63,617 nt of DNA from a virus (lineage: Duplodnaviria; Caudoviricetes), in IMG/VR virus record IMGVR_UViG_3300031576_000041, positions 1 to 63,617 of that record; one strand, given 5' to 3'. The position numbers and the translations under genes are program-made. The notes under the pieces were generated by a model. That model was not told the origin of the DNA. It made no database searches and worked only from the letters and a program-made list of their open reading frames with translations. This document shows positions 1 to 63,617 of this stretch, one piece after another. How positions within the stretch are numbered: the stretch's first letter is position 1; every line of letters begins with the position of its first letter.

Positions 1-127
1 CCCCGATGGCCAGGTTCTTTCTCTTGGCGGAAGCGCCGTCACCGTCACCAAGGACGACATACTTGTGATTTCATTCTGGTTTCATGCGGTGCAGGGCATG
101 GCGGTGAATTATGAAAACCGCCTGCAT
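1..127. repeat. Terminal direct repeat, left copy (circular assembly overlap)
   Basis: Identical to 63491-63617; an ORF reads through the junction in frame. Confidence 0.97.
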
Positions 128-3100
128 TACAATGGCACGACGGACGTAATAGAAACGACAAACAGCGATGCGGCGAGCTACCTGGAGACGCCGCAAAACC
201 TCGTTTTCGCAACGACGGGCACCGCGCCGCGGAGAAGGATTCACATAATGCTTTTGTTGCCGATATGGCTGATTGGATTGTTGCGGGCCAGGAAGTACAT
301 GATCCTGAGCGCGCTCATAACGGTTTCCGCCATCGGCCAGCCCACAAACGTTCGCGTTACCGGGGTCACAAACACGCAGGCGCTGATTGAGTACACCGCC
401 CCGGATGCTGCGGCATGCACTCTTGAGGTCAGCGAGTCCTCGACCTACTCTCCGGTGGTATTCGACGTGGACACCGCCAAATTCGCTGGCTCCAGTTCCG
501 ACGGGCGCGCCGGCAACGTCACAAACGGGAGGGCGAGAATCTTTGTTGCCGGCAAGAGGGCGGCAGAAATAGCAGCAGACGGCAGGTTCTATTCCCGCGC
601 ATTGCAAGCCCTGACGCCACACTATTTTCGGATCACCTGTGGGGCATCTGCCACCGGGACATTTACAACAACGAACATTGGCAATGGGAATACATTCCCG
701 GACCCCATCTCGATAGACTCCGCAGGTATCTACGCCTACCCGACCGTGGACTGGTCGGGGGCCGGGGCCACAGGGAACAACCTCGCACCACAGAAGATCA
801 TCGACCACCAGACCGGGGCACTGATCCGGAGAATCACAAAACCGCAGACCTCGGCTGACAACAACGAGAGCAACGTTGTGTCCGACAATCCCGTTCTGGG
901 GGGGGCTGGTTGGACGACCCCGGACAGCGCTCGGGTTGACGACACCAACAACGCTACCTATGTAGGGGACGCCGCCCGGAACTGGCTCTGGATCCGGTTC
1001 ACGCCGCCGATAGGCCTTCAAGCGTGCTCCCATTCTCGGGAGTGTATGTTGCGGCAGATGGACTATGCGACTGCAACGTTCAAAGGGCGCATGTCGGCCG
1101 GAGCCGGAGAAGACCTGAAGTTCGAGTACTGCCTGACAATCGATGGGGCGAACTGCTGGTCCGCGCTGAAGGAGCAGGCCATCACCACCACCGAGGCCCC
1201 CTACACGCTCGGAACCACAACTCCGGTACTTGACTTCTGGAGGCCGACGACATACGCCGAAACGCTGAGCGCGAATGACCAGGCGCAGCGCACAGGGAAC
1301 GTGGATATCGCCGCTTCCGGAGTCGTCAACTGGGTGTCCGGGCACCAGTTCAGCATGAGGTGGGGGAACGGAAGTACCATCGTAATCAACGCCGTGCGGT
1401 ACGTGATTTCCGCCGTAAATAGCCCAAAGAAGCTAACCTTGACAACATCCCCGGCAACGGCCAGCAACGTCGCCTACACTGCCAGGAACTTCGGGCTATT
1501 GGTTCGCAAGAAGACCGCAACGGGCGACACCCTGTTTATCCAGTACGTATCCTCGAACACTGGTACCTCGCCGGGGAATCAGTCGGAGAGTGCCGGAAGC
1601 TTTGACGCCTGCGCACCGGTGACTGTGACGCGGGCGGGTGACGGCCAGGTGGGGTACCACTGTGCTCTATCCACTTACACTACCTCAGCCCTCTACTTCG
1701 TCGGCAAAGACACCGGGGATGCAGCCTTCCTGGGATTCATAGGACACGAGAAGGCGAATCCCGACGGTTGGGCGCTTGCAGCCTGCGGGGCCTATGGCTC
1801 CTCGGCCGTATGGGACAAGACCGACCCGAACACGTTTTACTGTACGATGGGCGGCCTCAACAACAAACTAATTCTTACCAAGGCGACGTACACAGGACCA
1901 AATACCGACATAGCCGCCGGGTACATTCCGGCGGCGCAGTTGACGCTCACAAATCTGACCCCAGGCGCCTTCGATGTTGACTCGCTTGCGAACACGCGCG
2001 ACTCGCGGTATACGCCAGCCAGATTCATATGCAACTCCTACTCCCGCCACGATAAATACGTGATGCTGCTCTGCACCACGGAGCAGGCGGTCGGCAGCGG
2101 CTTGACAGACACCCTGGGCTACATTCTTTTGGCGGACCCGACTCTTGGGGTTGCATCCGCCGGCAACAACATCATCGTGGCCGCCGTGCCTACATGGGAT
2201 ACATACCCGCTGCGATTCTGTGCTCTGCACGCGATAATCGGCGTGAACAGTGGGAACTGGGTGGCGGCTACGTTCAACCAGGGATCTGAATCTTCAACCA
2301 CCGGGGGTTCGGGTCCATGGCAGACGGACATAGTTACAACGGCAATGGAGGCTATTCCATCCGTTACCTGCCCGGCCAACGACGTCGGGATCTCGGGAGT
2401 AAACTGCTCGACAGTGACGGTTGGGGGCGAAATATTTGACCCAGGGCCATGCCTCGTTGCCAACTGCCCCTCATATCCAGAGACCTCCGCTAGGGGATTT
2501 TTTGGGAACGCGAAGATCAACGACGTGTTTTTGATCCAGACCGAGCTTGTGCAGCTCCTCGCCAAGGCCGGGGATTCATGGACATTTGCCAGGGGCCGCT
2601 TTGGGACCACGGCGGCGGGGCATGCCGTAGGGCAGGTGTTCAAGGAACAATGCCCGCAGGATTACGCGGCACCGTCAACTGGGGGCACCGCGCTCATCAA
2701 CATCCTGGGGGATATCTTGTTCGCTAACCCCGCCCCCTTCAATTCCAGCCGAAACTGGTCCAGCTTTCACGGGGACATCAGCCCCACCCGTGCCTTCGGA
2801 ATCCTTGATAACGGTACCGTCTACAACATTCAGAACAACACCACTTCAGGGAACTTCTGCACAGGGCTCCCTCAACCCCAGTGCTTCGGGGCGTTCTCGG
2901 GGGCCAACCTGGGGGCTGTGGGAACCTCCTATGCTACTTCGGGGGGGGCGTTCAAGATCATCGACTGGGCGCGGTTCGACGGCGCTGGCTCTCTGGATTA
3001 CAACGTCACCGATATTCACCCGTCCTGCCACCAGGCGAATGCCGTCGGGGTCGAGCAAGAGTGGTGCGTGGACTTCTCCTACCAGAACGGCACCGGCAAC

Positions 3101-4006
3101 GCCATGGGCTCGACCAACGGGATTGCAAACGTAACTGGCGATCTCTGGCGGATGGGGACCATCTACGAGCTGTACCGGAAGCGGCTCGGGACCCAGGCGT
3201 TCTGCGGGGAGAGACCCCTTCGGGATGTCAGCCCTACGGTTCTTGTGGGGACCGCTGGCGACAACTACAAATACTGTGTGGTGGAGGCGGTTGGAGAATG
3301 CCAGGCCGGGAGCGCGGTAGGGCAGATTTACTTCAATTGCCCGAACCTCACGGAAACGGTAGTCGGCGTCACCTCGCAGTGCGGCTACGGATCATCGGCG
3401 GGAGGGTGGTATGACGCTGCCTCGAACCCAGTGAACTGGGGGTGTATCTTCGGGGGTTCGCCTCGGTTCGACCGGATTGTGCAGTATGGGATCGGGAAGA
3501 ATGATGAGAACAGCGTGACTTCCCGGAACCTGAGCAATGGCTTCTATCGCAAGCAGGCCATCAGCCCCAACACCTCTGCGGCGATTCCAACGCCCGGCGG
3601 GGAGTGGGCATTGTGGCCCGGTCTGTGGCTTGACGGGCAGCGGAACGAAGTTATGGCCGTGAAAATTCCGCCGCAACCCGCTCACGACACGGTACAGCGC
3701 TATTTGTTCATCCGGGTTGCGCTGCGTCTCCAGCCGCCAAGCGGAGTGGATAACGCGATAGTCGAGTTTGGGTACAACACCAAAATGGAGTGCACTTCGC
3801 GCATCGAGGCCTGCGTTAAAGGGAACCAAGGTGGCACCGATTACGACTTCTCCGGGGTGGCGGTTACTGGTAAGCCCTGCTCTACGGGATGCACAATCGA
3901 GATTCCCGCCATACCGCAGCGCATGGTATACTATCGCTGGAAATACAGGAACGCGGGCGGGGTCGTACTGTATACCAGCAGCATTCATGTTGTTGCCTCG
4001 CCATAA
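2..4006 (+). CDS. 3' part of a large beta-rich, Cys-rich protein that starts at 63045 and spans the origin (~1480 aa); possible internal start at 248
   Basis: Open frame from ATG 63045 continues into ORF 65..4006; T/G/S/N-rich; second signal-like segment at 248-335. Confidence 0.75.
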   Translation, partial: PDGQVLSLGGSAVTVTKDDILVISFWFHAVQGMAVNYENRLHYNGTTDVIETTNSDAASYLETPQNLVFATTGTAPRRRIHIMLLLPIWLIGLLRARKYMILSALITVSAIGQPTNVRVTGVTNTQALIEYTAPDAAACTLEVSESSTYSPVVFDVDTAKFAGSSSDGRAGNVTNGRARIFVAGKRAAEIAADGRFYSRALQALTPHYFRITCGASATGTFTTTNIGNGNTFPDPISIDSAGIYAYPTVDWSGAGATGNNLAPQKIIDHQTGALIRRITKPQTSADNNESNVVSDNPVLGGAGWTTPDSARVDDTNNATYVGDAARNWLWIRFTPPIGLQACSHSRECMLRQMDYATATFKGRMSAGAGEDLKFEYCLTIDGANCWSALKEQAITTTEAPYTLGTTTPVLDFWRPTTYAETLSANDQAQRTGNVDIAASGVVNWVSGHQFSMRWGNGSTIVINAVRYVISAVNSPKKLTLTTSPATASNVAYTARNFGLLVRKKTATGDTLFIQYVSSNTGTSPGNQSESAGSFDACAPVTVTRAGDGQVGYHCALSTYTTSALYFVGKDTGDAAFLGFIGHEKANPDGWALAACGAYGSSAVWDKTDPNTFYCTMGGLNNKLILTKATYTGPNTDIAAGYIPAAQLTLTNLTPGAFDVDSLANTRDSRYTPARFICNSYSRHDKYVMLLCTTEQAVGSGLTDTLGYILLADPTLGVASAGNNIIVAAVPTWDTYPLRFCALHAIIGVNSGNWVAATFNQGSESSTTGGSGPWQTDIVTTAMEAIPSVTCPANDVGISGVNCSTVTVGGEIFDPGPCLVANCPSYPETSARGFFGNAKINDVFLIQTELVQLLAKAGDSWTFARGRFGTTAAGHAVGQVFKEQCPQDYAAPSTGGTALINILGDILFANPAPFNSSRNWSSFHGDISPTRAFGILDNGTVYNIQNNTTSGNFCTGLPQPQCFGAFSGANLGAVGTSYATSGGAFKIIDWARFDGAGSLDYNVTDIHPSCHQANAVGVEQEWCVDFSYQNGTGNAMGSTNGIANVTGDLWRMGTIYELYRKRLGTQAFCGERPLRDVSPTVLVGTAGDNYKYCVVEAVGECQAGSAVGQIYFNCPNLTETVVGVTSQCGYGSSAGGWYDAASNPVNWGCIFGGSPRFDRIVQYGIGKNDENSVTSRNLSNGFYRKQAISPNTSAAIPTPGGEWALWPGLWLDGQRNEVMAVKIPPQPAHDTVQRYLFIRVALRLQPPSGVDNAIVEFGYNTKMECTSRIEACVKGNQGGTDYDFSGVAVTGKPCSTGCTIEIPAIPQRMVYYRWKYRNAGGVVLYTSSIHVVASP

Positions 4007-4024
4007 AAAAAGCACGAGAGAAGG

Positions 4025-4543
4025 ATGGACACGATGGTACGACACAAATCTGTACCCAGTGGCTGGCAACAAAGCAACGGTGGGCCGTATGTCCGCCACA
4101 CGGACGGCTATTGGTATTACGTTAGCCCGTTCAATCCAACGCCCTGGGCGGTAGCGCAACAACCAACGCCATTGCCGCCCGGGTTTCTGGAAATGTTCGG
4201 GGCCGAGCCGGTCGGAGACATAGGAATCAAAACAAAGTGGCATCAAGATCTGGCCCTGTTCGTTCGGGCCGGGGCCCCCCACTGGATAAGCCCAGCAGTG
4301 AGAAGCCAAGCCGATAAGGTCTGCCAGGGATGGGGGATGGGCGCGGGACGCTACTATGTTTCCACCCGTGCCGACCTCGTTAGGTTCCCGAATAGCGCCA
4401 TCGCGTCGTTCGAGGTTGCGGCACACCTAATGGCCACGCATCCCCACATAGTTGTGGCGATGTATCAACTGGAATGCGCCAATCTTGGTATCCGCGTTGA
4501 GAAGGTGCACCCATTCGTTCGACTCCCGGGGCGCGAAGCCTAG
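4025..4543 (+). CDS. Hypothetical protein
   Basis: 172-aa ORF in operon orientation, AAGGA just upstream. Confidence 0.55.
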   Translation: MDTMVRHKSVPSGWQQSNGGPYVRHTDGYWYYVSPFNPTPWAVAQQPTPLPPGFLEMFGAEPVGDIGIKTKWHQDLALFVRAGAPHWISPAVRSQADKVCQGWGMGAGRYYVSTRADLVRFPNSAIASFEVAAHLMATHPHIVVAMYQLECANLGIRVEKVHPFVRLPGREA

Positions 4544-4570
4544 CGGTGGAACCACAGGAAGAAGTAAATT

Positions 4571-4806
4571 ATGGAGATCATCAACCGCGAATACCAGATG
4601 GTCCCGACCGCTACGCTACAGAAGCACCCGCGCAATCCCAGGCAAGGCGACATCGACCTGATCTCTGAGAGCATTGCGGAGAACGGGTTCTTCGGGGCAT
4701 GCATCGCGCAGCGCGCGACCGGGTTCATCTTGGTGGGAATCATCGATGGGAGGTGGCACACCGGCTGAAGGCGAAGGCTTTAGTTCTTCGTGGATTGGGT
4801 CGATAG
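4571..4806 (+). pseudogene. Decayed ParB/Srx-like N-terminal domain, paralogue of the 25930 gene
   Basis: HPRNPRQGD..I.ESI.ENGFFGAC..ILVG; the GNHRW motif continues only after a frameshift near 4735. Confidence 0.75.
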
Positions 4807-4824
4807 AAGGTCATGGAGGGCAAC

Positions 4825-4980
4825 ATGCCAACGTTTCAGGTTCGCGCTAAAGTAACGAAGGAGTGGTCGGGGGCGGTTGAGGCCGCCAGCCACAAAGAAG
4901 CAGAGCAAGCGGCGGTGGAAATGGCAGATCGCTCCGGTTCCTTGGTCGATGTGGTTTACTGCGAAAGCATCGAGCAGTGA
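4825..4980 (+). CDS. Small hypothetical protein (51 aa)
   Basis: GGAGG RBS; MPTFQVRAKVTKEWSGAVEAASHKEAEQ...; below the ORF-track cutoff. Confidence 0.5.
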   Translation: MPTFQVRAKVTKEWSGAVEAASHKEAEQAAVEMADRSGSLVDVVYCESIEQ

Positions 4981-5016
4981 AGGGGGGGGCAAGAAAGGTG
5001 GAAAGGCAGGCGCAGA

Positions 5017-5244
5017 ATGAAAGCGCTTCAGTTTTCATACGACTTTCGGCCTAGCACAACGGCAGAGCGTATGGCGAAAAGGGGGCATGCCCAGAAGTTC
5101 ATACCGGCATTCATCGGCGTGTGTGGCGAGTGCCACGGGCGATTCCTATATCGCAGGCACCCGGCGAGACCACACCAAGAGGTCAAATCGACTTGTTGTC
5201 GGGCCGCGCCGGAAAGCCTGGACCCCGATGACAGGATGAAGTGA
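5017..5244 (+). CDS. Small Cys-containing hypothetical protein
   Basis: 75 aa with CGEC...CC. Confidence 0.45.
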   Translation: MKALQFSYDFRPSTTAERMAKRGHAQKFIPAFIGVCGECHGRFLYRRHPARPHQEVKSTCCRAAPESLDPDDRMK

Positions 5245-5247
5245 AAA

Positions 5248-5341
5248 GGAGGGGTGGGCGAATTGGATAAGCCACCAGTTTTGAAAACTGGCCCTGTATT
5301 GCAAGGTACAGGTGGGGGTTCGAATCCCTCCTCCTCCTCCA
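5248..5341 (+). tRNA. tRNA-Ser(UGA)
   Basis: GGAGGGG/CTCCTCC acceptor stem, CCAGT-TTTGAAA-ACTGG anticodon arm, long variable arm, GTTCGAATC T-loop, encoded CCA. Confidence 0.9.
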
Positions 5342-5357
5342 TTACGATTATGAACGA

Positions 5358-5624
5358 ATGGGGTGCGATGACATGCCGGATATTGGTGCCGGGTTCACTC
5401 CGATCAATGATGGATGCACCCCGGTAGAAAGCCACAGCGACATGCAGGGCGGGACTATTGATGTGACGGTGCAGCAGTGCCCCCACTTCTGGAATCTTCA
5501 CTTCAAAGATCGCTGGGGCGTCTGGAGTAGCTGGAGCGGGGGTGGAAATTTGGAGTGGGATATGGTGCACTTGGATCTCCAGACGCACCGGCGTTTCAGT
5601 GCGGGAGCCAGCAGGAGGAACTGA
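5358..5624 (+). CDS. Hypothetical protein
   Basis: 88-aa Trp-rich ORF. Confidence 0.4.
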   Translation: MGCDDMPDIGAGFTPINDGCTPVESHSDMQGGTIDVTVQQCPHFWNLHFKDRWGVWSSWSGGGNLEWDMVHLDLQTHRRFSAGASRRN

Positions 5625-5630
5625 ACAAAA

Positions 5631-6020
5631 TTGAAAGCCCTCACATTGCTTCAGCCCTGGGCCACGCTTGTCCTGAGCGAGGCGACGTCAATGACGCGCT
5701 CCTGGCGGACAACATACCGGGGGCCGCTGGCGATCCACGCCGGCAAGGAATTCTCGCCAGAGACGCGCGCCCTTTGCGAACGGGAACCGTTCCGCAGTGT
5801 CTTGCTGCGTGCCGGCATCAAGCAGGCGTCGGATCTGCCGTTGGGTGCGGTCATCGGCTACGTGGATCTCATGGATTGCTACAAGATTACGACCAAGGAG
5901 CGCAGCTTTGGGACCTACATGTCGCCAGGCCGCTTCGCCTGGTACATCTGCGCGCCCGGAGAGGCCGTGCCTCCTGTGCCGGCGCACGGGAGGCCGGGGC
6001 TTTGGGAGTGGGGCGGGTGA
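5631..6020 (+). CDS. ASCH-domain protein
   Basis: KALTLLQPWA...RSWRTTYRGPLAIHAGK...GAVIG...GRPGLW; the usual K-x-E motif is degenerate. Confidence 0.85.
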   Translation: MKALTLLQPWATLVLSEATSMTRSWRTTYRGPLAIHAGKEFSPETRALCEREPFRSVLLRAGIKQASDLPLGAVIGYVDLMDCYKITTKERSFGTYMSPGRFAWYICAPGEAVPPVPAHGRPGLWEWGG

Positions 6021-6189
6021 TCTGGGTCCAGAGTTGGAAGATTCCAAGTTCCGAGCCGTCAGGCATGCGGTAAAATTAGGAGCATGAAGGCCAAGCCGGA
6101 CCGTTCGTGAGCTTCTGGAGGCCGCGTGAGCCAGGCACACAGATTTAGCGCACTACCCGATGGTGTGTGTTACCATCGAAAGGGAAAAC

Positions 6190-6858
6190 ATGCCAGTCAC
6201 GTTCAGAACAATCGGCGGCGGGGACCCTGAGCAGCTAGTTCTCCGGCTCCGTGGCGCGGCGCAACCCAACATTGGCGACGCCCTTCACGCTGGACAGATT
6301 CTCCGCACCCGCATTCTGCAGAGGACCGCGCGTGGCGTGGACGTGAGTGGCGCGGCGTTCAAGCCGTACAGCACGACGGGGCCATACTATTGGTATCCGG
6401 GGCGCGCAGCCAAGAATGCCCGTGGGGCAGCGGCACGCACCGCCAAGAAGATCGGACGGGCGGGGAGCGTTACCGGCGGAGGGGGAATCAGGTTTTCCAG
6501 CTATGCGGACTTCAAGCGGGCGCTCGGGCGTAGCGGGGTTGACCTGCGCGGACCGCGTGCCCCTCACATGCTCCAGGCCATTGTGGTTCGGAGCGGGGGC
6601 GTAGAGCTTGGCCGCCTCGTCAACCTGCTAAACCCTGGAAGAATCGAGGCGACGAATCCTCAACCAGCTCGCGAGGTTACGATTGGAATCTACGGAGACG
6701 AGGCGAAACGCGCTACGGCCCACAACGTGGGGAGCCCGGGTCGCCTACAGCCCCGGCATTTCTTCGGAGCAAACCAGCAGGATGCCCGCCTGATGCTGGC
6801 GGATATGGCAGGCAGGATTCAGCGTCGTCTGCAACAAGTTGTGCGGGGAGCATCGTAA
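6190..6858 (+). CDS. Neck/virion morphogenesis protein
   Basis: RTARGVDV.G..FKPYS...A.AHN...PRHFFG; first gene of the tail module. Confidence 0.65.
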   Translation: MPVTFRTIGGGDPEQLVLRLRGAAQPNIGDALHAGQILRTRILQRTARGVDVSGAAFKPYSTTGPYYWYPGRAAKNARGAAARTAKKIGRAGSVTGGGGIRFSSYADFKRALGRSGVDLRGPRAPHMLQAIVVRSGGVELGRLVNLLNPGRIEATNPQPAREVTIGIYGDEAKRATAHNVGSPGRLQPRHFFGANQQDARLMLADMAGRIQRRLQQVVRGAS

Positions 6859-6864
6859 AAACAC

Positions 6865-7392
6865 ATGCCACAGATTCACAGGGCTGTCCGAAACGCCGTC
6901 CGCGACCAACTGAAGGACGTGAACAACGGTTTCAACAAGAAGCTGGCGGACATCGCGTCCACCTACGACATCGCGGACCAGGTCTTCACCATCAATTTCG
7001 ACAACCCCGGCGAGAACTTCTACTACGGCCAGATATCAGAGGAAGTCCTGGACGCCCTGGAGGGTCCTGCCTATCCGCTGATGACACTATTCTCGATTGC
7101 TTCGGGAAATCAGAACTTCCAGAAGTTCACCACGTTCAGCGGGACCGTCGAGATTGGCATCCAGGTGTTTGTTTCCTGGGCAGAGGGGCGTCTGATCCCG
7201 AACTTCGAAAACCTAGGAGACGCCGTCATCGACGTGATGTACGACCTGTTCAACGCCAGTGCTCTGCAGTCCTGGGCCGTGCCAGTCGCCTACAACGGGG
7301 AAATTTCCTGTGCAAAGGGGCCGCTGGTTTTGGCGGGGGACAACTGGAGGCAGTTGCTCATTTTCCGCCTGGTCTTCCAGGTGGATGCGTAA
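6865..7392 (+). CDS. Putative tail terminator/completion protein
   Basis: Position between neck and tail tube; acidic, 175 aa. Confidence 0.55.
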   Translation: MPQIHRAVRNAVRDQLKDVNNGFNKKLADIASTYDIADQVFTINFDNPGENFYYGQISEEVLDALEGPAYPLMTLFSIASGNQNFQKFTTFSGTVEIGIQVFVSWAEGRLIPNFENLGDAVIDVMYDLFNASALQSWAVPVAYNGEISCAKGPLVLAGDNWRQLLIFRLVFQVDA

Positions 7393-7407
7393 AGGAGAAA
7401 ACCAAGG

Positions 7408-7737
7408 ATGATGATACGATTCGTAGGTGCCTTTGGGGACTTCGCCGGGAGACGCCTGGACCGCTTGGGGGATCGTGTAGACGTGATTCCAGAGGATTTC
7501 GAAGAAGCCGTCAGTGGTGGGTGCGCGTTGCTGCCGGATGAGGAGTTCGAGGCTATTGGCTTTACGGCTCAAGAACTTACGCGCTACGCGACAGCGGGTG
7601 ACCGCGCTCGTGGCATGGAGCCGGGGTTTGCCGCCAAGATGGAGAAGGCCCAAAACGCTTTCAGGGCGTGGTACTATGAGCTAAACGGGATCACGCCGGC
7701 ACAGCCTGTCGCAGCCGACGACCCAGGGGGCGAATAA
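7408..7737 (+). CDS. Hypothetical virion-associated protein
   Basis: AAGGAG upstream; stop overlaps the start of the tail tube gene. Confidence 0.6.
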   Translation: MMIRFVGAFGDFAGRRLDRLGDRVDVIPEDFEEAVSGGCALLPDEEFEAIGFTAQELTRYATAGDRARGMEPGFAAKMEKAQNAFRAWYYELNGITPAQPVAADDPGGE

Positions 7738-8969
7738 TGGCTTTTTCTCTCTCGCGCAATGAGCGGGTCTTTCTGCAACAGCAGACTGCGCTTCTGACCA
7801 TCCCCAACACCGCCGGTACGGCCACTGTCGGCAACTCGAATGCGTCTCGGCACGTCCGGGTTGGTTTGAACAACAACGTCGCACTCCTGGTGCGCCCGGA
7901 CAAGACCGGGACTCGCACGCAGACGGCGGGCACGGCTGGTCGGAAGTTCGCGCAGTGGTCCCTGGAGCAGGGCCTCGCCGCCAACGGCACCGCCGGCGTG
8001 AAACCTGACACCGACCCGGTTCTGAAGGCCCTCATGGGGCAGGACGGGACGACCCAAGCCGGCTCCGCGGCGATCACTGGCGCGACGAACGCCACACCCA
8101 TCGTGATCACCGCTACCGCGCACGGCTATGCCAATGGCGATGCGGTGTTTATCAGCGGGGTCCTTGGAAACACCGCCGCGAATGGGGCATGGATCATCGC
8201 AGCCGTTACGACCAACACCTTTGAATTGATCGGTTCTGCCGGCAACGGGGCGTACACGAGCGGTGGGACCGCCAGCCGTGTCAACGTGAAGTACCTGCTG
8301 TCCGACAGCATTCCGTTCTTCACGATGTACGCATTCCGAACACCGGCGGCCATCGAGCAGCGTTGCATCTTCGGCTCTGTGGTGTCGGAGGCCGTGTTCA
8401 ATCTTGGCCAGGACGTTGCAACTTGGTCCGCCAATGGTGAGGGGATTTGGGTTCTGGACAGCAAGTACTTCGCCAACGCCGACGCGACACAGAAGGGCGG
8501 GTTGACTTCCTTCCCGGCCGAGCCGGGCGCGCCAGTGACGAATGGCGGACTGATCACCGGGTTCACCGGTCGATTCGTGGTTGACGGCAAGAACATCGCC
8601 AATATCCAGTCGGCGACGCTGCGGATTGCGACCGGCAATCAGATCGTTAAGGACACCTTCGGCCAGAGTTACGGCGACGCGGTCGAGGGCGATGAGCGGC
8701 AGGTGACCCTGGACTTCTCGGTCTACGACGACGACGCCACGGCGTCGGACAACCTGAAGAAGGTGTCCTACGACAAGACCTCCGTCGAGGCCGTGCTGCA
8801 GGTTGGCAACGTGGTTGGGAACATCTGGATTTGGTACATGAAGGGCTTCCAGCTTGCCGCCCCGACCTACGACGACGGCCAGCGTCGGTTCAAGGTCAAC
8901 TTCAACGGCAGCCGGGGTTTCGGGACTTCCATCACGGCGCTGAACGAAATCGCCCTGCATATTGTGTAA
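7737..8969 (+). CDS. Major tail tube protein with an inserted ~70-aa FCCH-like beta domain
   Basis: 410 aa, upstream of chaperone and tape measure; insert AITGATNATPI..TAHG...GNTAANG at ~8067-8282. Confidence 0.75.
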   Translation: MAFSLSRNERVFLQQQTALLTIPNTAGTATVGNSNASRHVRVGLNNNVALLVRPDKTGTRTQTAGTAGRKFAQWSLEQGLAANGTAGVKPDTDPVLKALMGQDGTTQAGSAAITGATNATPIVITATAHGYANGDAVFISGVLGNTAANGAWIIAAVTTNTFELIGSAGNGAYTSGGTASRVNVKYLLSDSIPFFTMYAFRTPAAIEQRCIFGSVVSEAVFNLGQDVATWSANGEGIWVLDSKYFANADATQKGGLTSFPAEPGAPVTNGGLITGFTGRFVVDGKNIANIQSATLRIATGNQIVKDTFGQSYGDAVEGDERQVTLDFSVYDDDATASDNLKKVSYDKTSVEAVLQVGNVVGNIWIWYMKGFQLAAPTYDDGQRRFKVNFNGSRGFGTSITALNEIALHIV

Positions 8970-9077
8970 AGACTTTCCTGCCAGGAACCGATTCTTATTG
9001 GGTGGGGGCCAATGCCCCCGTCCAACCCACCACCCCCCCAAAAACCGGGGGGGACCCATTCAAAAGGAGAAACCCAC

Positions 9078-9596
9078 TTGCTGTATGAATCCCGCAAGAT
9101 CGTAGAATCAAAGACCCCAGGATTTGAGGGGGTGAAGTTCATCATCCACCGCTTTAGCGAGGGGCGTCGGATCGCGTTGCGACTACAGACAGCCGATGCC
9201 CTGAAGCGACTGGAGGAGATTGCCGGCGAGACGGCGCTGCTTGAGGCTGGCGGGACAGACAAAGAAGAGCAAGAGCGCCGCTTCAGGTCTCTCGTCGCAC
9301 TTGGAGCAGAAACCGACCGTCTGATCCATGAGCAGATCAACCCGACCTGGCTGCGGTGGGGCATTGTCAGTATCGAAGGTCTGGAGATTGACAACACGCC
9401 GGCCACGGCGGAAAGTCTCTTCCAAAGCGGGCCGCGCGAACTGTACGCCGAGGCCGTAGCGTTGATCAAGGAGGAGTCGGGCCTGTCCGCTGAAGACCAA
9501 AAAAACTCCGAGTCGCCTACCACTTCTTCTGCACCGGTGGTTGGAGCGACGAGCGATTCCGGTGTGGAGAATGCAAACGCGCAGGGCACTTCATAG
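9078..9596 (+). CDS. Tail assembly chaperone (gpG-like)
   Basis: AAAGGAG RBS before TTG; lies between tube and tape measure; slippery site near its end. Confidence 0.75.
   Translation: MLYESRKIVESKTPGFEGVKFIIHRFSEGRRIALRLQTADALKRLEEIAGETALLEAGGTDKEEQERRFRSLVALGAETDRLIHEQINPTWLRWGIVSIEGLEIDNTPATAESLFQSGPRELYAEAVALIKEESGLSAEDQKNSESPTTSSAPVVGATSDSGVENANAQGTS
9500..9506 (+). other. -1 programmed frameshift heptamer A AAA AAC
   Basis: X XXY YYZ in the chaperone frame; the -1 frame is open from 9506 to 9934. Confidence 0.8.
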
Positions 9597-9934
9597 GCCG
9601 GAACTGCCGGCGGTACTTCCCGGAGTTGGTTCAGATCGACCGCGCCCCATGCTGGAGCGCGACGTACAGGGAAGGCGAGGCCGTCGTTACCATCGATGGC
9701 ACGTCCACCGCGGAGTGCCCGGTCTCGTATATCACGGGGAAATCGTTTGAGCTTGTCTCTGCGTTCCATCGGGCAAACCTGGCCGGCGGGAAGGTGGGGA
9801 CGATGTACGGACCCGATATCAGCCAGTGGCCGGCGTGGGCGGTTGATGCCTGGTCCGTAATGGAGATGGAGCGTCGGCGCGTCGAAAGCACGTTGATGCA
9901 CGCGATGAGACAAAACAATGCCGAGCGGTCTTGA
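9506..9934 (+). CDS. Frameshifted chaperone extension (gpGT-like)
   Basis: -1 frame LRVAYHFFC...CGEC...NC... joins ORF 9626..9934. Confidence 0.7.
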   Translation, partial: LRVAYHFFCTGGWSDERFRCGECKRAGHFIGRNCRRYFPELVQIDRAPCWSATYREGEAVVTIDGTSTAECPVSYITGKSFELVSAFHRANLAGGKVGTMYGPDISQWPAWAVDAWSVMEMERRRVESTLMHAMRQNNAERS

Positions 9935-12900
9935 ACTACTCATCAACATCCGAACGCAGGGCGGCTCGGAGATGGACCAGCTTCGGCGCGCCACAGGTGG
10001 GATGGCCCAGGAGGCACTGCAAGCCTCCAGGGTCGTCGGCAACTTCGAAGCCAACATTCGCAATATTTCCAAGACAACAGCAGACACCAAGCGCGGCATA
10101 GAATCCCTTGCCGCATCTATCCGTTCGGGGGTTCAGGACCCATTTGGAGCCGCAGGACGTGCAGCAGAGCGGCTCGTGTTGCGTTTCGGTACGCTTGGCA
10201 TTGCCGCAGCAGGCATCGCGGCAGCGGCAGCCGTAGCCTCGAAACAGTTGTTCGATATGGCCAGGGTGACCGGCCAGCTTGCCGAGCAGGAACTTCTTCT
10301 CGCAGAACGAACCGGCCTTACCGTTAGAGAGGTCGGGCTGTATTCGGCAGCGTCGAAAATAGCCGGCGTCAACGTAGAATCCTTTGTCGTAGCCGTAAGA
10401 ACACTCAGCGAAGCACTCAGCGAGGGGACGGAAGAGGGGCAAAGGGGCAAACGCGCCCTAACACAACTGGGGATTGAGGCGACAAACTTAAATGGCCAGA
10501 TCAAGCCGGTTGGCCAACTGTTTTTTGAAATTGCGGACGCGCTGAATAGAATACCGCAACCGACAGAACGAGCCAGGATCGCCGTCTCCATATTTGGGCG
10601 TGGGGCGCTGGAGCTTCTTCCCCTGTTGCGTGGGAACTTCCGTGAGTTGATCACAGAAGTTGAACGAATGGGTGTAATCTTCACGGACTCTGGTGTTCGG
10701 ACGGCGGCCAGGTTCGACGATGCACTGGATCGGCTCGGGCTGAAGGCAAGAAAGGTTTCCAGGGATATCGGACTGGCCGTTGCCGAGACGGCAGACGCCT
10801 TCGGCCTATTGGGCCCCAAAACACCCCTGGAAGAAACACATATTGGGACTCGTGTTGTCGGACCCCCGTTGCCGCCCGGCGGCGGTGTTGGGACCATCCT
10901 GAAGGCACTGGATGAGCGCGACAAATCCAAGAGGGCCCAGGAATTATTCGAATCTCTTCAGGGCCCACAGGAGTCCATTCGCCGGCTCCAGGCGGAACGG
11001 CAGGCGATTCTAAAAAGCATACTGACAGCAACAGAGGCACAGCAGGGCAATTTGGCAGAAGAGGCCCGCGTTATCGACGGCAAGATCAAACAGGTCGAGC
11101 GTATCTTAGAGGCACAACGAGACGCTCACACTAAGCTCGCCCAGGCGCAGGCGAGAACAGCCGCCCTGCTGAACCAATTCCGGCCACAACCCAAAACCGA
11201 GATTGGGAGGTTTGATCAGCAGGTAGCAGACGCGCTACAAGAACTTCGGGGTTTTCCAGACCTTGCGAACCAGGTAACAGCGCGAGCCGCTGAGACCCGC
11301 CAGGCAATGGTTAAAGAAATCATTGCCAAATCCATCGCATCAGGAAAGGAGATGGCGAAGGAAGCCGTCGAGAAGCTGGAAAAAGCACCGGACAAAACAC
11401 CCGAGCAAATTGCCAGAGAAGTGATGGAGCGCGCGAAGCAGTCGCTCGAATCCCAAAACAAGATAATCGACGCCTTCAGAAAGGCCGAGCGAGACCGAGA
11501 CATCGATCGCTTACGGGCATTGGAGGATTACCAGAATCGTCGAGATGAACTCCTTGCTGGACCGGGTGGTGATGTGCGTGTGGCGCAAGAACAGCATGCC
11601 CGCCGCCTGCGGTTCATCGACATCGAGCTTGAGCGTCGGCTGGCTGCTGCCGCCATGGTTCTCGACGCAGAGGAGCGGCTGATTGCGGTGGAAGAAGCGC
11701 GACACCGCGCCGGGCTGGAGTTCCAGCAGGCACAGCACAATTTCGAGCTTCGGCTCCTGGAGATGCAACAGCAAAAGCTTCAGGAGTTCCGCGATATCGC
11801 TGGCAGGGTATTCGATGCCCTCGTTGCTGGCGGGCAGACCAGCCTCCGGGATCTATTCCGCGGCATGATGTTGACACAGCTTCGCACGATCTTCGTGAAC
11901 GTCGCGGCGGAGGCGTTCAAGGGCCTCGGAGGGGTTCTCGGGGGCGCGATTGGCGGTCAGCGCGATCCACAGTCCGGGAAGTTGACACCCCTCGGCAGGA
12001 TTCTCCAGGGGACCGTCCTGGGCATCGAAAACAAGGAACTGGCCGAGGCGACCAGGAACAGCACGGCCAGCCAGCAACAACTGAAGTCGTCCACTGATAA
12101 CCTCAAAGGGAGCGTGGATCGCCTTACCGCCACGATTTCCGGGGCGGCATCGGGGGCGGTTGGGGGAGGTGGCCTCCAGGGGGCGGTCGAGGGCGTCAAG
12201 GAAGCCCTGGACGAGGTATCCGACCCCTCTGCTGCAACGTCCGCCAAGCAGCGCTCGCGCGCGGGGCAGGTCCTGGGAGATATTGGGGGCCTCGCTGCGG
12301 GCGTTGCCGGCATCATCCTTGGCGGGAAGGCCGGCGCGCCTGGTCTTGCTGCTCTCGCTGCCGGACCGCTCATTGGCCAGAGCCTGGAGAATCTTATCAC
12401 CCAGCTTGGAGGCAACAAGGGGGTGGCGCATCGAGTAGGGCAGGCTGGGATTATTGCCGGTGGAGCCTTCGGCGTCATCTCTGGAATCAAGGAGGGTGGC
12501 ACGCGGGGCACGCTCCACGCCGTGTCCTCGGCCGCAGCTACGGCGGCAGCACTGGACCCGGAACCGATCAGCAAGGCTATCCTCGCGGCGATCGCCGTCA
12601 CCACGGATATCGTTGCCTCGTTCGTGGGTCCCAATGTGGAAAAGCGCAAGCGGGAAATCGCCGCGGCACTGGAAAGGAATCGGTATGCCGACCCGAGTTC
12701 ACAGGACCTTCTGGTTGATCTCTATGGCAGGCAGATGGATCGCGACGTGGCTGGGACTTTTCGGATGCTCCCACCGCCAATACCTGGCATTGGAGGATTC
12801 GGCACGGACTTCGGGGGCGGCATATTCAGCGACATGGGGAACCACATGATTATTGTGAACGTGGACACCATGGATGCCAAGAGCTTCCTGGACAACAGGG

Positions 12901-12986
12901 GAAGGATTGCGGAGGCCGTTCGCCGCAGCATCATTGACGGGCACCCGCTTCAGGCGGAACTGGACAGCATGTCGAGTAGGATATGA
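9918..12986 (+). CDS. Tape measure protein
   Basis: 1022 aa, Ala/Gly/Leu-rich helical; TMP-like segment LGIEATNLNGQIKP..LF.EIADAL...IFGRGA. Confidence 0.9.
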   Translation: MPSGLELLINIRTQGGSEMDQLRRATGGMAQEALQASRVVGNFEANIRNISKTTADTKRGIESLAASIRSGVQDPFGAAGRAAERLVLRFGTLGIAAAGIAAAAAVASKQLFDMARVTGQLAEQELLLAERTGLTVREVGLYSAASKIAGVNVESFVVAVRTLSEALSEGTEEGQRGKRALTQLGIEATNLNGQIKPVGQLFFEIADALNRIPQPTERARIAVSIFGRGALELLPLLRGNFRELITEVERMGVIFTDSGVRTAARFDDALDRLGLKARKVSRDIGLAVAETADAFGLLGPKTPLEETHIGTRVVGPPLPPGGGVGTILKALDERDKSKRAQELFESLQGPQESIRRLQAERQAILKSILTATEAQQGNLAEEARVIDGKIKQVERILEAQRDAHTKLAQAQARTAALLNQFRPQPKTEIGRFDQQVADALQELRGFPDLANQVTARAAETRQAMVKEIIAKSIASGKEMAKEAVEKLEKAPDKTPEQIAREVMERAKQSLESQNKIIDAFRKAERDRDIDRLRALEDYQNRRDELLAGPGGDVRVAQEQHARRLRFIDIELERRLAAAAMVLDAEERLIAVEEARHRAGLEFQQAQHNFELRLLEMQQQKLQEFRDIAGRVFDALVAGGQTSLRDLFRGMMLTQLRTIFVNVAAEAFKGLGGVLGGAIGGQRDPQSGKLTPLGRILQGTVLGIENKELAEATRNSTASQQQLKSSTDNLKGSVDRLTATISGAASGAVGGGGLQGAVEGVKEALDEVSDPSAATSAKQRSRAGQVLGDIGGLAAGVAGIILGGKAGAPGLAALAAGPLIGQSLENLITQLGGNKGVAHRVGQAGIIAGGAFGVISGIKEGGTRGTLHAVSSAAATAAALDPEPISKAILAAIAVTTDIVASFVGPNVEKRKREIAAALERNRYADPSSQDLLVDLYGRQMDRDVAGTFRMLPPPIPGIGGFGTDFGGGIFSDMGNHMIIVNVDTMDAKSFLDNRGRIAEAVRRSIIDGHPLQAELDSMSSRI

Positions 12987-12990
12987 CCAA

Positions 12991-13347
12991 ATGGCAACTT
13001 TCCCAAACCTGAAGAGCGGGAAACCGGCAATGTACCCGGCCACTCGCGGGCGCGGTTACATGACGGGCACGGTGAAGTTCCTGGACCAGTCCGAGCAGCG
13101 GTGGAAGGCGCGCGCCCCCTTGACGCGGTGGGAATTGACGTTCACGGGGGTCGACGGCTATGACCTTTCGCTCGTCCGGGCCTTCTTCAACTCCATGAAG
13201 GGGGCATTCGACAGCACATGGGACGTGACGATTGGTGGGGTGCTCTATTCCAACTGCGTGTTCGAGCAGGATGATTTCTCGCCGGTAGAGCAGCGGAACA
13301 ACCGCCACAACCTGACGCTGAGGTTCAGGCAGGTTAGGAAGAACTGA
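12991..13347 (+). CDS. Distal tail-like protein (DUF2460-like)
   Basis: EQRW...RWELTF...AFFNSMKG; follows the tape measure. Confidence 0.65.
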   Translation: MATFPNLKSGKPAMYPATRGRGYMTGTVKFLDQSEQRWKARAPLTRWELTFTGVDGYDLSLVRAFFNSMKGAFDSTWDVTIGGVLYSNCVFEQDDFSPVEQRNNRHNLTLRFRQVRKN

Positions 13348-13499
13348 TGACGAACTCGGAAACCCTTCGGCTCATGCGTCTGATTCAGTGCGGATGCAAG
13401 AAACACCCGGAGTACAAGGCGAATCGTAAGCCACGGCCGGCTTGCCACGATTGTGCCGATATGTGGAAGGCCAGGCTGCGCCTGGCGGAAAGGGCCTGA
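13347..13499 (+). CDS. Small putative Zn-binding protein (50 aa)
   Basis: CKKH...CHDC; TGATG coupling to the previous gene. Confidence 0.55.
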   Translation: MTNSETLRLMRLIQCGCKKHPEYKANRKPRPACHDCADMWKARLRLAERA

Positions 13500-13505
13500 A
13501 CCAAC

Positions 13506-13883
13506 ATGGATGGGATGCGGAGAACCTTGGCAGTTGATCTGGACGGAACCGCTGCCATCAACAATGGGAAGATGGGGATTCAGATTGGCAAGCGAGCGCC
13601 CGGTGCCCTGACGACCCTGCGGGCGTTCAGGAAGGCTGGATGGCAGATCTTGATTCACACGGTTCGACCCGATGAGTGGGTGGTGAAGTACTGGTGCGAC
13701 AAGAACCTGCCGGGAATTGTTGATGGAATCAACTGCAACCCGGAGGACGTTGCTACGACCGGCATCGAGACCCCGAAACCCTATGCCGACGTGTACCTGG
13801 ACGACAAGGCCTGGCCGATTGTCGGGCAGCCCTTCAAATGGGCGGCGTTTCGGAAGAGTGCAAAGACGCGGGGATGGATTTAG
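13506..13883 (+). CDS. HAD-family phosphatase (capless)
   Basis: AVDLDGT, IHTVR and KPYADVYLDDKA motifs. Confidence 0.8.
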   Translation: MDGMRRTLAVDLDGTAAINNGKMGIQIGKRAPGALTTLRAFRKAGWQILIHTVRPDEWVVKYWCDKNLPGIVDGINCNPEDVATTGIETPKPYADVYLDDKAWPIVGQPFKWAAFRKSAKTRGWI

Positions 13884-14711
13884 GTGCCGATTTACTTCCC
13901 ACAACTGAACAGCAACGGGGTGATCACCCAACTCCCATACGAGACCAGTGCGGCTTTCCGCACGACGTTCAGTGAAGTGGCAACTGGGAAGCGCCACGCG
14001 TATTCGCAGTTCGCAACCCCCGTGTTTCGGTTCAAGCTGCACTACCGGTCCATCCCCGACTCGGAACTGACGACGCTGGAGAACTTCTTCAACGCACGCG
14101 AGGGACGCTTGGGAGAGTTCGCTTTCCTGGACCCGGCTGCCAACCTGGTGACCAGGAGCGAGGACTTCGCGGACGCCTTGTGGGTAAAGACCTTGGTAAC
14201 GGCCGGAGCATCCGTGACTGATCCGTTCGGTGGAGCGCTGGCGAAAAGCCTTGCTGCCGCCGCAGGCGATGCCTTCATGGTCAACACGGTTCTTCCAGAC
14301 GCCGCCGGCGCAGACGCCTTTGTGCTTTGTGGATCGGTGTGGGCGCGGGCGCTCTCCGCCGGCCAGAACATAGCCATCGGGTTTCTGAACAATCTGGATG
14401 TTCTGCTAAGCCAAACAACCTGGGCGCTTCCCCAGAATGCATGGAAGCGAGTTCACCACACGATCACCCTGGCCACTCCCGCGCCTGCCGCCGTAAAGCT
14501 CCGCATTGGGGGCGGTAGCACCTGGAATAACACGACAATCGAGATGTTCGGAGCGCAGGCCGTTCCATCCATGGGTCCTGGAGCCTACGCCAAGACCCCC
14601 GGCAACCCAGGCCTTCACGGGAAGTGCCGATTCGAAGCCGACGAGTTTGCTGTCCGATACCTCGGCCCAAACCAGAACTCCGTCCAGCTTGGAATCCAGG
14701 AGTACAGATAA
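13884..14711 (+). CDS. Second DUF2460-like tail protein with an inserted beta-sandwich
   Basis: LENFFNAREGRLGEFAFLDP then NLVTRSEDF..W insert; ends CRFEADE. Confidence 0.65.
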   Translation: MPIYFPQLNSNGVITQLPYETSAAFRTTFSEVATGKRHAYSQFATPVFRFKLHYRSIPDSELTTLENFFNAREGRLGEFAFLDPAANLVTRSEDFADALWVKTLVTAGASVTDPFGGALAKSLAAAAGDAFMVNTVLPDAAGADAFVLCGSVWARALSAGQNIAIGFLNNLDVLLSQTTWALPQNAWKRVHHTITLATPAPAAVKLRIGGGSTWNNTTIEMFGAQAVPSMGPGAYAKTPGNPGLHGKCRFEADEFAVRYLGPNQNSVQLGIQEYR

Positions 14712-14720
14712 GAGTGTAGA

Positions 14721-17700
14721 ATGCCACTGACAACCATCAACGCGGCGAAGGACCTGAAGCCAACCAGCTACCAGCCACTGCTGATTGCTACGGTTACTTT
14801 CACCGATTCGCCAGCAACAATCTTGCGGCTCTGCACACACCCGCTGAGGGTGTCCGATGGTGGGTTCCAGTATGGCGGGAACGACTACCTGCCGCGCATT
14901 CTGAACCAGGATATTGCCGCTACACAAGCGATGAGCGAGCAGGGTATCGACCTGGCACCGAGCGTGAACCTGATTCTTTCTGATGGCGACCGTTTCATTT
15001 GGACGAACCATGAGAAGGCCATCGGGTTCAAGGGCGCGAAGTTGAAGCTGGAGTTTATCTTTTGGGACGCGGATACCGCGACGTTCTCCAGCGACATCAA
15101 GGTCATCTTCGTTGGAATTTGCGGGCCAGCGCAACTCGACAACGAGGACGAGATTTCCGTGTCGGCGGTGAACCTTCTTAACCTCTCGCGGTTCAACTTC
15201 CCGACGCTCCGAATCCAAAAGCGATGCCCGTGGGTATTCCCGACGACGGCGAAACAACGCGAGGCGGCCGTTCTTACAGAGGACTCGCCGTTCTTCTATT
15301 GCGGTTACGGACCGGACGTCGACAGCACCGGCACGGCCATCGGAAGCCCCCCAGTGACGCCCCATGCGGATGCGCGAGGCAACTTCAACGCCGGTGTCCC
15401 GTTCACGGTCTGCAACTTCACGAAGGCGGATTGCGAAGCCCGTGGGATGTACGAGAAAGACAACGCGACGCCGAACCGAAACACAGCGCGCTACGGCGGC
15501 ATTCAGTGGTCACCCCCGGAGAGCCAACACACGAAGGGCCTGGACGGGAAGTGGCTCGACGTTGGCCAGAACCCGAACATCGCAAAGTACAACGACTACT
15601 TTCCATTGGTCTACGGAAAGAGCAACGTCGAACCTCCGGTGATGAACATTGTCGGGGATGCGAACCTCACCAAACTGGAAGCGGTTTTGTCGTTCGGTGA
15701 AATCGACGCGGTCGAAAGGGTGATCATCAATGATGTCGTGGTTGCCCAGGGCACGCAGGGCGGCAACACCATCGCCGGATTCTGGAACTATGTGGCGACC
15801 GGAACGAGGACCGGCGCTCGCAACCTGGATGCGCTCTACACCGATAGCGCCGGCCTGCCCCTCGGAGACCCCTATGGGTCTCTGGCCTGTATTGAGGTAG
15901 TCATTCCAAGGGCGCTCTCAGAGACAACCAGCACGCCTCGCATCAGGGTTCTTCTCCGTGGCCGCAAGGTCCGAGTGTACACCAATCCGACCACTTTCAC
16001 GAGAACCTGGTCAGAAAACCCGATCTGGATCATGCTGGATGCGCTGGTTCTAGCTAACTGGGACTACGCCGACATCGACATCCAGAGCTTCATCGACGCT
16101 GCGGCCGTTTGCGATGTGAGCATCACGTACACGGACCTGAACAATCTCAGCCAGACTCATGCCCGCTACAAGGCCGGCCTGGTGATTCGCCAGCGCGTTG
16201 CGGCGAACGAGTTTATCCGGGGCCTGCGGAACAACTGCAAGGCGATCCTGGGAATAGTCGACGGGAAGCTGAAGGTTTCCATCAAGCGAACTCTGGCAGA
16301 CCAGCAGCCATCCACCATTGCCGGTTCGAACTACAACACGGCGGTCGCGTCGAAGAACGCAGCGGGAACAGCGACGGATGGCTTCGTGGCGCACAAGTTT
16401 GACGAGGCAACGCTGCGTCTGGTGGATGACGGGGGCCGCTCCAAGAGCACACTGACGGTCAGTCAATCATCTCTGCAGGAGACGCCAAATCGAATCGGAA
16501 TGCCGTTCTCTAATGAGTTCAACGACTACGCTCGTGACAGCATTGAGGTTGCTAACACTGCGGATATTGTGAGGTCCGGCCAGGAGGTTCCGGCTCTTGC
16601 GCCGGCAGAGGGGATCACGAACTTCGATCAGGCAACACGCATCATCAAGTGGATGATGGCCGAAGGATTCCAGGGAAATACGCGAGGCGGAGCAGCAGGA
16701 GACACTGGCGGTACCCTGGTGTTCAGCTTCGAGACCAGCTTCACGGCCCTCCATCTTCAGGTGGGGCGGGTTTGCCTTTTCAGCCACACGCAACTTGGCA
16801 TCACCAACAAGCTGATCCGCATCCTAAAGATTCAACCTGCAACCAACTTTGAAACCTGCAGGATCACAGCAGCGCTCCACAGCGACGAGTGGTATCTGAA
16901 CTCCTTCGGCCAGGACGCCGAGCCTCGGTACGATGGCCGGCGGCGGGACCAACTCGACCGGCCCCCGTTCGCATGGCAGCCCTACGAGGTCCAGCCGAGG
17001 ACGACGGACCCGCTGTACGACTCTACCGAATGGTCCTTCGGGTTGGCCCCGATCTACGAGGCCGCTGGAGACAAAACGGCCCTCGCCCGCCTGCGCGTTT
17101 CGGGCAAGCTCCCCGTGAACGATTTCAGCGTCAACACGCGCCCGCCGTGGGTTCCGCTTCAGGGAACGACCGCCAGCACCGGAGGCGTTCTGGCCGGCGG
17201 CAAGACTTACTACTGCGCGCTCGTGGCCAAGGACACTGTTGGGGCAGAGTATGGAGTCACCGCACCTTCGGAGCTTGTGCGGATCGCAGTTCCCGCAGGG
17301 ACCAATACCAACACGATCACGATCCCTGATATCGCTTGGGCGGCGGGTTCTGTAGGGTACATCCTGTTCGCCGGGACAGATCCGACCAAGCTGGCGTTCC
17401 ACTCCACGAGCGATACGACGCCTACTTCCATCACGATCACGACGGCCCTGAATACCGCCGCCTACGGGATGCCAGACGTGGAGTTCGACAAGGCCCGCTA
17501 TAAGGTCAAGCGCGTCCTGCATTCCGGTGTCGTCGGGATCGCGCTTACTGGTTGCAACTTGAACAAGCTCATTATCCAGAACGCTGGATGGACGGTGAAC
17601 GAATGGACCAACTACGATTGCTCCATCATCGCGTTCAAGGATGCAACCCTGGCCAGCGGCGTGGCGATCACCAACGCGACCAACGCATCCCCAATTTCCA

Positions 17701-20700
17701 TAACCGCCGCCGGCCACGGCCTTGCAACGGCAGATCGTGTGTTCATAACCGGCGTGCTCGGGAACACGGCGGCCAACGGATGGTACATCGTCACCGTCGT
17801 CGACGCGAACACTTTCACGCTGAACGACTCCAGCGGCAACGGTGCGTACACGTCTGGAGGAACATCCCAAAAGGTAAACAGCCTGACCCCGTCAACGGTG
17901 GCGATGGCAATCGCCAACTATACCGTTGCTTCCAACACCGCGTCCGTCCTTACCCTCACCGCAGGGAACCCCCTTGACGACGGCGTTGGCACTGGGGACG
18001 TGCTCATTATTCGCTCCCGCCCAAACACCACCACGCCTACGACCCTCGGTGACTCTAAGTGGATCAACGCCCAGGGACCTTCCGGCCTGAACGTAAACGA
18101 AGAAACCGGGCGCATCGTTAGGTTCATTGCTGGCAAGGGCAAGGGACAGGTCGCCCGAATCAAGAGCAACACGTCAACCGTTCTGACCATCGAGGGAACA
18201 TTCCAGATTACCCCCGACGTGACGAGCCGGTACATCATCGAGGAACCAGACTGGCCGTACTCCCTGGACGATACGCCGGCGGATGTGAACCATCCCCTAC
18301 GTTCATACAACTTTGATATGCCGGTGGACAACCTGGCAAATCAAGCAGTACTCGTGCAGGGTGTTCTTGTAGATGGCGGGGAGAACGAGTCTTTTCCACA
18401 CCAGTCTCCAGTGCGAGAAATATACCTGTATGGGGATGCGGGGACCGGCGCTGCGGTTCCGCCAGCGAATATTACGGGGCTGACCGTAACCGTGGATGGG
18501 TACTCAGACCCATCGGATGATGGCTCCGTCAATGTGCGGCTGAAGGTTACGTACGTCAACCCCGTTCCCCTTGGCACCTTTGACGGCGTGCACGCTTATC
18601 TCGACGCACCAGACACGCTCGGAGGACTCTCCGTCGGCTCGATGACCGCCGGCGGCTCCGCGATACCGTTGTTCTCGCCTCTGGATCTAGGGAAGAAACC
18701 ACGGGCAGAAAACCCCTTCTTCGTTCAACGGCGAGCCCCGCAGGAATCCGAAATCTGGAGAATATACGGGGCCTCGTACAGCGACGAGGTAGACAACACC
18801 CTGGTCGCGGTAGGCGGTGCCGGGGCTACGCCTTCCGCAACCGTGACCGTCTTTACGCCGGCCCAGGCCAGCGGGGAGAACTTCGCGCAACTCGTAACCA
18901 ACCTGGCGGTCACGGTTGAGTTTGACCCGGTGTCGGGATCGCTACCACCGCGCGTTCGAGTCGGATTTCGTCGGTGGAGATTCACGGCTACCTGGCAGGT
19001 CCCGGTGTTCCCGCCGCGCAGCCGTCAGCAATCGACGTTCGGCGGCATAGACATATTGCTGGAGGAGGCCACCCTTGGCAACCGCAGCTTGCTCGCCAGC
19101 GAGCAGGGTGCCACCTACACGAGCCCGTGGTTCGACCTCCCCCGCGTGACCACGGAGTTCTGGATTTGGGGGCTCTCCTACGATAGCCGCGGCAGGCGCA
19201 ACAGCCTTCGGACGGGCGTAACCCCGCGCGCGGTTGTGACGATTCAGGCCAACGCCGCTGCCGGTGTCGCCGGACAAGAGAACACTCCGAACGTCACTGC
19301 AATATCCGCAACTTTCGTCTATGTTACAAACGCCCAGGGTCAAAAGGTCCTAATCATCACGACCGCCTATACAAAGCCAAACGACCCACGGTGGGGCGGC
19401 GTCGACCTCGGCTACGATCGCGGCGACGGCGTGTGGCGACCACTGACCGGCAGCTACTACGCCAGCGGAGCATTCACCGATACCAGGCACGAGATCACCA
19501 ACTTCCCGGAGAGTAACCAAACCTGGAAGATATACTTCTGGAGTCGGGACGTCAGCGGACAGCACAACGTATTTTTCGCGGCCGACGCTACGAAAACGCC
19601 GCGCGTTGATCTGCTCGTCACCCCACCCCCATCGGGAAGCGCAGGGGTAGAGTTCTGCGCCAACGTGACCGGACTTGGGGTTGGTGTTGCAACATTCAAC
19701 TCGGCCGACGGCGGCTACATCACCAAGCTCACGGTGACCTTCACCAAACCGACGGACCCGGCGTTCGCCGGCGTCGATGTCGTTCGCCTGGTGAGCGGGC
19801 AAGCAGACAGAGACATCAGCCTGGGCGTCACGTTATCTCCGACCGAGTTTGAGGTTCAAACCCCGGCAGCCGTGGAAAGCTGGAGCGTTTACACGCCCGC
19901 GTTCGACGTCAACGGCAGGCGCAACACGTTGACCCCCGGCGTGACTCCGGTCGTGGCTGTAAGCGTGGGCGACGGGGGTGGACAAAGCGATTTTTCCAGG
20001 GCCAGGGCGGGAACGTTCGATGGCGCAGAGTTCATCGTAAGCGCTGGTTCGTTTCGGATGAACTCCATAAGCGCCAACAAGATCCTCACCGGGCAGCTTT
20101 TGGTCGGGGGAGGCGGCGGCAAGCCAACACGAGTGGAGGTGTTTAATGTCGCCGGTACGCGGATTGGACAGATTGGCATCGATGGGACAGATGAAAGCTG
20201 GCTTAAGAGCTTGCGCGTTGGTGGCACAAGTTACGCCACCGCACAGTTCCAGGCGGACGCTAGCGGAAACGTGTCGTTGACAAACGGCACACTCGATGTC
20301 ACGGCAGGAGTAACGCGGGTCAAAATCAATCCAACAGACGGCCTCAAAGTATTCGAATCTAACCTGGCGCGAACAGCGCGGGTATTTGGAGCCGCGGGCG
20401 GGTTCTACGTCGTAAAGGATGCACAAGCGTTTTCCTTCGGTGATCTTAGCCCGTCTAGCGTATCTGTCAGCTCCGGGGTCGGAACCACCGCGTCGTTCGC
20501 GGAAATGTTCGCTGTAGCAGCGACGAACGACGCCTTCGTTCGCCTTTACGGAACCGGGGGATACAGAACGTCGCTGGAGGCCAGTGACGCTGCCGGCGGA
20601 TCGTTGGAGTTGCTACCCGTTTCGGGCAGCGCTCTTCGCCTCCGGCCCACGACCGCTACGGCCGCCACTGCCGGGGCCCAAACCTTGCCCGCAAACCCCG

Positions 20701-20762
20701 CCGGGTTTCTCAGCTTCCTGCTCGGCGGAGCGGTCATAAAAATACCGTACTACAACTCTTAA
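14721..20762 (+). CDS. Tail tip/host-specificity protein (2013 aa)
   Basis: Cys-containing N-terminal hub region, W.ENP.W...D segment, repeated FN3/Ig-like modules, fibre-like C-terminus. Confidence 0.85.
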   Translation: MPLTTINAAKDLKPTSYQPLLIATVTFTDSPATILRLCTHPLRVSDGGFQYGGNDYLPRILNQDIAATQAMSEQGIDLAPSVNLILSDGDRFIWTNHEKAIGFKGAKLKLEFIFWDADTATFSSDIKVIFVGICGPAQLDNEDEISVSAVNLLNLSRFNFPTLRIQKRCPWVFPTTAKQREAAVLTEDSPFFYCGYGPDVDSTGTAIGSPPVTPHADARGNFNAGVPFTVCNFTKADCEARGMYEKDNATPNRNTARYGGIQWSPPESQHTKGLDGKWLDVGQNPNIAKYNDYFPLVYGKSNVEPPVMNIVGDANLTKLEAVLSFGEIDAVERVIINDVVVAQGTQGGNTIAGFWNYVATGTRTGARNLDALYTDSAGLPLGDPYGSLACIEVVIPRALSETTSTPRIRVLLRGRKVRVYTNPTTFTRTWSENPIWIMLDALVLANWDYADIDIQSFIDAAAVCDVSITYTDLNNLSQTHARYKAGLVIRQRVAANEFIRGLRNNCKAILGIVDGKLKVSIKRTLADQQPSTIAGSNYNTAVASKNAAGTATDGFVAHKFDEATLRLVDDGGRSKSTLTVSQSSLQETPNRIGMPFSNEFNDYARDSIEVANTADIVRSGQEVPALAPAEGITNFDQATRIIKWMMAEGFQGNTRGGAAGDTGGTLVFSFETSFTALHLQVGRVCLFSHTQLGITNKLIRILKIQPATNFETCRITAALHSDEWYLNSFGQDAEPRYDGRRRDQLDRPPFAWQPYEVQPRTTDPLYDSTEWSFGLAPIYEAAGDKTALARLRVSGKLPVNDFSVNTRPPWVPLQGTTASTGGVLAGGKTYYCALVAKDTVGAEYGVTAPSELVRIAVPAGTNTNTITIPDIAWAAGSVGYILFAGTDPTKLAFHSTSDTTPTSITITTALNTAAYGMPDVEFDKARYKVKRVLHSGVVGIALTGCNLNKLIIQNAGWTVNEWTNYDCSIIAFKDATLASGVAITNATNASPISITAAGHGLATADRVFITGVLGNTAANGWYIVTVVDANTFTLNDSSGNGAYTSGGTSQKVNSLTPSTVAMAIANYTVASNTASVLTLTAGNPLDDGVGTGDVLIIRSRPNTTTPTTLGDSKWINAQGPSGLNVNEETGRIVRFIAGKGKGQVARIKSNTSTVLTIEGTFQITPDVTSRYIIEEPDWPYSLDDTPADVNHPLRSYNFDMPVDNLANQAVLVQGVLVDGGENESFPHQSPVREIYLYGDAGTGAAVPPANITGLTVTVDGYSDPSDDGSVNVRLKVTYVNPVPLGTFDGVHAYLDAPDTLGGLSVGSMTAGGSAIPLFSPLDLGKKPRAENPFFVQRRAPQESEIWRIYGASYSDEVDNTLVAVGGAGATPSATVTVFTPAQASGENFAQLVTNLAVTVEFDPVSGSLPPRVRVGFRRWRFTATWQVPVFPPRSRQQSTFGGIDILLEEATLGNRSLLASEQGATYTSPWFDLPRVTTEFWIWGLSYDSRGRRNSLRTGVTPRAVVTIQANAAAGVAGQENTPNVTAISATFVYVTNAQGQKVLIITTAYTKPNDPRWGGVDLGYDRGDGVWRPLTGSYYASGAFTDTRHEITNFPESNQTWKIYFWSRDVSGQHNVFFAADATKTPRVDLLVTPPPSGSAGVEFCANVTGLGVGVATFNSADGGYITKLTVTFTKPTDPAFAGVDVVRLVSGQADRDISLGVTLSPTEFEVQTPAAVESWSVYTPAFDVNGRRNTLTPGVTPVVAVSVGDGGGQSDFSRARAGTFDGAEFIVSAGSFRMNSISANKILTGQLLVGGGGGKPTRVEVFNVAGTRIGQIGIDGTDESWLKSLRVGGTSYATAQFQADASGNVSLTNGTLDVTAGVTRVKINPTDGLKVFESNLARTARVFGAAGGFYVVKDAQAFSFGDLSPSSVSVSSGVGTTASFAEMFAVAATNDAFVRLYGTGGYRTSLEASDAAGGSLELLPVSGSALRLRPTTATAATAGAQTLPANPAGFLSFLLGGAVIKIPYYNS

Positions 20763-20837
20763 GCGATGCAATGTTATGACGCTGCCATCTCTTGAGGATG
20801 GGGTATAATTGGAAAGTAAGAAAGGGCCGGGTGGAAC

Positions 20838-21020
20838 ATGCTGATTGCAACCATGCTAGTGAACGTGGTCCTGGTGCTCAACGGGTTATTCCCCCTAACG
20901 GTGCGGGTGGCGACGTTCGATTTCCTCGGTGACCTAAGTGGACTACAGGCGGGTCAATGCGCCAACTGGGAAGCTCTCTGGCCCGGAATACCGCGCCCAG
21001 ACTATTGTCGCGCGCCGTGA
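20838..21020 (+). CDS. Small hydrophobic protein
   Basis: N-terminal hydrophobic run; TATAAT shortly upstream. Confidence 0.4.
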   Translation: MLIATMLVNVVLVLNGLFPLTVRVATFDFLGDLSGLQAGQCANWEALWPGIPRPDYCRAP

Positions 21021-21040
21021 ATGAACAAAAAGGAGCACAG

Positions 21041-21271
21041 ATGCCAGAATCAGACGTCGAACCGAGAATCGTTCTGAGTCCAGCCGAGCGGGAGTTCGTT
21101 GTCGCCTATTCCGCACAGGGCATGGAGGCGCGACAGCGTGCTGCCGTGTGCGCCGAAACTATCCGTAACTTCTTGAGCGTTGTGGTCAGAAACCATGGCC
21201 ACGAAGCCGGAATCGAGTTCGAACTCTCGGCGGATTGCTCTACCTTGACGCGCCGGAAACAGGAAGGATAA
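21041..21271 (+). CDS. Hypothetical protein
   Basis: AAGGAG RBS. Confidence 0.55.
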
Positions 21272-21281
21272 CCAAAGCACA

Positions 21282-22109
21282 ATGCCATATCCGTCAACGT
21301 TCGTCGCGGCCGACCCGATCTTGCCCAAGCTCAACGATTGGCTGGTCGGCATTCCCACCTGGCTCGACAATATCAACGCTGCGAGCTTTAACCTCAGCCA
21401 ATTGAAGAACCTCACGTTTCGTCAGAACGTGGCCCCGGCGGCCCCGGCATCGGGAGACATTTCTGTCTACATGGACTCGGGCGATGCCAAGCTGAAATGG
21501 AAAGATTCAGCGGGCACTATTCACTTTGTCGCCAGCAACGCCGCGCTTTTCACCGCCGGCTCGGTAGCATTTGCCGATTCCTCGGGCAGGCTCACGCAGG
21601 ATAACCCCAATCTTTTTTGGGACGACGTCAACAATCGTTTGGGCATCGGCACGGCAGTCCCTACGTCCCGGATTACCGTTGGCGCAGCTTTCGCCAACAC
21701 CGCCAACTCCGCAATTCTGTCAACCAACGCCGGCGCTCTCGGGACCGTCGCGGCGGACGAGATTCGCATTGCCAGCATTGGGTTCACGGCGACGAACGAG
21801 ACACACCTGGGAATCTATGCGTACCGCGTGACCGCCGGCTCCGATTACACTACGGCCGGGATCGGCCTGGGCGTCGACGTTGACAACACTGGCCGTATCG
21901 GCGGGATGCAGATCTTCCTGCATTCGAACGGGAACCTCGGGTTCGGGACCCCCTCCGAATTCGGCGGCGGCACCAAGGTGATAGGCCTGGTCAACAGCAC
22001 CGCGGTGCCGACAACGAACCCCGTCGGGGGAGGAGTCATGTACGTGGAGGCGGGCGCGCTGAAATACAGGGGTTCTGCTGGGACAGTAACAGTGATCGCG
22101 GCAGCCTAA
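21282..22109 (+). CDS. Tail fibre-like protein
   Basis: [21 protein letters not shown] and [23 protein letters not shown] repeats typical of fibres. Confidence 0.7.
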
Positions 22110-22137
22110 AAAAAAACGGAGGAGGCTTACCAAACAT

Positions 22138-24747
22138 ATGGCTGGTGCACAAAAGACCACCCGAAAGTGCCCTATCTGCCAGCAGACTAAGGAAATCGAG
22201 AACCGCTGCGAGACGTGTAGCAACGAGTGCGCCGTGGAACTTCGGAATCGCCGGTTCGCCGAGAAGAAAGCTGCGGCAGAACAAAAACGCATCGCCGCGC
22301 TCTCCACGCTCTCCAATCTGGAGGCGGCCGTGCTCGTGGCGCTACGGAAGCCCGACTCGACCATCGACACCGTTGCGGAAGCCGTGGACCGTTCGCCCAA
22401 AACGGTCCAGGGCATCGTTGTGTCCCTCCAGAAGAAGAGTTTCAACGTCAAGCTGGCGGCCGGGGGCAGGGCCGCGCTTTCTCCCGAAGTGGAACCTGGC
22501 GGCGAGATTGTTCACCCCCTCGGGGACTTCAAGGGTGGATGGCAGGCATTCGGCGCACTGGGCGATAATCACCTGGGAAGCAAGCATGAGCGCATTGATG
22601 TGTTGCGGGCGCTCTACAAAATCTATGCGAATGAAGGTATCGCCACCGTTTACAACCTCGGCAACTGGATCGAGGGAGAATGCCGGCTGAACACGCACGA
22701 CATCAAGGTGTTTGGACTCGACAGACAGGTCGAGTACTTCATCGAGAACTACCCCCAGGAGAAAGGGATCAAGACGTTCTTCATTTCCGGGGACGACCAC
22801 GAGGGGTGGTACCAAAAACGGGAGAGCCTCGTCATCGGGGAACACGCTATGCTACGCGCCCGAGCCGCCGGCCGCCAAGACCTGGTCTGGATCGGACACC
22901 TGGAAGCCGACGTGGAGCTAAAGGCGAAGGATGGAGGGTCCTGCTGGATGAAGCTGATGCATCCTGGCGGCGGCTCTGCCTATGCGCTGAGTTACGCGCC
23001 ACAAAAAATGGTCGAGTGCGTACCGCTAGACTCCGAAATTCTCTCCGAATCTGGCTGGAAGAAGCACGATGAAGTCTCCACCGGGGAGAGGGTCATGGGA
23101 TACCACATAGCAACCGACCGCTGCGAATGGACTACGGTAACCGGCGTAAATCACGGCAGGGCGGAGGTTGTCACCTACAAGAACGATCAGTTTGTGGTCC
23201 GTTGCACACGGAATCACAAATGGGCGATGGAATGGGAGAGCCGTGGAGGGCCAAACCCGAAGAGCCTAGAGCCGGGGACCTATGTGCGTCGGAGCAAGAT
23301 GCTTACAACCATCGACGAAGCCAAGGAGCGATCACGAATTATTCAAACGGCCGTTGGGCCGGATGGGCCAGGCGCTTCGTGGGACGATGAACACGCGGCC
23401 ATCCTTGATCGCAAAAACGCCACAGGATGGGTTTTGAAGATGACGGCCCCGCAACGCGCCGCCTTCGTTTACGGGATGATGCTCGGCGAGGGGGGATTTT
23501 CCGGGAACGGCAACACGCTAGTGTTTTCACAACGGCCAGGTCCAATCCAAGACGCTTTTGTGCTCGCATGTTTCCTTGAGGGAAGGGCGACAGGGGCAAA
23601 CCGCAAGACCACAAAGAAGTTGAACGGCGAGGACAAGGTGTGCTGCAGGACAACCGTAATGAAGAAGCGTATGCGTATGGCCAGCCGCTCACTGCGAGAA
23701 GTTGCGTCATCCGTTCAAGACGTTTGGTGTCCATCAACGGAGCTTGGTACCTGGGTAATGCGTCAGGGCGATATCGTAACCATCACCGGAAACTCCTTTC
23801 AGGGCGGGGAGAAGCCCCGCGTGCTGCTGCTCGGCCACTACCACAAGTTTGACCACTGCGTCCCGCTTACCTCAGACATCCTGACCCCATCCGGGTGGAG
23901 AAACTTCTACCAAATGGAGGAAGGCGAGACCGTGCTCGGCTACAACACAGAGACAGATAGGTGCGAATGGACCACATTGCGCGCCATCAATCTCTACTAC
24001 GACCTGCCGGTCCGAACCTACAAAAGCTCAGTCTATGAGGTCCGCTGTACCGTGGATCATCGGTGGCCAATGGTCAAAAAGTTTTCTGACAGCGTCCTTA
24101 TGGGCAGCATCGATGCAACACCATGCCAACCCCGTATAGTCCAGGCTGCCGTGGGACCAGAAGGTCTTGGGGTCGGCCAGCTTTCGCATGCAGATTGGCT
24201 CAATCGCGGCGATGGGGTAACCTATGTGCTGCGAATGACAAGCAGCGAGAGACGGACGTTTATCCAGGGCATGACTGTCGGTCGAGGCACGCTCCGTTTT
24301 GGCCAGAACCCCGTAAATGAAGCATTCTTGCTGGCATGTTTCTTGGAGGGGATCGCAACCAGTACGTCGCGTTTGGCGACCAGCTCGAATTGTCTGGTCA
24401 CATCGATGCTACGGAGACGCTTTCGCGAGACGCGCTGCTTGAGGGTTATCGATGAAAGAACGGAACCGACATGGTGTCCCACAACCGATCTGGGCACCTG
24501 GGTAATGCGGCAAGGTAGCACCATTACGATCACCGGGAACTGCTACCCTCGAGAGGTCGACGTTTTGCAGACTGGATGCACGTGCGATCAATCAATTTTC
24601 CTGCGGAAGATGAAGATTCAGGCCCACGTCGGTGGTTGCATCGTCCGATACCATCAGCGGCCTGACGGGGTCCTGAACCGCTTTTCGGTGGAGTGGATTC
24701 CATTCTACGACCGCGACTTCTACAGCAACCGGAGGAGCTTCAGGTGA
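22138..24747 (+). CDS. Calcineurin-like metallophosphoesterase with N-terminal Zn/HTH region and two inteins
   Basis: GDNHLG, LGNWIEG, SGDDHE, MHPGGG and GHYH motifs; ~382 aa after splicing. Confidence 0.85.
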   Translation: MAGAQKTTRKCPICQQTKEIENRCETCSNECAVELRNRRFAEKKAAAEQKRIAALSTLSNLEAAVLVALRKPDSTIDTVAEAVDRSPKTVQGIVVSLQKKSFNVKLAAGGRAALSPEVEPGGEIVHPLGDFKGGWQAFGALGDNHLGSKHERIDVLRALYKIYANEGIATVYNLGNWIEGECRLNTHDIKVFGLDRQVEYFIENYPQEKGIKTFFISGDDHEGWYQKRESLVIGEHAMLRARAAGRQDLVWIGHLEADVELKAKDGGSCWMKLMHPGGGSAYALSYAPQKMVECVPLDSEILSESGWKKHDEVSTGERVMGYHIATDRCEWTTVTGVNHGRAEVVTYKNDQFVVRCTRNHKWAMEWESRGGPNPKSLEPGTYVRRSKMLTTIDEAKERSRIIQTAVGPDGPGASWDDEHAAILDRKNATGWVLKMTAPQRAAFVYGMMLGEGGFSGNGNTLVFSQRPGPIQDAFVLACFLEGRATGANRKTTKKLNGEDKVCCRTTVMKKRMRMASRSLREVASSVQDVWCPSTELGTWVMRQGDIVTITGNSFQGGEKPRVLLLGHYHKFDHCVPLTSDILTPSGWRNFYQMEEGETVLGYNTETDRCEWTTLRAINLYYDLPVRTYKSSVYEVRCTVDHRWPMVKKFSDSVLMGSIDATPCQPRIVQAAVGPEGLGVGQLSHADWLNRGDGVTYVLRMTSSERRTFIQGMTVGRGTLRFGQNPVNEAFLLACFLEGIATSTSRLATSSNCLVTSMLRRRFRETRCLRVIDERTEPTWCPTTDLGTWVMRQGSTITITGNCYPREVDVLQTGCTCDQSIFLRKMKIQAHVGGCIVRYHQRPDGVLNRFSVEWIPFYDRDFYSNRRSFR
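23017..23793 (+). mobile_element. Intein 1 (259 aa) with a degenerate LAGLIDADG-like segment
   Basis: Starts CVPLDSEIL, block B TRNHKW, ends TITGN|S; AFVYGMMLGEG. Confidence 0.9.
23857..24540 (+). mobile_element. Intein 2 (228 aa)
   Basis: Starts CVPLTSDIL, block B TVDHRW, ends TITGN|C. Confidence 0.9.
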
Positions 24748-25304
24748 TCGTCGGAGTGCATGGGAGGTTTGGCTCCGGCAAGGATGAGGTCGCCCGGTTC
24801 TTGTCGGAAGCCGGTTTTAAGCGGCGGGCATTCGCCGACCCACTGAAGATCGAGGTCGCCACATTGCTGGCCGGCGCACCCCTTCCGCCAGGACTCCCCG
24901 AAAACCTGGTCGCCCTTATCGATGACCTGGATGGAAAGCCTGCCGCGGTTTTCCGCAAGCCAACCAGCAGAGACGCCAGAGCGCTGCTGCAAGGCTACGG
25001 GACGGAGTTCCGCCGCCGCCAGGAAGATGGATATTGGCTTCGAAGCCTTGAGCCTTATTTGCTCGGGGTCGTGAATGTCGTGATCCCCGATGTACGATTC
25101 AAGAACGAGTTGGGGTTTGTGCGTTCCAAGGGCGGGGTGTGCTGGACAGTCCGGCGGCCAGGACATAACTGCCTGTACGGGGAGGATATCGAATCACACG
25201 AGAGCGAGCACGACCTCGTAGATGCCGTGTTCGACGCCACGGTTTTGAACGACGGGACGCTAGAAGAACTGCAAGCGAAGGTATACGCCCTGTGCGTCTC
25301 GTGA
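24744..25304 (+). CDS. Deoxynucleoside monophosphate kinase
   Basis: GRFGSGKD P-loop, FADPLK, LLQGYGTE, DVRFKNE, HESE; GTGA overlap with the previous gene. Confidence 0.88.
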   Translation: MIVGVHGRFGSGKDEVARFLSEAGFKRRAFADPLKIEVATLLAGAPLPPGLPENLVALIDDLDGKPAAVFRKPTSRDARALLQGYGTEFRRRQEDGYWLRSLEPYLLGVVNVVIPDVRFKNELGFVRSKGGVCWTVRRPGHNCLYGEDIESHESEHDLVDAVFDATVLNDGTLEELQAKVYALCVS

Positions 25305-25308
25305 TACG

Positions 25309-25584
25309 ATGGAAGCAGAGGCCCCCCCCATGAGCGATCTAAGCTGGCTGCAAAAGTTGGAGTGCAAGGGGGCCACGATTTTGATCCTGGCGATCCTAAA
25401 TATCGGCGTCCTCGCCTTTCTCGGGGCCGCCACGATCCTGCGCCCGGATGCGGTTTTCGATTCCGGGGTCCGGCAGATGTTCTGGCTCTCGACGCAGACC
25501 GGTCTTCTGGGCGGCCTCCTGACCGCTCTCAGTAACTCCAAAAAGAACGGCGGGGCCAACGGTAACGGCGCGGCAGGCGGATAA
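25309..25584 (+). CDS. Small two-TM membrane protein (holin-like?)
   Basis: Two hydrophobic segments and a basic tail. Confidence 0.45.
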   Translation: MEAEAPPMSDLSWLQKLECKGATILILAILNIGVLAFLGAATILRPDAVFDSGVRQMFWLSTQTGLLGGLLTALSNSKKNGGANGNGAAGG

Positions 25585-25600
25585 CGAAGGATGATATGCC

Positions 25601-25930
25601 ATGCGCCGGTTGGTGTTCCTGTTCTTGCTGACGGCCCTGTTGGGCGGGCAAAGCGAATCCTTCGACTTTCGTCTACTGGAACTGTATATGCGGGCCATGC
25701 GGGATGCGGAGGTCCAGAGGGTCATCGCCGAACGCGGGCGGGCCAAGCTGGAGGCCGCAGCCTTTCAGGAACGACTGCAGGCCGTGGCCGAGACATGGAG
25801 CGACTTCACCACGGAATATTTTCACGGCGGGACATTCAACATCCGAAAGGCGCAGGAGTTTAACCGGGCCGTGGCTGATCTTCAGTCCGGTCTTGGATGG
25901 CCCAAGGGGAAAAAGACCCCCAGACGCTGA
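25601..25930 (+). CDS. Exported helical protein
   Basis: MRRLVFLFLLTALLGG signal-like N-terminus. Confidence 0.55.
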   Translation: MRRLVFLFLLTALLGGQSESFDFRLLELYMRAMRDAEVQRVIAERGRAKLEAAAFQERLQAVAETWSDFTTEYFHGGTFNIRKAQEFNRAVADLQSGLGWPKGKKTPRR

Positions 25931-27154
25931 TGCAAGTCATCAACCGCGAGTACGAGATGGTGCCGGTTGGGAACATCCGACGTCACCCCAGGAACCCAAG
26001 GCGAGGCGACGTGGATGTTATCGCCGAGAGCATCGGAGGAGAACGGGTTTTTCGGCGCATGCGTTGTCCAGAAATCTACCGGTTTCATCTTGGCCGGCAA
26101 CCACAGGTTCGAGGCTGCCAAGAAGAACGGAGCGGAAACCGTCCCTGCCATTTGGGTCGACGTGGATGACGCCACGGCGTTGCGGATTCTCCTGGCGGAC
26201 AACAGGACCAGTGATGTGGCCACCTACGACTTCGAGGTCCTGGCCAGGATTCTGCTGGAGGTCCAGCAGGCGCAGGGGAGCGCGAAGGGTACCGGCTACG
26301 ATGAGGCCGCCGTCCGGCGCGTCATGGCGCAGGCAAACGTCGTGGTAGCGGCGCGGGATGCTGGCCCCACGGAACCACAAGCCCAGGCCGTCTGTCAGAC
26401 CGGTGATATCTGGGTCCTGGGAAGGCACCGCCTGATGATCGGAGATGCATTGGTGGATGCCGGGACTCTGATGGCTGGCGAGCAGGCCGACTTGGTGTTC
26501 ACCGACCCGCCCTACAACGTCGATTACGAAGGCTATACGGAGGATCGTCTAAAGATCGAAGGCGACAGGATGACCGCGGAGCAGTACTGCGACTTCCTGG
26601 CCTCTGCTTTTGTCGCCTACCGAGCCATCATAAAGCCCACGGCCTCCCTCTACGTCTGCCATCCAGCGTTCTGGCAGCGGCAGTTTCAGGATGCCCTCGA
26701 TGGGGCCGGCTTCGAGATGCGATGCCAGATCATCTGGGCCAAGAACACCTTCGCCTGGGGCTTTGGGCGATACAAGTTCCAGCACGAACCGATCTTCTAC
26801 GCGCACGTTGCCGGCGAGAGCGATGCGTGGTATGGCGATAAGTCGCAAACGACGCTGTGGCAGGTCAACAAGCCATCAGCCAACCGCGAGCATCCCACCG
26901 CCAAGCCAATCGAACTGGTCGAGCGCGCTATAGTGAACAGCAGCCGGCAAGGGGACGTGGTCGTCGATCTATTCGGTGGTTCCGGGTCAACTCTGATAGC
27001 GGCCGAAGGCCTGGGCCGTCAGGCGAGACTCATGGAAATCGACCCGGCCTACGGGGATGTGATTATCAGGCGGTGGGCTGGCTCTGAAGGGAAGGCTACG
27101 TTGGGAGGCCAGGCGTTCGAGGAAGTGGCCCGGCGGCGCGACAAACCCGTCTAG
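25930..27154 (+). pseudogene. ParB-like domain plus N6A/N4C DNA methyltransferase, +1 frameshift at ~26035
   Basis: HPRNPRRGD..ESI[+G]EENGFFGAC..AGNHR; DPPY, HPTAKP, DLFGGSGSTL, EIDP motifs. Confidence 0.85.
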
Positions 27155-27216
27155 GCCGACCAGACCGCCCAGGGCGCGCCCAGGGGGAGGGTTGGCCTCC
27201 AGCTACCACCCAGGCC

Positions 27217-28104
27217 TCACCGACGCGCCCAGCGCATCCCCTGGGGGGCCGGCCAGGGTCTGGCGCCCGCCCTTGCCTGTAGTGTCATTTGCTCCTTATC
27301 GGGTTGGATGATCCACTGGTGTCGGCAGTTGTACCCGCCGCCAGTCACAAATGGGTTGGGCAACTGCCCGTTCCGCATGTCCGTGATTTGCTCGCGGGTG
27401 TATGTCCGCTGCGACTTCATGAGGCGCGCGCAGAATGGACGGATCAGCTTGTCAACCGGCCCTTCGTAGCGATAACGCATTGCCTCTTCCGTGGTGGTCG
27501 AGTCGCGCTCTATGATCTCGAATCCGCGCGCCGCGATCCCCCGGTAGAACGTAGAGAGGGAAGTCCCTGCTAGCGTCGTGGCGTCGCCCAATGATACGCT
27601 TAGTCGGTCGGCGATCATGCTGGTCAGATCTCTAAACGGGAGACCACCAACTGAAAATAGGCTCTGTTGCTGCGCGAGTTCGGCGGCGCGGGACACCATC
27701 CCCCGAAGTGAGGTATCTGCGCTAAGCTGCTGCGACGAGAACAGCGCCAAGTCCCGCTGTGAGAATTCGAACCGCGCAAGTGGGGTCTTGATGGTCTCGC
27801 TGATTTCCTGGATGACCTGCTGGAAATACTGGAACTGGCCGGGGAACTGCCCGACGAAGGCCTCGACCAGGGTCCCATAGCCGGCCCGATCCATGGTCTC
27901 CATGAACATCGTGCTGAATCTACGGAGCACAGCGCGGTTGCCCGCTGTGTTCTGAATTACCCCTTGCTCGATGATAAGCTCCTGCTGTAGCTGTGCGGTT
28001 ATGGAGGCCTGGGCCTGACCGATAATACGCTGGAGGCGGTTGGTGAACTCGGACGTTAGTGACTCGATGGAGCCGACTTGCCTTCGGATTGCATCGCTTG
28101 GCAT
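27217..28104 (-). CDS. Head morphogenesis/minor capsid protein (Mu F / SPP1 gp7-like)
   Basis: Y.Y.GP.D..IRPFC...GGYNCRHQW. Confidence 0.75.
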   Translation of the reverse strand: MPSDAIRRQVGSIESLTSEFTNRLQRIIGQAQASITAQLQQELIIEQGVIQNTAGNRAVLRRFSTMFMETMDRAGYGTLVEAFVGQFPGQFQYFQQVIQEISETIKTPLARFEFSQRDLALFSSQQLSADTSLRGMVSRAAELAQQQSLFSVGGLPFRDLTSMIADRLSVSLGDATTLAGTSLSTFYRGIAARGFEIIERDSTTTEEAMRYRYEGPVDKLIRPFCARLMKSQRTYTREQITDMRNGQLPNPFVTGGGYNCRHQWIIQPDKEQMTLQARAGARPWPAPQGMRWARR

Positions 28105-28128
28105 TTATCGGTCCGGGGGCAAAGAGGC

Positions 28129-29103
28129 TTACGCCCGATTCAGCATCTGGTAGATGGTGTGGTACACATCGGCAACCTGGCCCTCGTCCAGCAGGGTTCC
28201 GCTCAAGATCGGGGCCGCCGCCAGCGTGTAAGTCTTTGTGGCGTAGTCGATCAGCGTGGAGTTTTGCAGATACATCTTGTCGGCTGTTGATCCGACGTAG
28301 ATGTTCCAGTCCGTTGCCTTGAGTGGAGTCAATGCTCCCTGCGCCATCCCGATCTTAGGGTGCTTTCCGTCCGGGGCGGTTAGGTTGCTGATATCGACCT
28401 TGAGGACGTTGCTGGCCGGAATGGTAAAGGACAGCGGCTCGCTCGGGCCGGATTCCCCATTCCCCTTGTCCGTGGCGCTCTTGTACTTGGAATCGTCGAC
28501 CCACGTGATAGCCACGAAGTAGGCCCCTTCCGCGGCCGCCCCGCTCGCTACGGTCGTGAGGTTCCCCGACTCGCTCCATTCGCCGGCCCCGAACTCATGG
28601 AGCGCTCCAGGGCAAGCCATGGGAGACAACACCAGAGGGACCCCGAGATTCATGACCATCGGCCAGACGCGCGACCGTAGTTCGTCTGCATACAGCGTCG
28701 CCTTCTTCTCGAAACGGTCTGAAACCTTCCTGGCGTAAGCAGCACGAAAAAGCCTTTGCAGGGCGTAGTAGGTGACCCACTGCTTCAGGTGGGACATGTA
28801 CCCCGGCTGCTGGCTGGTGACGCAGACCTGGGAAAGATGAAAGCGTGGTACGTTGCCGGGCGTTGCTACTGGCCAGACGTTCAGCAGCGCCCCGATGTGC
28901 GGAGCACTGATTCCGGGGGGGGCCATGTGACCGAAGCTCTGTGCGGCATCCAGAAGCCGACGTCCACACTCGTCGCATGCCTGGCGACCCAGGCCATTCA
29001 CTCCGTCGATGGCAAGCTGCTCTGTTGTGACAACGGAAGGGGTCTCGCCATCGATCATGGCGAGGTCGGCTTGGCGGACAAAGTCGCGGTCAGTCCAGAG
29101 CAT
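28129..29103 (-). CDS. Putative head-tail adaptor/virion protein
   Basis: 324 aa downstream of the capsid genes; C-terminal GES.PS...WNIY beta module. Confidence 0.55.
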   Translation of the reverse strand: MLWTDRDFVRQADLAMIDGETPSVVTTEQLAIDGVNGLGRQACDECGRRLLDAAQSFGHMAPPGISAPHIGALLNVWPVATPGNVPRFHLSQVCVTSQQPGYMSHLKQWVTYYALQRLFRAAYARKVSDRFEKKATLYADELRSRVWPMVMNLGVPLVLSPMACPGALHEFGAGEWSESGNLTTVASGAAAEGAYFVAITWVDDSKYKSATDKGNGESGPSEPLSFTIPASNVLKVDISNLTAPDGKHPKIGMAQGALTPLKATDWNIYVGSTADKMYLQNSTLIDYATKTYTLAAAPILSGTLLDEGQVADVYHTIYQMLNRA

Positions 29104-29201
29104 TTTGGTGCCCCCTGAAAATCAAAACTGCCGCCGGCCGCCAAGACCTGGTTGGGTCCCAAGCGGCCGAGCGGCAGCCTTGGAAGCTCGTTGATTCCTG
29201 G

Positions 29202-29618
29202 TTACGGGTTCGGGCCGCCGAACGGGAAGATGGTATCCAGCAGGTCCTCGACCCCTGGGCTGTGGATGCATCTCACGCTCCGAACGCGGCTCAGGGCATC
29301 CAGAAGGTCGTACAGGTCGTTTGGCTTCAGGTCGCACCTGATCCGCTTCACGCTTCCGCCCGCGGTAAACGCGCCGTTGCCGGACGAGCCGTCGAGCGTG
29401 AACGTATTGGCGTCCACGCGGGTCACCGCGAAGTAACCATTGGCCGCCGTGTTGCCGCCGACGTTGTAGACTGCGACCTTGTCGCTGGTCTGAAGCCCGT
29501 GCGCCGTCGACGTAACGGAGATGGGCGTCGCGTTGGTCGCCCCCGTGATCGCCGTGGCTGCCAGCGCCGTGGCCTTATCGAGCACGGCACGAATCTGAGC
29601 GTTTGTCAGTTTTGGCAT
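29202..29618 (-). CDS. Small protein made mostly of the FCCH-like beta domain
   Basis: AITGATNATPI..T.TAHGL...GNTAANG...NTFTL..S.GNGA.T.GG. Confidence 0.75.
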   Translation of the reverse strand: MPKLTNAQIRAVLDKATALAATAITGATNATPISVTSTAHGLQTSDKVAVYNVGGNTAANGYFAVTRVDANTFTLDGSSGNGAFTAGGSVKRIRCDLKPNDLYDLLDALSRVRSVRCIHSPGVEDLLDTIFPFGGPNP

Positions 29619-29640
29619 GGTGTTTTTTCCCCTTCTTTCG

Positions 29641-29671
29641 CTGGCGGCGGCCCTGCAAAAACCGCCGCCAG
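29641..29671. terminator. GC-rich hairpin between head genes
   Basis: CTGGCGGCGG...CCGCCGCCAG 10-bp stem; no clear U-tract on the - strand. Confidence 0.35.
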
Positions 29672-29685
29672 AAAGGGCGGAGTCT

Positions 29686-30051
29686 TTACGACTCCAGCCA
29701 GGCCTCGTAGTCCACCGATGGCGACGCCCCCGTGATCTCGTCCAACTGGCAACGGATCACGGCGCTCGCGGTCCCGAACCGTAGCGATGGGAAGTCGTTC
29801 TTGGTGACGCTGAAAACCTTCGGGGCGTCCGCCTCAACCTTGCCCTGCACGCTGAACGCCGGGCCGGGCAGTTGCGCGGTGAAGGCGTTCACCGAATCCG
29901 GGAAACTGAAACGAATCTTCCCGCCAGCCGGCACCGCCTTCAGGACCTTAAGATGCAGAGTCCAGTACCCCGAGATGCCGGAGACATCGACGCTGGAGCC
30001 GTTGGCAGCAGCCGTCCTGGTGACCTTCGCCTGAACAGAGGTGATAGCCAT
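29686..30051 (-). CDS. Putative capsid decoration/virion protein
   Basis: 121-aa beta-rich ORF with GGGAG RBS. Confidence 0.6.
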   Translation of the reverse strand: MAITSVQAKVTRTAAANGSSVDVSGISGYWTLHLKVLKAVPAGGKIRFSFPDSVNAFTAQLPGPAFSVQGKVEADAPKVFSVTKNDFPSLRFGTASAVIRCQLDEITGASPSVDYEAWLES

Positions 30052-30123
30052 GGTTGTTTACTCCCTTTCGTGTTTTCCTTTTCCGCCCGCCCCCCCCGCG
30101 CTCAGGCCAACAGCCTGGGCCAT

Positions 30124-30414
30124 TTAGGGGTTGACGATCCTGATGTTCTGCAACGCCCGTTTCATTTCCTGCTCCGCCAACTTCGCCCCATGCTCTGACT
30201 GACGCTTCTCGTAGGCCCGAACCTCGACGTCAGTCGCAACCCGGTGTGTCTGATCCACAAGGCAGCGGGCGGCCGTCAGTGAATCAGCCAGCACCACAGA
30301 ACCAGGCAACGTGCCCTTGTCGTGGTTGGCAATCGAGATGAGCCAGTGATCCTTCTCCGACCCGATCTCCGCTTGCTTCTCCCGCACCACCCTCCAGTAA
30401 CTTCGTGCGTCCAT
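30124..30414 (-). CDS. Hypothetical protein
   Basis: GGAGAGGA leader; 96 aa. Confidence 0.6.
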   Translation of the reverse strand: MDARSYWRVVREKQAEIGSEKDHWLISIANHDKGTLPGSVVLADSLTAARCLVDQTHRVATDVEVRAYEKRQSEHGAKLAEQEMKRALQNIRIVNP

Positions 30415-30480
30415 GTTTTGTCCTCTCCGTGTCCGGGGGGGGCCGCTGGCAGACGACCCCCCTGCATTTTATCAGCCCGG

Positions 30481-31380
30481 TTAGCTGAGTAACCGCACCC
30501 CGAACTGGCCGCGCAGCACGGCAGAACCGTAGAGCACGTCGACCGTGAACTGCTGCGACAGCGTGTTCGGCTGGTAGCTCATCACCACCCGAAGTCCGAA
30601 ACTCCCGAACTCCGCGAACTCGGCGATGGCCCCGGTGCCAGGCAGCGGCTGAGGGAGCCGACGAGTCACCAGGGCGAAGGCGTCCCGCGCGAAGGCCAGG
30701 TTGTAGATCGTCGAACCGACCTTCTTCACGTTCTGGCTGCGGAAAACTTCGAAGTTCTTCAGCCGCCCCACCATGCCCGTGCGGATGGCCGAGCCTTCGC
30801 CAACCTTCTCCGCCTCGGTAAAGCGTGGAAGCTGGCGGACGTCCCCATACCCGTCGCCGCTCAGCACGAGCACGCGGCCAGCGGCCTCGGGGACCTTCGC
30901 CGCAAACAGGCTGCGCTCGGCGGCGTCCACCGCGGACTCCGTGATGGCGGTGTTGGCCGTGCCCACGTCGGCGTTGTATGTCAACAGGGCGTACAGCCCG
31001 AACAGGTCGGCCTCGATCCTCTCCGCCACAGCAATCACCGAGGGGTCCATGTAGGTCCGAATCAGATCCGGGCTGGCCAGGGCCTTGGCGATGTCCGTGA
31101 TGACAAAGGTGGACTCGGCGTGTGTGTTCAGAACGACCTGGGCGTTACCGAGCGCCGGGTTCTGGTTTGTGACCGACCCGCCCTCGGCGATGTTACTCGC
31201 CACCATCGGAGGCGCGATGGGGACGTTGACCGTGTCGCCTACCGCCGCCAGATCGGACTCGTAACTGCGGTTGACCAGGTTCCCCATCACGAGGTTGGAC
31301 ACCAGCGCCGGAAGCGCATCGGTGGCCACCATCTTGACAATTGCCTGCGCTGCATTCTGGCTCGTGATTTCGTTTGCCAT
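30481..31380 (-). CDS. Major capsid protein (P22 coat-like, HK97 fold)
   Basis: LVMGNLVNRSYE...GDTVNVP...AFARDAFALVTRRL...VDVLYG. Confidence 0.88.
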   Translation of the reverse strand: MANEITSQNAAQAIVKMVATDALPALVSNLVMGNLVNRSYESDLAAVGDTVNVPIAPPMVASNIAEGGSVTNQNPALGNAQVVLNTHAESTFVITDIAKALASPDLIRTYMDPSVIAVAERIEADLFGLYALLTYNADVGTANTAITESAVDAAERSLFAAKVPEAAGRVLVLSGDGYGDVRQLPRFTEAEKVGEGSAIRTGMVGRLKNFEVFRSQNVKKVGSTIYNLAFARDAFALVTRRLPQPLPGTGAIAEFAEFGSFGLRVVMSYQPNTLSQQFTVDVLYGSAVLRGQFGVRLLS

Positions 31381-31430
31381 GTGTGTTCACCCCTCTTTTT
31401 GAAGGTCTCCTGTTTCCTTTCCTTTTTCCC

Positions 31431-32099
31431 CTATTGGCCGACTCCCAGTGCCACTCGGGTTGCTCCGAGAATCCTGACCCGATCAGCCGCCGTCATCCCC
31501 TGTTTGATCTCGTCGAGGGATGCCTTACCGCCCACTGCCGGCTTCCCGCCAGGCCCCGCCCCGGCCCCGCGCTGCTCTTTCGGGGCCAGCAGGTTTGGCA
31601 TGGCGGCCAATTGCTCATCCACGAACTTCTCCAAAGGCAGGCCGCCGGCCACAAGTTCGCCAGACTCGGTGCGGCTGATTTCCGCTGTGACGCCACGCAC
31701 GAAGCTCGCGCGAGATGCGTCGTTGGCGAAAGCGTACTTCCCAACGGCGGTCAGCAGCGCCGACTGCCGTTCCGTCAGGTCCGCCTTTTCCTCAGCCTTT
31801 TTCCTGGCCTCGGATTCGGAATTCACGCGCCCTTCGAGCGTCTTGGTCAGCTTGGTCAGGTCGGCGATCTGTGCGTTCAATTGCGGATCGCCCTTGTCTT
31901 TGTCCTTGTCGGCATCCGGCTTCGGCTTCAGGGCCTCAACGGCACTCACGATCCCCGTGATCTGCTCCGTAACACCCTTCAGTGCTGTCGGCAGGTCGGT
32001 CTTGAGAAACCCGGCCTTGAAATCCGCGATCCCCCTTGCGACGGCCGCCGTCACATCTTCCAGGTTCAGCGGCTTTGGTTCGGCGTTCGGTTCTGGCAT
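31431..32099 (-). CDS. Capsid scaffolding protein
   Basis: Charged coiled-coil with GAGAG tail, between portal and capsid. Confidence 0.7.
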   Translation of the reverse strand: MPEPNAEPKPLNLEDVTAAVARGIADFKAGFLKTDLPTALKGVTEQITGIVSAVEALKPKPDADKDKDKGDPQLNAQIADLTKLTKTLEGRVNSESEARKKAEEKADLTERQSALLTAVGKYAFANDASRASFVRGVTAEISRTESGELVAGGLPLEKFVDEQLAAMPNLLAPKEQRGAGAGPGGKPAVGGKASLDEIKQGMTAADRVRILGATRVALGVGQ

Positions 32100-32321
32100 T
32101 TGCCTTTTGTCCTCTCCGTGTCCACCCGTGGCTTTTTCGGGCGGCGGGTTCGTGGTGGCCAACCCCCGCCGCCCTCGGGCCACGGATTACTTTCAGCGTA
32201 ACATGGCCTCCAAGCGTTTTTCGTGCAACAGCCATGCAAGCGAGGGGCGCAGGAATCGCCATTTGGCGCTAACCCCATGCGCTGCAACGACTTGCCGCCA
32301 CGCTGAAAATCTTGAGCAAGC

Positions 32322-33845
32322 CTACTCACCGCCGAATCCACCGGCCGCGGCTCCGCCCATCGCGTTTTCCATTTCCTTGAGTCGCTCCTCTTTCTCCGCT
32401 GCATCGCGATCACTTTTGGGCGGGGCCGATTCCAGTTCCTTCATGACCTTGTCTCGCACGCTCTGCTCAACGTCTCCGAGGGCGGCTGTCGCCACGCGCT
32501 TCGCAAGAATCAGATCGAGCGTGTCACTTGGAAGTGCCAGACGTCGGACTGCTTCCGTATCCAGAACCTCCTTCTCTGTATCAGCCTCATCGAAGCTGAA
32601 CCCGCGAACCGTAATGGGTTCGGCATCGTCAGCTTTGCCAAGAAGCCCGCCGCGCGCCGTCAGAACGTCGCGGAGCACGCTCTTCATCCCGGCTCGCACG
32701 CGATCACCGAAGTCGTTCAAGACGTCGTGCGCCGGCATCATGTCCAGTTCCTTCGAATACCCGGACTGCATCGCTGGCGTGGCAGCGGCGCTCCGGCCCT
32801 GGGCCTGCAAGTATGCCTGGCGGTAGGCCTCTTCACGGAGAGAGTCCAACCGCTGCGCGGAGCGCTCGAAGGAGACCCCTCCCGGCTCCGCATACGAGAC
32901 GCTCGAACCCTTCCCAAGTTTGAAGTACCCCAACTCGCTCAACGTCACATTGGTGATTTCGTCATCCGTGATGATCACCGGCATCGCCAGATTTGCGACG
33001 AAGAGCGCCCACTTGTAGGTGTTATCGGTGTTGATGTGGTCGATCAACTGCAGATGGGTCCGGTTTCCAATCCACAGCGTGTCCGCGATGCTGAGGCGGC
33101 AAATCGGGACGCGCTTTGCGGCCGCCAGCGCGTGGATTCCTGAATCCAACAGCACGGCCTCGTCCTTCTTTTCCCGCTCGCCAACCTTGGTTCTGCGCTC
33201 GTAGACGGCGAACTCCTGGGTGCTGAAGTAATTCCATCGTTCGATGCAGACAGCAACATCCGCCAGGAATCCCTGCTCAATGTGCTCTGTCGCAATGACG
33301 GCCCACTCCAGGTTCCCCCAGGGGTCCATCTTCCAGTTGATGATGTTCAGTGGGGCGTAGGCGACCAAGTATGGGTCGAGCAATCCGGCCGCGACCTGCT
33401 CGGCGTAATTTTCCGGCGTGGACACACGGGCAGGAAGGTCGAGAAGCACGTAGGCGTTCTGATAGAGCAGCATGTAGCGGAACACGCGCCGGAAGAGGTC
33501 AACGAAGGTCGTACCCTGGCGGTCGCAGTTCTCAAGGAAGCCCTTCAGGAAGGCATCCTCGGCGGGGAGGTCGATTTCGGGGTCACGTCGAAACAGCGCG
33601 CTCTCGTACCAGCCCGCGATGGTGCCGAGGATGTTCTGGTAGGTAAACATCTGGAGCCTGGCCTCATAGACCTCGTTCGGCTCCTTCGGCCGCCTTATCA
33701 GAAACAGCCCGGCCTTGGATTTCAGGTGAGCGCCCCCCTCGCATAGCAGACTCACCGTCTCCCACGTGCCAGCATTGGAGGTCCAATCGGGGTGCTTTGC
33801 GTCAAGCACGCTGGCTTTAACCGTAGATGGAAATGGTTGCGCCAC
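32322..33845 (-). CDS. Portal protein
   Basis: HPDW...L.RRPKE...YEARL...Y.N; PY.V.Y...IINW; 507 aa. Confidence 0.85.
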   Translation of the reverse strand: MAQPFPSTVKASVLDAKHPDWTSNAGTWETVSLLCEGGAHLKSKAGLFLIRRPKEPNEVYEARLQMFTYQNILGTIAGWYESALFRRDPEIDLPAEDAFLKGFLENCDRQGTTFVDLFRRVFRYMLLYQNAYVLLDLPARVSTPENYAEQVAAGLLDPYLVAYAPLNIINWKMDPWGNLEWAVIATEHIEQGFLADVAVCIERWNYFSTQEFAVYERRTKVGEREKKDEAVLLDSGIHALAAAKRVPICRLSIADTLWIGNRTHLQLIDHINTDNTYKWALFVANLAMPVIITDDEITNVTLSELGYFKLGKGSSVSYAEPGGVSFERSAQRLDSLREEAYRQAYLQAQGRSAAATPAMQSGYSKELDMMPAHDVLNDFGDRVRAGMKSVLRDVLTARGGLLGKADDAEPITVRGFSFDEADTEKEVLDTEAVRRLALPSDTLDLILAKRVATAALGDVEQSVRDKVMKELESAPPKSDRDAAEKEERLKEMENAMGGAAAGGFGGE

Positions 33846-33889
33846 GCCTTACTCCATGTGTTCCCTGTGCGCGGTGTCTCCAGAGGAAG

Positions 33890-33966
33890 TGGTGGACCGG
33901 GTGGGGATCGAACCCACGACCTCCTGAATGCAAATCAGGCGCTCTCCCAGCTGAGCTACCTGGCCC
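33890..33966 (-). tRNA. tRNA-Ala(UGC) with one bulged A in the acceptor stem
   Basis: G3:U70 pair, CCTGA-TTTGCAT-TCAGG, GTTCGATC, encoded CCA. Confidence 0.88.
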
Positions 33967-33969
33967 ATC

Positions 33970-34299
33970 CTACTTCGTCCAGTAGGCGACCATCACATCT
34001 TCGTTCGCTACGTTCGCGTCAACCCAATACTCGGAAAGCTGGAGGCCATTCGCGCCAGACAGGTCCTCGACCCAGAACTCGTCTGCGATGGCTCCGCTGA
34101 CCCCGGTTGTCCAGAGTTCCTTCAGGACACCCGCTCCCGTGGTCTTGTTGAATCCGCTCAACCCGACGAACGTCCGCCCCGTCTGGCCGATAACGGCAGC
34201 AAAGCGGATGCGCTGCGCTCGGATCGTCGCATCGGTCGTCACCTGGACCGGAGTTCCCGGAGTGACGACGTTGACCTGCCCAAGTGAGAATGCTTGCAT
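33970..34299 (-). CDS. Small beta-rich putative virion protein
   Basis: V.TPGTPVQ...L.EYWVDA. Confidence 0.6.
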   Translation of the reverse strand: MQAFSLGQVNVVTPGTPVQVTTDATIRAQRIRFAAVIGQTGRTFVGLSGFNKTTGAGVLKELWTTGVSGAIADEFWVEDLSGANGLQLSEYWVDANVANEDVMVAYWTK

Positions 34300-34385
34300 T
34301 TGTTTTTTTCAAAAACCTCCATTATCGATGGAGGCCAGCCCCCGTCTGATTACCAGTCTATCACGGAGGGCCAAGCTTAAAAACA

Positions 34386-34826
34386 CTAATTTGCGGAAAG
34401 CGTTCCTGTGTGGGGGGCTGTTCGTCGCCCCGGCAGGCGGCCGGCGGCAGGTATTCGACCCGGCAGTGGTGTGCGAGAGACTCCCCCGTTGTGAAACCAG
34501 TGCATGCTTTCCTCGATGTACCGTCCAAGCAACATGCTCAGCAGGCCCTCGACACGCTCCGCTTCCTCGATTGTGAACGGGTAGCTTTTCCCGCCGCACT
34601 TCATCCTGGGAACCTCGAAGGTGATTGAGCAGGACATCAGTTTCTTGCCAGCCAGGGGAGGGGCCTGGCGCAAAACCTCATGGACATCCCACCTCAAAAG
34701 CCCCCCGTTAAGGTCATAGCGGATGTTCTTGGCAATCTCCAGGCCAGGAATGGCTTGGCCGAAAAGTTGGCCGGCAGCCAGCATACCGGTTACCAACAGA
34801 GAAAAACGAAAAGCAAAACGGAACAT
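34386..34826 (-). CDS. Exported hypothetical protein
   Basis: Signal-like N-terminus, GAGGGG RBS. Confidence 0.55.
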   Translation of the reverse strand: MFRFAFRFSLLVTGMLAAGQLFGQAIPGLEIAKNIRYDLNGGLLRWDVHEVLRQAPPLAGKKLMSCSITFEVPRMKCGGKSYPFTIEEAERVEGLLSMLLGRYIEESMHWFHNGGVSRTPLPGRIPAAGRLPGRRTAPHTGTLSAN

Positions 34827-34829
34827 CGG

Positions 34830-35021
34830 TCACCCCCTCGGGTCGTCCGCTGGCCAAACCTGCCGCCGGCGCGTGAACATCTCCTTCAGGATAGCATCGC
34901 GGTCTCTGCGCCGCAAGACCCTGGAGCGCCAATGAGCCACGAGGATAAAAACCAGCGGCACGAACCCCAAAAGCACGTACCACGGAACTAACGAAAAAAC
35001 TGTCATCCCCATATCATGCAC
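34830..35021 (-). CDS. Small membrane protein (start uncertain)
   Basis: One TM segment followed by a basic tail. Confidence 0.4.
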   Translation of the reverse strand: MHDMGMTVFSLVPWYVLLGFVPLVFILVAHWRSRVLRRRDRDAILKEMFTRRRQVWPADDPRG

Positions 35022-35022
35022 C

Positions 35023-35099
35023 TGGAGGCCCCCGATGGATTCGGAACCACCGAATGGCCGATTACGAGTCGGCTGCTGTTACCACTGAGCCAGGGGGCC
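35023..35099 (-). tRNA. Atypical tRNA with CGU (Thr) anticodon and Ile2/Met-like body
   Basis: GGCCCCC/GGGGGCC acceptor, GCCGA-CTCGTAA-TCGGC, 8-nt T-loop TTCCGAAT, CCA. Confidence 0.78.
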
Positions 35100-35108
35100 C
35101 CTGAACTG

Positions 35109-35117
35109 ATTCTAGCA
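35109..35117 (-). promoter_or_regulatory. Extended -10 (TGcTAGAAT) upstream of the tRNA
   Basis: 9 nt upstream of the tRNA 5' end, inside a CCTGAAC/GTTCAGG inverted repeat. Confidence 0.45.
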
Positions 35118-35142
35118 TCGTTCAGGTTTGCGTCAGATTGCG

Positions 35143-35439
35143 TCAAATACCCTTCAGGACGGCGGCCATACGACCGGACCTTGTTGGTCGCCTATCCTTG
35201 GTGTCGATGAGCAATCCAATGGCTTTCAATTCTGCGATCCGTGCGCCCGCCGTCTGGTGGAGTATTCCTAGCTCAACCTCGACCTCGTCGCACGTCGATG
35301 GCCTCCGTCTGCAGACCTCAAGGATCGCCGACGACATGGCTTTCTTGCGGTTAATGATCGAGGCATGTGCTGCAGCGGATTCCGGGTTGCCTTTGTGCCG
35401 GCGCGCGCAGATATCGAACATCAAGTCCAGTTGGCTCAT
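35143..35439 (-). CDS. Winged-HTH protein
   Basis: TCDEVEVELGILHQTAGARIAELK..GL. Confidence 0.7.
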   Translation of the reverse strand: MSQLDLMFDICARRHKGNPESAAAHASIINRKKAMSSAILEVCRRRPSTCDEVEVELGILHQTAGARIAELKAIGLLIDTKDRRPTRSGRMAAVLKGI

Positions 35440-35624
35440 TGCGGCGGCACAAATCTCTTCACGACAGAATCGGCTCCGGCCCCCGTCTCGGAATAATGGG
35501 TTGGGCGTCTGTGCTCAAGCCTGGACGGGCATCTCCTGTAAGGGCACCTTGGCCTGCCAAGCGTTATGAGCAGGACGCGACCGCATTCCCCGCATCGAGG
35601 CGTGTTTGGGTTATGGGTCATCAA
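35436..35624 (-). CDS. Small Zn-ribbon-like protein
   Basis: CGEC...CPYRRC; coupled to its neighbours. Confidence 0.45.
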   Translation of the reverse strand: MMTHNPNTPRCGECGRVLLITLGRPRCPYRRCPSRLEHRRPTHYSETGAGADSVVKRFVPPQ

Positions 35625-35820
35625 GAAAAAGGTTGTTCTCCATGGCGTACTGCCGCAGGGAGCGGTGGGCGGCCGTCAGAATGGTGAACGCCTCGCCTTC
35701 TGCCTCAATAACGGCCCTCATCATCGATGGGGCCAGGACCCTATGCATCAGGGAGTTCACTTCCTGATACAGGGACAGGGCCTCGCGGACCTCGCCGAGC
35801 ACGGTTGCTGAAATGGTCAT
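35611..35820 (-). CDS. Hypothetical protein
   Basis: GGAGG RBS. Confidence 0.55.
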   Translation of the reverse strand: MTISATVLGEVREALSLYQEVNSLMHRVLAPSMMRAVIEAEGEAFTILTAAHRSLRQYAMENNLFLDDP

Positions 35821-35841
35821 AGCCCTCCGAGAAAGCGATTG

Positions 35842-36144
35842 CTAAACAGGGGGAGGTTGCGGCTGCCTGCGCTTCTTCAGGCGGCCGCTCATCACCTCGA
35901 CCAAGAGGTCGCGGATCATGTTGCGGCTCCGGCAGATGACTTCCGCGTTCGCCTCATCCTCCTGGTGTTCTGCGTCGCTGTTGTCGATCAATCCGAACGT
36001 CGCGGCAAAAAGTTCTCCGCTCCCGTTCTTGAGGTTCCGACAGCCTCCAGGCGCGTCGTCACCGGGTGGTTCGATGGACCACGGCCCTCGCGACGCCACG
36101 CGCAGGAACTTCTGAAGCTCCCGGATTTCTTTTATCTTGATCAT
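35842..36144 (-). CDS. Ead/Ea22-like hypothetical protein
   Basis: ASRGPW...ANAEVICRSRN..RDLL. Confidence 0.55.
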   Translation of the reverse strand: MIKIKEIRELQKFLRVASRGPWSIEPPGDDAPGGCRNLKNGSGELFAATFGLIDNSDAEHQEDEANAEVICRSRNMIRDLLVEVMSGRLKKRRQPQPPPV

Positions 36145-36179
36145 GCGGCCCTTTTTGCCTCTCTGCGCTTTCCCTCCAG

Positions 36180-37091
36180 CTATTCCGGCGCGAACTGCTT
36201 CTCCAGTAACTTTGCCTTGTACCATTCCGGCAGACCGCGTATGATCCCTCGCCGGATTTGCGGCCAGGCCCAAGACCACAGAACATGGCGAATTTCGTCG
36301 CCGCACTCGCGTTCCACGTCCTCTGGAACCTCCAGAATAAGCGCGCCGATGTCGCGCGGACTGTTTTCCAGCGTGCCGCTTTCGAGTAGGTGCTGAACCG
36401 CCTTCGCCCACCGCGTTTCTGCCCTGTACTGCGAGCAGATGCGTTCCAGGATATCCCCGCTTTGCGGGTTGGCCTGTTTCCACTGGTGCGCGTGGACCTC
36501 CCTGTATGCCGGCGAGACGTATTTGCCCATGAGGCACTTCTTGTCCCGACCAAAAAGACCGTACCCCGCTGGCTTGATCACGACGCCTTCGATCTTCTGG
36601 CCTCCAAGGATGCTGGTGGTCTCCAGGAGGGCGACGAACTGCTCTGTCCCCGCAACCACCCCCTCGAAGAGGAGGGGCACAACCTCAAGCCCGAGGCGGC
36701 CGGCTTCTTTGGATTTTTCGTGGACGGATAGGTAGGACTCCAGTCCAGTAGAAACATCGAAAAGGATCAGATTCTTTTCAGGAACTCGCCCGTAGGCCAA
36801 GGCGTTGTGGTGTGGTTTCGACAGGAACTCAGCCCGGTACGTCCAGTCCGGTTTCAGCAGGGGAGCCAGGCCCTTGGCCGTCTGGACCGCCTTGGCGAAC
36901 ATCTTCTCTGGAGCGCCCAACTGGATTTCCTTGCCCTTCGAACGGACGCGGAGTTCTCCGTCGTCGTCCACTCCAAACGCGAATTGGGAGCCGTCGATTT
37001 TCTCCTCGACAATCACTGGACCGCTGAAAAGTTCCGCGACAGCCGCGTGACCGAGGTTGTAAATCGACGGGTAGCTGGTCCAGCTTTCCAA
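36180..37091 (-). CDS. RNA ligase (nucleotidyltransferase superfamily)
   Basis: YPSI, EEKIDGSQ (motif I), LFDV, EGVVIK, KYV. Confidence 0.85.
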   Translation of the reverse strand: MESWTSYPSIYNLGHAAVAELFSGPVIVEEKIDGSQFAFGVDDDGELRVRSKGKEIQLGAPEKMFAKAVQTAKGLAPLLKPDWTYRAEFLSKPHHNALAYGRVPEKNLILFDVSTGLESYLSVHEKSKEAGRLGLEVVPLLFEGVVAGTEQFVALLETTSILGGQKIEGVVIKPAGYGLFGRDKKCLMGKYVSPAYREVHAHQWKQANPQSGDILERICSQYRAETRWAKAVQHLLESGTLENSPRDIGALILEVPEDVERECGDEIRHVLWSWAWPQIRRGIIRGLPEWYKAKLLEKQFAPE

Positions 37092-37096
37092 GACTT

Positions 37097-37615
37097 TTAC
37101 TTTACCCTCCAGCCAGTGTTATCGTCACAAACCGAGAAATTCTGTTTAGGTTTGGTTGCGCTCTGCCAGACTGAGCTACGTGCGATCAGGTCCCGTAGAG
37201 GTGTGTCGAGAGGAATGCCTGTCCGCCCGGCCACGTTGATGGCGTACCGCCGTGGGTCGTTTGCGTCCGCGGCCGGCGCGTAGCGCTCGAACATCTCTGC
37301 CAGGTTTGGGCTGCGGCTCTGATGGTAGTGGCCGTCAATGTACTTCCCAACCAGTACGGCGAGGACCCGCCAGCCCTCAACCAAGCCGGCCCCCACGTTG
37401 CCCTTCGCCCAGGCGCGGAAGTCCACCTTGCCATCTGCCTTCGGATACGGCGCGCCCTTGTTCTTCCACTGGATTATGTTTCCAGGGTTGCAGTTGCGCT
37501 GCGCCAGGGTCGGGAACGCGATCCCCCTGCTACGTGCCTGCTCCAACGTGACGTAGAATCCTTCCTCGTGCCCGATGGCGTCCGTGATCAGCGAGACCAG
37601 CAGTCCTCGTGTCAT
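37097..37615 (-). CDS. Putative lysozyme-like endolysin
   Basis: AI..EEG...RNCNPGNI...RYAP..D.NDP..YA. Confidence 0.65.
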   Translation of the reverse strand: MTRGLLVSLITDAIGHEEGFYVTLEQARSRGIAFPTLAQRNCNPGNIIQWKNKGAPYPKADGKVDFRAWAKGNVGAGLVEGWRVLAVLVGKYIDGHYHQSRSPNLAEMFERYAPAADANDPRRYAINVAGRTGIPLDTPLRDLIARSSVWQSATKPKQNFSVCDDNTGWRVK

Positions 37616-37749
37616 CACTTCATTATACCAATGGCTTTCAGTGGGGGCCGGCGGGGTCGAAGATGAGAGCGATGCCCAACGAAAAGAATCGACCTGGGCA
37701 GGCCGGCGCTTCGGCCTCCTCCGCGTCATCGCTCCCTGGGGATATTGCC

Positions 37750-37799
37750 GCCGGTCTGCGCCGAAGCCCCTGGCCCGCCTCGCTCTTTCGCTGCGTCCG
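37750..37799. repeat. 50-bp perfect inverted repeat, left arm
   Basis: Reverse complement of 39172-39221, 50/50 match. Confidence 0.95.
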
Positions 37800-38063
37800 C
37801 GAGCGAGTCCCCCGAGGGGCCGTTGCAGGGGGCTAATCGATGGGTGTTTTGTGATCATCCGTCTAACGGTCGGGGCGCACCTTGACGATATCATTGTTTG
37901 AATGGGAAAGGGCGTGATGGGAAAGACCTGGTGGGGCGAATGACCCAAGCGATGGGAAAGAAAAACGGGCAAGATCATTGACCTCTAACCCGGTGCCAAC
38001 GCGCCGGTAGCGCCTTCCTGCGTGGCCACATGGGGAGGGCACAGCGGACCCGGAGGTGAAACC

Positions 38064-38270
38064 ATGAGCGGCTACTACCCGGACGGTTGCACGCAGGCGG
38101 ACTTCGACCGGGCGATGGAAGGGCTGGACGACCCCGACGAACAGAAAGCAGAGGCGCGCGAGGAGCGCAACTGGACGGAATCTTTTCAGGAGAATCCTGA
38201 GGGCATGACGCTGGAGGAATTCGAAAATGCAATTGACGGACGCGATTTCCCGGAAGTCTTTCTAGTATGA
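38064..38270 (+). CDS. Acidic hypothetical protein
   Basis: GGAGGT RBS; YPDGCT..D.DRA. Confidence 0.6.
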   Translation: MSGYYPDGCTQADFDRAMEGLDDPDEQKAEAREERNWTESFQENPEGMTLEEFENAIDGRDFPEVFLV

Positions 38271-38512
38271 CGCGCGTGGTCAACGGCCAGCTTGAGGAGT
38301 TCGACGTTTACATCGGCAGGCCCTCACCATATGCCAGGTTTAGCGTGGCGAGCCGTGACGAGGCGGTCGCGCGATTCCGCGAGTGGTTCTTGTCTCAGCC
38401 CAATCTCGTCGCACGCGCCCGGCGAGAACTCAAAGGCAAGACGCTCGGATGTTGGTGTAAGCCAGCCGCATGTCACGGGGACGTGATCGCGGAGGTCGTG
38501 GATGCTTCCTGA
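38267..38512 (+). CDS. DUF4326-like protein
   Basis: VYIGRPS...ELKGKTLGCWCKP..CHGDV. Confidence 0.85.
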   Translation: MTRVVNGQLEEFDVYIGRPSPYARFSVASRDEAVARFREWFLSQPNLVARARRELKGKTLGCWCKPAACHGDVIAEVVDAS

Positions 38513-38720
38513 AACGACCAAGGCCGAAGCGCTGAAAGGTCGCATGTACGAGCGCGCCGTCCTGGAACGCTCCGCGCTCCCGCTGTGCTGGTTCGACGCC
38601 GCCGGATACCGCGTAGAGCTTTTCATCTTCTCGGATGGTTCGGTTGCGGCATGGCAGGCTAGCAAGAAAGATCAGGGGCTTGGCACCGTGGTGGGAGCAG
38701 GAAAGGATTTCACATCATGA
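38502..38720 (+). CDS. Hypothetical protein
   Basis: Overlaps the DUF4326 gene; GGAGG upstream. Confidence 0.5.
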   Translation: MLPETTKAEALKGRMYERAVLERSALPLCWFDAAGYRVELFIFSDGSVAAWQASKKDQGLGTVVGAGKDFTS

Positions 38721-38767
38721 CCATTTCAAGCAACCGTAAGTCCTTGATTCTACGGTAAATATAAGCC

Positions 38768-38796
38768 TTGACATGCGGCCCCATTGAAGCTAAACT
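38768..38796 (+). promoter_or_regulatory. Sigma70-type promoter
   Basis: TTGACA-17-TAAACT; shares TAAGCCTTGACA with 46982. Confidence 0.65.
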
Positions 38797-38833
38797 GTAT
38801 CTGTAAGCCGCTACCAGCGGCAGGAGACGGAAA

Positions 38834-39088
38834 ATGGAAATCACCAGCGGAGTATACAGCCACGGCGCCTACGGGTATTCCAGCGACCCACCCGGCACCA
38901 CCATGGCTCTCTACCATTGTGGCGTCCACATTTACAAGCGCCGGCTCTACGATCACAACCCGGTGGGCTACGTCGGAGATCACAGCAGCCCGTGCATGCA
39001 CCCCACGCGCAAGTACGCTCGCGCCTGCCCCAACCGTGCCGCATGGCTTACGGTCGGCGATGGTGCGACAGCCCCCTCCGGCTCGTAA
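38834..39088 (+). CDS. Hypothetical protein
   Basis: AGGAG RBS downstream of the promoter. Confidence 0.55.
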   Translation: MEITSGVYSHGAYGYSSDPPGTTMALYHCGVHIYKRRLYDHNPVGYVGDHSSPCMHPTRKYARACPNRAAWLTVGDGATAPSGS

Positions 39089-39171
39089 TCGGCCACCTCC
39101 GCCGTGCGCCACTCCGCGCAAGCGGAGCGTCCGGCGTGGTCGTCGGGGCCGCTACGTAACGCGGCAATATC

Positions 39172-39221
39172 CGGACGCAGCGAAAGAGCGAGGCGGGCCA
39201 GGGGCTTCGGCGCAGACCGGC
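39172..39221. repeat. 50-bp perfect inverted repeat, right arm
   Basis: Reverse complement of 37750-37799. Confidence 0.95.
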
Positions 39222-39242
39222 CGCCTGGAAAAAACAGGACCG

Positions 39243-39506
39243 TTACTTGTCCAGAAGGTTGCACAGCCTGTTCAGGGCCGTCGTGTTCTCCTGTACGATA
39301 GATCGGAAACTAGTTGCAACCTCCCGTAGGCCGTCCTCGCTGCGCTTCCGGTCCATGCGGTAGAAATAGAAGATGATCCCCGCAAGCGCGCCGCCCACCC
39401 CCAACGAAGAAAACCACCGAAGCGACGGCTCCAGATCGTGAGCGAGAAGAAACAGGGCCATGGGCGGCCACAACGTGAACAGGAGCAAATAGGTCTTGGC
39501 GATCAT
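39243..39506 (-). CDS. Holin-like membrane protein
   Basis: Two TM segments then a helical tail IVQENTTALNRL. Confidence 0.55.
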   Translation of the reverse strand: MIAKTYLLLFTLWPPMALFLLAHDLEPSLRWFSSLGVGGALAGIIFYFYRMDRKRSEDGLREVATSFRSIVQENTTALNRLCNLLDK

Positions 39507-40030
39507 TTGATGGGCCTGCCTTTCATGGGGGGATTGAGGTACGTCCCGAGTGGGTAGACACCATAGGGCTTGGTTTCCGCGAAGGCCTGGCCGAGTACCT
39601 GCTTGATCCGGTAGGCCACATAAAAATATCTGTCACGGTTGACGCCTGTTACGATACAGGTCCTCCCCCGCTCCTCTCCTAGAATCCACCGCCGCCGGAA
39701 GAAAGCAAACTGCTGGCTCGTCAGGTTCCGGCGCGCGATCAGCGTGACGTCCGAGATGTAATCGATCTTGCGGAACGTCCCGGTCGTCCGGTGCAAACTG
39801 AACTCCAGTTGTTCGACGAACCGAGCATAGGCTTCCATGCACGAGTCGAAGATTTTGCGGTAGGCACAATGGCAGATTCTCCGTTCAACTATGCCGGTCC
39901 CATAACACCTACCGCAGTCCTTGTCTGCCATGTACTGCCGAGGCAGAAGGCGAGACTCGCTCGACGGTTCGTCTTTCGATTCTTCTTCCTCTTCGTGGAT
40001 CAGTCCGGCAAGTACAGCAGCAGCAGCCAT
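39503..40030 (-). CDS. Putative late transcription regulator (Zn finger plus sigma-4-like helices)
   Basis: CGRCYGTG...CHC; L...Q...F....ILG...RIKQ.LG; GGAGGT RBS. Confidence 0.5.
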   Translation of the reverse strand: MAAAAVLAGLIHEEEEESKDEPSSESRLLPRQYMADKDCGRCYGTGIVERRICHCAYRKIFDSCMEAYARFVEQLEFSLHRTTGTFRKIDYISDVTLIARRNLTSQQFAFFRRRWILGEERGRTCIVTGVNRDRYFYVAYRIKQVLGQAFAETKPYGVYPLGTYLNPPMKGRPIK

Positions 40031-40171
40031 GTGACCTCCGCCGGTGACAACCACTGTCGTTCCCATGGTTGTAATGTTTTTGCTACCCCTCTCCCCCAAG
40101 GGTAGCACGACGGTAGTGTCTGAAAGGTGCGTTGGGCCGTCCTCAGTATTATCACGCGCACCGGGGAAAGG

Positions 40172-40249
40172 TTGCGCCAGTGGTGCAAGCGGCTCACCAG
40201 GTTGACCTACGCCTTCTCGAAAAAGTGGGATAATCTAAAGGCAGCTGCA
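40172..40249 (+). mobile_element. Short IS1-family transposase C-terminal remnant
   Basis: LRQWCKRLTRLTYAFSKKWDNLKAA resembles the R..R.T..FSKK..N motif. Confidence 0.6.
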
Positions 40250-40284
40250 AGGCCACGTCCTTTGCGTCTACGCGCAACGGATGC

Positions 40285-40320
40285 GCCCCGGCAGGAGCGT
40301 CAACTTCTGCCGGGGCTTTT
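40285..40320 (+). terminator. Intrinsic terminator-like hairpin
   Basis: GCCCCGGCAG/CTGCCGGGGC followed by TTTT. Confidence 0.6.
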
Positions 40321-40338
40321 GTCTTTTCAACCACGGTA

Positions 40339-40411
40339 CTAGTATACGTGAGCGGTCACGTAATGTCAACAAGAATCTCTTGACTTTTTCGTAACCGCTC
40401 ACGTATACTAG
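40339..40411. promoter_or_regulatory. Back-to-back sigma70 promoters within a 22-bp inverted repeat
   Basis: + strand TTGACT-18-TATACT (40380-40409); - strand TTGACA-17-TATACT (40369-40341); arms match 21/22. Confidence 0.75.
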
Positions 40412-40416
40412 GAGCC

Positions 40417-40584
40417 GTGGGTAAACGAAAGAATCCAGCCGCCGTCGCCTTGGGGCGTAGGGGTGGCCAAAAAGGCGGCGCAGCACGGGCCGCCAAGATG
40501 ACGCCGGAGCAACGTAGTGAAAGTGCCAGAAAGGCCGTCAGCGCCAGATGGGCTAGAATCAGAGCGCAAAAGGCGGTAGACTGA
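40417..40584 (+). CDS. Small basic protein (KNPAAVALGR.GG.KGG.ARA type, 55 aa)
   Basis: AGGAG then GTG; not in the ORF track. Confidence 0.8.
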   Translation: MGKRKNPAAVALGRRGGQKGGAARAAKMTPEQRSESARKAVSARWARIRAQKAVD

Positions 40585-40587
40585 GTT

Positions 40588-40663
40588 TGGTACCCCCGGC
40601 CCGACTTGAACGGGCATCCCGAGCTTAGTAGGCAGGTGCTCTATCCGGTTGAGCTACGGGGGC
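40588..40663 (-). tRNA. Atypical or pseudo tRNA: Arg-like body with ACU anticodon
   Basis: GCCCCCG/CGGGGGT acceptor, GGATA D-loop, CTACTAA loop, two anticodon-stem mismatches, GTTCAAGT, ACCA. Confidence 0.7.
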
Positions 40664-40729
40664 CAAAACGCCGGGGGGCGCATCTAGGCATGCGCTCTCC
40701 GGTACCTTCCTGGTTTTGTTGTCCCACAG

Positions 40730-41218
40730 CTAGAAGGGTACGTCATCGTCACCGATTTCCTCTACGGCCTCCTTTTCGTGTTCATCAACAAGCCCGAAAG
40801 TCGCAGGCGGCTCTTCTGTTGTGGCTTCCTGATGATTCTGGTTGAGTTCGATTAGACCGAACGTGTTCGGGGCAGGCCGCGTGAATACTTCCTCATTCCT
40901 GACGTATCCTGCCAGGCTGCCAGTGAGGGCCAAGCGGTTTTTCTTGTCCGCTGTCCGGCCCATGGCTTTGAGAATCTCCGTAATATGCAGCGGCTTCCCC
41001 GCCGCCTTGATGGCATCCCTAGCTTGAGCAATCGCCGTTCCGGGCCGGAGAGTACGTTCCGGACTGGCTGCCGATGCATCTTTCGGAAGCAGCCGAATGG
41101 TATCTTGCAGCCCCTGCATGTAGGCGTTCGCCTCCCGAATTTTCAGGTTAAGCTCGACGACCTCTTGTTGCTTTCTTTCAATTCTCTTCTGGAGTTCTTC
41201 ACGCAAGCCCATTGGCAC
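40730..41218 (-). CDS. Coiled-coil plus HARE-HTH-like winged-helix protein
   Basis: AGKPLHITEIL...F.RPAPNTFGL.E. Confidence 0.7.
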   Translation of the reverse strand: MPMGLREELQKRIERKQQEVVELNLKIREANAYMQGLQDTIRLLPKDASAASPERTLRPGTAIAQARDAIKAAGKPLHITEILKAMGRTADKKNRLALTGSLAGYVRNEEVFTRPAPNTFGLIELNQNHQEATTEEPPATFGLVDEHEKEAVEEIGDDDVPF

Positions 41219-41373
41219 TTTTCCTCACGGAATCACTATAGCATGGGAGTAGAGGAAAGGCAAAACTGATTGCCGAGTATGGTGGACTAGTTAAACCATC
41301 TGTGGAAAAACCTGTGGAAATCTATCCTTTCCAAGCACTTAACAGATGTGGTACCATTCAGGAAGGAGCTTGT

Positions 41374-41637
41374 ATGGAAAACAGCGTTTCGTATGACGAA
41401 TTTGTCGTCGGACTGGAAAATCGCAAGAAGACTGCACCAAACGGGGCCGAGTACTGGCTGGGGCGCGATATCCAACGCGCCCTTGGGTACGCTAGGTGGG
41501 AGAGCTTTCGGGACGTGATAGAGAAGGCCCAAATGGCCTGCGAGAGCGCGGGCGTGGCTGCTGACAACCAATTTCGTCAAACGGCGAAGATGGTTGACAT
41601 CGGAAGTGGAGCGCAACGGCAGATGGAGGAAAAGTGA
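41374..41637 (+). pseudogene. Truncated DinD/Bro-N-like protein
   Basis: EYW.GRDIQ.ALGY..W..F..VIEKA..AC...KMV.IGSGAQR, then an abrupt stop. Confidence 0.7.
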
Positions 41638-41771
41638 CGGGGCATCGTAAACATCTCCACGCTATGACCCCACTACCAGGCGGGCCGCCAAAAGAGAAGA
41701 TTGGGGACCAGGGCGAAATCCCGTTTTGATCCGTCAACGCACCTTTCAGACACTGCCAGCACGACCGGCGG

Positions 41772-43112
41772 TCAGATTGGGGGTGCGCCGGCCATCAAGC
41801 CAGCTTTCGGGCGGATGCCGAACTTCTGCCAAGCGAAGTACCCCAACGCGTCCGAGAGATGGGTTAGCTTGAAGTTCCCTTTGTCTATATCGCCGTAGGC
41901 GTTCCCGCTGGCATCCGTTTTCCAGGAAACCTGACGGAAATCTGTCATTAACCCTGCGCAGGACTGATCCACGAAGAGACGTCTGGACCCGTTGTACGCC
42001 TTCAGGAGGGCGTTCATGGAATTCACCCGGTCCTTGACGGGTGGGTTGGCGGGGGGGACGTGGTACGTAGGGGCGTAGTTGGGGTGCTGGCCGAGAACCT
42101 GGCGCACCTGTACCCAGTCGGTTACCCCCGTCGCCCCCTGACGCGCACCGCCGCTGGCGTCGCCGTATACCTCGACGTGGAGCTTGCGGCCGGCCCGTGT
42201 CCACTGATTGGTGTAGTTCAGGAACGCATCACATGCCTGCGTCGTGCTGGCGTCTGGCAGAACAAGCTCGTGGAGAATCTGGACTTCTCCGCGGTCGTCG
42301 TATTGCCCGATGATGCTGCTCTCACGGATGACGTTGAAGTCCATCGCCCAAAAGAGCGGGCGAGTCGGGTCGTACCCCCCCTCCCGGATATTCTCGTCCC
42401 CGAAACAGTAGTAGACCTGCCCGCTGAACACGTTAAGGTAAAGACCAAGCGCCTCCTGTTGGTAGAACTTCTCATCGTAGCTGCTCTTCAGCTTCTCATA
42501 GAAGTCCGGTGTGCTCTTCAGGATAGCGGTGTTCTCGAATGGTTGCGCGATGACAGCTTCGTGGTCCGGTAGCCGGCGGGCCGGGTCCACAAATCTGCTG
42601 TACACCCAATCAAACCCCTTTGGGGTCCATGCACCGAAGCCGCACAGCAGAGTGGCCTTCGGGTGCCGCAGACGGCCGTCGAGACGCTTCAGGGATTCCT
42701 CTTTGCAGTACGTCATCTCGTCGACCCCGAACCAGGCCAAGTTTGGACCGCGGAGGCGTTCCGGGTTCTCCATCGTGCGGAGTAATATCGTGCTCCCGAT
42801 TTGTGTCAGCTTGATGTGGGAGTTTTTGATGTGGAGATACGGAATTTGAAATTGATTTAGTTGCGCCAGAATTTCTGGTACATCGACATCGTATAGCATG
42901 CGGTATGTCGGGGCGGCAATCAAGCCAACCAAACCAGGATTCACGGTCGATAGCCGGATGGATTCGTGCGCAAGGGCCACCGTCTTCCCGCTTCCGAGCG
43001 GGCCGGAGAACCCCTTATACCGGGCGGTGCTCCTCCAGAATCGAAGCTGACTGGGGTATCCGTCCCCGCCATCAGGACTCCGATATTTGATTGTTCTTAC
43101 GCGCCGGAGCAT
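41772..43112 (-). CDS. terL: Terminase large subunit
   Basis: GPLGSGKT, LRGPNL.WFGVDE, TPKG, MDFN, YGDASG, HLSDALGY. Confidence 0.95.
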   Translation of the reverse strand: MLRRVRTIKYRSPDGGDGYPSQLRFWRSTARYKGFSGPLGSGKTVALAHESIRLSTVNPGLVGLIAAPTYRMLYDVDVPEILAQLNQFQIPYLHIKNSHIKLTQIGSTILLRTMENPERLRGPNLAWFGVDEMTYCKEESLKRLDGRLRHPKATLLCGFGAWTPKGFDWVYSRFVDPARRLPDHEAVIAQPFENTAILKSTPDFYEKLKSSYDEKFYQQEALGLYLNVFSGQVYYCFGDENIREGGYDPTRPLFWAMDFNVIRESSIIGQYDDRGEVQILHELVLPDASTTQACDAFLNYTNQWTRAGRKLHVEVYGDASGGARQGATGVTDWVQVRQVLGQHPNYAPTYHVPPANPPVKDRVNSMNALLKAYNGSRRLFVDQSCAGLMTDFRQVSWKTDASGNAYGDIDKGNFKLTHLSDALGYFAWQKFGIRPKAGLMAGAPPI

Positions 43113-43132
43113 GAGGCCTTCGCGCAGCGCCT

Positions 43133-43429
43133 TCAGAGCAGTGCTGTTGCGGGAAGTGGCCCGCCGCCCTCAATCTGTGCCTCCTTCACCGCCGCCCGAC
43201 TTCGCCTGCTCCACGAACCTTCCGTTAGCACGCCTGCCGCGCGCGCAGCGTGCAGCCACAGATGGCAGACCTGGAAGGCTGCGTACAGAAAATCGTCGCG
43301 ACGCTGTGCCGGCATTGAGAACTTCTCAAGCGGCGGAAACTGGCAGCGCATTTCACGGATGAGCGCCCTGTACGCCGCACGCTGCGCGCCGCTCACTAGC
43401 TCATCGTCACTCGGTTTTTTTAGTTTCAT
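43133..43429 (-). CDS. Hypothetical protein
   Basis: Between terS and terL. Confidence 0.45.
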   Translation of the reverse strand: MKLKKPSDDELVSGAQRAAYRALIREMRCQFPPLEKFSMPAQRRDDFLYAAFQVCHLWLHAARAAGVLTEGSWSRRSRAAVKEAQIEGGGPLPATALL

Positions 43430-43994
43430 CTGTGTACTCGAATCGGTACTCAATACCCTTATCGTCAGCCCCGGCCTGTTCCGACACTTCTTTGAACGCC
43501 TGGATGCTCCTCAAAAGCATGAGCGCCGCATCGCGGATTGCGAACTTGCCGGGCTTGATGATGTTGGTGATCTTCCCGTTCTCCTCCGTCGTCGTGATCT
43601 GGGCCAGCGGGAAGTCGAGCATCTGGTTAGCTTTCTCCAGGGCCTTGTTCCTGAACCGGAAAACAGCCAGCTTGAAGTCCCGTTGCTCCTCGTCAAGCAT
43701 CCCCTGCTCAACCCTGGCCGCCTCTTCCATCTGGCGAACGCGAATGCGCTCCAGGTTGTTGTCCCACTCTCGCGCCCGGTCCTTCCATCTGTTCGCCGCC
43801 GACCAGTTGAAGATGGTGCTACGAGCGGAACGTGGCGGGTTCGCCTCTTGACCATAAAACTTGATGGAAGCCGCCAGAAGGCTCCTGTATTCGGGGGCCA
43901 ACTCCATATAGACGCGGAAGGCCCTGTACTGTTTGGCTGTTTCCCCCGGCTGGCGCTCCCATGGATTGGTGGTTTCTGGAGCCAGTTCTGGCAC
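43407..43994 (-). CDS. Terminase small subunit-like protein
   Basis: PWERQPGET.K.Y.AF..Y...WS...W..RA..WD; upstream of terL. Confidence 0.7.
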   Translation of the reverse strand: MPELAPETTNPWERQPGETAKQYRAFRVYMELAPEYRSLLAASIKFYGQEANPPRSARSTIFNWSAANRWKDRAREWDNNLERIRVRQMEEAARVEQGMLDEEQRDFKLAVFRFRNKALEKANQMLDFPLAQITTTEENGKITNIIKPGKFAIRDAALMLLRSIQAFKEVSEQAGADDKGIEYRFEYTDETKKTE

Positions 43995-44000
43995 AAGTGC

Positions 44001-44252
44001 TTACGTGACAGTGACTTTGCCGTTGTAGGGTGGAAGGTCAATCAGCGCCTCTGCGGCCCGAAGCATCTTCTTGGCCAGCCTCAGCGCACAGAGGCGAACG
44101 ACGACTTCCTCGACCTCCAACCTTTTCACCACCGATTGACGACGCTTTTTACGTGTTCTGGTCACCGACAAGTCTCCTTGGCCCATTATGACACCAAACC
44201 GGCTCGGGGGGTGTAGCTGAACATAGGGAAGCCCGGGCCGATGCGCGATCAA
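44001..44252 (-). CDS. Hypothetical protein (start uncertain)
   Basis: Basic ORF directly upstream of terS. Confidence 0.35.
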   Translation of the reverse strand: MIAHRPGLPYVQLHPPSRFGVIMGQGDLSVTRTRKKRRQSVVKRLEVEEVVVRLCALRLAKKMLRAAEALIDLPPYNGKVTVT

Positions 44253-44981
44253 CCCGAAGGGATCGTGCCGTTTTGCCCCTTTGGATTTGACGCACGTCGC
44301 CGCCGGTCTCGCCTCGCCATCTTCATCGCCGTGCCAGAAGCTTGGCCCCTGCCGCGGTCATGGTTTTGCCAAAGAAATGGCACCGCAAGAGGCACAGTAA
44401 CCGCTGTACTCTGGACGGTCAGTGGCCAGCTTTGTGGTGTACACCCATATCAGGTGTCTCGCCGCAGCAAGCTTCAACATCGCGGCGTGGCAATTGCCTT
44501 CCGCAGGCTGACCACCTCGGTGATCACGCCGCATTTCACTTCTTTTTTCGCGCATGGACATGTTTTTTTTAAGCCCGGCCCCCGGCTTCCCCGATACCGA
44601 GAGGCCGGGATCTTTCTTTTTGGGAAGCCGTCTTTCCTTTCTGGGCTGTCGGGGCCAACCCCTGAATTTTACTGCAACCTATATTTCGTCCATGGCTTCG
44701 AGAAACTTTACTCTACCACAATCATTCTCTGTTTGCTTGCAACACCAGAAAACGACAGGGAACGCAAACTGCCCTGAGGGTTTTTCCAGCTTCCTGGGTT
44801 GACATTATTATGGTTTCCGTAAGATCATGGAACCAAGAATGCGCTCGCGCACAAAACTTCCCATACCAGCCCCGGTTGGCTCAGAGTTCGAGAACTTCGA
44901 CCGGCTCATGGCTGCTGTTCCGGCGGTGCCACGCTAAAGTCCTGTCTGGAGATGGACGAACTGAGATGAGGGCGAAACCAA

Positions 44982-45293
44982 ATGCCCTGTGATACGATTC
45001 AAACGAACACCGTCGACCTGAGCGCATCGGATCACGGCCTTCTAAGGCTGGCGCTCGAAGCCCTGGGGTACGATGTTCAATCTCATCTAAACGGGGCCAG
45101 CCTGCTCTTCTACCGACGCGGCAGTTACGTTGGGGTCCACGAGGCCGGAAAGCTGGAGGTGGTCCAGGGGGCCGACATCGATGCCATCAAGCGTGCCTAC
45201 TCGACCCAGGTCCTGAAGGCCGGTGCCGCCCGGTTCGGCTGGCGGCTGCAACAGAAGGATGATACCAGATTCGCCATCGCGAGGAGGGCGTGA
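44982..45293 (+). CDS. DUF1257/Ycf35-like protein
   Basis: D..LL..AL..LGY...Y...V.K..A...GW. Confidence 0.6.
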   Translation: MPCDTIQTNTVDLSASDHGLLRLALEALGYDVQSHLNGASLLFYRRGSYVGVHEAGKLEVVQGADIDAIKRAYSTQVLKAGAARFGWRLQQKDDTRFAIARRA

Positions 45294-45490
45294 TGAACGA
45301 CAACATCGAAATCACGATCCTGCCGGACGGCACACTGAAGATCGAGACCGACAAGGTGTCGATGCCGAACCACAAGAACGCCGAGGAGCTTCTTCAGTGG
45401 TTCGCCCGGATGACAGGCGGGGAGTCGAAGCGGGTCCGTAAACCGCACGCCCACGCCAACGTTCACCAACACGAGGAGGCGCATCAATGA
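45290..45490 (+). CDS. DUF2997-like small protein
   Basis: IEITILPDGTLKIET. Confidence 0.6.
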   Translation: MMNDNIEITILPDGTLKIETDKVSMPNHKNAEELLQWFARMTGGESKRVRKPHAHANVHQHEEAHQ

Positions 45491-45656
45491 GCCAGTGGTG
45501 TGATGACCACACGCCCCCGTCGCGCCTGGAAACGGTGCTGACCACAGTAGCGGTCATCGGACTCGCCCTGCTTTTCTGGTTCCCGTGGGGGCGATTATGA
45601 AAACAGGCCCCACTATCATCAGCTTAGATTGGGACTTCTTCGTCGAGGAGGACCCA

Positions 45657-45685
45657 AGTATGCCAGAAACGGGTGGGTGTGTCAA
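45657..45685 (-). promoter_or_regulatory. Antisense sigma70-like promoter
   Basis: TTGACA-17-CATACT on the - strand. Confidence 0.45.
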
Positions 45686-45718
45686 GTAAATTGTTACTCA
45701 AGTTTGAAAGGAGCAACC

Positions 45719-46723
45719 ATGCAAGCACAGGTAGCTGAAGCAACGGGCGCGCCCCCGGCGCCCCCGTTCAACGGCGGGCAGGCCCCTGCGCCACGCCCCC
45801 CTATCAACATTTTCGACAAAGCGGTTTGCCTTGCCGTCACCTATTCGGGCATCGGGAATCGGCGCAAGGTCTCCACCGCAACCATCGAAGTTGATGCCGA
45901 CAAGTCCATGATCGCCGTGAGCAAAATCCTTCTGGATAGCAAGGAGCTTCAGGCGATCCACCTACTGGACGCCAGGGTCCGTATCTACCTCCACGGTATC
46001 TGCCTTCCGAGCCTGTTCCGAAATGGCGTCTTTCTCCTACCCGTGGAACTCGTCGAGGAGGTGGAGGGCCGACTCAAGGATTTCGAGGTTGAGCGGAAAA
46101 ATCTGGTCGATGACCTCGTCCGGGCCATTCCGCAGCGCGTCGGCGAGGCGGCCGCCCGGCTCCGCGGCCAGTTCAACGAGGATGACTACCCCGGCGTCGA
46201 GCGGGTGAGCGAGACCCAGTTCCGCGTGGCGGATGCATCGAAGATACGGAACGAGTTTGATCTGTCCTGGCAGTACGTCGCCTTCAGCGTGCCAGGCAAG
46301 CTGAAGCAAATCAACGCCTCCATCTTCGAGTCTGAGCGCAAGAAGGCGGAGCAGAAGTGGGCCGAGGCTACCATCGCCATTGAGCAGATGCTTCGCACGA
46401 GCATGTCATCCCTCGTGGACCACCTGGTAGACAGGCTTAGCGCCAGTCCCGATGGGAAGAGGAAGAGGTTCCACGCGACGGCCATCACCAACCTGCAGGA
46501 ATTCCTCGGTACGTTCCGGGCCCGCAACATAACGGAGGACAAGGAATTGTCAGACCTGGTCGAGAGGGCGCAGCAATTGATCGACGGCGTGGACCCCGCT
46601 CTCCTTCGTACCAACGAGGGACTCCGTGACGTCATCCGCTCTGGTTTCGAGCAGATCAGGGGCAAACTGGATACAATGGTGGTCGACCAGCCGGACCGCA
46701 TGATCACTTTTGACGACGAATAG
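45719..46723 (+). CDS. DUF3150-like protein
   Basis: AAGGAG RBS; SKILL...G.FLLP...DYP...F...NIT.D..L. Confidence 0.6.
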   Translation: MQAQVAEATGAPPAPPFNGGQAPAPRPPINIFDKAVCLAVTYSGIGNRRKVSTATIEVDADKSMIAVSKILLDSKELQAIHLLDARVRIYLHGICLPSLFRNGVFLLPVELVEEVEGRLKDFEVERKNLVDDLVRAIPQRVGEAAARLRGQFNEDDYPGVERVSETQFRVADASKIRNEFDLSWQYVAFSVPGKLKQINASIFESERKKAEQKWAEATIAIEQMLRTSMSSLVDHLVDRLSASPDGKRKRFHATAITNLQEFLGTFRARNITEDKELSDLVERAQQLIDGVDPALLRTNEGLRDVIRSGFEQIRGKLDTMVVDQPDRMITFDDE

Positions 46724-46759
46724 GGTGGGGGGCCGCCAGCACCAAGGCGAGGAACCGTC

Positions 46760-46978
46760 TTGCACGTAACTTGTCCCAATTGCCATACGGAGTTTCCGTC
46801 CTCTGAGATCCCCGATGCCGTCCTGCTGTCAGAGCGTGGCCGGCGCAACTCGATGAGGCGAAAAGTACGCTCTGGCGCTCCCGCGGGCCGAAGGCGCAAG
46901 CGTTGCCGTGGATGCAAGAAGCTTTTTGGACAAACCTACTTTTCACGCCACAGGTGCGAAGGTGTAATTGACGATTAA
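46760..46978 (+). CDS. Small Zn-finger protein
   Basis: CPNC and CRGC...HRC. Confidence 0.5.
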   Translation: MHVTCPNCHTEFPSSEIPDAVLLSERGRRNSMRRKVRSGAPAGRRRKRCRGCKKLFGQTYFSRHRCEGVIDD

Positions 46979-46987
46979 CATTAAGCC

Positions 46988-47017
46988 TTGACACACATCG
47001 CTTGTTGGGAGTAATAT
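46988..47017 (+). promoter_or_regulatory. Sigma70-type promoter
   Basis: TTGACA-18-TAATAT. Confidence 0.5.
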
Positions 47018-47043
47018 ACTCCTAGGTGTAGGAAAAAGAAACA

Positions 47044-47259
47044 GTGACACTTAGGACGATTACGATGCACGCGCGTATCCTACAAACGATTGACGCGCGC
47101 CGGGTAAGGGAAGGGTGCCCGGACATTGGGGCGGCGGTCGAGGCACAAATTCTCGCTCTCCACATCGATGGATTGGAGGAGGAGGTGGAAAAGCACGGAA
47201 ACAATTGGGACGACGCGCTGGGCCTCATCACAGGACGTCTTTACGGGAGGCTCCGATGA
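47044..47259 (+). CDS. Hypothetical protein
   Basis: ATGA coupling to the AAA gene. Confidence 0.45.
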   Translation: MTLRTITMHARILQTIDARRVREGCPDIGAAVEAQILALHIDGLEEEVEKHGNNWDDALGLITGRLYGRLR

Positions 47260-48752
47260 TGAACATGCTCCAGCAATTCAAGGCGGCGCGCCGAGTCAGT
47301 ACCCCACTCCTGGCAGTCCAGACGCCCGACCCGGCGGCGACCATTCGGACGATTATGGGAAGCCTCAACGGCGACGTCACCCCCGTGCTGGCCTGGGATA
47401 TCGTCCAAGCGCTCCATGCGCGCAATGAGCCAGGGCAGGCCGTCCTGGACAAACTCCTGGGGGGTGGTGACCCGGCATTGACCACCGGCAACCCGACCGA
47501 GATGCTTAGTCTGCTCAAGGGCCTACCGGGAGCGACGCGCGGAAAACCTGGCGCTGTGGTGTTCATGCACAGCGCGAACAGATTCATCCAGGAGACCAGC
47601 GTAGCGCAGGCGGTCTGGAATCTTCGGGACCGATTCAAGATGGATCAGCGAACGCTGGTTATGCTCGGGCCGTCGTTCTCGTTCCCGACAGAAATCACGC
47701 AGGACGTGACGATCCTCGATGAACTCCTGCCGGACGCTGCGGAACTTGTGGAAATCGTCCAACGGTGCTTCAAATCGGCCGGCAAGGACAACGTCGATCC
47801 GCAGGTCCAGGAGCGCGCCGTCGATGCCCTGTTGGGCCTCGCAGCATTCCCGGCTGAGCAAGTCACCGCGATGAGCATGACGTCCCAGGGCCTTGACCTG
47901 GCTGGAGTTTGGGACCGGAAACGGCAGATGATCAACCAGACCCCGAGCCTTTCTGTCTGGCGCGGCGGGGAGTCATTCGCCAGCATCGGTGGCTGCCAGA
48001 ACGTCAAGGAGTTCCTGCGCCGCGTGATGTTCGGTATGGAACGACCACGGTCCATCGTTTTCATCGATGAAATCGAGAAGGTCCTGGCCGGCACCGGCGA
48101 CACATCTGGAACCAGCCAGGCCATCCTTGGGTACCTGCTCACGTGGATGCAGGACAACAACGCCACGGGGGCGATCTTCATCGGACCGCCCGGTGCGGCC
48201 AAGTCCGCCGTCAGCAAGGCCGCCGGGAACGAGGCCGGAATCCCCACCATCGCTCTGGACTTGAGCGGGGTCAAGAACAGCCTGGTCGGGGAGACGGAGG
48301 GCCGGATGAGGAACGCCCTCAAGGTCATCCAGGCCGTCTCACAGAACCGCGCCTTCTTCATCGCCACCTGTAATTCCATCGGGGTTCTACCGCCCGAGCT
48401 TCGAAGGCGTTTCACCTACGGGACGTTTTTCTTTGATCTGCCAACCGCTGAAGAGCGCGAGGCCTGCTGGAATATTTACTGCAAGACGTACAGCGTGGGC
48501 GGGGATATACCGGACGACGAGGGCTGGACGGGTGCGGAGGTTCGGCAGTGCGCGATGCTCGCCCGGCAATTGTCATGCTCTCTCCAGGAGGCGGCGAAGT
48601 ACATCGTTCCCGTCTCTGTCAGCGCATCTGAGCAGATCGACCGGCTCCGGCAACAGGCATCTGGCCGGTTCCTGTCGGCCAGCAACCCTGGCATCTACCG
48701 CGCGGCCAAGCCTGCCACAGTGGGTTCGGGCGAAGCCCGCGCATTCGCATAG
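47256..48752 (+). CDS. Ycf46-like AAA+ ATPase with rearranged Walker motifs
   Basis: IVFIDEIEK precedes GPPGAAKS; SLVGETE, IATCN, LPPELRRRF, FFDLP..ER. Confidence 0.85.
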   Translation: MMNMLQQFKAARRVSTPLLAVQTPDPAATIRTIMGSLNGDVTPVLAWDIVQALHARNEPGQAVLDKLLGGGDPALTTGNPTEMLSLLKGLPGATRGKPGAVVFMHSANRFIQETSVAQAVWNLRDRFKMDQRTLVMLGPSFSFPTEITQDVTILDELLPDAAELVEIVQRCFKSAGKDNVDPQVQERAVDALLGLAAFPAEQVTAMSMTSQGLDLAGVWDRKRQMINQTPSLSVWRGGESFASIGGCQNVKEFLRRVMFGMERPRSIVFIDEIEKVLAGTGDTSGTSQAILGYLLTWMQDNNATGAIFIGPPGAAKSAVSKAAGNEAGIPTIALDLSGVKNSLVGETEGRMRNALKVIQAVSQNRAFFIATCNSIGVLPPELRRRFTYGTFFFDLPTAEEREACWNIYCKTYSVGGDIPDDEGWTGAEVRQCAMLARQLSCSLQEAAKYIVPVSVSASEQIDRLRQQASGRFLSASNPGIYRAAKPATVGSGEARAFA

Positions 48753-48774
48753 GGGGGGGGTGGGCTGCAAAAAA

Positions 48775-49500
48775 ATGGCCAAGGCCAATGACAGCCAGAT
48801 GATGGTCGAGAAGTACATGTCCAAGGTCGTCGCGATTGCCGAAAGTGTGTATGGGAATCTCCCGACTCGATTTGACCGGGAAGACCTAATACAAGAGGGA
48901 GCGTTGGGTCTCGTGGATGCCGCGGCAAAGTACGATTCAACCAAGAACGCGTCATTCGGTGCGTATGCCACGTACCGGGTCCGGGGGGCGATTCTGGACA
49001 GCTTGCGGCGGGGCGATTGGGTCTCGCGGACTTTGCGAAGGCAATCCAAACTGGCCGCCGCAAAGGAGCAGGATCTCGCAACAAGACTCGGCCGCAGCCC
49101 GACTGGATCTGAGATGGCACACGCGCTCGATGTCAGCCTGCGCACTTGGCAACGCATGTCGGCGCAGTTGTATGCCGCCGGCCTGGGGGAGAACTCGGCA
49201 GGGCACGGCGCGGAGGTCGACCAGCAGCCATCCACATACGATAGCCCAGAGCGTGCCTGCGCTAAGGCCGAACTCGCCAGTGCGCTGCTGTGTGCGATGC
49301 AGGGCCTGCGACCGCGATATCGGCGGGTGGTGGTCCTTCTGTACAGCCATGGGTGGACAATGAAGCAGATTGGGCGGGACCTCGGTGTCAACGAGAGCCG
49401 AACCAGCCAAATCCACAAGGCGGCCATACGAATCATGCGCGCCTCCATGCGCGACAGGGGGTTCACGAGCACGGCCCCTTTCCAGGAGGCCCTCGGGTGA
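48775..49500 (+). CDS. FliA/WhiG-family (sigma28-like) sigma factor
   Basis: DLIQEG.LGL.DA..KYD...F..YA..RVRGAILD.LR..DW; TMKQIG..LGVNESR.SQIH. Confidence 0.9.
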   Translation: MAKANDSQMMVEKYMSKVVAIAESVYGNLPTRFDREDLIQEGALGLVDAAAKYDSTKNASFGAYATYRVRGAILDSLRRGDWVSRTLRRQSKLAAAKEQDLATRLGRSPTGSEMAHALDVSLRTWQRMSAQLYAAGLGENSAGHGAEVDQQPSTYDSPERACAKAELASALLCAMQGLRPRYRRVVVLLYSHGWTMKQIGRDLGVNESRTSQIHKAAIRIMRASMRDRGFTSTAPFQEALG

Positions 49501-49678
49501 TTCAGGAGATGCGGAACTGTCCTTGTTGTCATCGCCGGATGCTCCCGCCAAAAGGCGGCGTAGAATCGCTCGATACTGCTTGCCAGAACACGGAATGCCG
49601 ATATACGTTTGACCGCACGGGAAAGGTTTCGGGCCGGTGGACGGAGGGATACGGCGAGTGGAAGAAGCGTGGAAAACC

Positions 49679-49972
49679 ATGACAACCTACCAGGAACACG
49701 CTGAGCATATCTGCGCCGTCCTTGGCGTCGATCAGGAAACAGCCAGACTCAGCGGCTTGGCCACGTATCTGGAATGCTATGTGGTTGGCCCGATAGTGGC
49801 AACGGTCGGGCAGGTCCTAAAAGACCTTGGAGAATCACCCAACGCAACGGGTATACTTGCGGCGGTCTTGAGGCTCAATCGGATACTACGGACAGCACCC
49901 AGCAGTGCGGCCCGGATGGAGGGACCACGAAAATCCCTCCGAAGAATGGATGGGGGAAGCAGCCCCAATTGA
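49679..49972 (+). CDS. Hypothetical protein
   Basis: ORF in operon orientation. Confidence 0.4.
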   Translation: MTTYQEHAEHICAVLGVDQETARLSGLATYLECYVVGPIVATVGQVLKDLGESPNATGILAAVLRLNRILRTAPSSAARMEGPRKSLRRMDGGSSPN

Positions 49973-50099
49973 TGAAAACTCCGGTTCGGGGTCGGCGCCT
50001 GTTCGCGGTGTGCAGACTAGCTCGGCGGCTAACGGCACAACCGAGGATGAGAACAAAGGCAGATTTGATCCGGGATGGCAAGGCCCGTCGGAGGAAGTC

Positions 50100-50594
50100 A
50101 TGAACGTAGCACTACTGAATAGGATCCGTCAGCATATTACCGAGGATCCCCGTAGATTTTTTATGGGTGTTTTTTTTGCTTTGTGGGACGAGAGATGGTA
50201 TACGACCAGTCCTTTCTCGGACGCCGACGAACCGGACGATGAACTGGACGATGAACTGGACGACGAACCCGAAGAAGCGGCTGCCCCCATGCTTCCTATA
50301 ACCCCTCCCGCTTGTGGAACTGCTGCCTGCATCGCGGGATGGGCGTGTCTCTTGGGAGGTGATGAAGAACTCGCAACGAACATAAGGGACTTTCGGTCCG
50401 GGTGGCGCACAGTCGAATTCAGGGCTAGAGACCTTCTGGGTCTTGACGAATCCCAAGCCAGGCGCTTATTTTATCAGGGCCTCTGGCCCACCCAATTCGC
50501 CGTCCCCGCGCAGAGAATGTCTGTTGGAAGCGCGGAATATGCTCAGATCGCCTGCAAGCGTATCGATTGGATGATAAAAACGGGGGGGGAATGA
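50100..50594 (+). CDS. Phage hypothetical protein (CGT.ACIAGW motif) with an acidic insert
   Basis: GGAGG RBS; CGTAACIAGWA...A..LLGL...A..LF. Confidence 0.65.
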   Translation: MNVALLNRIRQHITEDPRRFFMGVFFALWDERWYTTSPFSDADEPDDELDDELDDEPEEAAAPMLPITPPACGTAACIAGWACLLGGDEELATNIRDFRSGWRTVEFRARDLLGLDESQARRLFYQGLWPTQFAVPAQRMSVGSAEYAQIACKRIDWMIKTGGE

Positions 50595-50929
50595 ACATGA
50601 TCCAACCCTACACCACCAGAGAGGAAATAGCGGGACGGGCGGGTGACTGAAGCCTGGACAACATGAAAATGCCCCAAACCCAAACTGACCTAATGTACGC
50701 TGGCCTGCCAGAAAGTTTACGGGGCTGGGGCGAGTGGCTGGAAAGACCTAACGTCTATGCGAGAATCTGACGAACATGATATCGGAAAGTCGTGGGAGTC
50801 TTTCCGCCATCGGGGGTGTCCCGATGGGAAGGCGGCGGCTTTCTGTTTTGACCGTCGTGTGTTCAACTAGAACCCCGGTGGCGCGCTAGCGCGCCGCCGG
50901 GCCATTAAGAGAAAAAAACGGAGGGATTC

Positions 50930-51994
50930 GTGGCGGAAAACAGATCAATCGTACCCGCACCAATCGACAAGCGCGTCGTGGAGGTCAGGGGATTCCTGGA
51001 GAAGGCGACCCGTGATATCGCCCGAGCGATGCCCAAAATCCTGGCCGCCGACGGGAAGTCGATGGTGCCGAGGATCGACCCCGACAGATTCAAACGCATC
51101 ATCCTTTCGCTGGTCGGACGGCCGGGCATGGACTACGTAACGCCTGTGAGCTTCGCCAAAGCCGCGATCCGTGCGGCGTCCCTGGGGCTGGACCCCGAGC
51201 CGACCCTCGGGCAATTCTCGCTCGTTCCATTCGGGAAGGAACTTCAGGTCATCGTCGGCTACCGTGGCATCATCGAGCTTGCGTTGCGATCCGACCGTGT
51301 CGAGTACGTGCGCGCCGATGTGGTCTACTCCGAGGACGTTTTTGTCTACAGCACGGGCCTGATTCAGGAGTTGAAGCACGAACCGAACCTCGACGCCGAT
51401 CAAACCGGAAAGGAGCCGCGCCTGGCTTACGCCGTGGCGCTCCTGAAGGGTGGCTCCAGCATCGTGATGGTCCTCCCGAAGTGGAAAATCATGGCCCGCA
51501 AGGCCAGGTCCAAGGCGGTCGTCAGGGCGCAGGAAAAGAACGCGAAGTTGCGGCCAGGCGAAAAGCAGAGCACGACGCCGTGGGATACGGACCCGAACGC
51601 CATGTGGATGAAAACGGCGGTGCGCGCCCTGTGGCCGTGGCTGCCTCAATCGACCGACTCCCCGGTTTCCTTGGCCGTTGACGCCGATGCCGATGTGGAT
51701 ACCGAAGATCAACCCATCGAGGCGGAGTTCAATATCGTTGACGGGCAGGAGGAAGCCACGGACGAACCGCCCGCCCAAGAAGGACCTGCCAAGCCGCCGA
51801 AGAGCGGCACAGGCTTGAAGCTGTCGGATTTCGTGGAGTTCGAGCAGGACAGACTTCTCCATGCGATGAAAACCGCCGAGGGAATGAACCGCGCCAAGGT
51901 GGAAGCCTGGCTGGCGACTTTCCAAGGCAATGCCCAGGGCGCTCTCGACTATGCAGACGAGCGGCTGGCGATCAAAACGGAGGGAAGTAAATGA
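50930..51994 (+). CDS. recT: RecT-family single-strand annealing protein
   Basis: LGLDP...GQ..LVPF...IVGYRG.I.LA.RS...PW.TD...MW.KT..R. Confidence 0.9.
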   Translation: MAENRSIVPAPIDKRVVEVRGFLEKATRDIARAMPKILAADGKSMVPRIDPDRFKRIILSLVGRPGMDYVTPVSFAKAAIRAASLGLDPEPTLGQFSLVPFGKELQVIVGYRGIIELALRSDRVEYVRADVVYSEDVFVYSTGLIQELKHEPNLDADQTGKEPRLAYAVALLKGGSSIVMVLPKWKIMARKARSKAVVRAQEKNAKLRPGEKQSTTPWDTDPNAMWMKTAVRALWPWLPQSTDSPVSLAVDADADVDTEDQPIEAEFNIVDGQEEATDEPPAQEGPAKPPKSGTGLKLSDFVEFEQDRLLHAMKTAEGMNRAKVEAWLATFQGNAQGALDYADERLAIKTEGSK

Positions 51995-52632
51995 AACACG
52001 CAGCAACACCAGCCAGAATCGTAACAATCACGCCGCCGAACTTTCAGGTCGCGGCTTTCAAAATCACCGGAACCGCCCCATTGGTAATCCACCGAATGTC
52101 TGCCAAGCTCAAGTTCGAGATGTTGCAGCGGCAGACAACCGGCGGCGTCTCCAGCAGGGGCAAGAAGGTTCGGGAAGCACAGGACCCCGAAGCCATTTTC
52201 AACCTGGCCAGATACAGGAGCAGTCAGGGGTGGGACGGCTTTCATGCCGGGGCCATTCGCAACGCGATGATCTCGGCTTGCCGTGTGGCGAAATTCCACA
52301 TGTCCCTTGCGAAGCTGTCCATCTTCGTCGAGGCCGATGGATGGGATGCGAGTGAGCCGCAGATCCCACTGATACGCATTGAGGGAGAAGCGGCGATGCA
52401 GCAGGACTTGGCCCGCGTTGAGACCGGCCAACCCTATGTGACGATTAGGGCGGCGTACTATAACTGGAAGGCGACAGTCAGGATCAGGTGGGACGCTGAC
52501 CAGTTCAGTATTACCGACATATCGAATCTTTTATCCCGCGTTGGATTGCAAGTCGGGATCGGAGAAGGCCGCCCCGATAGCAAGAAGTCGAGCGGTCTGG
52601 GGTGGGGCTTGTTCGCCCTGGAGCAAAAGTAG
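51991..52632 (+). CDS. Stand-alone RAMP/Cas7-like protein (Vipr-like)
   Basis: ITGTAPLVIH, FHAGAIRNAM..AC and C-terminal Gly-rich loop GIGEGRP...GLGWGLF; directly precedes the pentamer array. Confidence 0.75.
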   Translation: MKHAATPARIVTITPPNFQVAAFKITGTAPLVIHRMSAKLKFEMLQRQTTGGVSSRGKKVREAQDPEAIFNLARYRSSQGWDGFHAGAIRNAMISACRVAKFHMSLAKLSIFVEADGWDASEPQIPLIRIEGEAAMQQDLARVETGQPYVTIRAAYYNWKATVRIRWDADQFSITDISNLLSRVGLQVGIGEGRPDSKKSSGLGWGLFALEQK

Positions 52633-52838
52633 GGGCAAAGGCAGGCGGGGCGAGGCAGGGCAAGGCAATGCAGGCAAGGCATGGCCGGGCAAGGTACGGC
52701 ATGGCAGGCCAAGGCGTGGCAAGGCAGGCAGGGCCTGGTGGGGCGAGGCAGGCTTGTCTTGGTGAGGCGCTGGGGGGCTGGGCGTGGCCGGGCCCGGTAA
52801 GGGGCATTGGGGCAAGCCAAACAAAAAAAGCTGCCCCA
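52633..52838 (+). ncRNA. GGY-NN pentamer array with 3' hairpin (putative guide RNA)
   Basis: 29 in-register pentamers at 52644-52800, 26 starting GGC/GGT, split by GGCA/TGCA tetramers; TGGGGCA/TGCCCCA hairpin at 52808-52838. Confidence 0.8.
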
Positions 52839-52863
52839 CATAATGAGGTAAAGGGGGAAACGA

Positions 52864-53337
52864 ATGATAACCGACGAGAAACTGATCGCAGAACTTACGA
52901 ACATTGCGGAGCAGAATGGCGGCACGATTCGACCGGATGACGTCGTTACAGCGGCGCAGCCGGAGGAATCTCCTCTCCATTCATTTTTCGATTGGAACGA
53001 TTCCGAAGCAGCATACAAGTACCGACTCTGGCAGGCTCGCCAGCTTATCCGGGTGATGGTCACCTACGTCGGGGATGGCGAAAACAAAACTCCAACGAGG
53101 GTTTTTGTCAGCCTGACCACAGACCGCAAGTCCGGGAACGGCTACCGAAGCATCGTCAGCGTGCTTTCTGATACGGAACGTCGGCGACAACTCCTCGCCG
53201 ACGCACTGACGGAGATGCTGGGCTTTCAAAAGAAGTACGCTGCGTTGAAGGAGCTTGCTGCGGTATTCTCTGCTATGTCCAACGTGATCGCGGAGCGGGG
53301 CGCACAGATCAGCTTTCCGATGGAGTTCAAAAAATGA
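52864..53337 (+). CDS. Hypothetical protein downstream of the array
   Basis: G.I.P.DVV.AA....SPLH.FF.W.D..AA..YRL.QAR.LIR; purine-rich RBS. Confidence 0.75.
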   Translation: MITDEKLIAELTNIAEQNGGTIRPDDVVTAAQPEESPLHSFFDWNDSEAAYKYRLWQARQLIRVMVTYVGDGENKTPTRVFVSLTTDRKSGNGYRSIVSVLSDTERRRQLLADALTEMLGFQKKYAALKELAAVFSAMSNVIAERGAQISFPMEFKK

Positions 53338-53362
53338 ACACAAGGCGAGAACGGAGGGCTGT

Positions 53363-54568
53363 ATGAATCAGCCACAGCATTCGCTGTTGCCGATCATTAC
53401 CCAGCGGCCCATCTCCAAGAGCACCGTGCGCGCGATGGGCTGCGAGCGTCACTATGCCGAGTACCATCTCGGCAATCCGATCCTCCGACAAGTCGCTTCC
53501 CCCCTCGCCCAAACGGGAACGGATTTCCATGTCTATCGACAGGAATACGTCGCACACCTGATCGATGTGGGGCAGGAACAAGACGGCCCGTGGGTTGAGG
53601 CTTGGCTGTCGAAACGGGCAGTGTCCGACGAGGCCCGCGCCATGATCGAGAGGGACCTTCGGTTCTTCCGGGTGGACCCGGAGGCCGTGTTCGGGAGCGA
53701 GGTTTTCCTGTCCATAAATCGCGACATGGAACCCCTGGAACGGCTGAGCGGCCTTGCGCCTGGCACCACGTCGGAGCGGCCGGACGCCTACGTTACAGGA
53801 ATGCTGGACCTCTTGATTCTGTCAGGGGCGTTGGCTTCCATTGTAGATTACAAGACCGGCTGGAATGCCTCTGGCGTTCAGGATCACGAGGCCGCCATCA
53901 ACGCCCTGCTGGTTTTCGCTCACTTCCAGCAGGTTGAGGAGGTCTACTTTACGTGGGAATTTGTGCGGGCCGGTGCCGGCAAACCTCCCGTCCGCTACAC
54001 CAGGGATGATATGGACTGGCTCCGCCGCATGGCCCACAGCGCACACGCACGGCGCGAGGATATCGAACGGCGTCGGACCAGAGGCGAACCGCTGTCCGTA
54101 AACCCATTCGCTGGGCTGTGCCAGTTCTGCCAGTTGACGTGCCCGTTACGGGAAGCGGTCACCAGGGGCCTCGTGGAAATTCCTCCGATTCAAACAGACG
54201 ATGACGCCAGGCTGATAGCGCAGCGAGTCGCGGTTGCGGAGGCATACGTTCGGGGCGGCCGCGCTCTGCTTCGTCCGTTTCTCGACCAGCGGGGAGCGCT
54301 TGACCTCGGAGGCGGGTACGAGGCTACAATGGCGGTGAGGACCGAGCAGAAGTTCCCGCTCGACGCTGTACTTCGGGTTCTTGGTCAGCAGGAATGGGGA
54401 ATCCCGCTGAGTAGCCTGACCGTTTCGGCGTCAAAGCTGAAGGGCTATGCGAAGGCGAAGAAGCGAGCCGGCCTGTCGGAGCTTCTTGATGCTATCGCCA
54501 TCAAGTGGCCAAAGTCAATCCTGCGGCTCGGAAAGGCGAACGACGAACTTGAGGAAGGGGATGTCTGA
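53363..54568 (+). CDS. PD-(D/E)xK exonuclease (RecB/Cas4-like, Cys staple)
   Basis: GT.FH, GMLDL, IVDYKTG; N-terminal Cys plus CQFC...CP. Confidence 0.8.
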   Translation: MNQPQHSLLPIITQRPISKSTVRAMGCERHYAEYHLGNPILRQVASPLAQTGTDFHVYRQEYVAHLIDVGQEQDGPWVEAWLSKRAVSDEARAMIERDLRFFRVDPEAVFGSEVFLSINRDMEPLERLSGLAPGTTSERPDAYVTGMLDLLILSGALASIVDYKTGWNASGVQDHEAAINALLVFAHFQQVEEVYFTWEFVRAGAGKPPVRYTRDDMDWLRRMAHSAHARREDIERRRTRGEPLSVNPFAGLCQFCQLTCPLREAVTRGLVEIPPIQTDDDARLIAQRVAVAEAYVRGGRALLRPFLDQRGALDLGGGYEATMAVRTEQKFPLDAVLRVLGQQEWGIPLSSLTVSASKLKGYAKAKKRAGLSELLDAIAIKWPKSILRLGKANDELEEGDV

Positions 54569-54851
54569 AGCCGAACACATAGCTAAGATTGAGGTGGAGC
54601 TGGAGCGCTACCGCCAGATGCTTGGCTGCCAGGAGAGAACGGTTCCGAGAACCTTCCGCATCGAGATGGCTATCACGCCGGATGGAGGAGTAGTGATCAT
54701 TGCGACAGACACGCATGGGGCAGAGGAGCGTCTCGTGAAACTGATCGCGGCGCAGCTTGGTCTCGTTTTGCGGGTTTCCATGCGTTTGGCCAAACGCATA
54801 CCGCCCCCCACGATCTCACCGCTTGAGGGGGCGCCCCCCGCCGATGCCTGA
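54561..54851 (+). CDS. Hypothetical protein
   Basis: Overlaps both neighbours. Confidence 0.5.
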   Translation: MSEAEHIAKIEVELERYRQMLGCQERTVPRTFRIEMAITPDGGVVIIATDTHGAEERLVKLIAAQLGLVLRVSMRLAKRIPPPTISPLEGAPPADA

Positions 54852-56196
54852 TTTACTCCAGAATGGCCTGCCCTCCAGCCTCGAAGCCGAGCAGTTCGTT
54901 CTGGGTAGCGTCCTGCTCGGCGACCAAGCCCTACCCCAGGCCGCCGGCATTTTGCGATCTGAGGACTTCACCATCGAGAAGCACAGGCGCATTTACGCCA
55001 GGATGCTCGATCTGTACGCGCGCGGCGAGAAGATCGACTACCTGACGCTGATGGAGGAATTGAATCGCAACGGGCAGCTCGCATCGGTAGACGGCGTTGC
55101 CTACCTCTCGGCGCTCACCGAAGGCATGCCGCGCTTCGAAAACATCGAAGCCTACGCGCGCATCGTTAAAGGGAAAGCCGTTCTGCGCCAGACGATCTTT
55201 GCGTCGCAGGCGACCATCGACGACTGCATGGCTTCCGGTGATGAGCCAGGCGAGGTCCTCAACAGGGCTGAGGAACGGCTGCTTCAGGTCGGAGAGCTTC
55301 GAATGCGCGGCGGTTTGCTTACGCCACGCGAGGTTCTCGATGCGTTTCCTGGCGGACTGGAAGCTTTTCTGGACCCGACCAAGAGGAAGCGCGGGCTGGA
55401 AACCGGGTTCCTGAAATTCGACGAGATGACCACTGGCCTCCATCCCGGCGACCTCATGATCCTGGCTGGCCGCCCCGCGATGGGCAAGACGGCCATGGCG
55501 CTCACAATTGCCGGCAGGGTCGCGCTGCAGAATGTCCCTGTGGCGATCTTCTCGTTGGAGATGACTTCGAGCAGTCTGCTTACCAGGATGCTATCGGCCA
55601 TTGGACGGGTTGATTCCGTGAGGTTCAGAAGCGGTTTTCTCGGTCAAGAGGAGCGGCAAAGGCTACGCGCCGGACTCAACCGCATAGTTCAGATGCCAAT
55701 TCGGATGGACGACACCTCCGCGGTCAACTGCATGGATATTCATGCGAAGTGCCGACGCATGAAGCAAGCCACAGGGCTTGGCCTGATCGTAATCGACTAC
55801 CTGCAGTTGATGGTGTCTGGCGAGAAGGCGGAGAACCGGAACCAGGAAGTCTCGCGTATGACGCGGTCGTGTAAAATGATCGCCAAAGACCTGGACGTTC
55901 CGGTGCTACTTCTTTCGCAACTGAACCGTTCTGTCGAGACACGCGGTGGTGACCACCGACCCCTGCTCAGCGATCTGCGCGAAAGCGGTTCCATCGAACA
56001 GGACAGCGATATTGTCGCCTTCGTTTTCCGCGAAGAAATCTACAAGCCAGACCGTGAGGACCTCCGGGGCCTGGCAGAGTTGATTGTTCGGAAGCAGCGC
56101 AATGGGCCAACCGGAACGGTTGACCTCGTTTTTCTGGATACATGCACGCGATTCGAGAACCGAGTACGGGCTGGTGACCTGGTAGAATCCGAGTGA
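54844..56196 (+). CDS. dnaB: Replicative helicase DnaB
   Basis: AEQ.VLG, GRPAMGKT, FSLEM, IDYLQL, LSQLNR, DLRESGSIEQD, KQRNGP. Confidence 0.97.
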   Translation: MPDLLQNGLPSSLEAEQFVLGSVLLGDQALPQAAGILRSEDFTIEKHRRIYARMLDLYARGEKIDYLTLMEELNRNGQLASVDGVAYLSALTEGMPRFENIEAYARIVKGKAVLRQTIFASQATIDDCMASGDEPGEVLNRAEERLLQVGELRMRGGLLTPREVLDAFPGGLEAFLDPTKRKRGLETGFLKFDEMTTGLHPGDLMILAGRPAMGKTAMALTIAGRVALQNVPVAIFSLEMTSSSLLTRMLSAIGRVDSVRFRSGFLGQEERQRLRAGLNRIVQMPIRMDDTSAVNCMDIHAKCRRMKQATGLGLIVIDYLQLMVSGEKAENRNQEVSRMTRSCKMIAKDLDVPVLLLSQLNRSVETRGGDHRPLLSDLRESGSIEQDSDIVAFVFREEIYKPDREDLRGLAELIVRKQRNGPTGTVDLVFLDTCTRFENRVRAGDLVESE

Positions 56197-56199
56197 GTA

Positions 56200-56388
56200 A
56201 TGGTGCGCAAAGCGAAGGCCGAAGAAGCGGAAGAGGCGAAGACGGCGGAGACCAAGGGCTACATCGCCGCCCAGTCCCGAAAGGAGCACGCCTGCCCATA
56301 CCAGCAACCCAATCTCCGGGACGCGTGGGGGCGCGGGTGGGCGCAGGGTCGGAAAGCGATGGAGGAATGGCACGAACCGGAACGCTGA
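56200..56388 (+). CDS. RMF-like (ribosome modulation factor fold) small protein
   Basis: KGY.A......CPY.....R.AW.RGW..G. Confidence 0.6.
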   Translation: MVRKAKAEEAEEAKTAETKGYIAAQSRKEHACPYQQPNLRDAWGRGWAQGRKAMEEWHEPER

Positions 56389-56786
56389 TCTGTAAGTTCA
56401 CTATCCTGGGGCCACCCCGAACGAAGAAGAACCATGGTGCAATTGTCCGTCCAGGCTATGGGAACAGGGGGCGACCGATTATCCTACCGAGCAGACAGTA
56501 CCGCCGGTGGTTCTCAGATTCCATGGTGCAAGTACCCCAGATCTTGCGTTTGCTGGCGCAGGGAGCGCCCCTGGCGCGTCCCGTGAACGTCGGTGCCATA
56601 TTCTATCGGCAAACCGCCTGCGGCGACGCCGTGGGCTACTACCAGGCCCTGGCCGACTGGCTGGAGGGGGCGGGGGTGGTCGAAAACGACCGCTGGATCA
56701 CGTCGTGGGACGGCAGCCGGATGCGGAAGGACAGCGCGAACCCCAGGGTGGATGTGGAAATCTCGGAGGCCCCGTGGGAAGGCTGA
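56367..56786 (+). CDS. RusA-like Holliday junction resolvase
   Basis: G.P.TKKN...D...D.L..AGV.ENDR...PRV.VEI. Confidence 0.75.
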   Translation: MARTGTLICKFTILGPPRTKKNHGAIVRPGYGNRGRPIILPSRQYRRWFSDSMVQVPQILRLLAQGAPLARPVNVGAIFYRQTACGDAVGYYQALADWLEGAGVVENDRWITSWDGSRMRKDSANPRVDVEISEAPWEG

Positions 56787-57574
56787 AATATTTTCATTTC
56801 TTCCCCGACGACTGGTTGTCATCGACCAAAGTCAACTCCATGAGCCTGGCGGAGCAGGGGGCCTACCTTCGATTGCTCTGCCACGCATGGACCGCCCAGG
56901 ACGGTGGTGTTCCGAAAGATGAAGAATCCCTGGCTCGATTGAGCGGTCTCGGCGACGAAGGGTGGTCGAAGGGTGCTTCAAGGGTGCTTCGATGCTTCGA
57001 TGTGGAAAAAGATGGTCGTCTATTCAACGTGAGACTTCTCCAGGAGGTCACGAAACAGGAAGAGTGGCTTGAAAGGTCTCGGTATGGAGGGGTTAATTCC
57101 GGTAAGTCTCGTAGAATTAAGGCGTTGGGAGACGTAGCGGTCGAGCAAGCAGTGGCCGAGGCACTGAAGGGAGGCCGAAGCACCCTTGAAGCACCCTTCA
57201 AGCACCCTTCCAAGGGTGGTTCAAGCACCCTACCAAGCACCCTACCAAGCAAAAGCGAACAGGGGGACACAGAGACTGTAGTTGACTGTTTTAATGACTT
57301 CTTAAAGAAATACCCAAGGCAGGAAAAACTTGATGAATGCTGCCGCTGCTATATTTCGGTGATCGATTCACCTGAAAAGCACGCGCAGTTGATGGCCGGA
57401 TTGGAAAGGTGGCTGGCCAGCGACCAGTGGAATCGGGATGGGGGCCGGTTTGTGCCTACCCCGTCAAGGTTCATCATGCAGAAGCTGTATATCGACAACC
57501 CAGCCCCGGCGCGCGCCAGCGGTCGGACAGCCAGCGCGCTGGAGGAAGCACAGGGCCGCCTGAAGGGACGATGA
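56774..57574 (+). CDS. Replication initiator (DUF1376/YdaU-like N-terminus)
   Basis: F.F...DWL......MS..EQGAY.RLL..AW; C-terminal F...YP...W....G.FVP.P..F. Confidence 0.8.
   Translation: MGRLKYFHFFPDDWLSSTKVNSMSLAEQGAYLRLLCHAWTAQDGGVPKDEESLARLSGLGDEGWSKGASRVLRCFDVEKDGRLFNVRLLQEVTKQEEWLERSRYGGVNSGKSRRIKALGDVAVEQAVAEALKGGRSTLEAPFKHPSKGGSSTLPSTLPSKSEQGDTETVVDCFNDFLKKYPRQEKLDECCRCYISVIDSPEKHAQLMAGLERWLASDQWNRDGGRFVPTPSRFIMQKLYIDNPAPARASGRTASALEEAQGRLKGR
56958..57250. repeat. Iteron-like AAGCACCCT repeats (putative origin)
   Basis: Direct copies at 57178, 57189, 57200, 57223, 57235; inverted copies at 56970, 56981, 57213; AT-rich patch at ~57288-57312. Confidence 0.75.
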
Positions 57575-57819
57575 CCATGACGGAGAAAGAAGCCGCCGTT
57601 GTTGCCAGCCGGCTAACTATTCTCAGGAGGTTTCCGATAGACTCTGTTACAATTGAACAGTTGGCCAGATTCTTTGTGGCCCTCTGTAGAACACGAGAGC
57701 GAGCTGATTGGTTGGTGGACGCCATTATCGAGGAATGCGATGAGTGGCCAGGCCCCAAAACGGCGCGAGAGATTTTCTGTCGCCGGTTTCAACCGGCAGA
57801 CGGCAAGGAGCCCAAATGA
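57571..57819 (+). CDS. Hypothetical protein (helicase-loader position)
   Basis: ATGA coupling; WP.P...R motif. Confidence 0.5.
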   Translation: MTMTEKEAAVVASRLTILRRFPIDSVTIEQLARFFVALCRTRERADWLVDAIIEECDEWPGPKTAREIFCRRFQPADGKEPK

Positions 57820-58019
57820 GCAGCCCTTTTTTTGAAGCTTTCCTTTTTCTTCTGGAGGATCGCGTTCGCCATGGCGATGGCCCGACCTCGGAGCAGGCGA
57901 CCCGGAAGCTGCAGGCCCTTCAGGATTTCGTCCGCGAGACCACTGCTGGCATCGCGGCCGAGGAAGCGCCATTGTCTGCCGAGCCGCCGGACCCGGAAAG
58001 CGCCGAAAGGTGGCGGTGA
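57816..58019 (+). CDS. Hypothetical protein
   Basis: AAGGAG RBS; ATGA coupling. Confidence 0.5.
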   Translation: MSSPFFEAFLFLLEDRVRHGDGPTSEQATRKLQALQDFVRETTAGIAAEEAPLSAEPPDPESAERWR

Positions 58020-58144
58020 TGGCGAGGGACCGGCAAGCCTTCAGGGATTTGATAGGCTAAGGCGCCTGACGGCTTTGGGGACTACGTCGGGGCCGCCACT
58101 ATACCCTCCGGGAACAGGTTCCCAATCCGGGGGAGAAGAGGGCG

Positions 58145-58498
58145 ATGGCAAAGTCTTGGACATCCCGTCGTATACTGGAAACGTGCCGCGCCCCTACAAG
58201 GAGCCAGGAGTACCTGAACTTCATTCGGTACCAGCCGTGCCTAGTATGTGTGATAAGAATCCAGAGGCAGGAAACCAGAACAGAGGCCTCGCACACGGGA
58301 CCGCATGGCCTTGGCCAGAAGTCATCGGACCTCACGGCGATTCCGCTTTGCGCCGGGCACCATCGCACCGCTCGCGATGGATATCACCAGATGGGGCCGG
58401 TTAGATTTCAGGAGCATCACGGCTTCAGCATCCCGGAAGCCATTGAGAGGTTGAACACGATGTTCGACGCCCGAAAAGGAGAACACTATGCGCCGTAA
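58145..58498 (+). CDS. DUF968-like HNH/Zn protein
   Basis: YL.FIR.QPC..C...H...G.G.K.SD...IPLC..HH. Confidence 0.75.
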   Translation: MAKSWTSRRILETCRAPTRSQEYLNFIRYQPCLVCVIRIQRQETRTEASHTGPHGLGQKSSDLTAIPLCAGHHRTARDGYHQMGPVRFQEHHGFSIPEAIERLNTMFDARKGEHYAP

Positions 58499-61400
58499 CG
58501 AGTTCCCGCCGACGACCCTGAGCGTCGCGCGGGCTGGCCGCCGGGAACGCCCCCTCCTGCGTTCCTGGCGGCCGTTTCTGCTGGCGGCGGCCCTGGCGGT
58601 TTTACCGGTGACCGCTGCCACAACCACCATCAAGGACATCCTCTACCGCGCCAACAACACCAAGGCCTCCGGCCTCGTGGTGATTTCCTGGGGTTCCTTC
58701 GCATGCGGTGCGCGGACAATTGCCGCCGGCCAGGTGTCCGTAAACGTGATCGCTGGGGCATTCCGCATCGACCTCGAAGCAAACGACGCCTGCACGCCGG
58801 CAGGAACCAGCTATGCTGTTCGGTACAACCTCGATGATCGTACGACGAAGTTCGAGAACTGGGTCGTGCCGACCAGCGCGACAGCAAAAACCATCGCGGA
58901 TGTTCGGGTCACGAGCGTACCGACCCCAAGCGTTCTCCTCCAACTATCGCAACTGGCTGGCTCCGGCGCGAAGGGTGGGATGCTGGCCTCAAGTGGAACG
59001 GGATGGACAAGGGTTGGCGTGGGGGCGAACAACGATGTGCTCACCGCAGATTCGACTCAAGCAACCGGGGTCAAGTGGGCGGCAGGGGGAGGCGGGACCT
59101 TCTACCAGACGTGGCAGAACACCGGAACCGCCGTTACGCAGCGGCCCACAGGGAACTTCGGCAACGGCCTTCAGGTGGTCGACAACGCCGGGTCCACGAG
59201 GACCGAGGTAAGCCCTGTTTACGGAACCGCCACCAACACCGTTGCCCAGGGGAACGATGCTCGATTTCCAGTAACAGACGAGAAGGCTGCGCTGGCCGGG
59301 ACCAGCGGGACACCGAGCGCGACCAACAGGTACGTCACCGATGGCGACGCCCGCAACACGAATGCCCGAACGCCGAGCGGCACGGCGGGCGGGGACCTGA
59401 CTGGCACATATCCGAATCCAACCCTCGTCACATCTGGGGTAACGGCTGGAACCTACACGAAGGTCACCGTGGATGCGAAAGGCCGGGCGACCACAGGGGC
59501 GACGGCGGGATCGACAGACCTCAGCGATTCGGCTTCGCTGGCGCGCAGGGATGCCTCGAACACGTTCTCCGGTACGACCACGCACGACTTTGGGGCCAGC
59601 ACGATTACGGTGGTGATCCCGAAGAAAACCGATCCCGGCACGCCGACGGCAGGTGAGTGCTGGATCAACGGTGCCGCGATCAAGTGTCGGGACAATGGTG
59701 GGACGCCGGCGACGCGCTCCGTGGTTCACGATGGTACCTCTGCCGGGGGGGACCTGACGGGGACTTACCCAAGCCCCACGCTGGTGACCAGCGGGGTTGC
59801 CGCGGGGACCTATGGGAGCGCGACCCAGTCACCGCAGATCACAGTGGATGCCAAGGGCCGCTTGACGGCGGCATCCAACGTAACAATCACGTCGTACTCG
59901 ACGGTTCAGGAAGAGGGCACATCGCTGGCACAAAGGGCGCTCCTGAACTTCGTAGGCAGTGCCCTTACTGCAGCCGACAACGTGACAAAAACCGACGTCA
60001 CGGTTGACGCCGAGGTTAATGCTTTAGCGGACCTGGCCGCGAACGGGCTTGTAACGAGAACCGGCGCGGGCGCGATAACCGCACGCTCTATAGCCGGTAC
60101 GGCCGGCAAGATCGTCGTGACCAACGGCGACGGCGTCTCTGGTAACCCATCGCTCAACACTGGCACTGACATCGTGGACGAGACGCAGGCGAACACCTAC
60201 GCGGTGGGGGCAAAGCAGACATTCCGCAATTCAGCAACCACCGCCGGCGTCAACCTAGAATCCAGCGCGGACCCATCCACGTTAAGCCAGGGAGATTTTT
60301 GGCTCAACACAGATGACGTACGGTGGCGGGGCGCAACCGTAACACAAACAGCAGAACGTCTAGCGAACAAAAACGCCGCAAGCGGATACGCTGGCCTTGA
60401 CTCGGGATCGCGCATCGCGAAGGCGCAAGCCCCAGCGGTCACAGTCTATACCGATCAGGGAAATACGTGGACTACCGGAACACAGGACTTTACGGTAGCC
60501 GGCGTTACGAGGCCGTTCCGAAGGCTTGCGTTCGCCGGCTTCCCAGGGACATGTACCATCAATCAGGACATGCTGATTCGCACGGACCCGTCAGCGGCGG
60601 GGCTTGTCCTGTACATCTGCAATTCGGCCGGCACTGGGTGGGACCTCGTAGGCGACGCCGGGTCGGGCTCCGGCATCACAACACTGAACAGCCAGACTGG
60701 GGCGGTACAAACGTTCACAAACGACACAAACGTCACAATCACCAGCGCCAGCAACGCCCATGCCCTGGGATGGGCTGGGAACCTTTCGGTGGCGCGCGGG
60801 GGAACAGGAGTAGGGACGTTGGCACTGAACGGGGTTTTGATCGGCAACGGAACCAGCAACGTAGTTGTCACGGCCGCCGGCACGGCTGACAAGGTGCTTG
60901 GTGTTCCGAACGCCGGAGGAACACCGACCTTCGATCAACTGATGATCGCGCGGGTTGGCGATCTGGATGTGGTTCGCACCAACGCAACAACGCTCACCAT
61001 TGGGACAAACTGCACCACCACATATCCGTGCAACGTGCGTTTCGGCAACACGGTCTACAGCTTCACCGGCTCGGCCACGGCGGTCATTACGGCTGGAACA
61101 GGGACCGCTTACGTGTACGTCGCCCTGGACGGTACGTTGACCGTGGGCCACAACGTTACGATCACCTGTACTGGATGCACCCAGGTCCCTGGCGTCACAG
61201 CATTTCCAGTGGATTCAATCCCGTTGTGGGCATGGGGTGCGGCGGTAGCTACCACGTGGGACGCCAACGGCGTGTCGCCAGGGAACGGGAACAGGCGCGC
61301 CTTCCTGGGTGCCAAAAACGTCATTAGCGGAACGGGCATCACCACGACAGAAAGTGCAGGGAGAACCACCGTTGCGGCTGACACCGCAGTGGTGTTCCTC

Positions 61401-61700
61401 AAGAATCAAGAGGTGGTAACCTTCTCCGCTACGCCTACATTCAACGCGGCCAATTTCAACTCTTTCAAAATGACGCTCACCGCCAACGTTACGAGCAGCA
61501 CGCTGAGCAATCAGGGGGCGGGTCAAATAGTGACGTTTCTGTTGTGCCAGGACGGGGTTGGAGGCAGAACGATGACGTGGCCGGCGAACGTAAAGGGCGG
61601 CATGACCCTGGGGGGAACGGCAAGCACCTGCTCCGCCCAGCCGATGCTTTGCGATGGCACGAACTGTTACGCTCTGGGATCAGGAGTTCAGAACCAGTAA
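58488..61700 (+). CDS. Large fibre-like protein with a signal-peptide-like N-terminus
   Basis: T/G/A-rich; AGGDLTGTYP.PTL...VDAKGR repeated at ~59385 and ~59742; C-terminal QDG.GGRT.TWP. Confidence 0.75.
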   Translation: MRRNEFPPTTLSVARAGRRERPLLRSWRPFLLAAALAVLPVTAATTTIKDILYRANNTKASGLVVISWGSFACGARTIAAGQVSVNVIAGAFRIDLEANDACTPAGTSYAVRYNLDDRTTKFENWVVPTSATAKTIADVRVTSVPTPSVLLQLSQLAGSGAKGGMLASSGTGWTRVGVGANNDVLTADSTQATGVKWAAGGGGTFYQTWQNTGTAVTQRPTGNFGNGLQVVDNAGSTRTEVSPVYGTATNTVAQGNDARFPVTDEKAALAGTSGTPSATNRYVTDGDARNTNARTPSGTAGGDLTGTYPNPTLVTSGVTAGTYTKVTVDAKGRATTGATAGSTDLSDSASLARRDASNTFSGTTTHDFGASTITVVIPKKTDPGTPTAGECWINGAAIKCRDNGGTPATRSVVHDGTSAGGDLTGTYPSPTLVTSGVAAGTYGSATQSPQITVDAKGRLTAASNVTITSYSTVQEEGTSLAQRALLNFVGSALTAADNVTKTDVTVDAEVNALADLAANGLVTRTGAGAITARSIAGTAGKIVVTNGDGVSGNPSLNTGTDIVDETQANTYAVGAKQTFRNSATTAGVNLESSADPSTLSQGDFWLNTDDVRWRGATVTQTAERLANKNAASGYAGLDSGSRIAKAQAPAVTVYTDQGNTWTTGTQDFTVAGVTRPFRRLAFAGFPGTCTINQDMLIRTDPSAAGLVLYICNSAGTGWDLVGDAGSGSGITTLNSQTGAVQTFTNDTNVTITSASNAHALGWAGNLSVARGGTGVGTLALNGVLIGNGTSNVVVTAAGTADKVLGVPNAGGTPTFDQLMIARVGDLDVVRTNATTLTIGTNCTTTYPCNVRFGNTVYSFTGSATAVITAGTGTAYVYVALDGTLTVGHNVTITCTGCTQVPGVTAFPVDSIPLWAWGAAVATTWDANGVSPGNGNRRAFLGAKNVISGTGITTTESAGRTTVAADTAVVFLKNQEVVTFSATPTFNAANFNSFKMTLTANVTSSTLSNQGAGQIVTFLLCQDGVGGRTMTWPANVKGGMTLGGTASTCSAQPMLCDGTNCYALGSGVQNQ

Positions 61701-61726
61701 AAAAAGAAAGGAAGAGGCACCGAAAC

Positions 61727-62713
61727 GTGAACACGAAAACACAGCTTAGCACCTTGGTGGTGTGCGTCGTAGCCGCTGCCGTTCTCTTGGCCCAAGACAG
61801 AGACGTTCCGGCGCGGGTTTTCGATGCAGTGACCGGTTTCCGCATTGGCGGAGCGGCCACGACTGGGCGGCATCTTCGCGGCAACGGCACAAACTATGTT
61901 CAGTCGACCGGGGCGTTTGCAGGCACGGGCTCCTGCACCAACCAGTTTCCACGAACCCTCAACGATGATGCTGTCCCAACATGTGCGGACGTAGTCCCGG
62001 CAGACTTCGCCTCACAGACGGCGAACTTTTTACTCATCGCGCCCGATGGAGCGGCTGGCGAACCAACGTTCCGGGCCATGGTCGATGCGGATATTCCCGC
62101 AGCAATAACCAGAGACACAGAGTGGCCAGGTGCGTCGGCGACACTGACGAACAAGACCATTGACGTAGAAGCCACCGGAAACGCTGTCACTACGGTGACG
62201 AAGATCAACCTTGTGGCGGCGGGCTGTAATAACGCCACGGCAGGGCCGGGATGGGACGTTCCAACCAGCAACGGCCCGACCGGGACATGCTACGGCACAT
62301 CGCCACAACGATTTGGTGGTTTGGATTTCGCCGACGGCGCATCAGCGCTAACATCGACCACGCATTTCCGTTTGCCCTCAGACTGGACCGGAGCAACCGA
62401 TGTGCAGTTTATATGGTTCTCGGGGTCCACGTCTACGAATTCGGTTGTGTGGACACTGGCGACAGCCTGTATTGCAGACGCCGAGGATTTGCTTGCCCCG
62501 ACATTCAACGCCGTCCAAACCGTAGCCGATGCCAACAACGCGACCGCCAATACGAGGAATAGCGCATCCATCGCCAGCATAACGGTAACGGGGTGCGCTG
62601 CGGGGGAGACACTGTTTGCGCGAATCGGGCGCGACCCCACCAACGCCAGCGATACGCTGGCCGCCACGGCGGCTCTGTTGGATCTGGAAATCACAATGCG
62701 GAGGCTACAGTGA
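61727..62713 (+). CDS. Exported/fibre-associated beta protein
   Basis: LVVCVVAAAVLLA|QD; PTFRA.V.ADIP; LPSDW. Confidence 0.65.
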   Translation: MNTKTQLSTLVVCVVAAAVLLAQDRDVPARVFDAVTGFRIGGAATTGRHLRGNGTNYVQSTGAFAGTGSCTNQFPRTLNDDAVPTCADVVPADFASQTANFLLIAPDGAAGEPTFRAMVDADIPAAITRDTEWPGASATLTNKTIDVEATGNAVTTVTKINLVAAGCNNATAGPGWDVPTSNGPTGTCYGTSPQRFGGLDFADGASALTSTTHFRLPSDWTGATDVQFIWFSGSTSTNSVVWTLATACIADAEDLLAPTFNAVQTVADANNATANTRNSASIASITVTGCAAGETLFARIGRDPTNASDTLAATAALLDLEITMRRLQ

Positions 62714-62715
62714 AA

Positions 62716-63048
62716 ATGACGCGTCGTGGTTTGTTGGCCCTGTTCCCGGCCATGTCCTGCGTGGGCGGGATCAAGACAGAGGACCCAGGCGTGGTCATTA
62801 CCGACTGGCGGCCGGGTTGCGTGACGTACCAAAGCGACAAGGAGGCATGGGTGATAAATGGTGTGTGTATCGCCTGCGGTGAATGTGAGGTCGGCAGCCG
62901 GAATCCAAACCTCGTGTGGACGGGGAAGCTGGTAGGGACTCCGGGCGCATGCCTGGACAGAACATTTGGGAAGCGCCGCGACGTTCCGGTTAGGCCGGAA
63001 ATCTCGGAGCATCCGCACTGCACGCTTTCGGGGAGGTACATCCGATGA
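62716..63048 (+). CDS. Small Cys-rich protein with a twin-arginine-like start
   Basis: MTRRGLL; CIACGEC. Confidence 0.55.
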   Translation: MTRRGLLALFPAMSCVGGIKTEDPGVVITDWRPGCVTYQSDKEAWVINGVCIACGECEVGSRNPNLVWTGKLVGTPGACLDRTFGKRRDVPVRPEISEHPHCTLSGRYIR

Positions 63049-63617
63049 TGCGATTACTCATTGCGGCCCTGTTTGTAATCTGTCAGGGCCAGGCAGCCAC
63101 GAGGCTTTACCTACGGGACCTTGCTCCGACAAGCAACCCAACGGCCGGTGAGAAATCAACGGCGCTACCAGTTGGCACATTCGCGGAGTGCGGCCTTGCT
63201 GAACGAGCGCTACGGACGAATAAGGGCGCGGCGCAGGTAACGGCCAGTTGCTTTTCTCTCAACCAGACTGCTCACCAAGATCTAATCTTGCAGAGATTTA
63301 GCTCGGAGGCCCTGGACCCCCAAACCATAAACGCGAACACATGGATCTTGGCGGTTGCCACAGACGAAGGGAACGGCAACGCCAACACGTTCACCATAGC
63401 ATCGGTATATGTGTGGCGGCCGTCTACCAGCGCGGTCGTTGGTTTTCTGTATGACTCGGATACCGCACTAGGGGTTGAGTGGTCCATTAGCCCCGATGGC
63501 CAGGTTCTTTCTCTTGGCGGAAGCGCCGTCACCGTCACCAAGGACGACATACTTGTGATTTCATTCTGGTTTCATGCGGTGCAGGGCATGGCGGTGAATT
63601 ATGAAAACCGCCTGCAT
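63045..63617 (+). CDS. 5' part of the origin-spanning gene (signal peptide)
   Basis: GGAGG RBS; MMRLLIAALFVICQGQA; no stop to the window end; in frame with 65..4006. Confidence 0.75.
   Translation, partial: MMRLLIAALFVICQGQAATRLYLRDLAPTSNPTAGEKSTALPVGTFAECGLAERALRTNKGAAQVTASCFSLNQTAHQDLILQRFSSEALDPQTINANTWILAVATDEGNGNANTFTIASVYVWRPSTSAVVGFLYDSDTALGVEWSISPDGQVLSLGGSAVTVTKDDILVISFWFHAVQGMAVNYENRLH
63491..63617. repeat. Terminal direct repeat, right copy
   Basis: Identical to 1-127. Confidence 0.97.

Follow-up and report, generated by a model that had tools for sequence, protein, structure and literature searches.

A Cdc48/Ycf46-like AAA ATPase of tailed phages with its Walker B block ahead of Walker A

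A tailed-phage contig of ~66 kb encodes a two-domain Cdc48/Ycf46-like AAA ATPase of 498 aa, in which the block that carries Walker B lies ahead of the one that carries Walker A (Table 1; the window, i.e. the whole stretch of DNA that was analysed, comprises 63,617 nucleotides). The exchange of blocks is genuine and heritable, and it characterises a single clade embedded among relatives with the normal order. Very probably the ATPase combines a D1-like N-domain that is dead with an active module in which two neighbouring blocks were swapped while the ordinary fold was retained; the swap would have arisen once, and the protein would function as a protein-remodelling ring. In P-loop ATPases the order from Walker A to Walker B is treated as fixed, and annotation by motifs or profiles relies on it.

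Table 1. Coordinates of the ATPase gene, its parts and the neighbouring module genes (hmm, positions in the HMM of normal-order relatives).
Feature	Position	Strand	Details and basis
AAA ATPase gene (P0001), stop included	47256..48752	+	ORF list, translation, RBS, homologues' N-termini
N-terminal domain, aa 1-230	47256..47945	+	Degenerate AAA-like D1, without Walker A lysine
IGGCQNVKEFL, aa 244-254	47985..48017	+	N-linker and helix alpha0 of active AAA module
Relocated block B, aa 266-305	48051..48170	+	beta3 (Walker B IVFIDEIEK, aa 267-275, nt 48054-48080) and alpha3 (LLTWMQD, aa 294-300); out-of-order match to hmm 312-353
Block A, aa 306-365	48171..48350	+	beta1, Walker A (GPPGAAKS, aa 310-317, nt 48183-48206), alpha1, beta2, pore loop (SLVG, nt 48279-48290, within SLVGETEGR, aa 342-350), alpha2; matches hmm 248-310 and PDB AAA chains
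beta4/sensor 1 and Arg-finger region	48351..48410	+	AFFIATCN, aa 366-373 (FFIATCN, aa 367-373); LPPELRRR (R383-R385, nt 48402-48410; LPPELRRRF, aa 378-386); in-order match from hmm 355 onward
Helical lid subdomain, aa 398-467	48447..48656	+	WTGAE motif, aa 424-428; helices in AF2 model
C-terminal tail GEARAFA	48729..48749	+	Short degenerate copy of family R-x-h-x-h-acidic tail; low pLDDT in AF2 model
Partner gene, 334 aa	45719..46723	+	DUF3150-like, ending DRMITFDDE; conserved beside ATPase
Small module gene, 103 aa	44982-45293	+	Homologues near ATPase in 28 of 79 viral loci
Small module gene, 66 aa	45290-45490	+	Homologues near ATPase in 29 of 79 viral loci

The open reading frame as listed (47115..48752) runs uninterrupted from an upstream GTG. 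The true start is most likely the downstream ATG at 47256, because the homologues begin at the same MxxFLxQFKAARRVSTP; a ribosome-binding site, GGGAGG, is found 5' of this codon at 47245-47250. A preliminary description, made from the sequence alone and covering 48054-48440 (aa 267-395), had held that Walker B precedes Walker A in an intact reading frame, that two internal blocks are exchanged while the flanks stay in place, and that this is a natural internal re-wiring of the P-loop fold. The first point was confirmed and the frame is indeed intact: along the chain, alpha0 is followed by a 40-residue beta3-alpha3 unit with Walker B, a unit of 60 residues (beta1-alpha1-beta2-alpha2) that carries Walker A and the pore loop, and then beta4. 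Comparison with normal-order relatives that share the N-domain and the flanks bore out the exchange, and the re-wiring itself is supported, being heritable in a large clade with the fold kept according to coevolution and fold prediction.

Crossed local matches to canonical AAA proteins, as predicted in that description, were obtained both by phmmer against the PDB and with an HMM of 123 normal-order relatives. In the former, residues 304-362 aligned to positions 44-102 of the VAT chain 5vc7_A and residues 261-309 to positions 99-148. The HMM matched the native sequence as four pieces in crossed order, with 284.9 bits in total, namely the N-domain (19-258 on hmm 18-239, 88.3 bits), 266-303 on hmm 312-353, 300-362 on hmm 248-310 and 366-495 on hmm 355-487, while a script-made copy with the blocks swapped gave a single piece over hmm 18-487 with 322.6 bits. 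Pfam AAA (PF00004) scored 57.5 bits (cut-off 21.2) over three stretches, the best being 307-360 on profile positions 2-55. Similarly, phrog_8638 matched in four stretches, the best of which was 8-256 (E 2.6e-48), and full-length collinearity with the Ycf46-like family was not seen. Collinearity of the native sequence with canonical AAA domains had been named beforehand as refuting the swap; it was not seen with Pfam, PDB phmmer or the normal-order HMM. Block B aligns with the post-alpha2 block of the normal-order proteins Corndog gp96 and HJ05 gp65, where DE(I/V)EK...LTWMQ stands in its normal place.

Block order was typed with block HMMs instead of regular expressions, which had failed to assign an order to 30 of 270 proteins and 13 of 78 loci. 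Among 471 proteins, 344 were B-A-C (Walker B block before the Walker A block), 123 A-B-C, three A-B and one C-A-B-C; the 80 genome loci included 40 complete B-A-C genes, located in bacterial MAG contigs, and 32 with the normal order. Patterns of one or two blocks in these sets represent truncated or broken ORFs. The search for homologues with the same order, also suggested earlier, found it in all 344 of the 344 close relatives examined, including gp103 of the isolate Tunturiibacter phage Tunturi_3, which has a complete genome. The swapped proteins share only 40-62% identity with the query. The order is not due to chance, since every close homologue examined has it. At E <= 1e-30, 1242 cluster representatives match, and the best 150 of these 1242 formed the basis for judging how large and how pure the clade is.

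These data also bear on whether the odd order could stem from misassembly of the contig or from a gene model that is chimeric or frameshifted. The window is a viral contig assembled from a metagenome, and the only run containing it may be its own source; a 7811-bp contig from a second assembler spans 47700-48700 with 0 differences and no joint, though the run behind it may likewise be the contig's own source. The order recurs in close relatives of varied provenance, among them the complete Tunturi_3 genome, and in the 40 MAG loci; together with the uninterrupted ORF, this leaves an artefact with a negligible probability. In the trees, the swapped group fell on one side of a branch with an SH-aLRT of 100 (80 rows), and the support for this branch was 99 both after removal of the swapped columns and in a 103-row tree including 45 diverse normal-order proteins. 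Three members carry inteins, which lie near query aa 316 (Walker A) and aa 373-374 (sensor 1) to judge from where the matches are interrupted.

The catalytic residues are nearly invariant among 340 swapped proteins. In Walker A, K316 and S/T317 are both found in 340/340. In Walker B, where IVFIDE (aa 267-272) agrees with hhhhDE, D271 is kept in 337/340 and E272 in 340/340. Sensor 1 and the double Arg finger are both present, with N373 in 340/340, R385 in 339/340 and R384 in 319/340, and in the lid G426 occurs in 336/340 and E428 in 305/340. The preliminary description had also pointed to a non-canonical Walker A, AKS for GKS. This does occur in the query, whose GPPGAAKS departs from GxxxxGK[ST] by an Ala in place of the Gly before the Lys, with Lys and Ser retained. 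As part of the rewiring it was rejected, however, as the position varies within the swapped group (A in 188, G in 119, S in 23 and another residue in 10 of the 340 proteins), so that the Ala is common yet untied to the swap. The pore-loop aromatic position is Leu in 270/340. From the sequence, either the Ala before the Walker A Lys or the pore-loop Leu could lower or alter activity.

Both deviations would fit a reading in which the upstream DEIEK is a relic outside the active site and the module a pseudo-ATPase lacking Walker B, or a nucleotide-binding scaffold. This is highly improbable, since D271 and E272 are kept at the identity levels given above, the residues of sensor 1 and of the Arg fingers are invariant too, and the interval between alpha2 and sensor 1 holds no second acidic strand. 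Moreover, coevolution links the strand 266-271 to beta4 and to beta2, and ties residue 266 to the end of alpha2.

Coevolution was assessed by mean-field DCA on the 340 swapped sequences (Meff 295; 27,261 pairs). The top pair of all 27,261 was 266-362, which joins the start of beta3 to the end of alpha2, i.e. the former chain junction. Helices alpha3 and alpha2 were coupled in parallel register (289-348, 293-351 and 297-359), alpha0 was coupled to alpha1 (247-315, 250-319, 254-323 and 258-327) and to beta5 (250-393), and the best strand pairs by z sum were beta3-beta4 (12.7), beta1-beta5 (11.7) and beta2-beta3 (11.1), with beta3-beta1 (5.2) and beta3-beta5 (5.5) among the lowest. The AF2 model (pLDDT 78.6) has five strands in the AAA module, including 266-270. 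Foldseek matched it to 9mpq_C (E 8e-12), and its residues 229-469 superimposed on p97 D2 (3cf0_A) with Z 15.7 and an rmsd of 2.5 A over 200 aligned residues; roughly one block stays outside this alignment, which is unavoidable with a sequential aligner. Over residues 2-491 the whole model aligned to p97/Cdc48 D1-D2 (7lmz_C, VIA) with Z 17.9, an rmsd of 7.2 and 412 residues aligned. The ordinary AAA fold, with the sheet order 5-1-4-3-2 and beta3 between beta4 and beta2, thus appears to be retained, as supported by coevolution and by the predicted structure.

The swap might instead have altered the fold, through a new strand order or domain arrangement, with the normal-looking model reflecting a bias of AlphaFold towards known AAA structures. 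The pLDDT is only 65-71 across aa 271-290, and the beta4-beta5 coupling (9.9) exceeds that of beta1-beta4 (8.9), contrary to the prediction for the canonical order. An altered fold nevertheless appears quite unlikely: the strongest strand pairs and the parallel register of alpha3 and alpha2 are independent of AlphaFold, and all active-site residues are conserved, which one would expect only if they still came together in space. Judging from the known AAA fold, each new connection would also cross the sheet in the direction of the one it replaced, so that right-handed crossovers would be kept. Along the chain, the unit beta3-alpha3 (aa 266-305) directly follows alpha0, aa 306-365 come next, and beta4, the Arg fingers and the lid continue as usual. 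With the ordinary fold retained, the active site would be built from the same residues, with only three loops rewired (alpha0 to beta3, alpha3 to beta1 and alpha2 to beta4).

The nearest systems for comparison are normal-order Ycf46-like ATPases of phages and bacteria, among them Corndog gp96 (Mycobacterium phage), HJ05 gp65 (H10PHJ05_65, Aeromonas phage), the IMG/VR locus L078 and the proteins P0272-P0391, which their sources name 'SpoVK/Ycf46/Vps4 family AAA+-type ATPase'. They share the architecture of an N-domain plus one active AAA module, with homologous N-domain, A, B and C-terminal parts; after re-ordering of the blocks, L078 is 34% identical over 465 aligned columns. A DUF3150-like neighbour accompanies part of them in the genome loci, and is present in L078-L082. 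These proteins differ in having Walker A before Walker B (A-B-C, 123 proteins), a Walker A of SPPGCGKS in 123/123, a pore loop with F in 78 and L in 45, and a C-terminal tail RRK[IV]...PSxN unlike that of the swapped family. The best sequence and fold matches of the swapped ATPase belong to the type II proteins Cdc48/p97/VAT of the classical clade, with which it shares two stacked AAA-like domains, a similar pore loop (SLVGE, compared with KLAGE in p97 D1), the sensor-1 Asn and the double Arg finger. Unlike those proteins, the swapped ATPase lacks a P-loop lysine in its first domain and an N-terminal double-psi barrel domain, and its module is internally swapped.

Re-ordered motifs within a conserved fold are known from the circularly permuted GTPases YjeQ/RsgA and YlqF, and permuted DNA methyltransferases were reportedly described by Bujnicki in 2002. 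In those cases the permutation is circular and the chain termini have moved, whereas here internal neighbours are exchanged with both flanks staying in place, and the branch of the P-loop fold affected is AAA+. The accepted route for such permutations is duplication followed by loss. For the swapped ATPase, whose swap would have arisen once, the simplest course would be a tandem duplication of A+B, after which the first A and the last B were lost; this route is an inference only, because no duplication intermediate (A-B-A, B-A-B or A-B-A-B) was found among the 471 proteins or the 80 genome loci. No description of a permuted or reversed Walker order in AAA+ proteins was found in the literature, and passages of PMC10853773 and PMC2422856 gave no such AAA+ case. 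One publication retrieved for Ycf46 and phages concerned an SGI1 antitoxin, and the main text of the Tunturi paper contains 0 occurrences of 'ATPase' or 'AAA'.

The phage's rightward operon holds sigma-factor, recombination and replication genes, and the ATPase may work together with the DUF3150-like neighbour at its head, as an ATP-hydrolysing ring that would remodel proteins. In 77 of 79 viral loci a homologue of this partner is encoded on the same strand, no more than 6 kb away, and the partner HMM matched in 34 of the 40 genome loci with the swap and in 17 of the 32 with the normal order. The DUF3150 label is an ESM Atlas lead only, without a match in Pfam. Pfam and PHROGs gave no match for the partner or the small neighbours, nor NCBIfam for the partner, and the literature on DUF3150 yielded one unrelated preprint only. 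The partner was modelled with an AF2 pLDDT of 91.2; Foldseek found no PDB match for this fold at E <= 0.001, and the wide VIA search returned only generic helical-bundle matches to residues 200-327 (Z up to 9.7). Scanning 24 + 26 members of the small neighbours for Ycf35 (DUF1257) and DUF2997 gave 0 Pfam matches at E <= 0.01. Within the window, the shared-tail tag is clear only in the partner (DRMITFDDE), with partial likeness in the ATPase (ARAFA) and the 103-aa protein (TRFAIARRA). Separately, KPRRVIF occurs close to the end of an ORF of doubtful status on the minus strand (62691-63041).

With Walker B and alpha3 directly behind the N-domain linker, the catalytic glutamate would be coupled to movements of the N-domain, and binding of the DUF3150-like partner or of shared C-terminal tails could gate ATP hydrolysis, unlike in normal-order AAA proteins. 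It is a speculative and rather doubtful proposition that the swap is adaptive rather than neutral and represents the first non-circular permutation from nature within an AAA+ (ASCE) catalytic core. The observations nonetheless define a large natural clade, of at least 344 proteins and 40 MAG genes, that breaks the Walker order with catalytic residues nearly invariant. It constitutes a natural experiment showing that a strand-helix unit can be re-threaded within the AAA core, and the normal-order and swapped homologues offer protein evolution and design a direct comparison for folding, allostery and mechanics. For annotation, it matters that profiles detect just a fragment of the swapped ATPase (NCBIfam CDC48, cut-off 802.65, gives it 21.9 bits compared with 85.5 for a normal-order relative). 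The analysis further draws attention to an ATPase/DUF3150 module that is widespread in soil phages and unstudied. One of its members belongs to a cultured phage-host pair, Tunturi_3 on Tunturiibacter psychrotolerans X5P2, and is therefore testable.

P0001, the 498-aa two-domain ATPase of the window, is a Ycf46/Cdc48-type AAA ATPase in which the catalytic core is permuted internally and non-circularly. Its Walker B motif lies ahead of its Walker A motif, confirming the order reported in the preliminary description, and the crossed local alignments expected on that reading were obtained with a VAT chain, Pfam AAA and an HMM built from 123 normal-order relatives. With the VAT chain (5vc7_A), residues 304-362 of P0001 aligned with chain positions 44-102 and residues 261-309 with positions 99-148, and Pfam AAA matched P0001 in three separate stretches. 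Native P0001 aligned with the normal-order HMM in four pieces, of which the middle two were crossed (266-303 to HMM positions 312-353, 300-362 to 248-310), and a copy in which residues 266-305 and 306-365 had been exchanged by script aligned as a single piece over HMM positions 18-487 with 322.6 bits. The swap breakpoints fall where strands beta3, beta1 and beta4 begin, and the exchanged units are block B (beta3-alpha3, 40 aa, 266-305), which carries Walker B, and block A (beta1-alpha1-beta2-alpha2, 60 aa, 306-365), which carries Walker A and the pore loop; the C-terminal part is termed block C. No description of an AAA+ protein in which Walker A follows Walker B was found in the portions of the literature reached by full-text searches.

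Motifs of P0001 (residues) and features of the window (nucleotides)
Feature	Position	Strand	Remark
IGGCQNVKEFL	aa 244-254
Walker B IVFIDEIEK	aa 267-275
LLTWMQD	aa 294-300
Walker A GPPGAAKS	aa 310-317
SLVGETEGR	aa 342-350
FFIATCN	aa 367-373
LPPELRRRF	aa 378-386
Giant ORF	65-4006	+	1313 aa
Tape measure	9918-12986
Giant ORF	14721-20762	+	2013 aa; sole annotation a weak major-tail-protein-like stretch
DNA methyltransferase/ParB-like fusion	25967-27154	+	phrog_498, E 5.4e-111
Portal	32322-33845	-
Large terminase	41772-43112	-
Module gene	44982-45293
Module gene, 66-aa protein	45290-45490	+
Module gene, partner	45719-46723	+	334 aa
Partner tail site	46697-46720
71-aa ORF	47044-47259	+
Listed ATPase ORF	47115..48752		contains position of swap
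Module gene, ATPase	47256-48752		P0001
ATPase tail site	48729-48749
Sigma factor, sigma-70 family	48775-49500	+	phrog_351, E 1.8e-27; rightward block
RecT	50930-51994		rightward block
Exonuclease	53363-54568		rightward block
DnaB-like helicase	54757-56196		rightward block
Primosomal protein	56507-57574		rightward block
Giant ORF	58488-61700	+	1070 aa

The swapped order (B-A-C) is neither an artefact nor a chance event. A word-indexed search with P0001, in which 7999 candidates were scored, gave 2579 proteins with E values of 0.001 or below; the best 120 showed 52-62% identity over 94-100% of P0001. In an exhaustive phmmer search of 1.84 billion cluster representatives, 6572 matched at E ≤ 0.001; tightening the threshold to 1e-10 left 3590, and to 1e-30 left 1242. 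From this search, 150 listed representatives were taken further. Block order was typed in 471 proteins by means of one HMM for each of the three blocks (270 from the word and phmmer searches, 120 from a search that used a normal-order relative as query, 78 from IMG/VR loci and three from named phages). The order was B-A-C in 344, A-B-C in 123, A-B in three and C-A-B-C in one; the three A-B proteins (Corndog gp96, Aeromonas phage HJ05 gp65 and one truncated protein) all follow the normal order, their C block being weak. Homologues do share the swap, as B-A-C was found in all 270 P0001 relatives among the matches listed, and likewise in 73 of 78 IMG/VR genes. It also occurs in a cultured phage, Tunturiibacter phage Tunturi_3, whose gp103 aligns with 96% of P0001 at 41.6% identity; the main text of the paper on the Tunturi isolates contains no mention of this ATPase. 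Eighty bacterial and archaeal assembly loci comprised 40 complete B-A-C genes, eight fragments and 32 normal-order genes, the first two groups coming mainly from Acidobacteriota MAGs, but also from Nitrospirales, Pirellulaceae, Chthonomonadales and others. Moreover, a contig from another assembler, from a run that is possibly the source sample, spans 47700-48700 with zero differences.

Despite the rearrangement, the catalytic residues are conserved: among 340 swapped proteins, K316, S/T317, E272 and N373 occur in all, R385 in 339, D271 in 337 and R384 in 319. The AF2 model of P0001 (pLDDT 78.6) contains a module with five strands, residues 266-270 among these. Residues 229-469 aligned with p97 D2 (3cf0_A) with a Z of 15.7 and an rmsd of 2.5 Å over 200 residues; the missing part is roughly as large as block B, a segment that a sequential aligner has to pass over. 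The full model aligned with p97/Cdc48 D1-D2 (7lmz_C) with a Z of 17.9 over 412 residues, and Foldseek gave a match to 9mpq_C at E 8e-12. Independently of AlphaFold, mean-field DCA was performed on the swapped proteins, 340 in number once the four longer than 620 aa had been taken out of the 344 (Meff 295). The top coupling of 27,261 was 266-362, joining the first residue of beta3 to the end of alpha2, which would be near neighbours if the chain had the normal order. Couplings were also seen between alpha3 and alpha2 in parallel register (289-348, 293-351, 297-359) and between alpha0 and alpha1 (247-315, 250-319, 254-323, 258-327). The strand-pair sums were highest for beta3-beta4 (12.7), beta1-beta5 (11.7) and beta2-beta3 (11.1), followed by beta4-beta5 (9.9) and beta1-beta4 (8.9), with beta3-beta1 (5.2) and beta3-beta5 (5.5) among the lowest. 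These sums fit a 5-1-4-3-2 sheet in which the moved strand occupies its normal position, although the beta4-beta5 value is not expected from that order. The new connections would run from alpha0 to beta3, alpha3 to beta1 and alpha2 to beta4; as each would cross the sheet in the same way as the one it replaces, handedness would be preserved, judging from the known fold.

Corndog gp96 and HJ05 gp65 have the N-domain and flanks in common with P0001 but, in contrast to it, carry their own DE(I/V)EK...LTWMQ block in the usual place after alpha2. The same holds for proteins of the type found in the viral locus L078, labelled SpoVK/Ycf46/Vps4-family ATPases at source. Trees were built from alignments in which the swapped rows had been re-ordered by script. 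The rows were samples: P0001, each fourth listed representative shorter than 600 aa, each fourth or twelfth protein of the L078 set, eight low-identity IMG/VR swapped genes, L078, 11 swapped and 32 normal-order genome loci, Tunturi_3 gp103, Corndog gp96 and HJ05 gp65, with all remaining proteins omitted. In each of the three trees a single branch separated the swapped proteins from the others, with SH-aLRT values of 100 (47 swapped and 33 normal rows), 99 (swapped-region columns removed) and 99 (58 swapped and 45 normal rows including diverse phyla, swapped columns removed), which is therefore consistent with a single origin of the swap. What lies next to the swapped clade as its sister group is tentative, since the nearest normal-order row, L148 from Alienimonas, has a long branch. 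By likeness to other permuted proteins, the route may have been duplication followed by loss; no duplication intermediates occurred among the 471 typed proteins or the 80 genome loci.

The non-canonical AKS Walker A, presented in the preliminary description alongside the swap, turned out to be the commonest state, yet unlinked to it (A in 188, G in 119 and S in 23 of 340). The normal-order set (P0272-P0391, L078-L082) differs in having Ser for the first Walker A glycine (SPPGCGKS in 123 of 123) and its own C-terminal tail, RRK[IV]...PSxN. At the pore-loop aromatic position, Leu is found in 270 of 340 swapped proteins, compared with F in 78 and L in 45 of the normal-order set. Three swapped relatives (P0122, P0203, P0220) contain inteins, of LAGLIDADG type, HNH type and a mini-intein, with sites placed by match break points near residues 373-374 (sensor 1) and 316 (the Walker A lysine) of P0001.

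The window represents most of one tailed-phage genome, in which the ATPase gene closes the small, conserved module that opens a rightward operon. Translation likely begins at the ATG at 47256, five bases past GGGAGG, giving P0001, whose N-terminus then agrees with those of its homologues. The possibly non-coding 71-aa ORF overlaps this start by 4 nt, and the sigma factor gene follows immediately 3' of the ATPase gene; homologues of the former were not found in 79 related viral loci, nor those of the latter in their flanks. Elsewhere, the window holds a methyltransferase fused with a ParB-like domain and three giant ORFs with scant or absent PHROG annotation.

A homologue of the partner, a DUF3150-like protein, is encoded on the same strand within 6 kb of the ATPase gene in 77 of the 79 viral loci, the other two having short flanks; it lies upstream in the window and downstream in most loci. 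Among the genome loci, the family occurs in 34 of the 40 with a swapped gene and in 17 of the 32 with a normal-order one, and its presence beside both gene types implies that the pairing predates the swap. ESM Atlas groups the partner with DUF3150 clusters, Pfam, PHROGs and NCBIfam gave no match, and its confident AF2 model (pLDDT 91.2) resembled no solved structure recognisable as a relative. The 66-aa module protein belongs to a conserved family without a Pfam match and has a His-rich C-terminal end (consensus HxHxxHxHxH). A similar C-terminal R-x-hydrophobic-x-hydrophobic-acidic tail is shared by the partner and the ATPase family, and also by several of the small module proteins; of 5530 ORFs, 98 carry this pattern, versus 15 in a control window. 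It takes the form ..(K/R)PxRxIxF plus acidic in the partner and ..GRxIxLE in the ATPase family, and the window's own ATPase ends in ARAFA, a weak version of it. Our best guess is that the ATPase would act as a ring-forming, ATP-driven protein remodeller together with its DUF3150-like partner.
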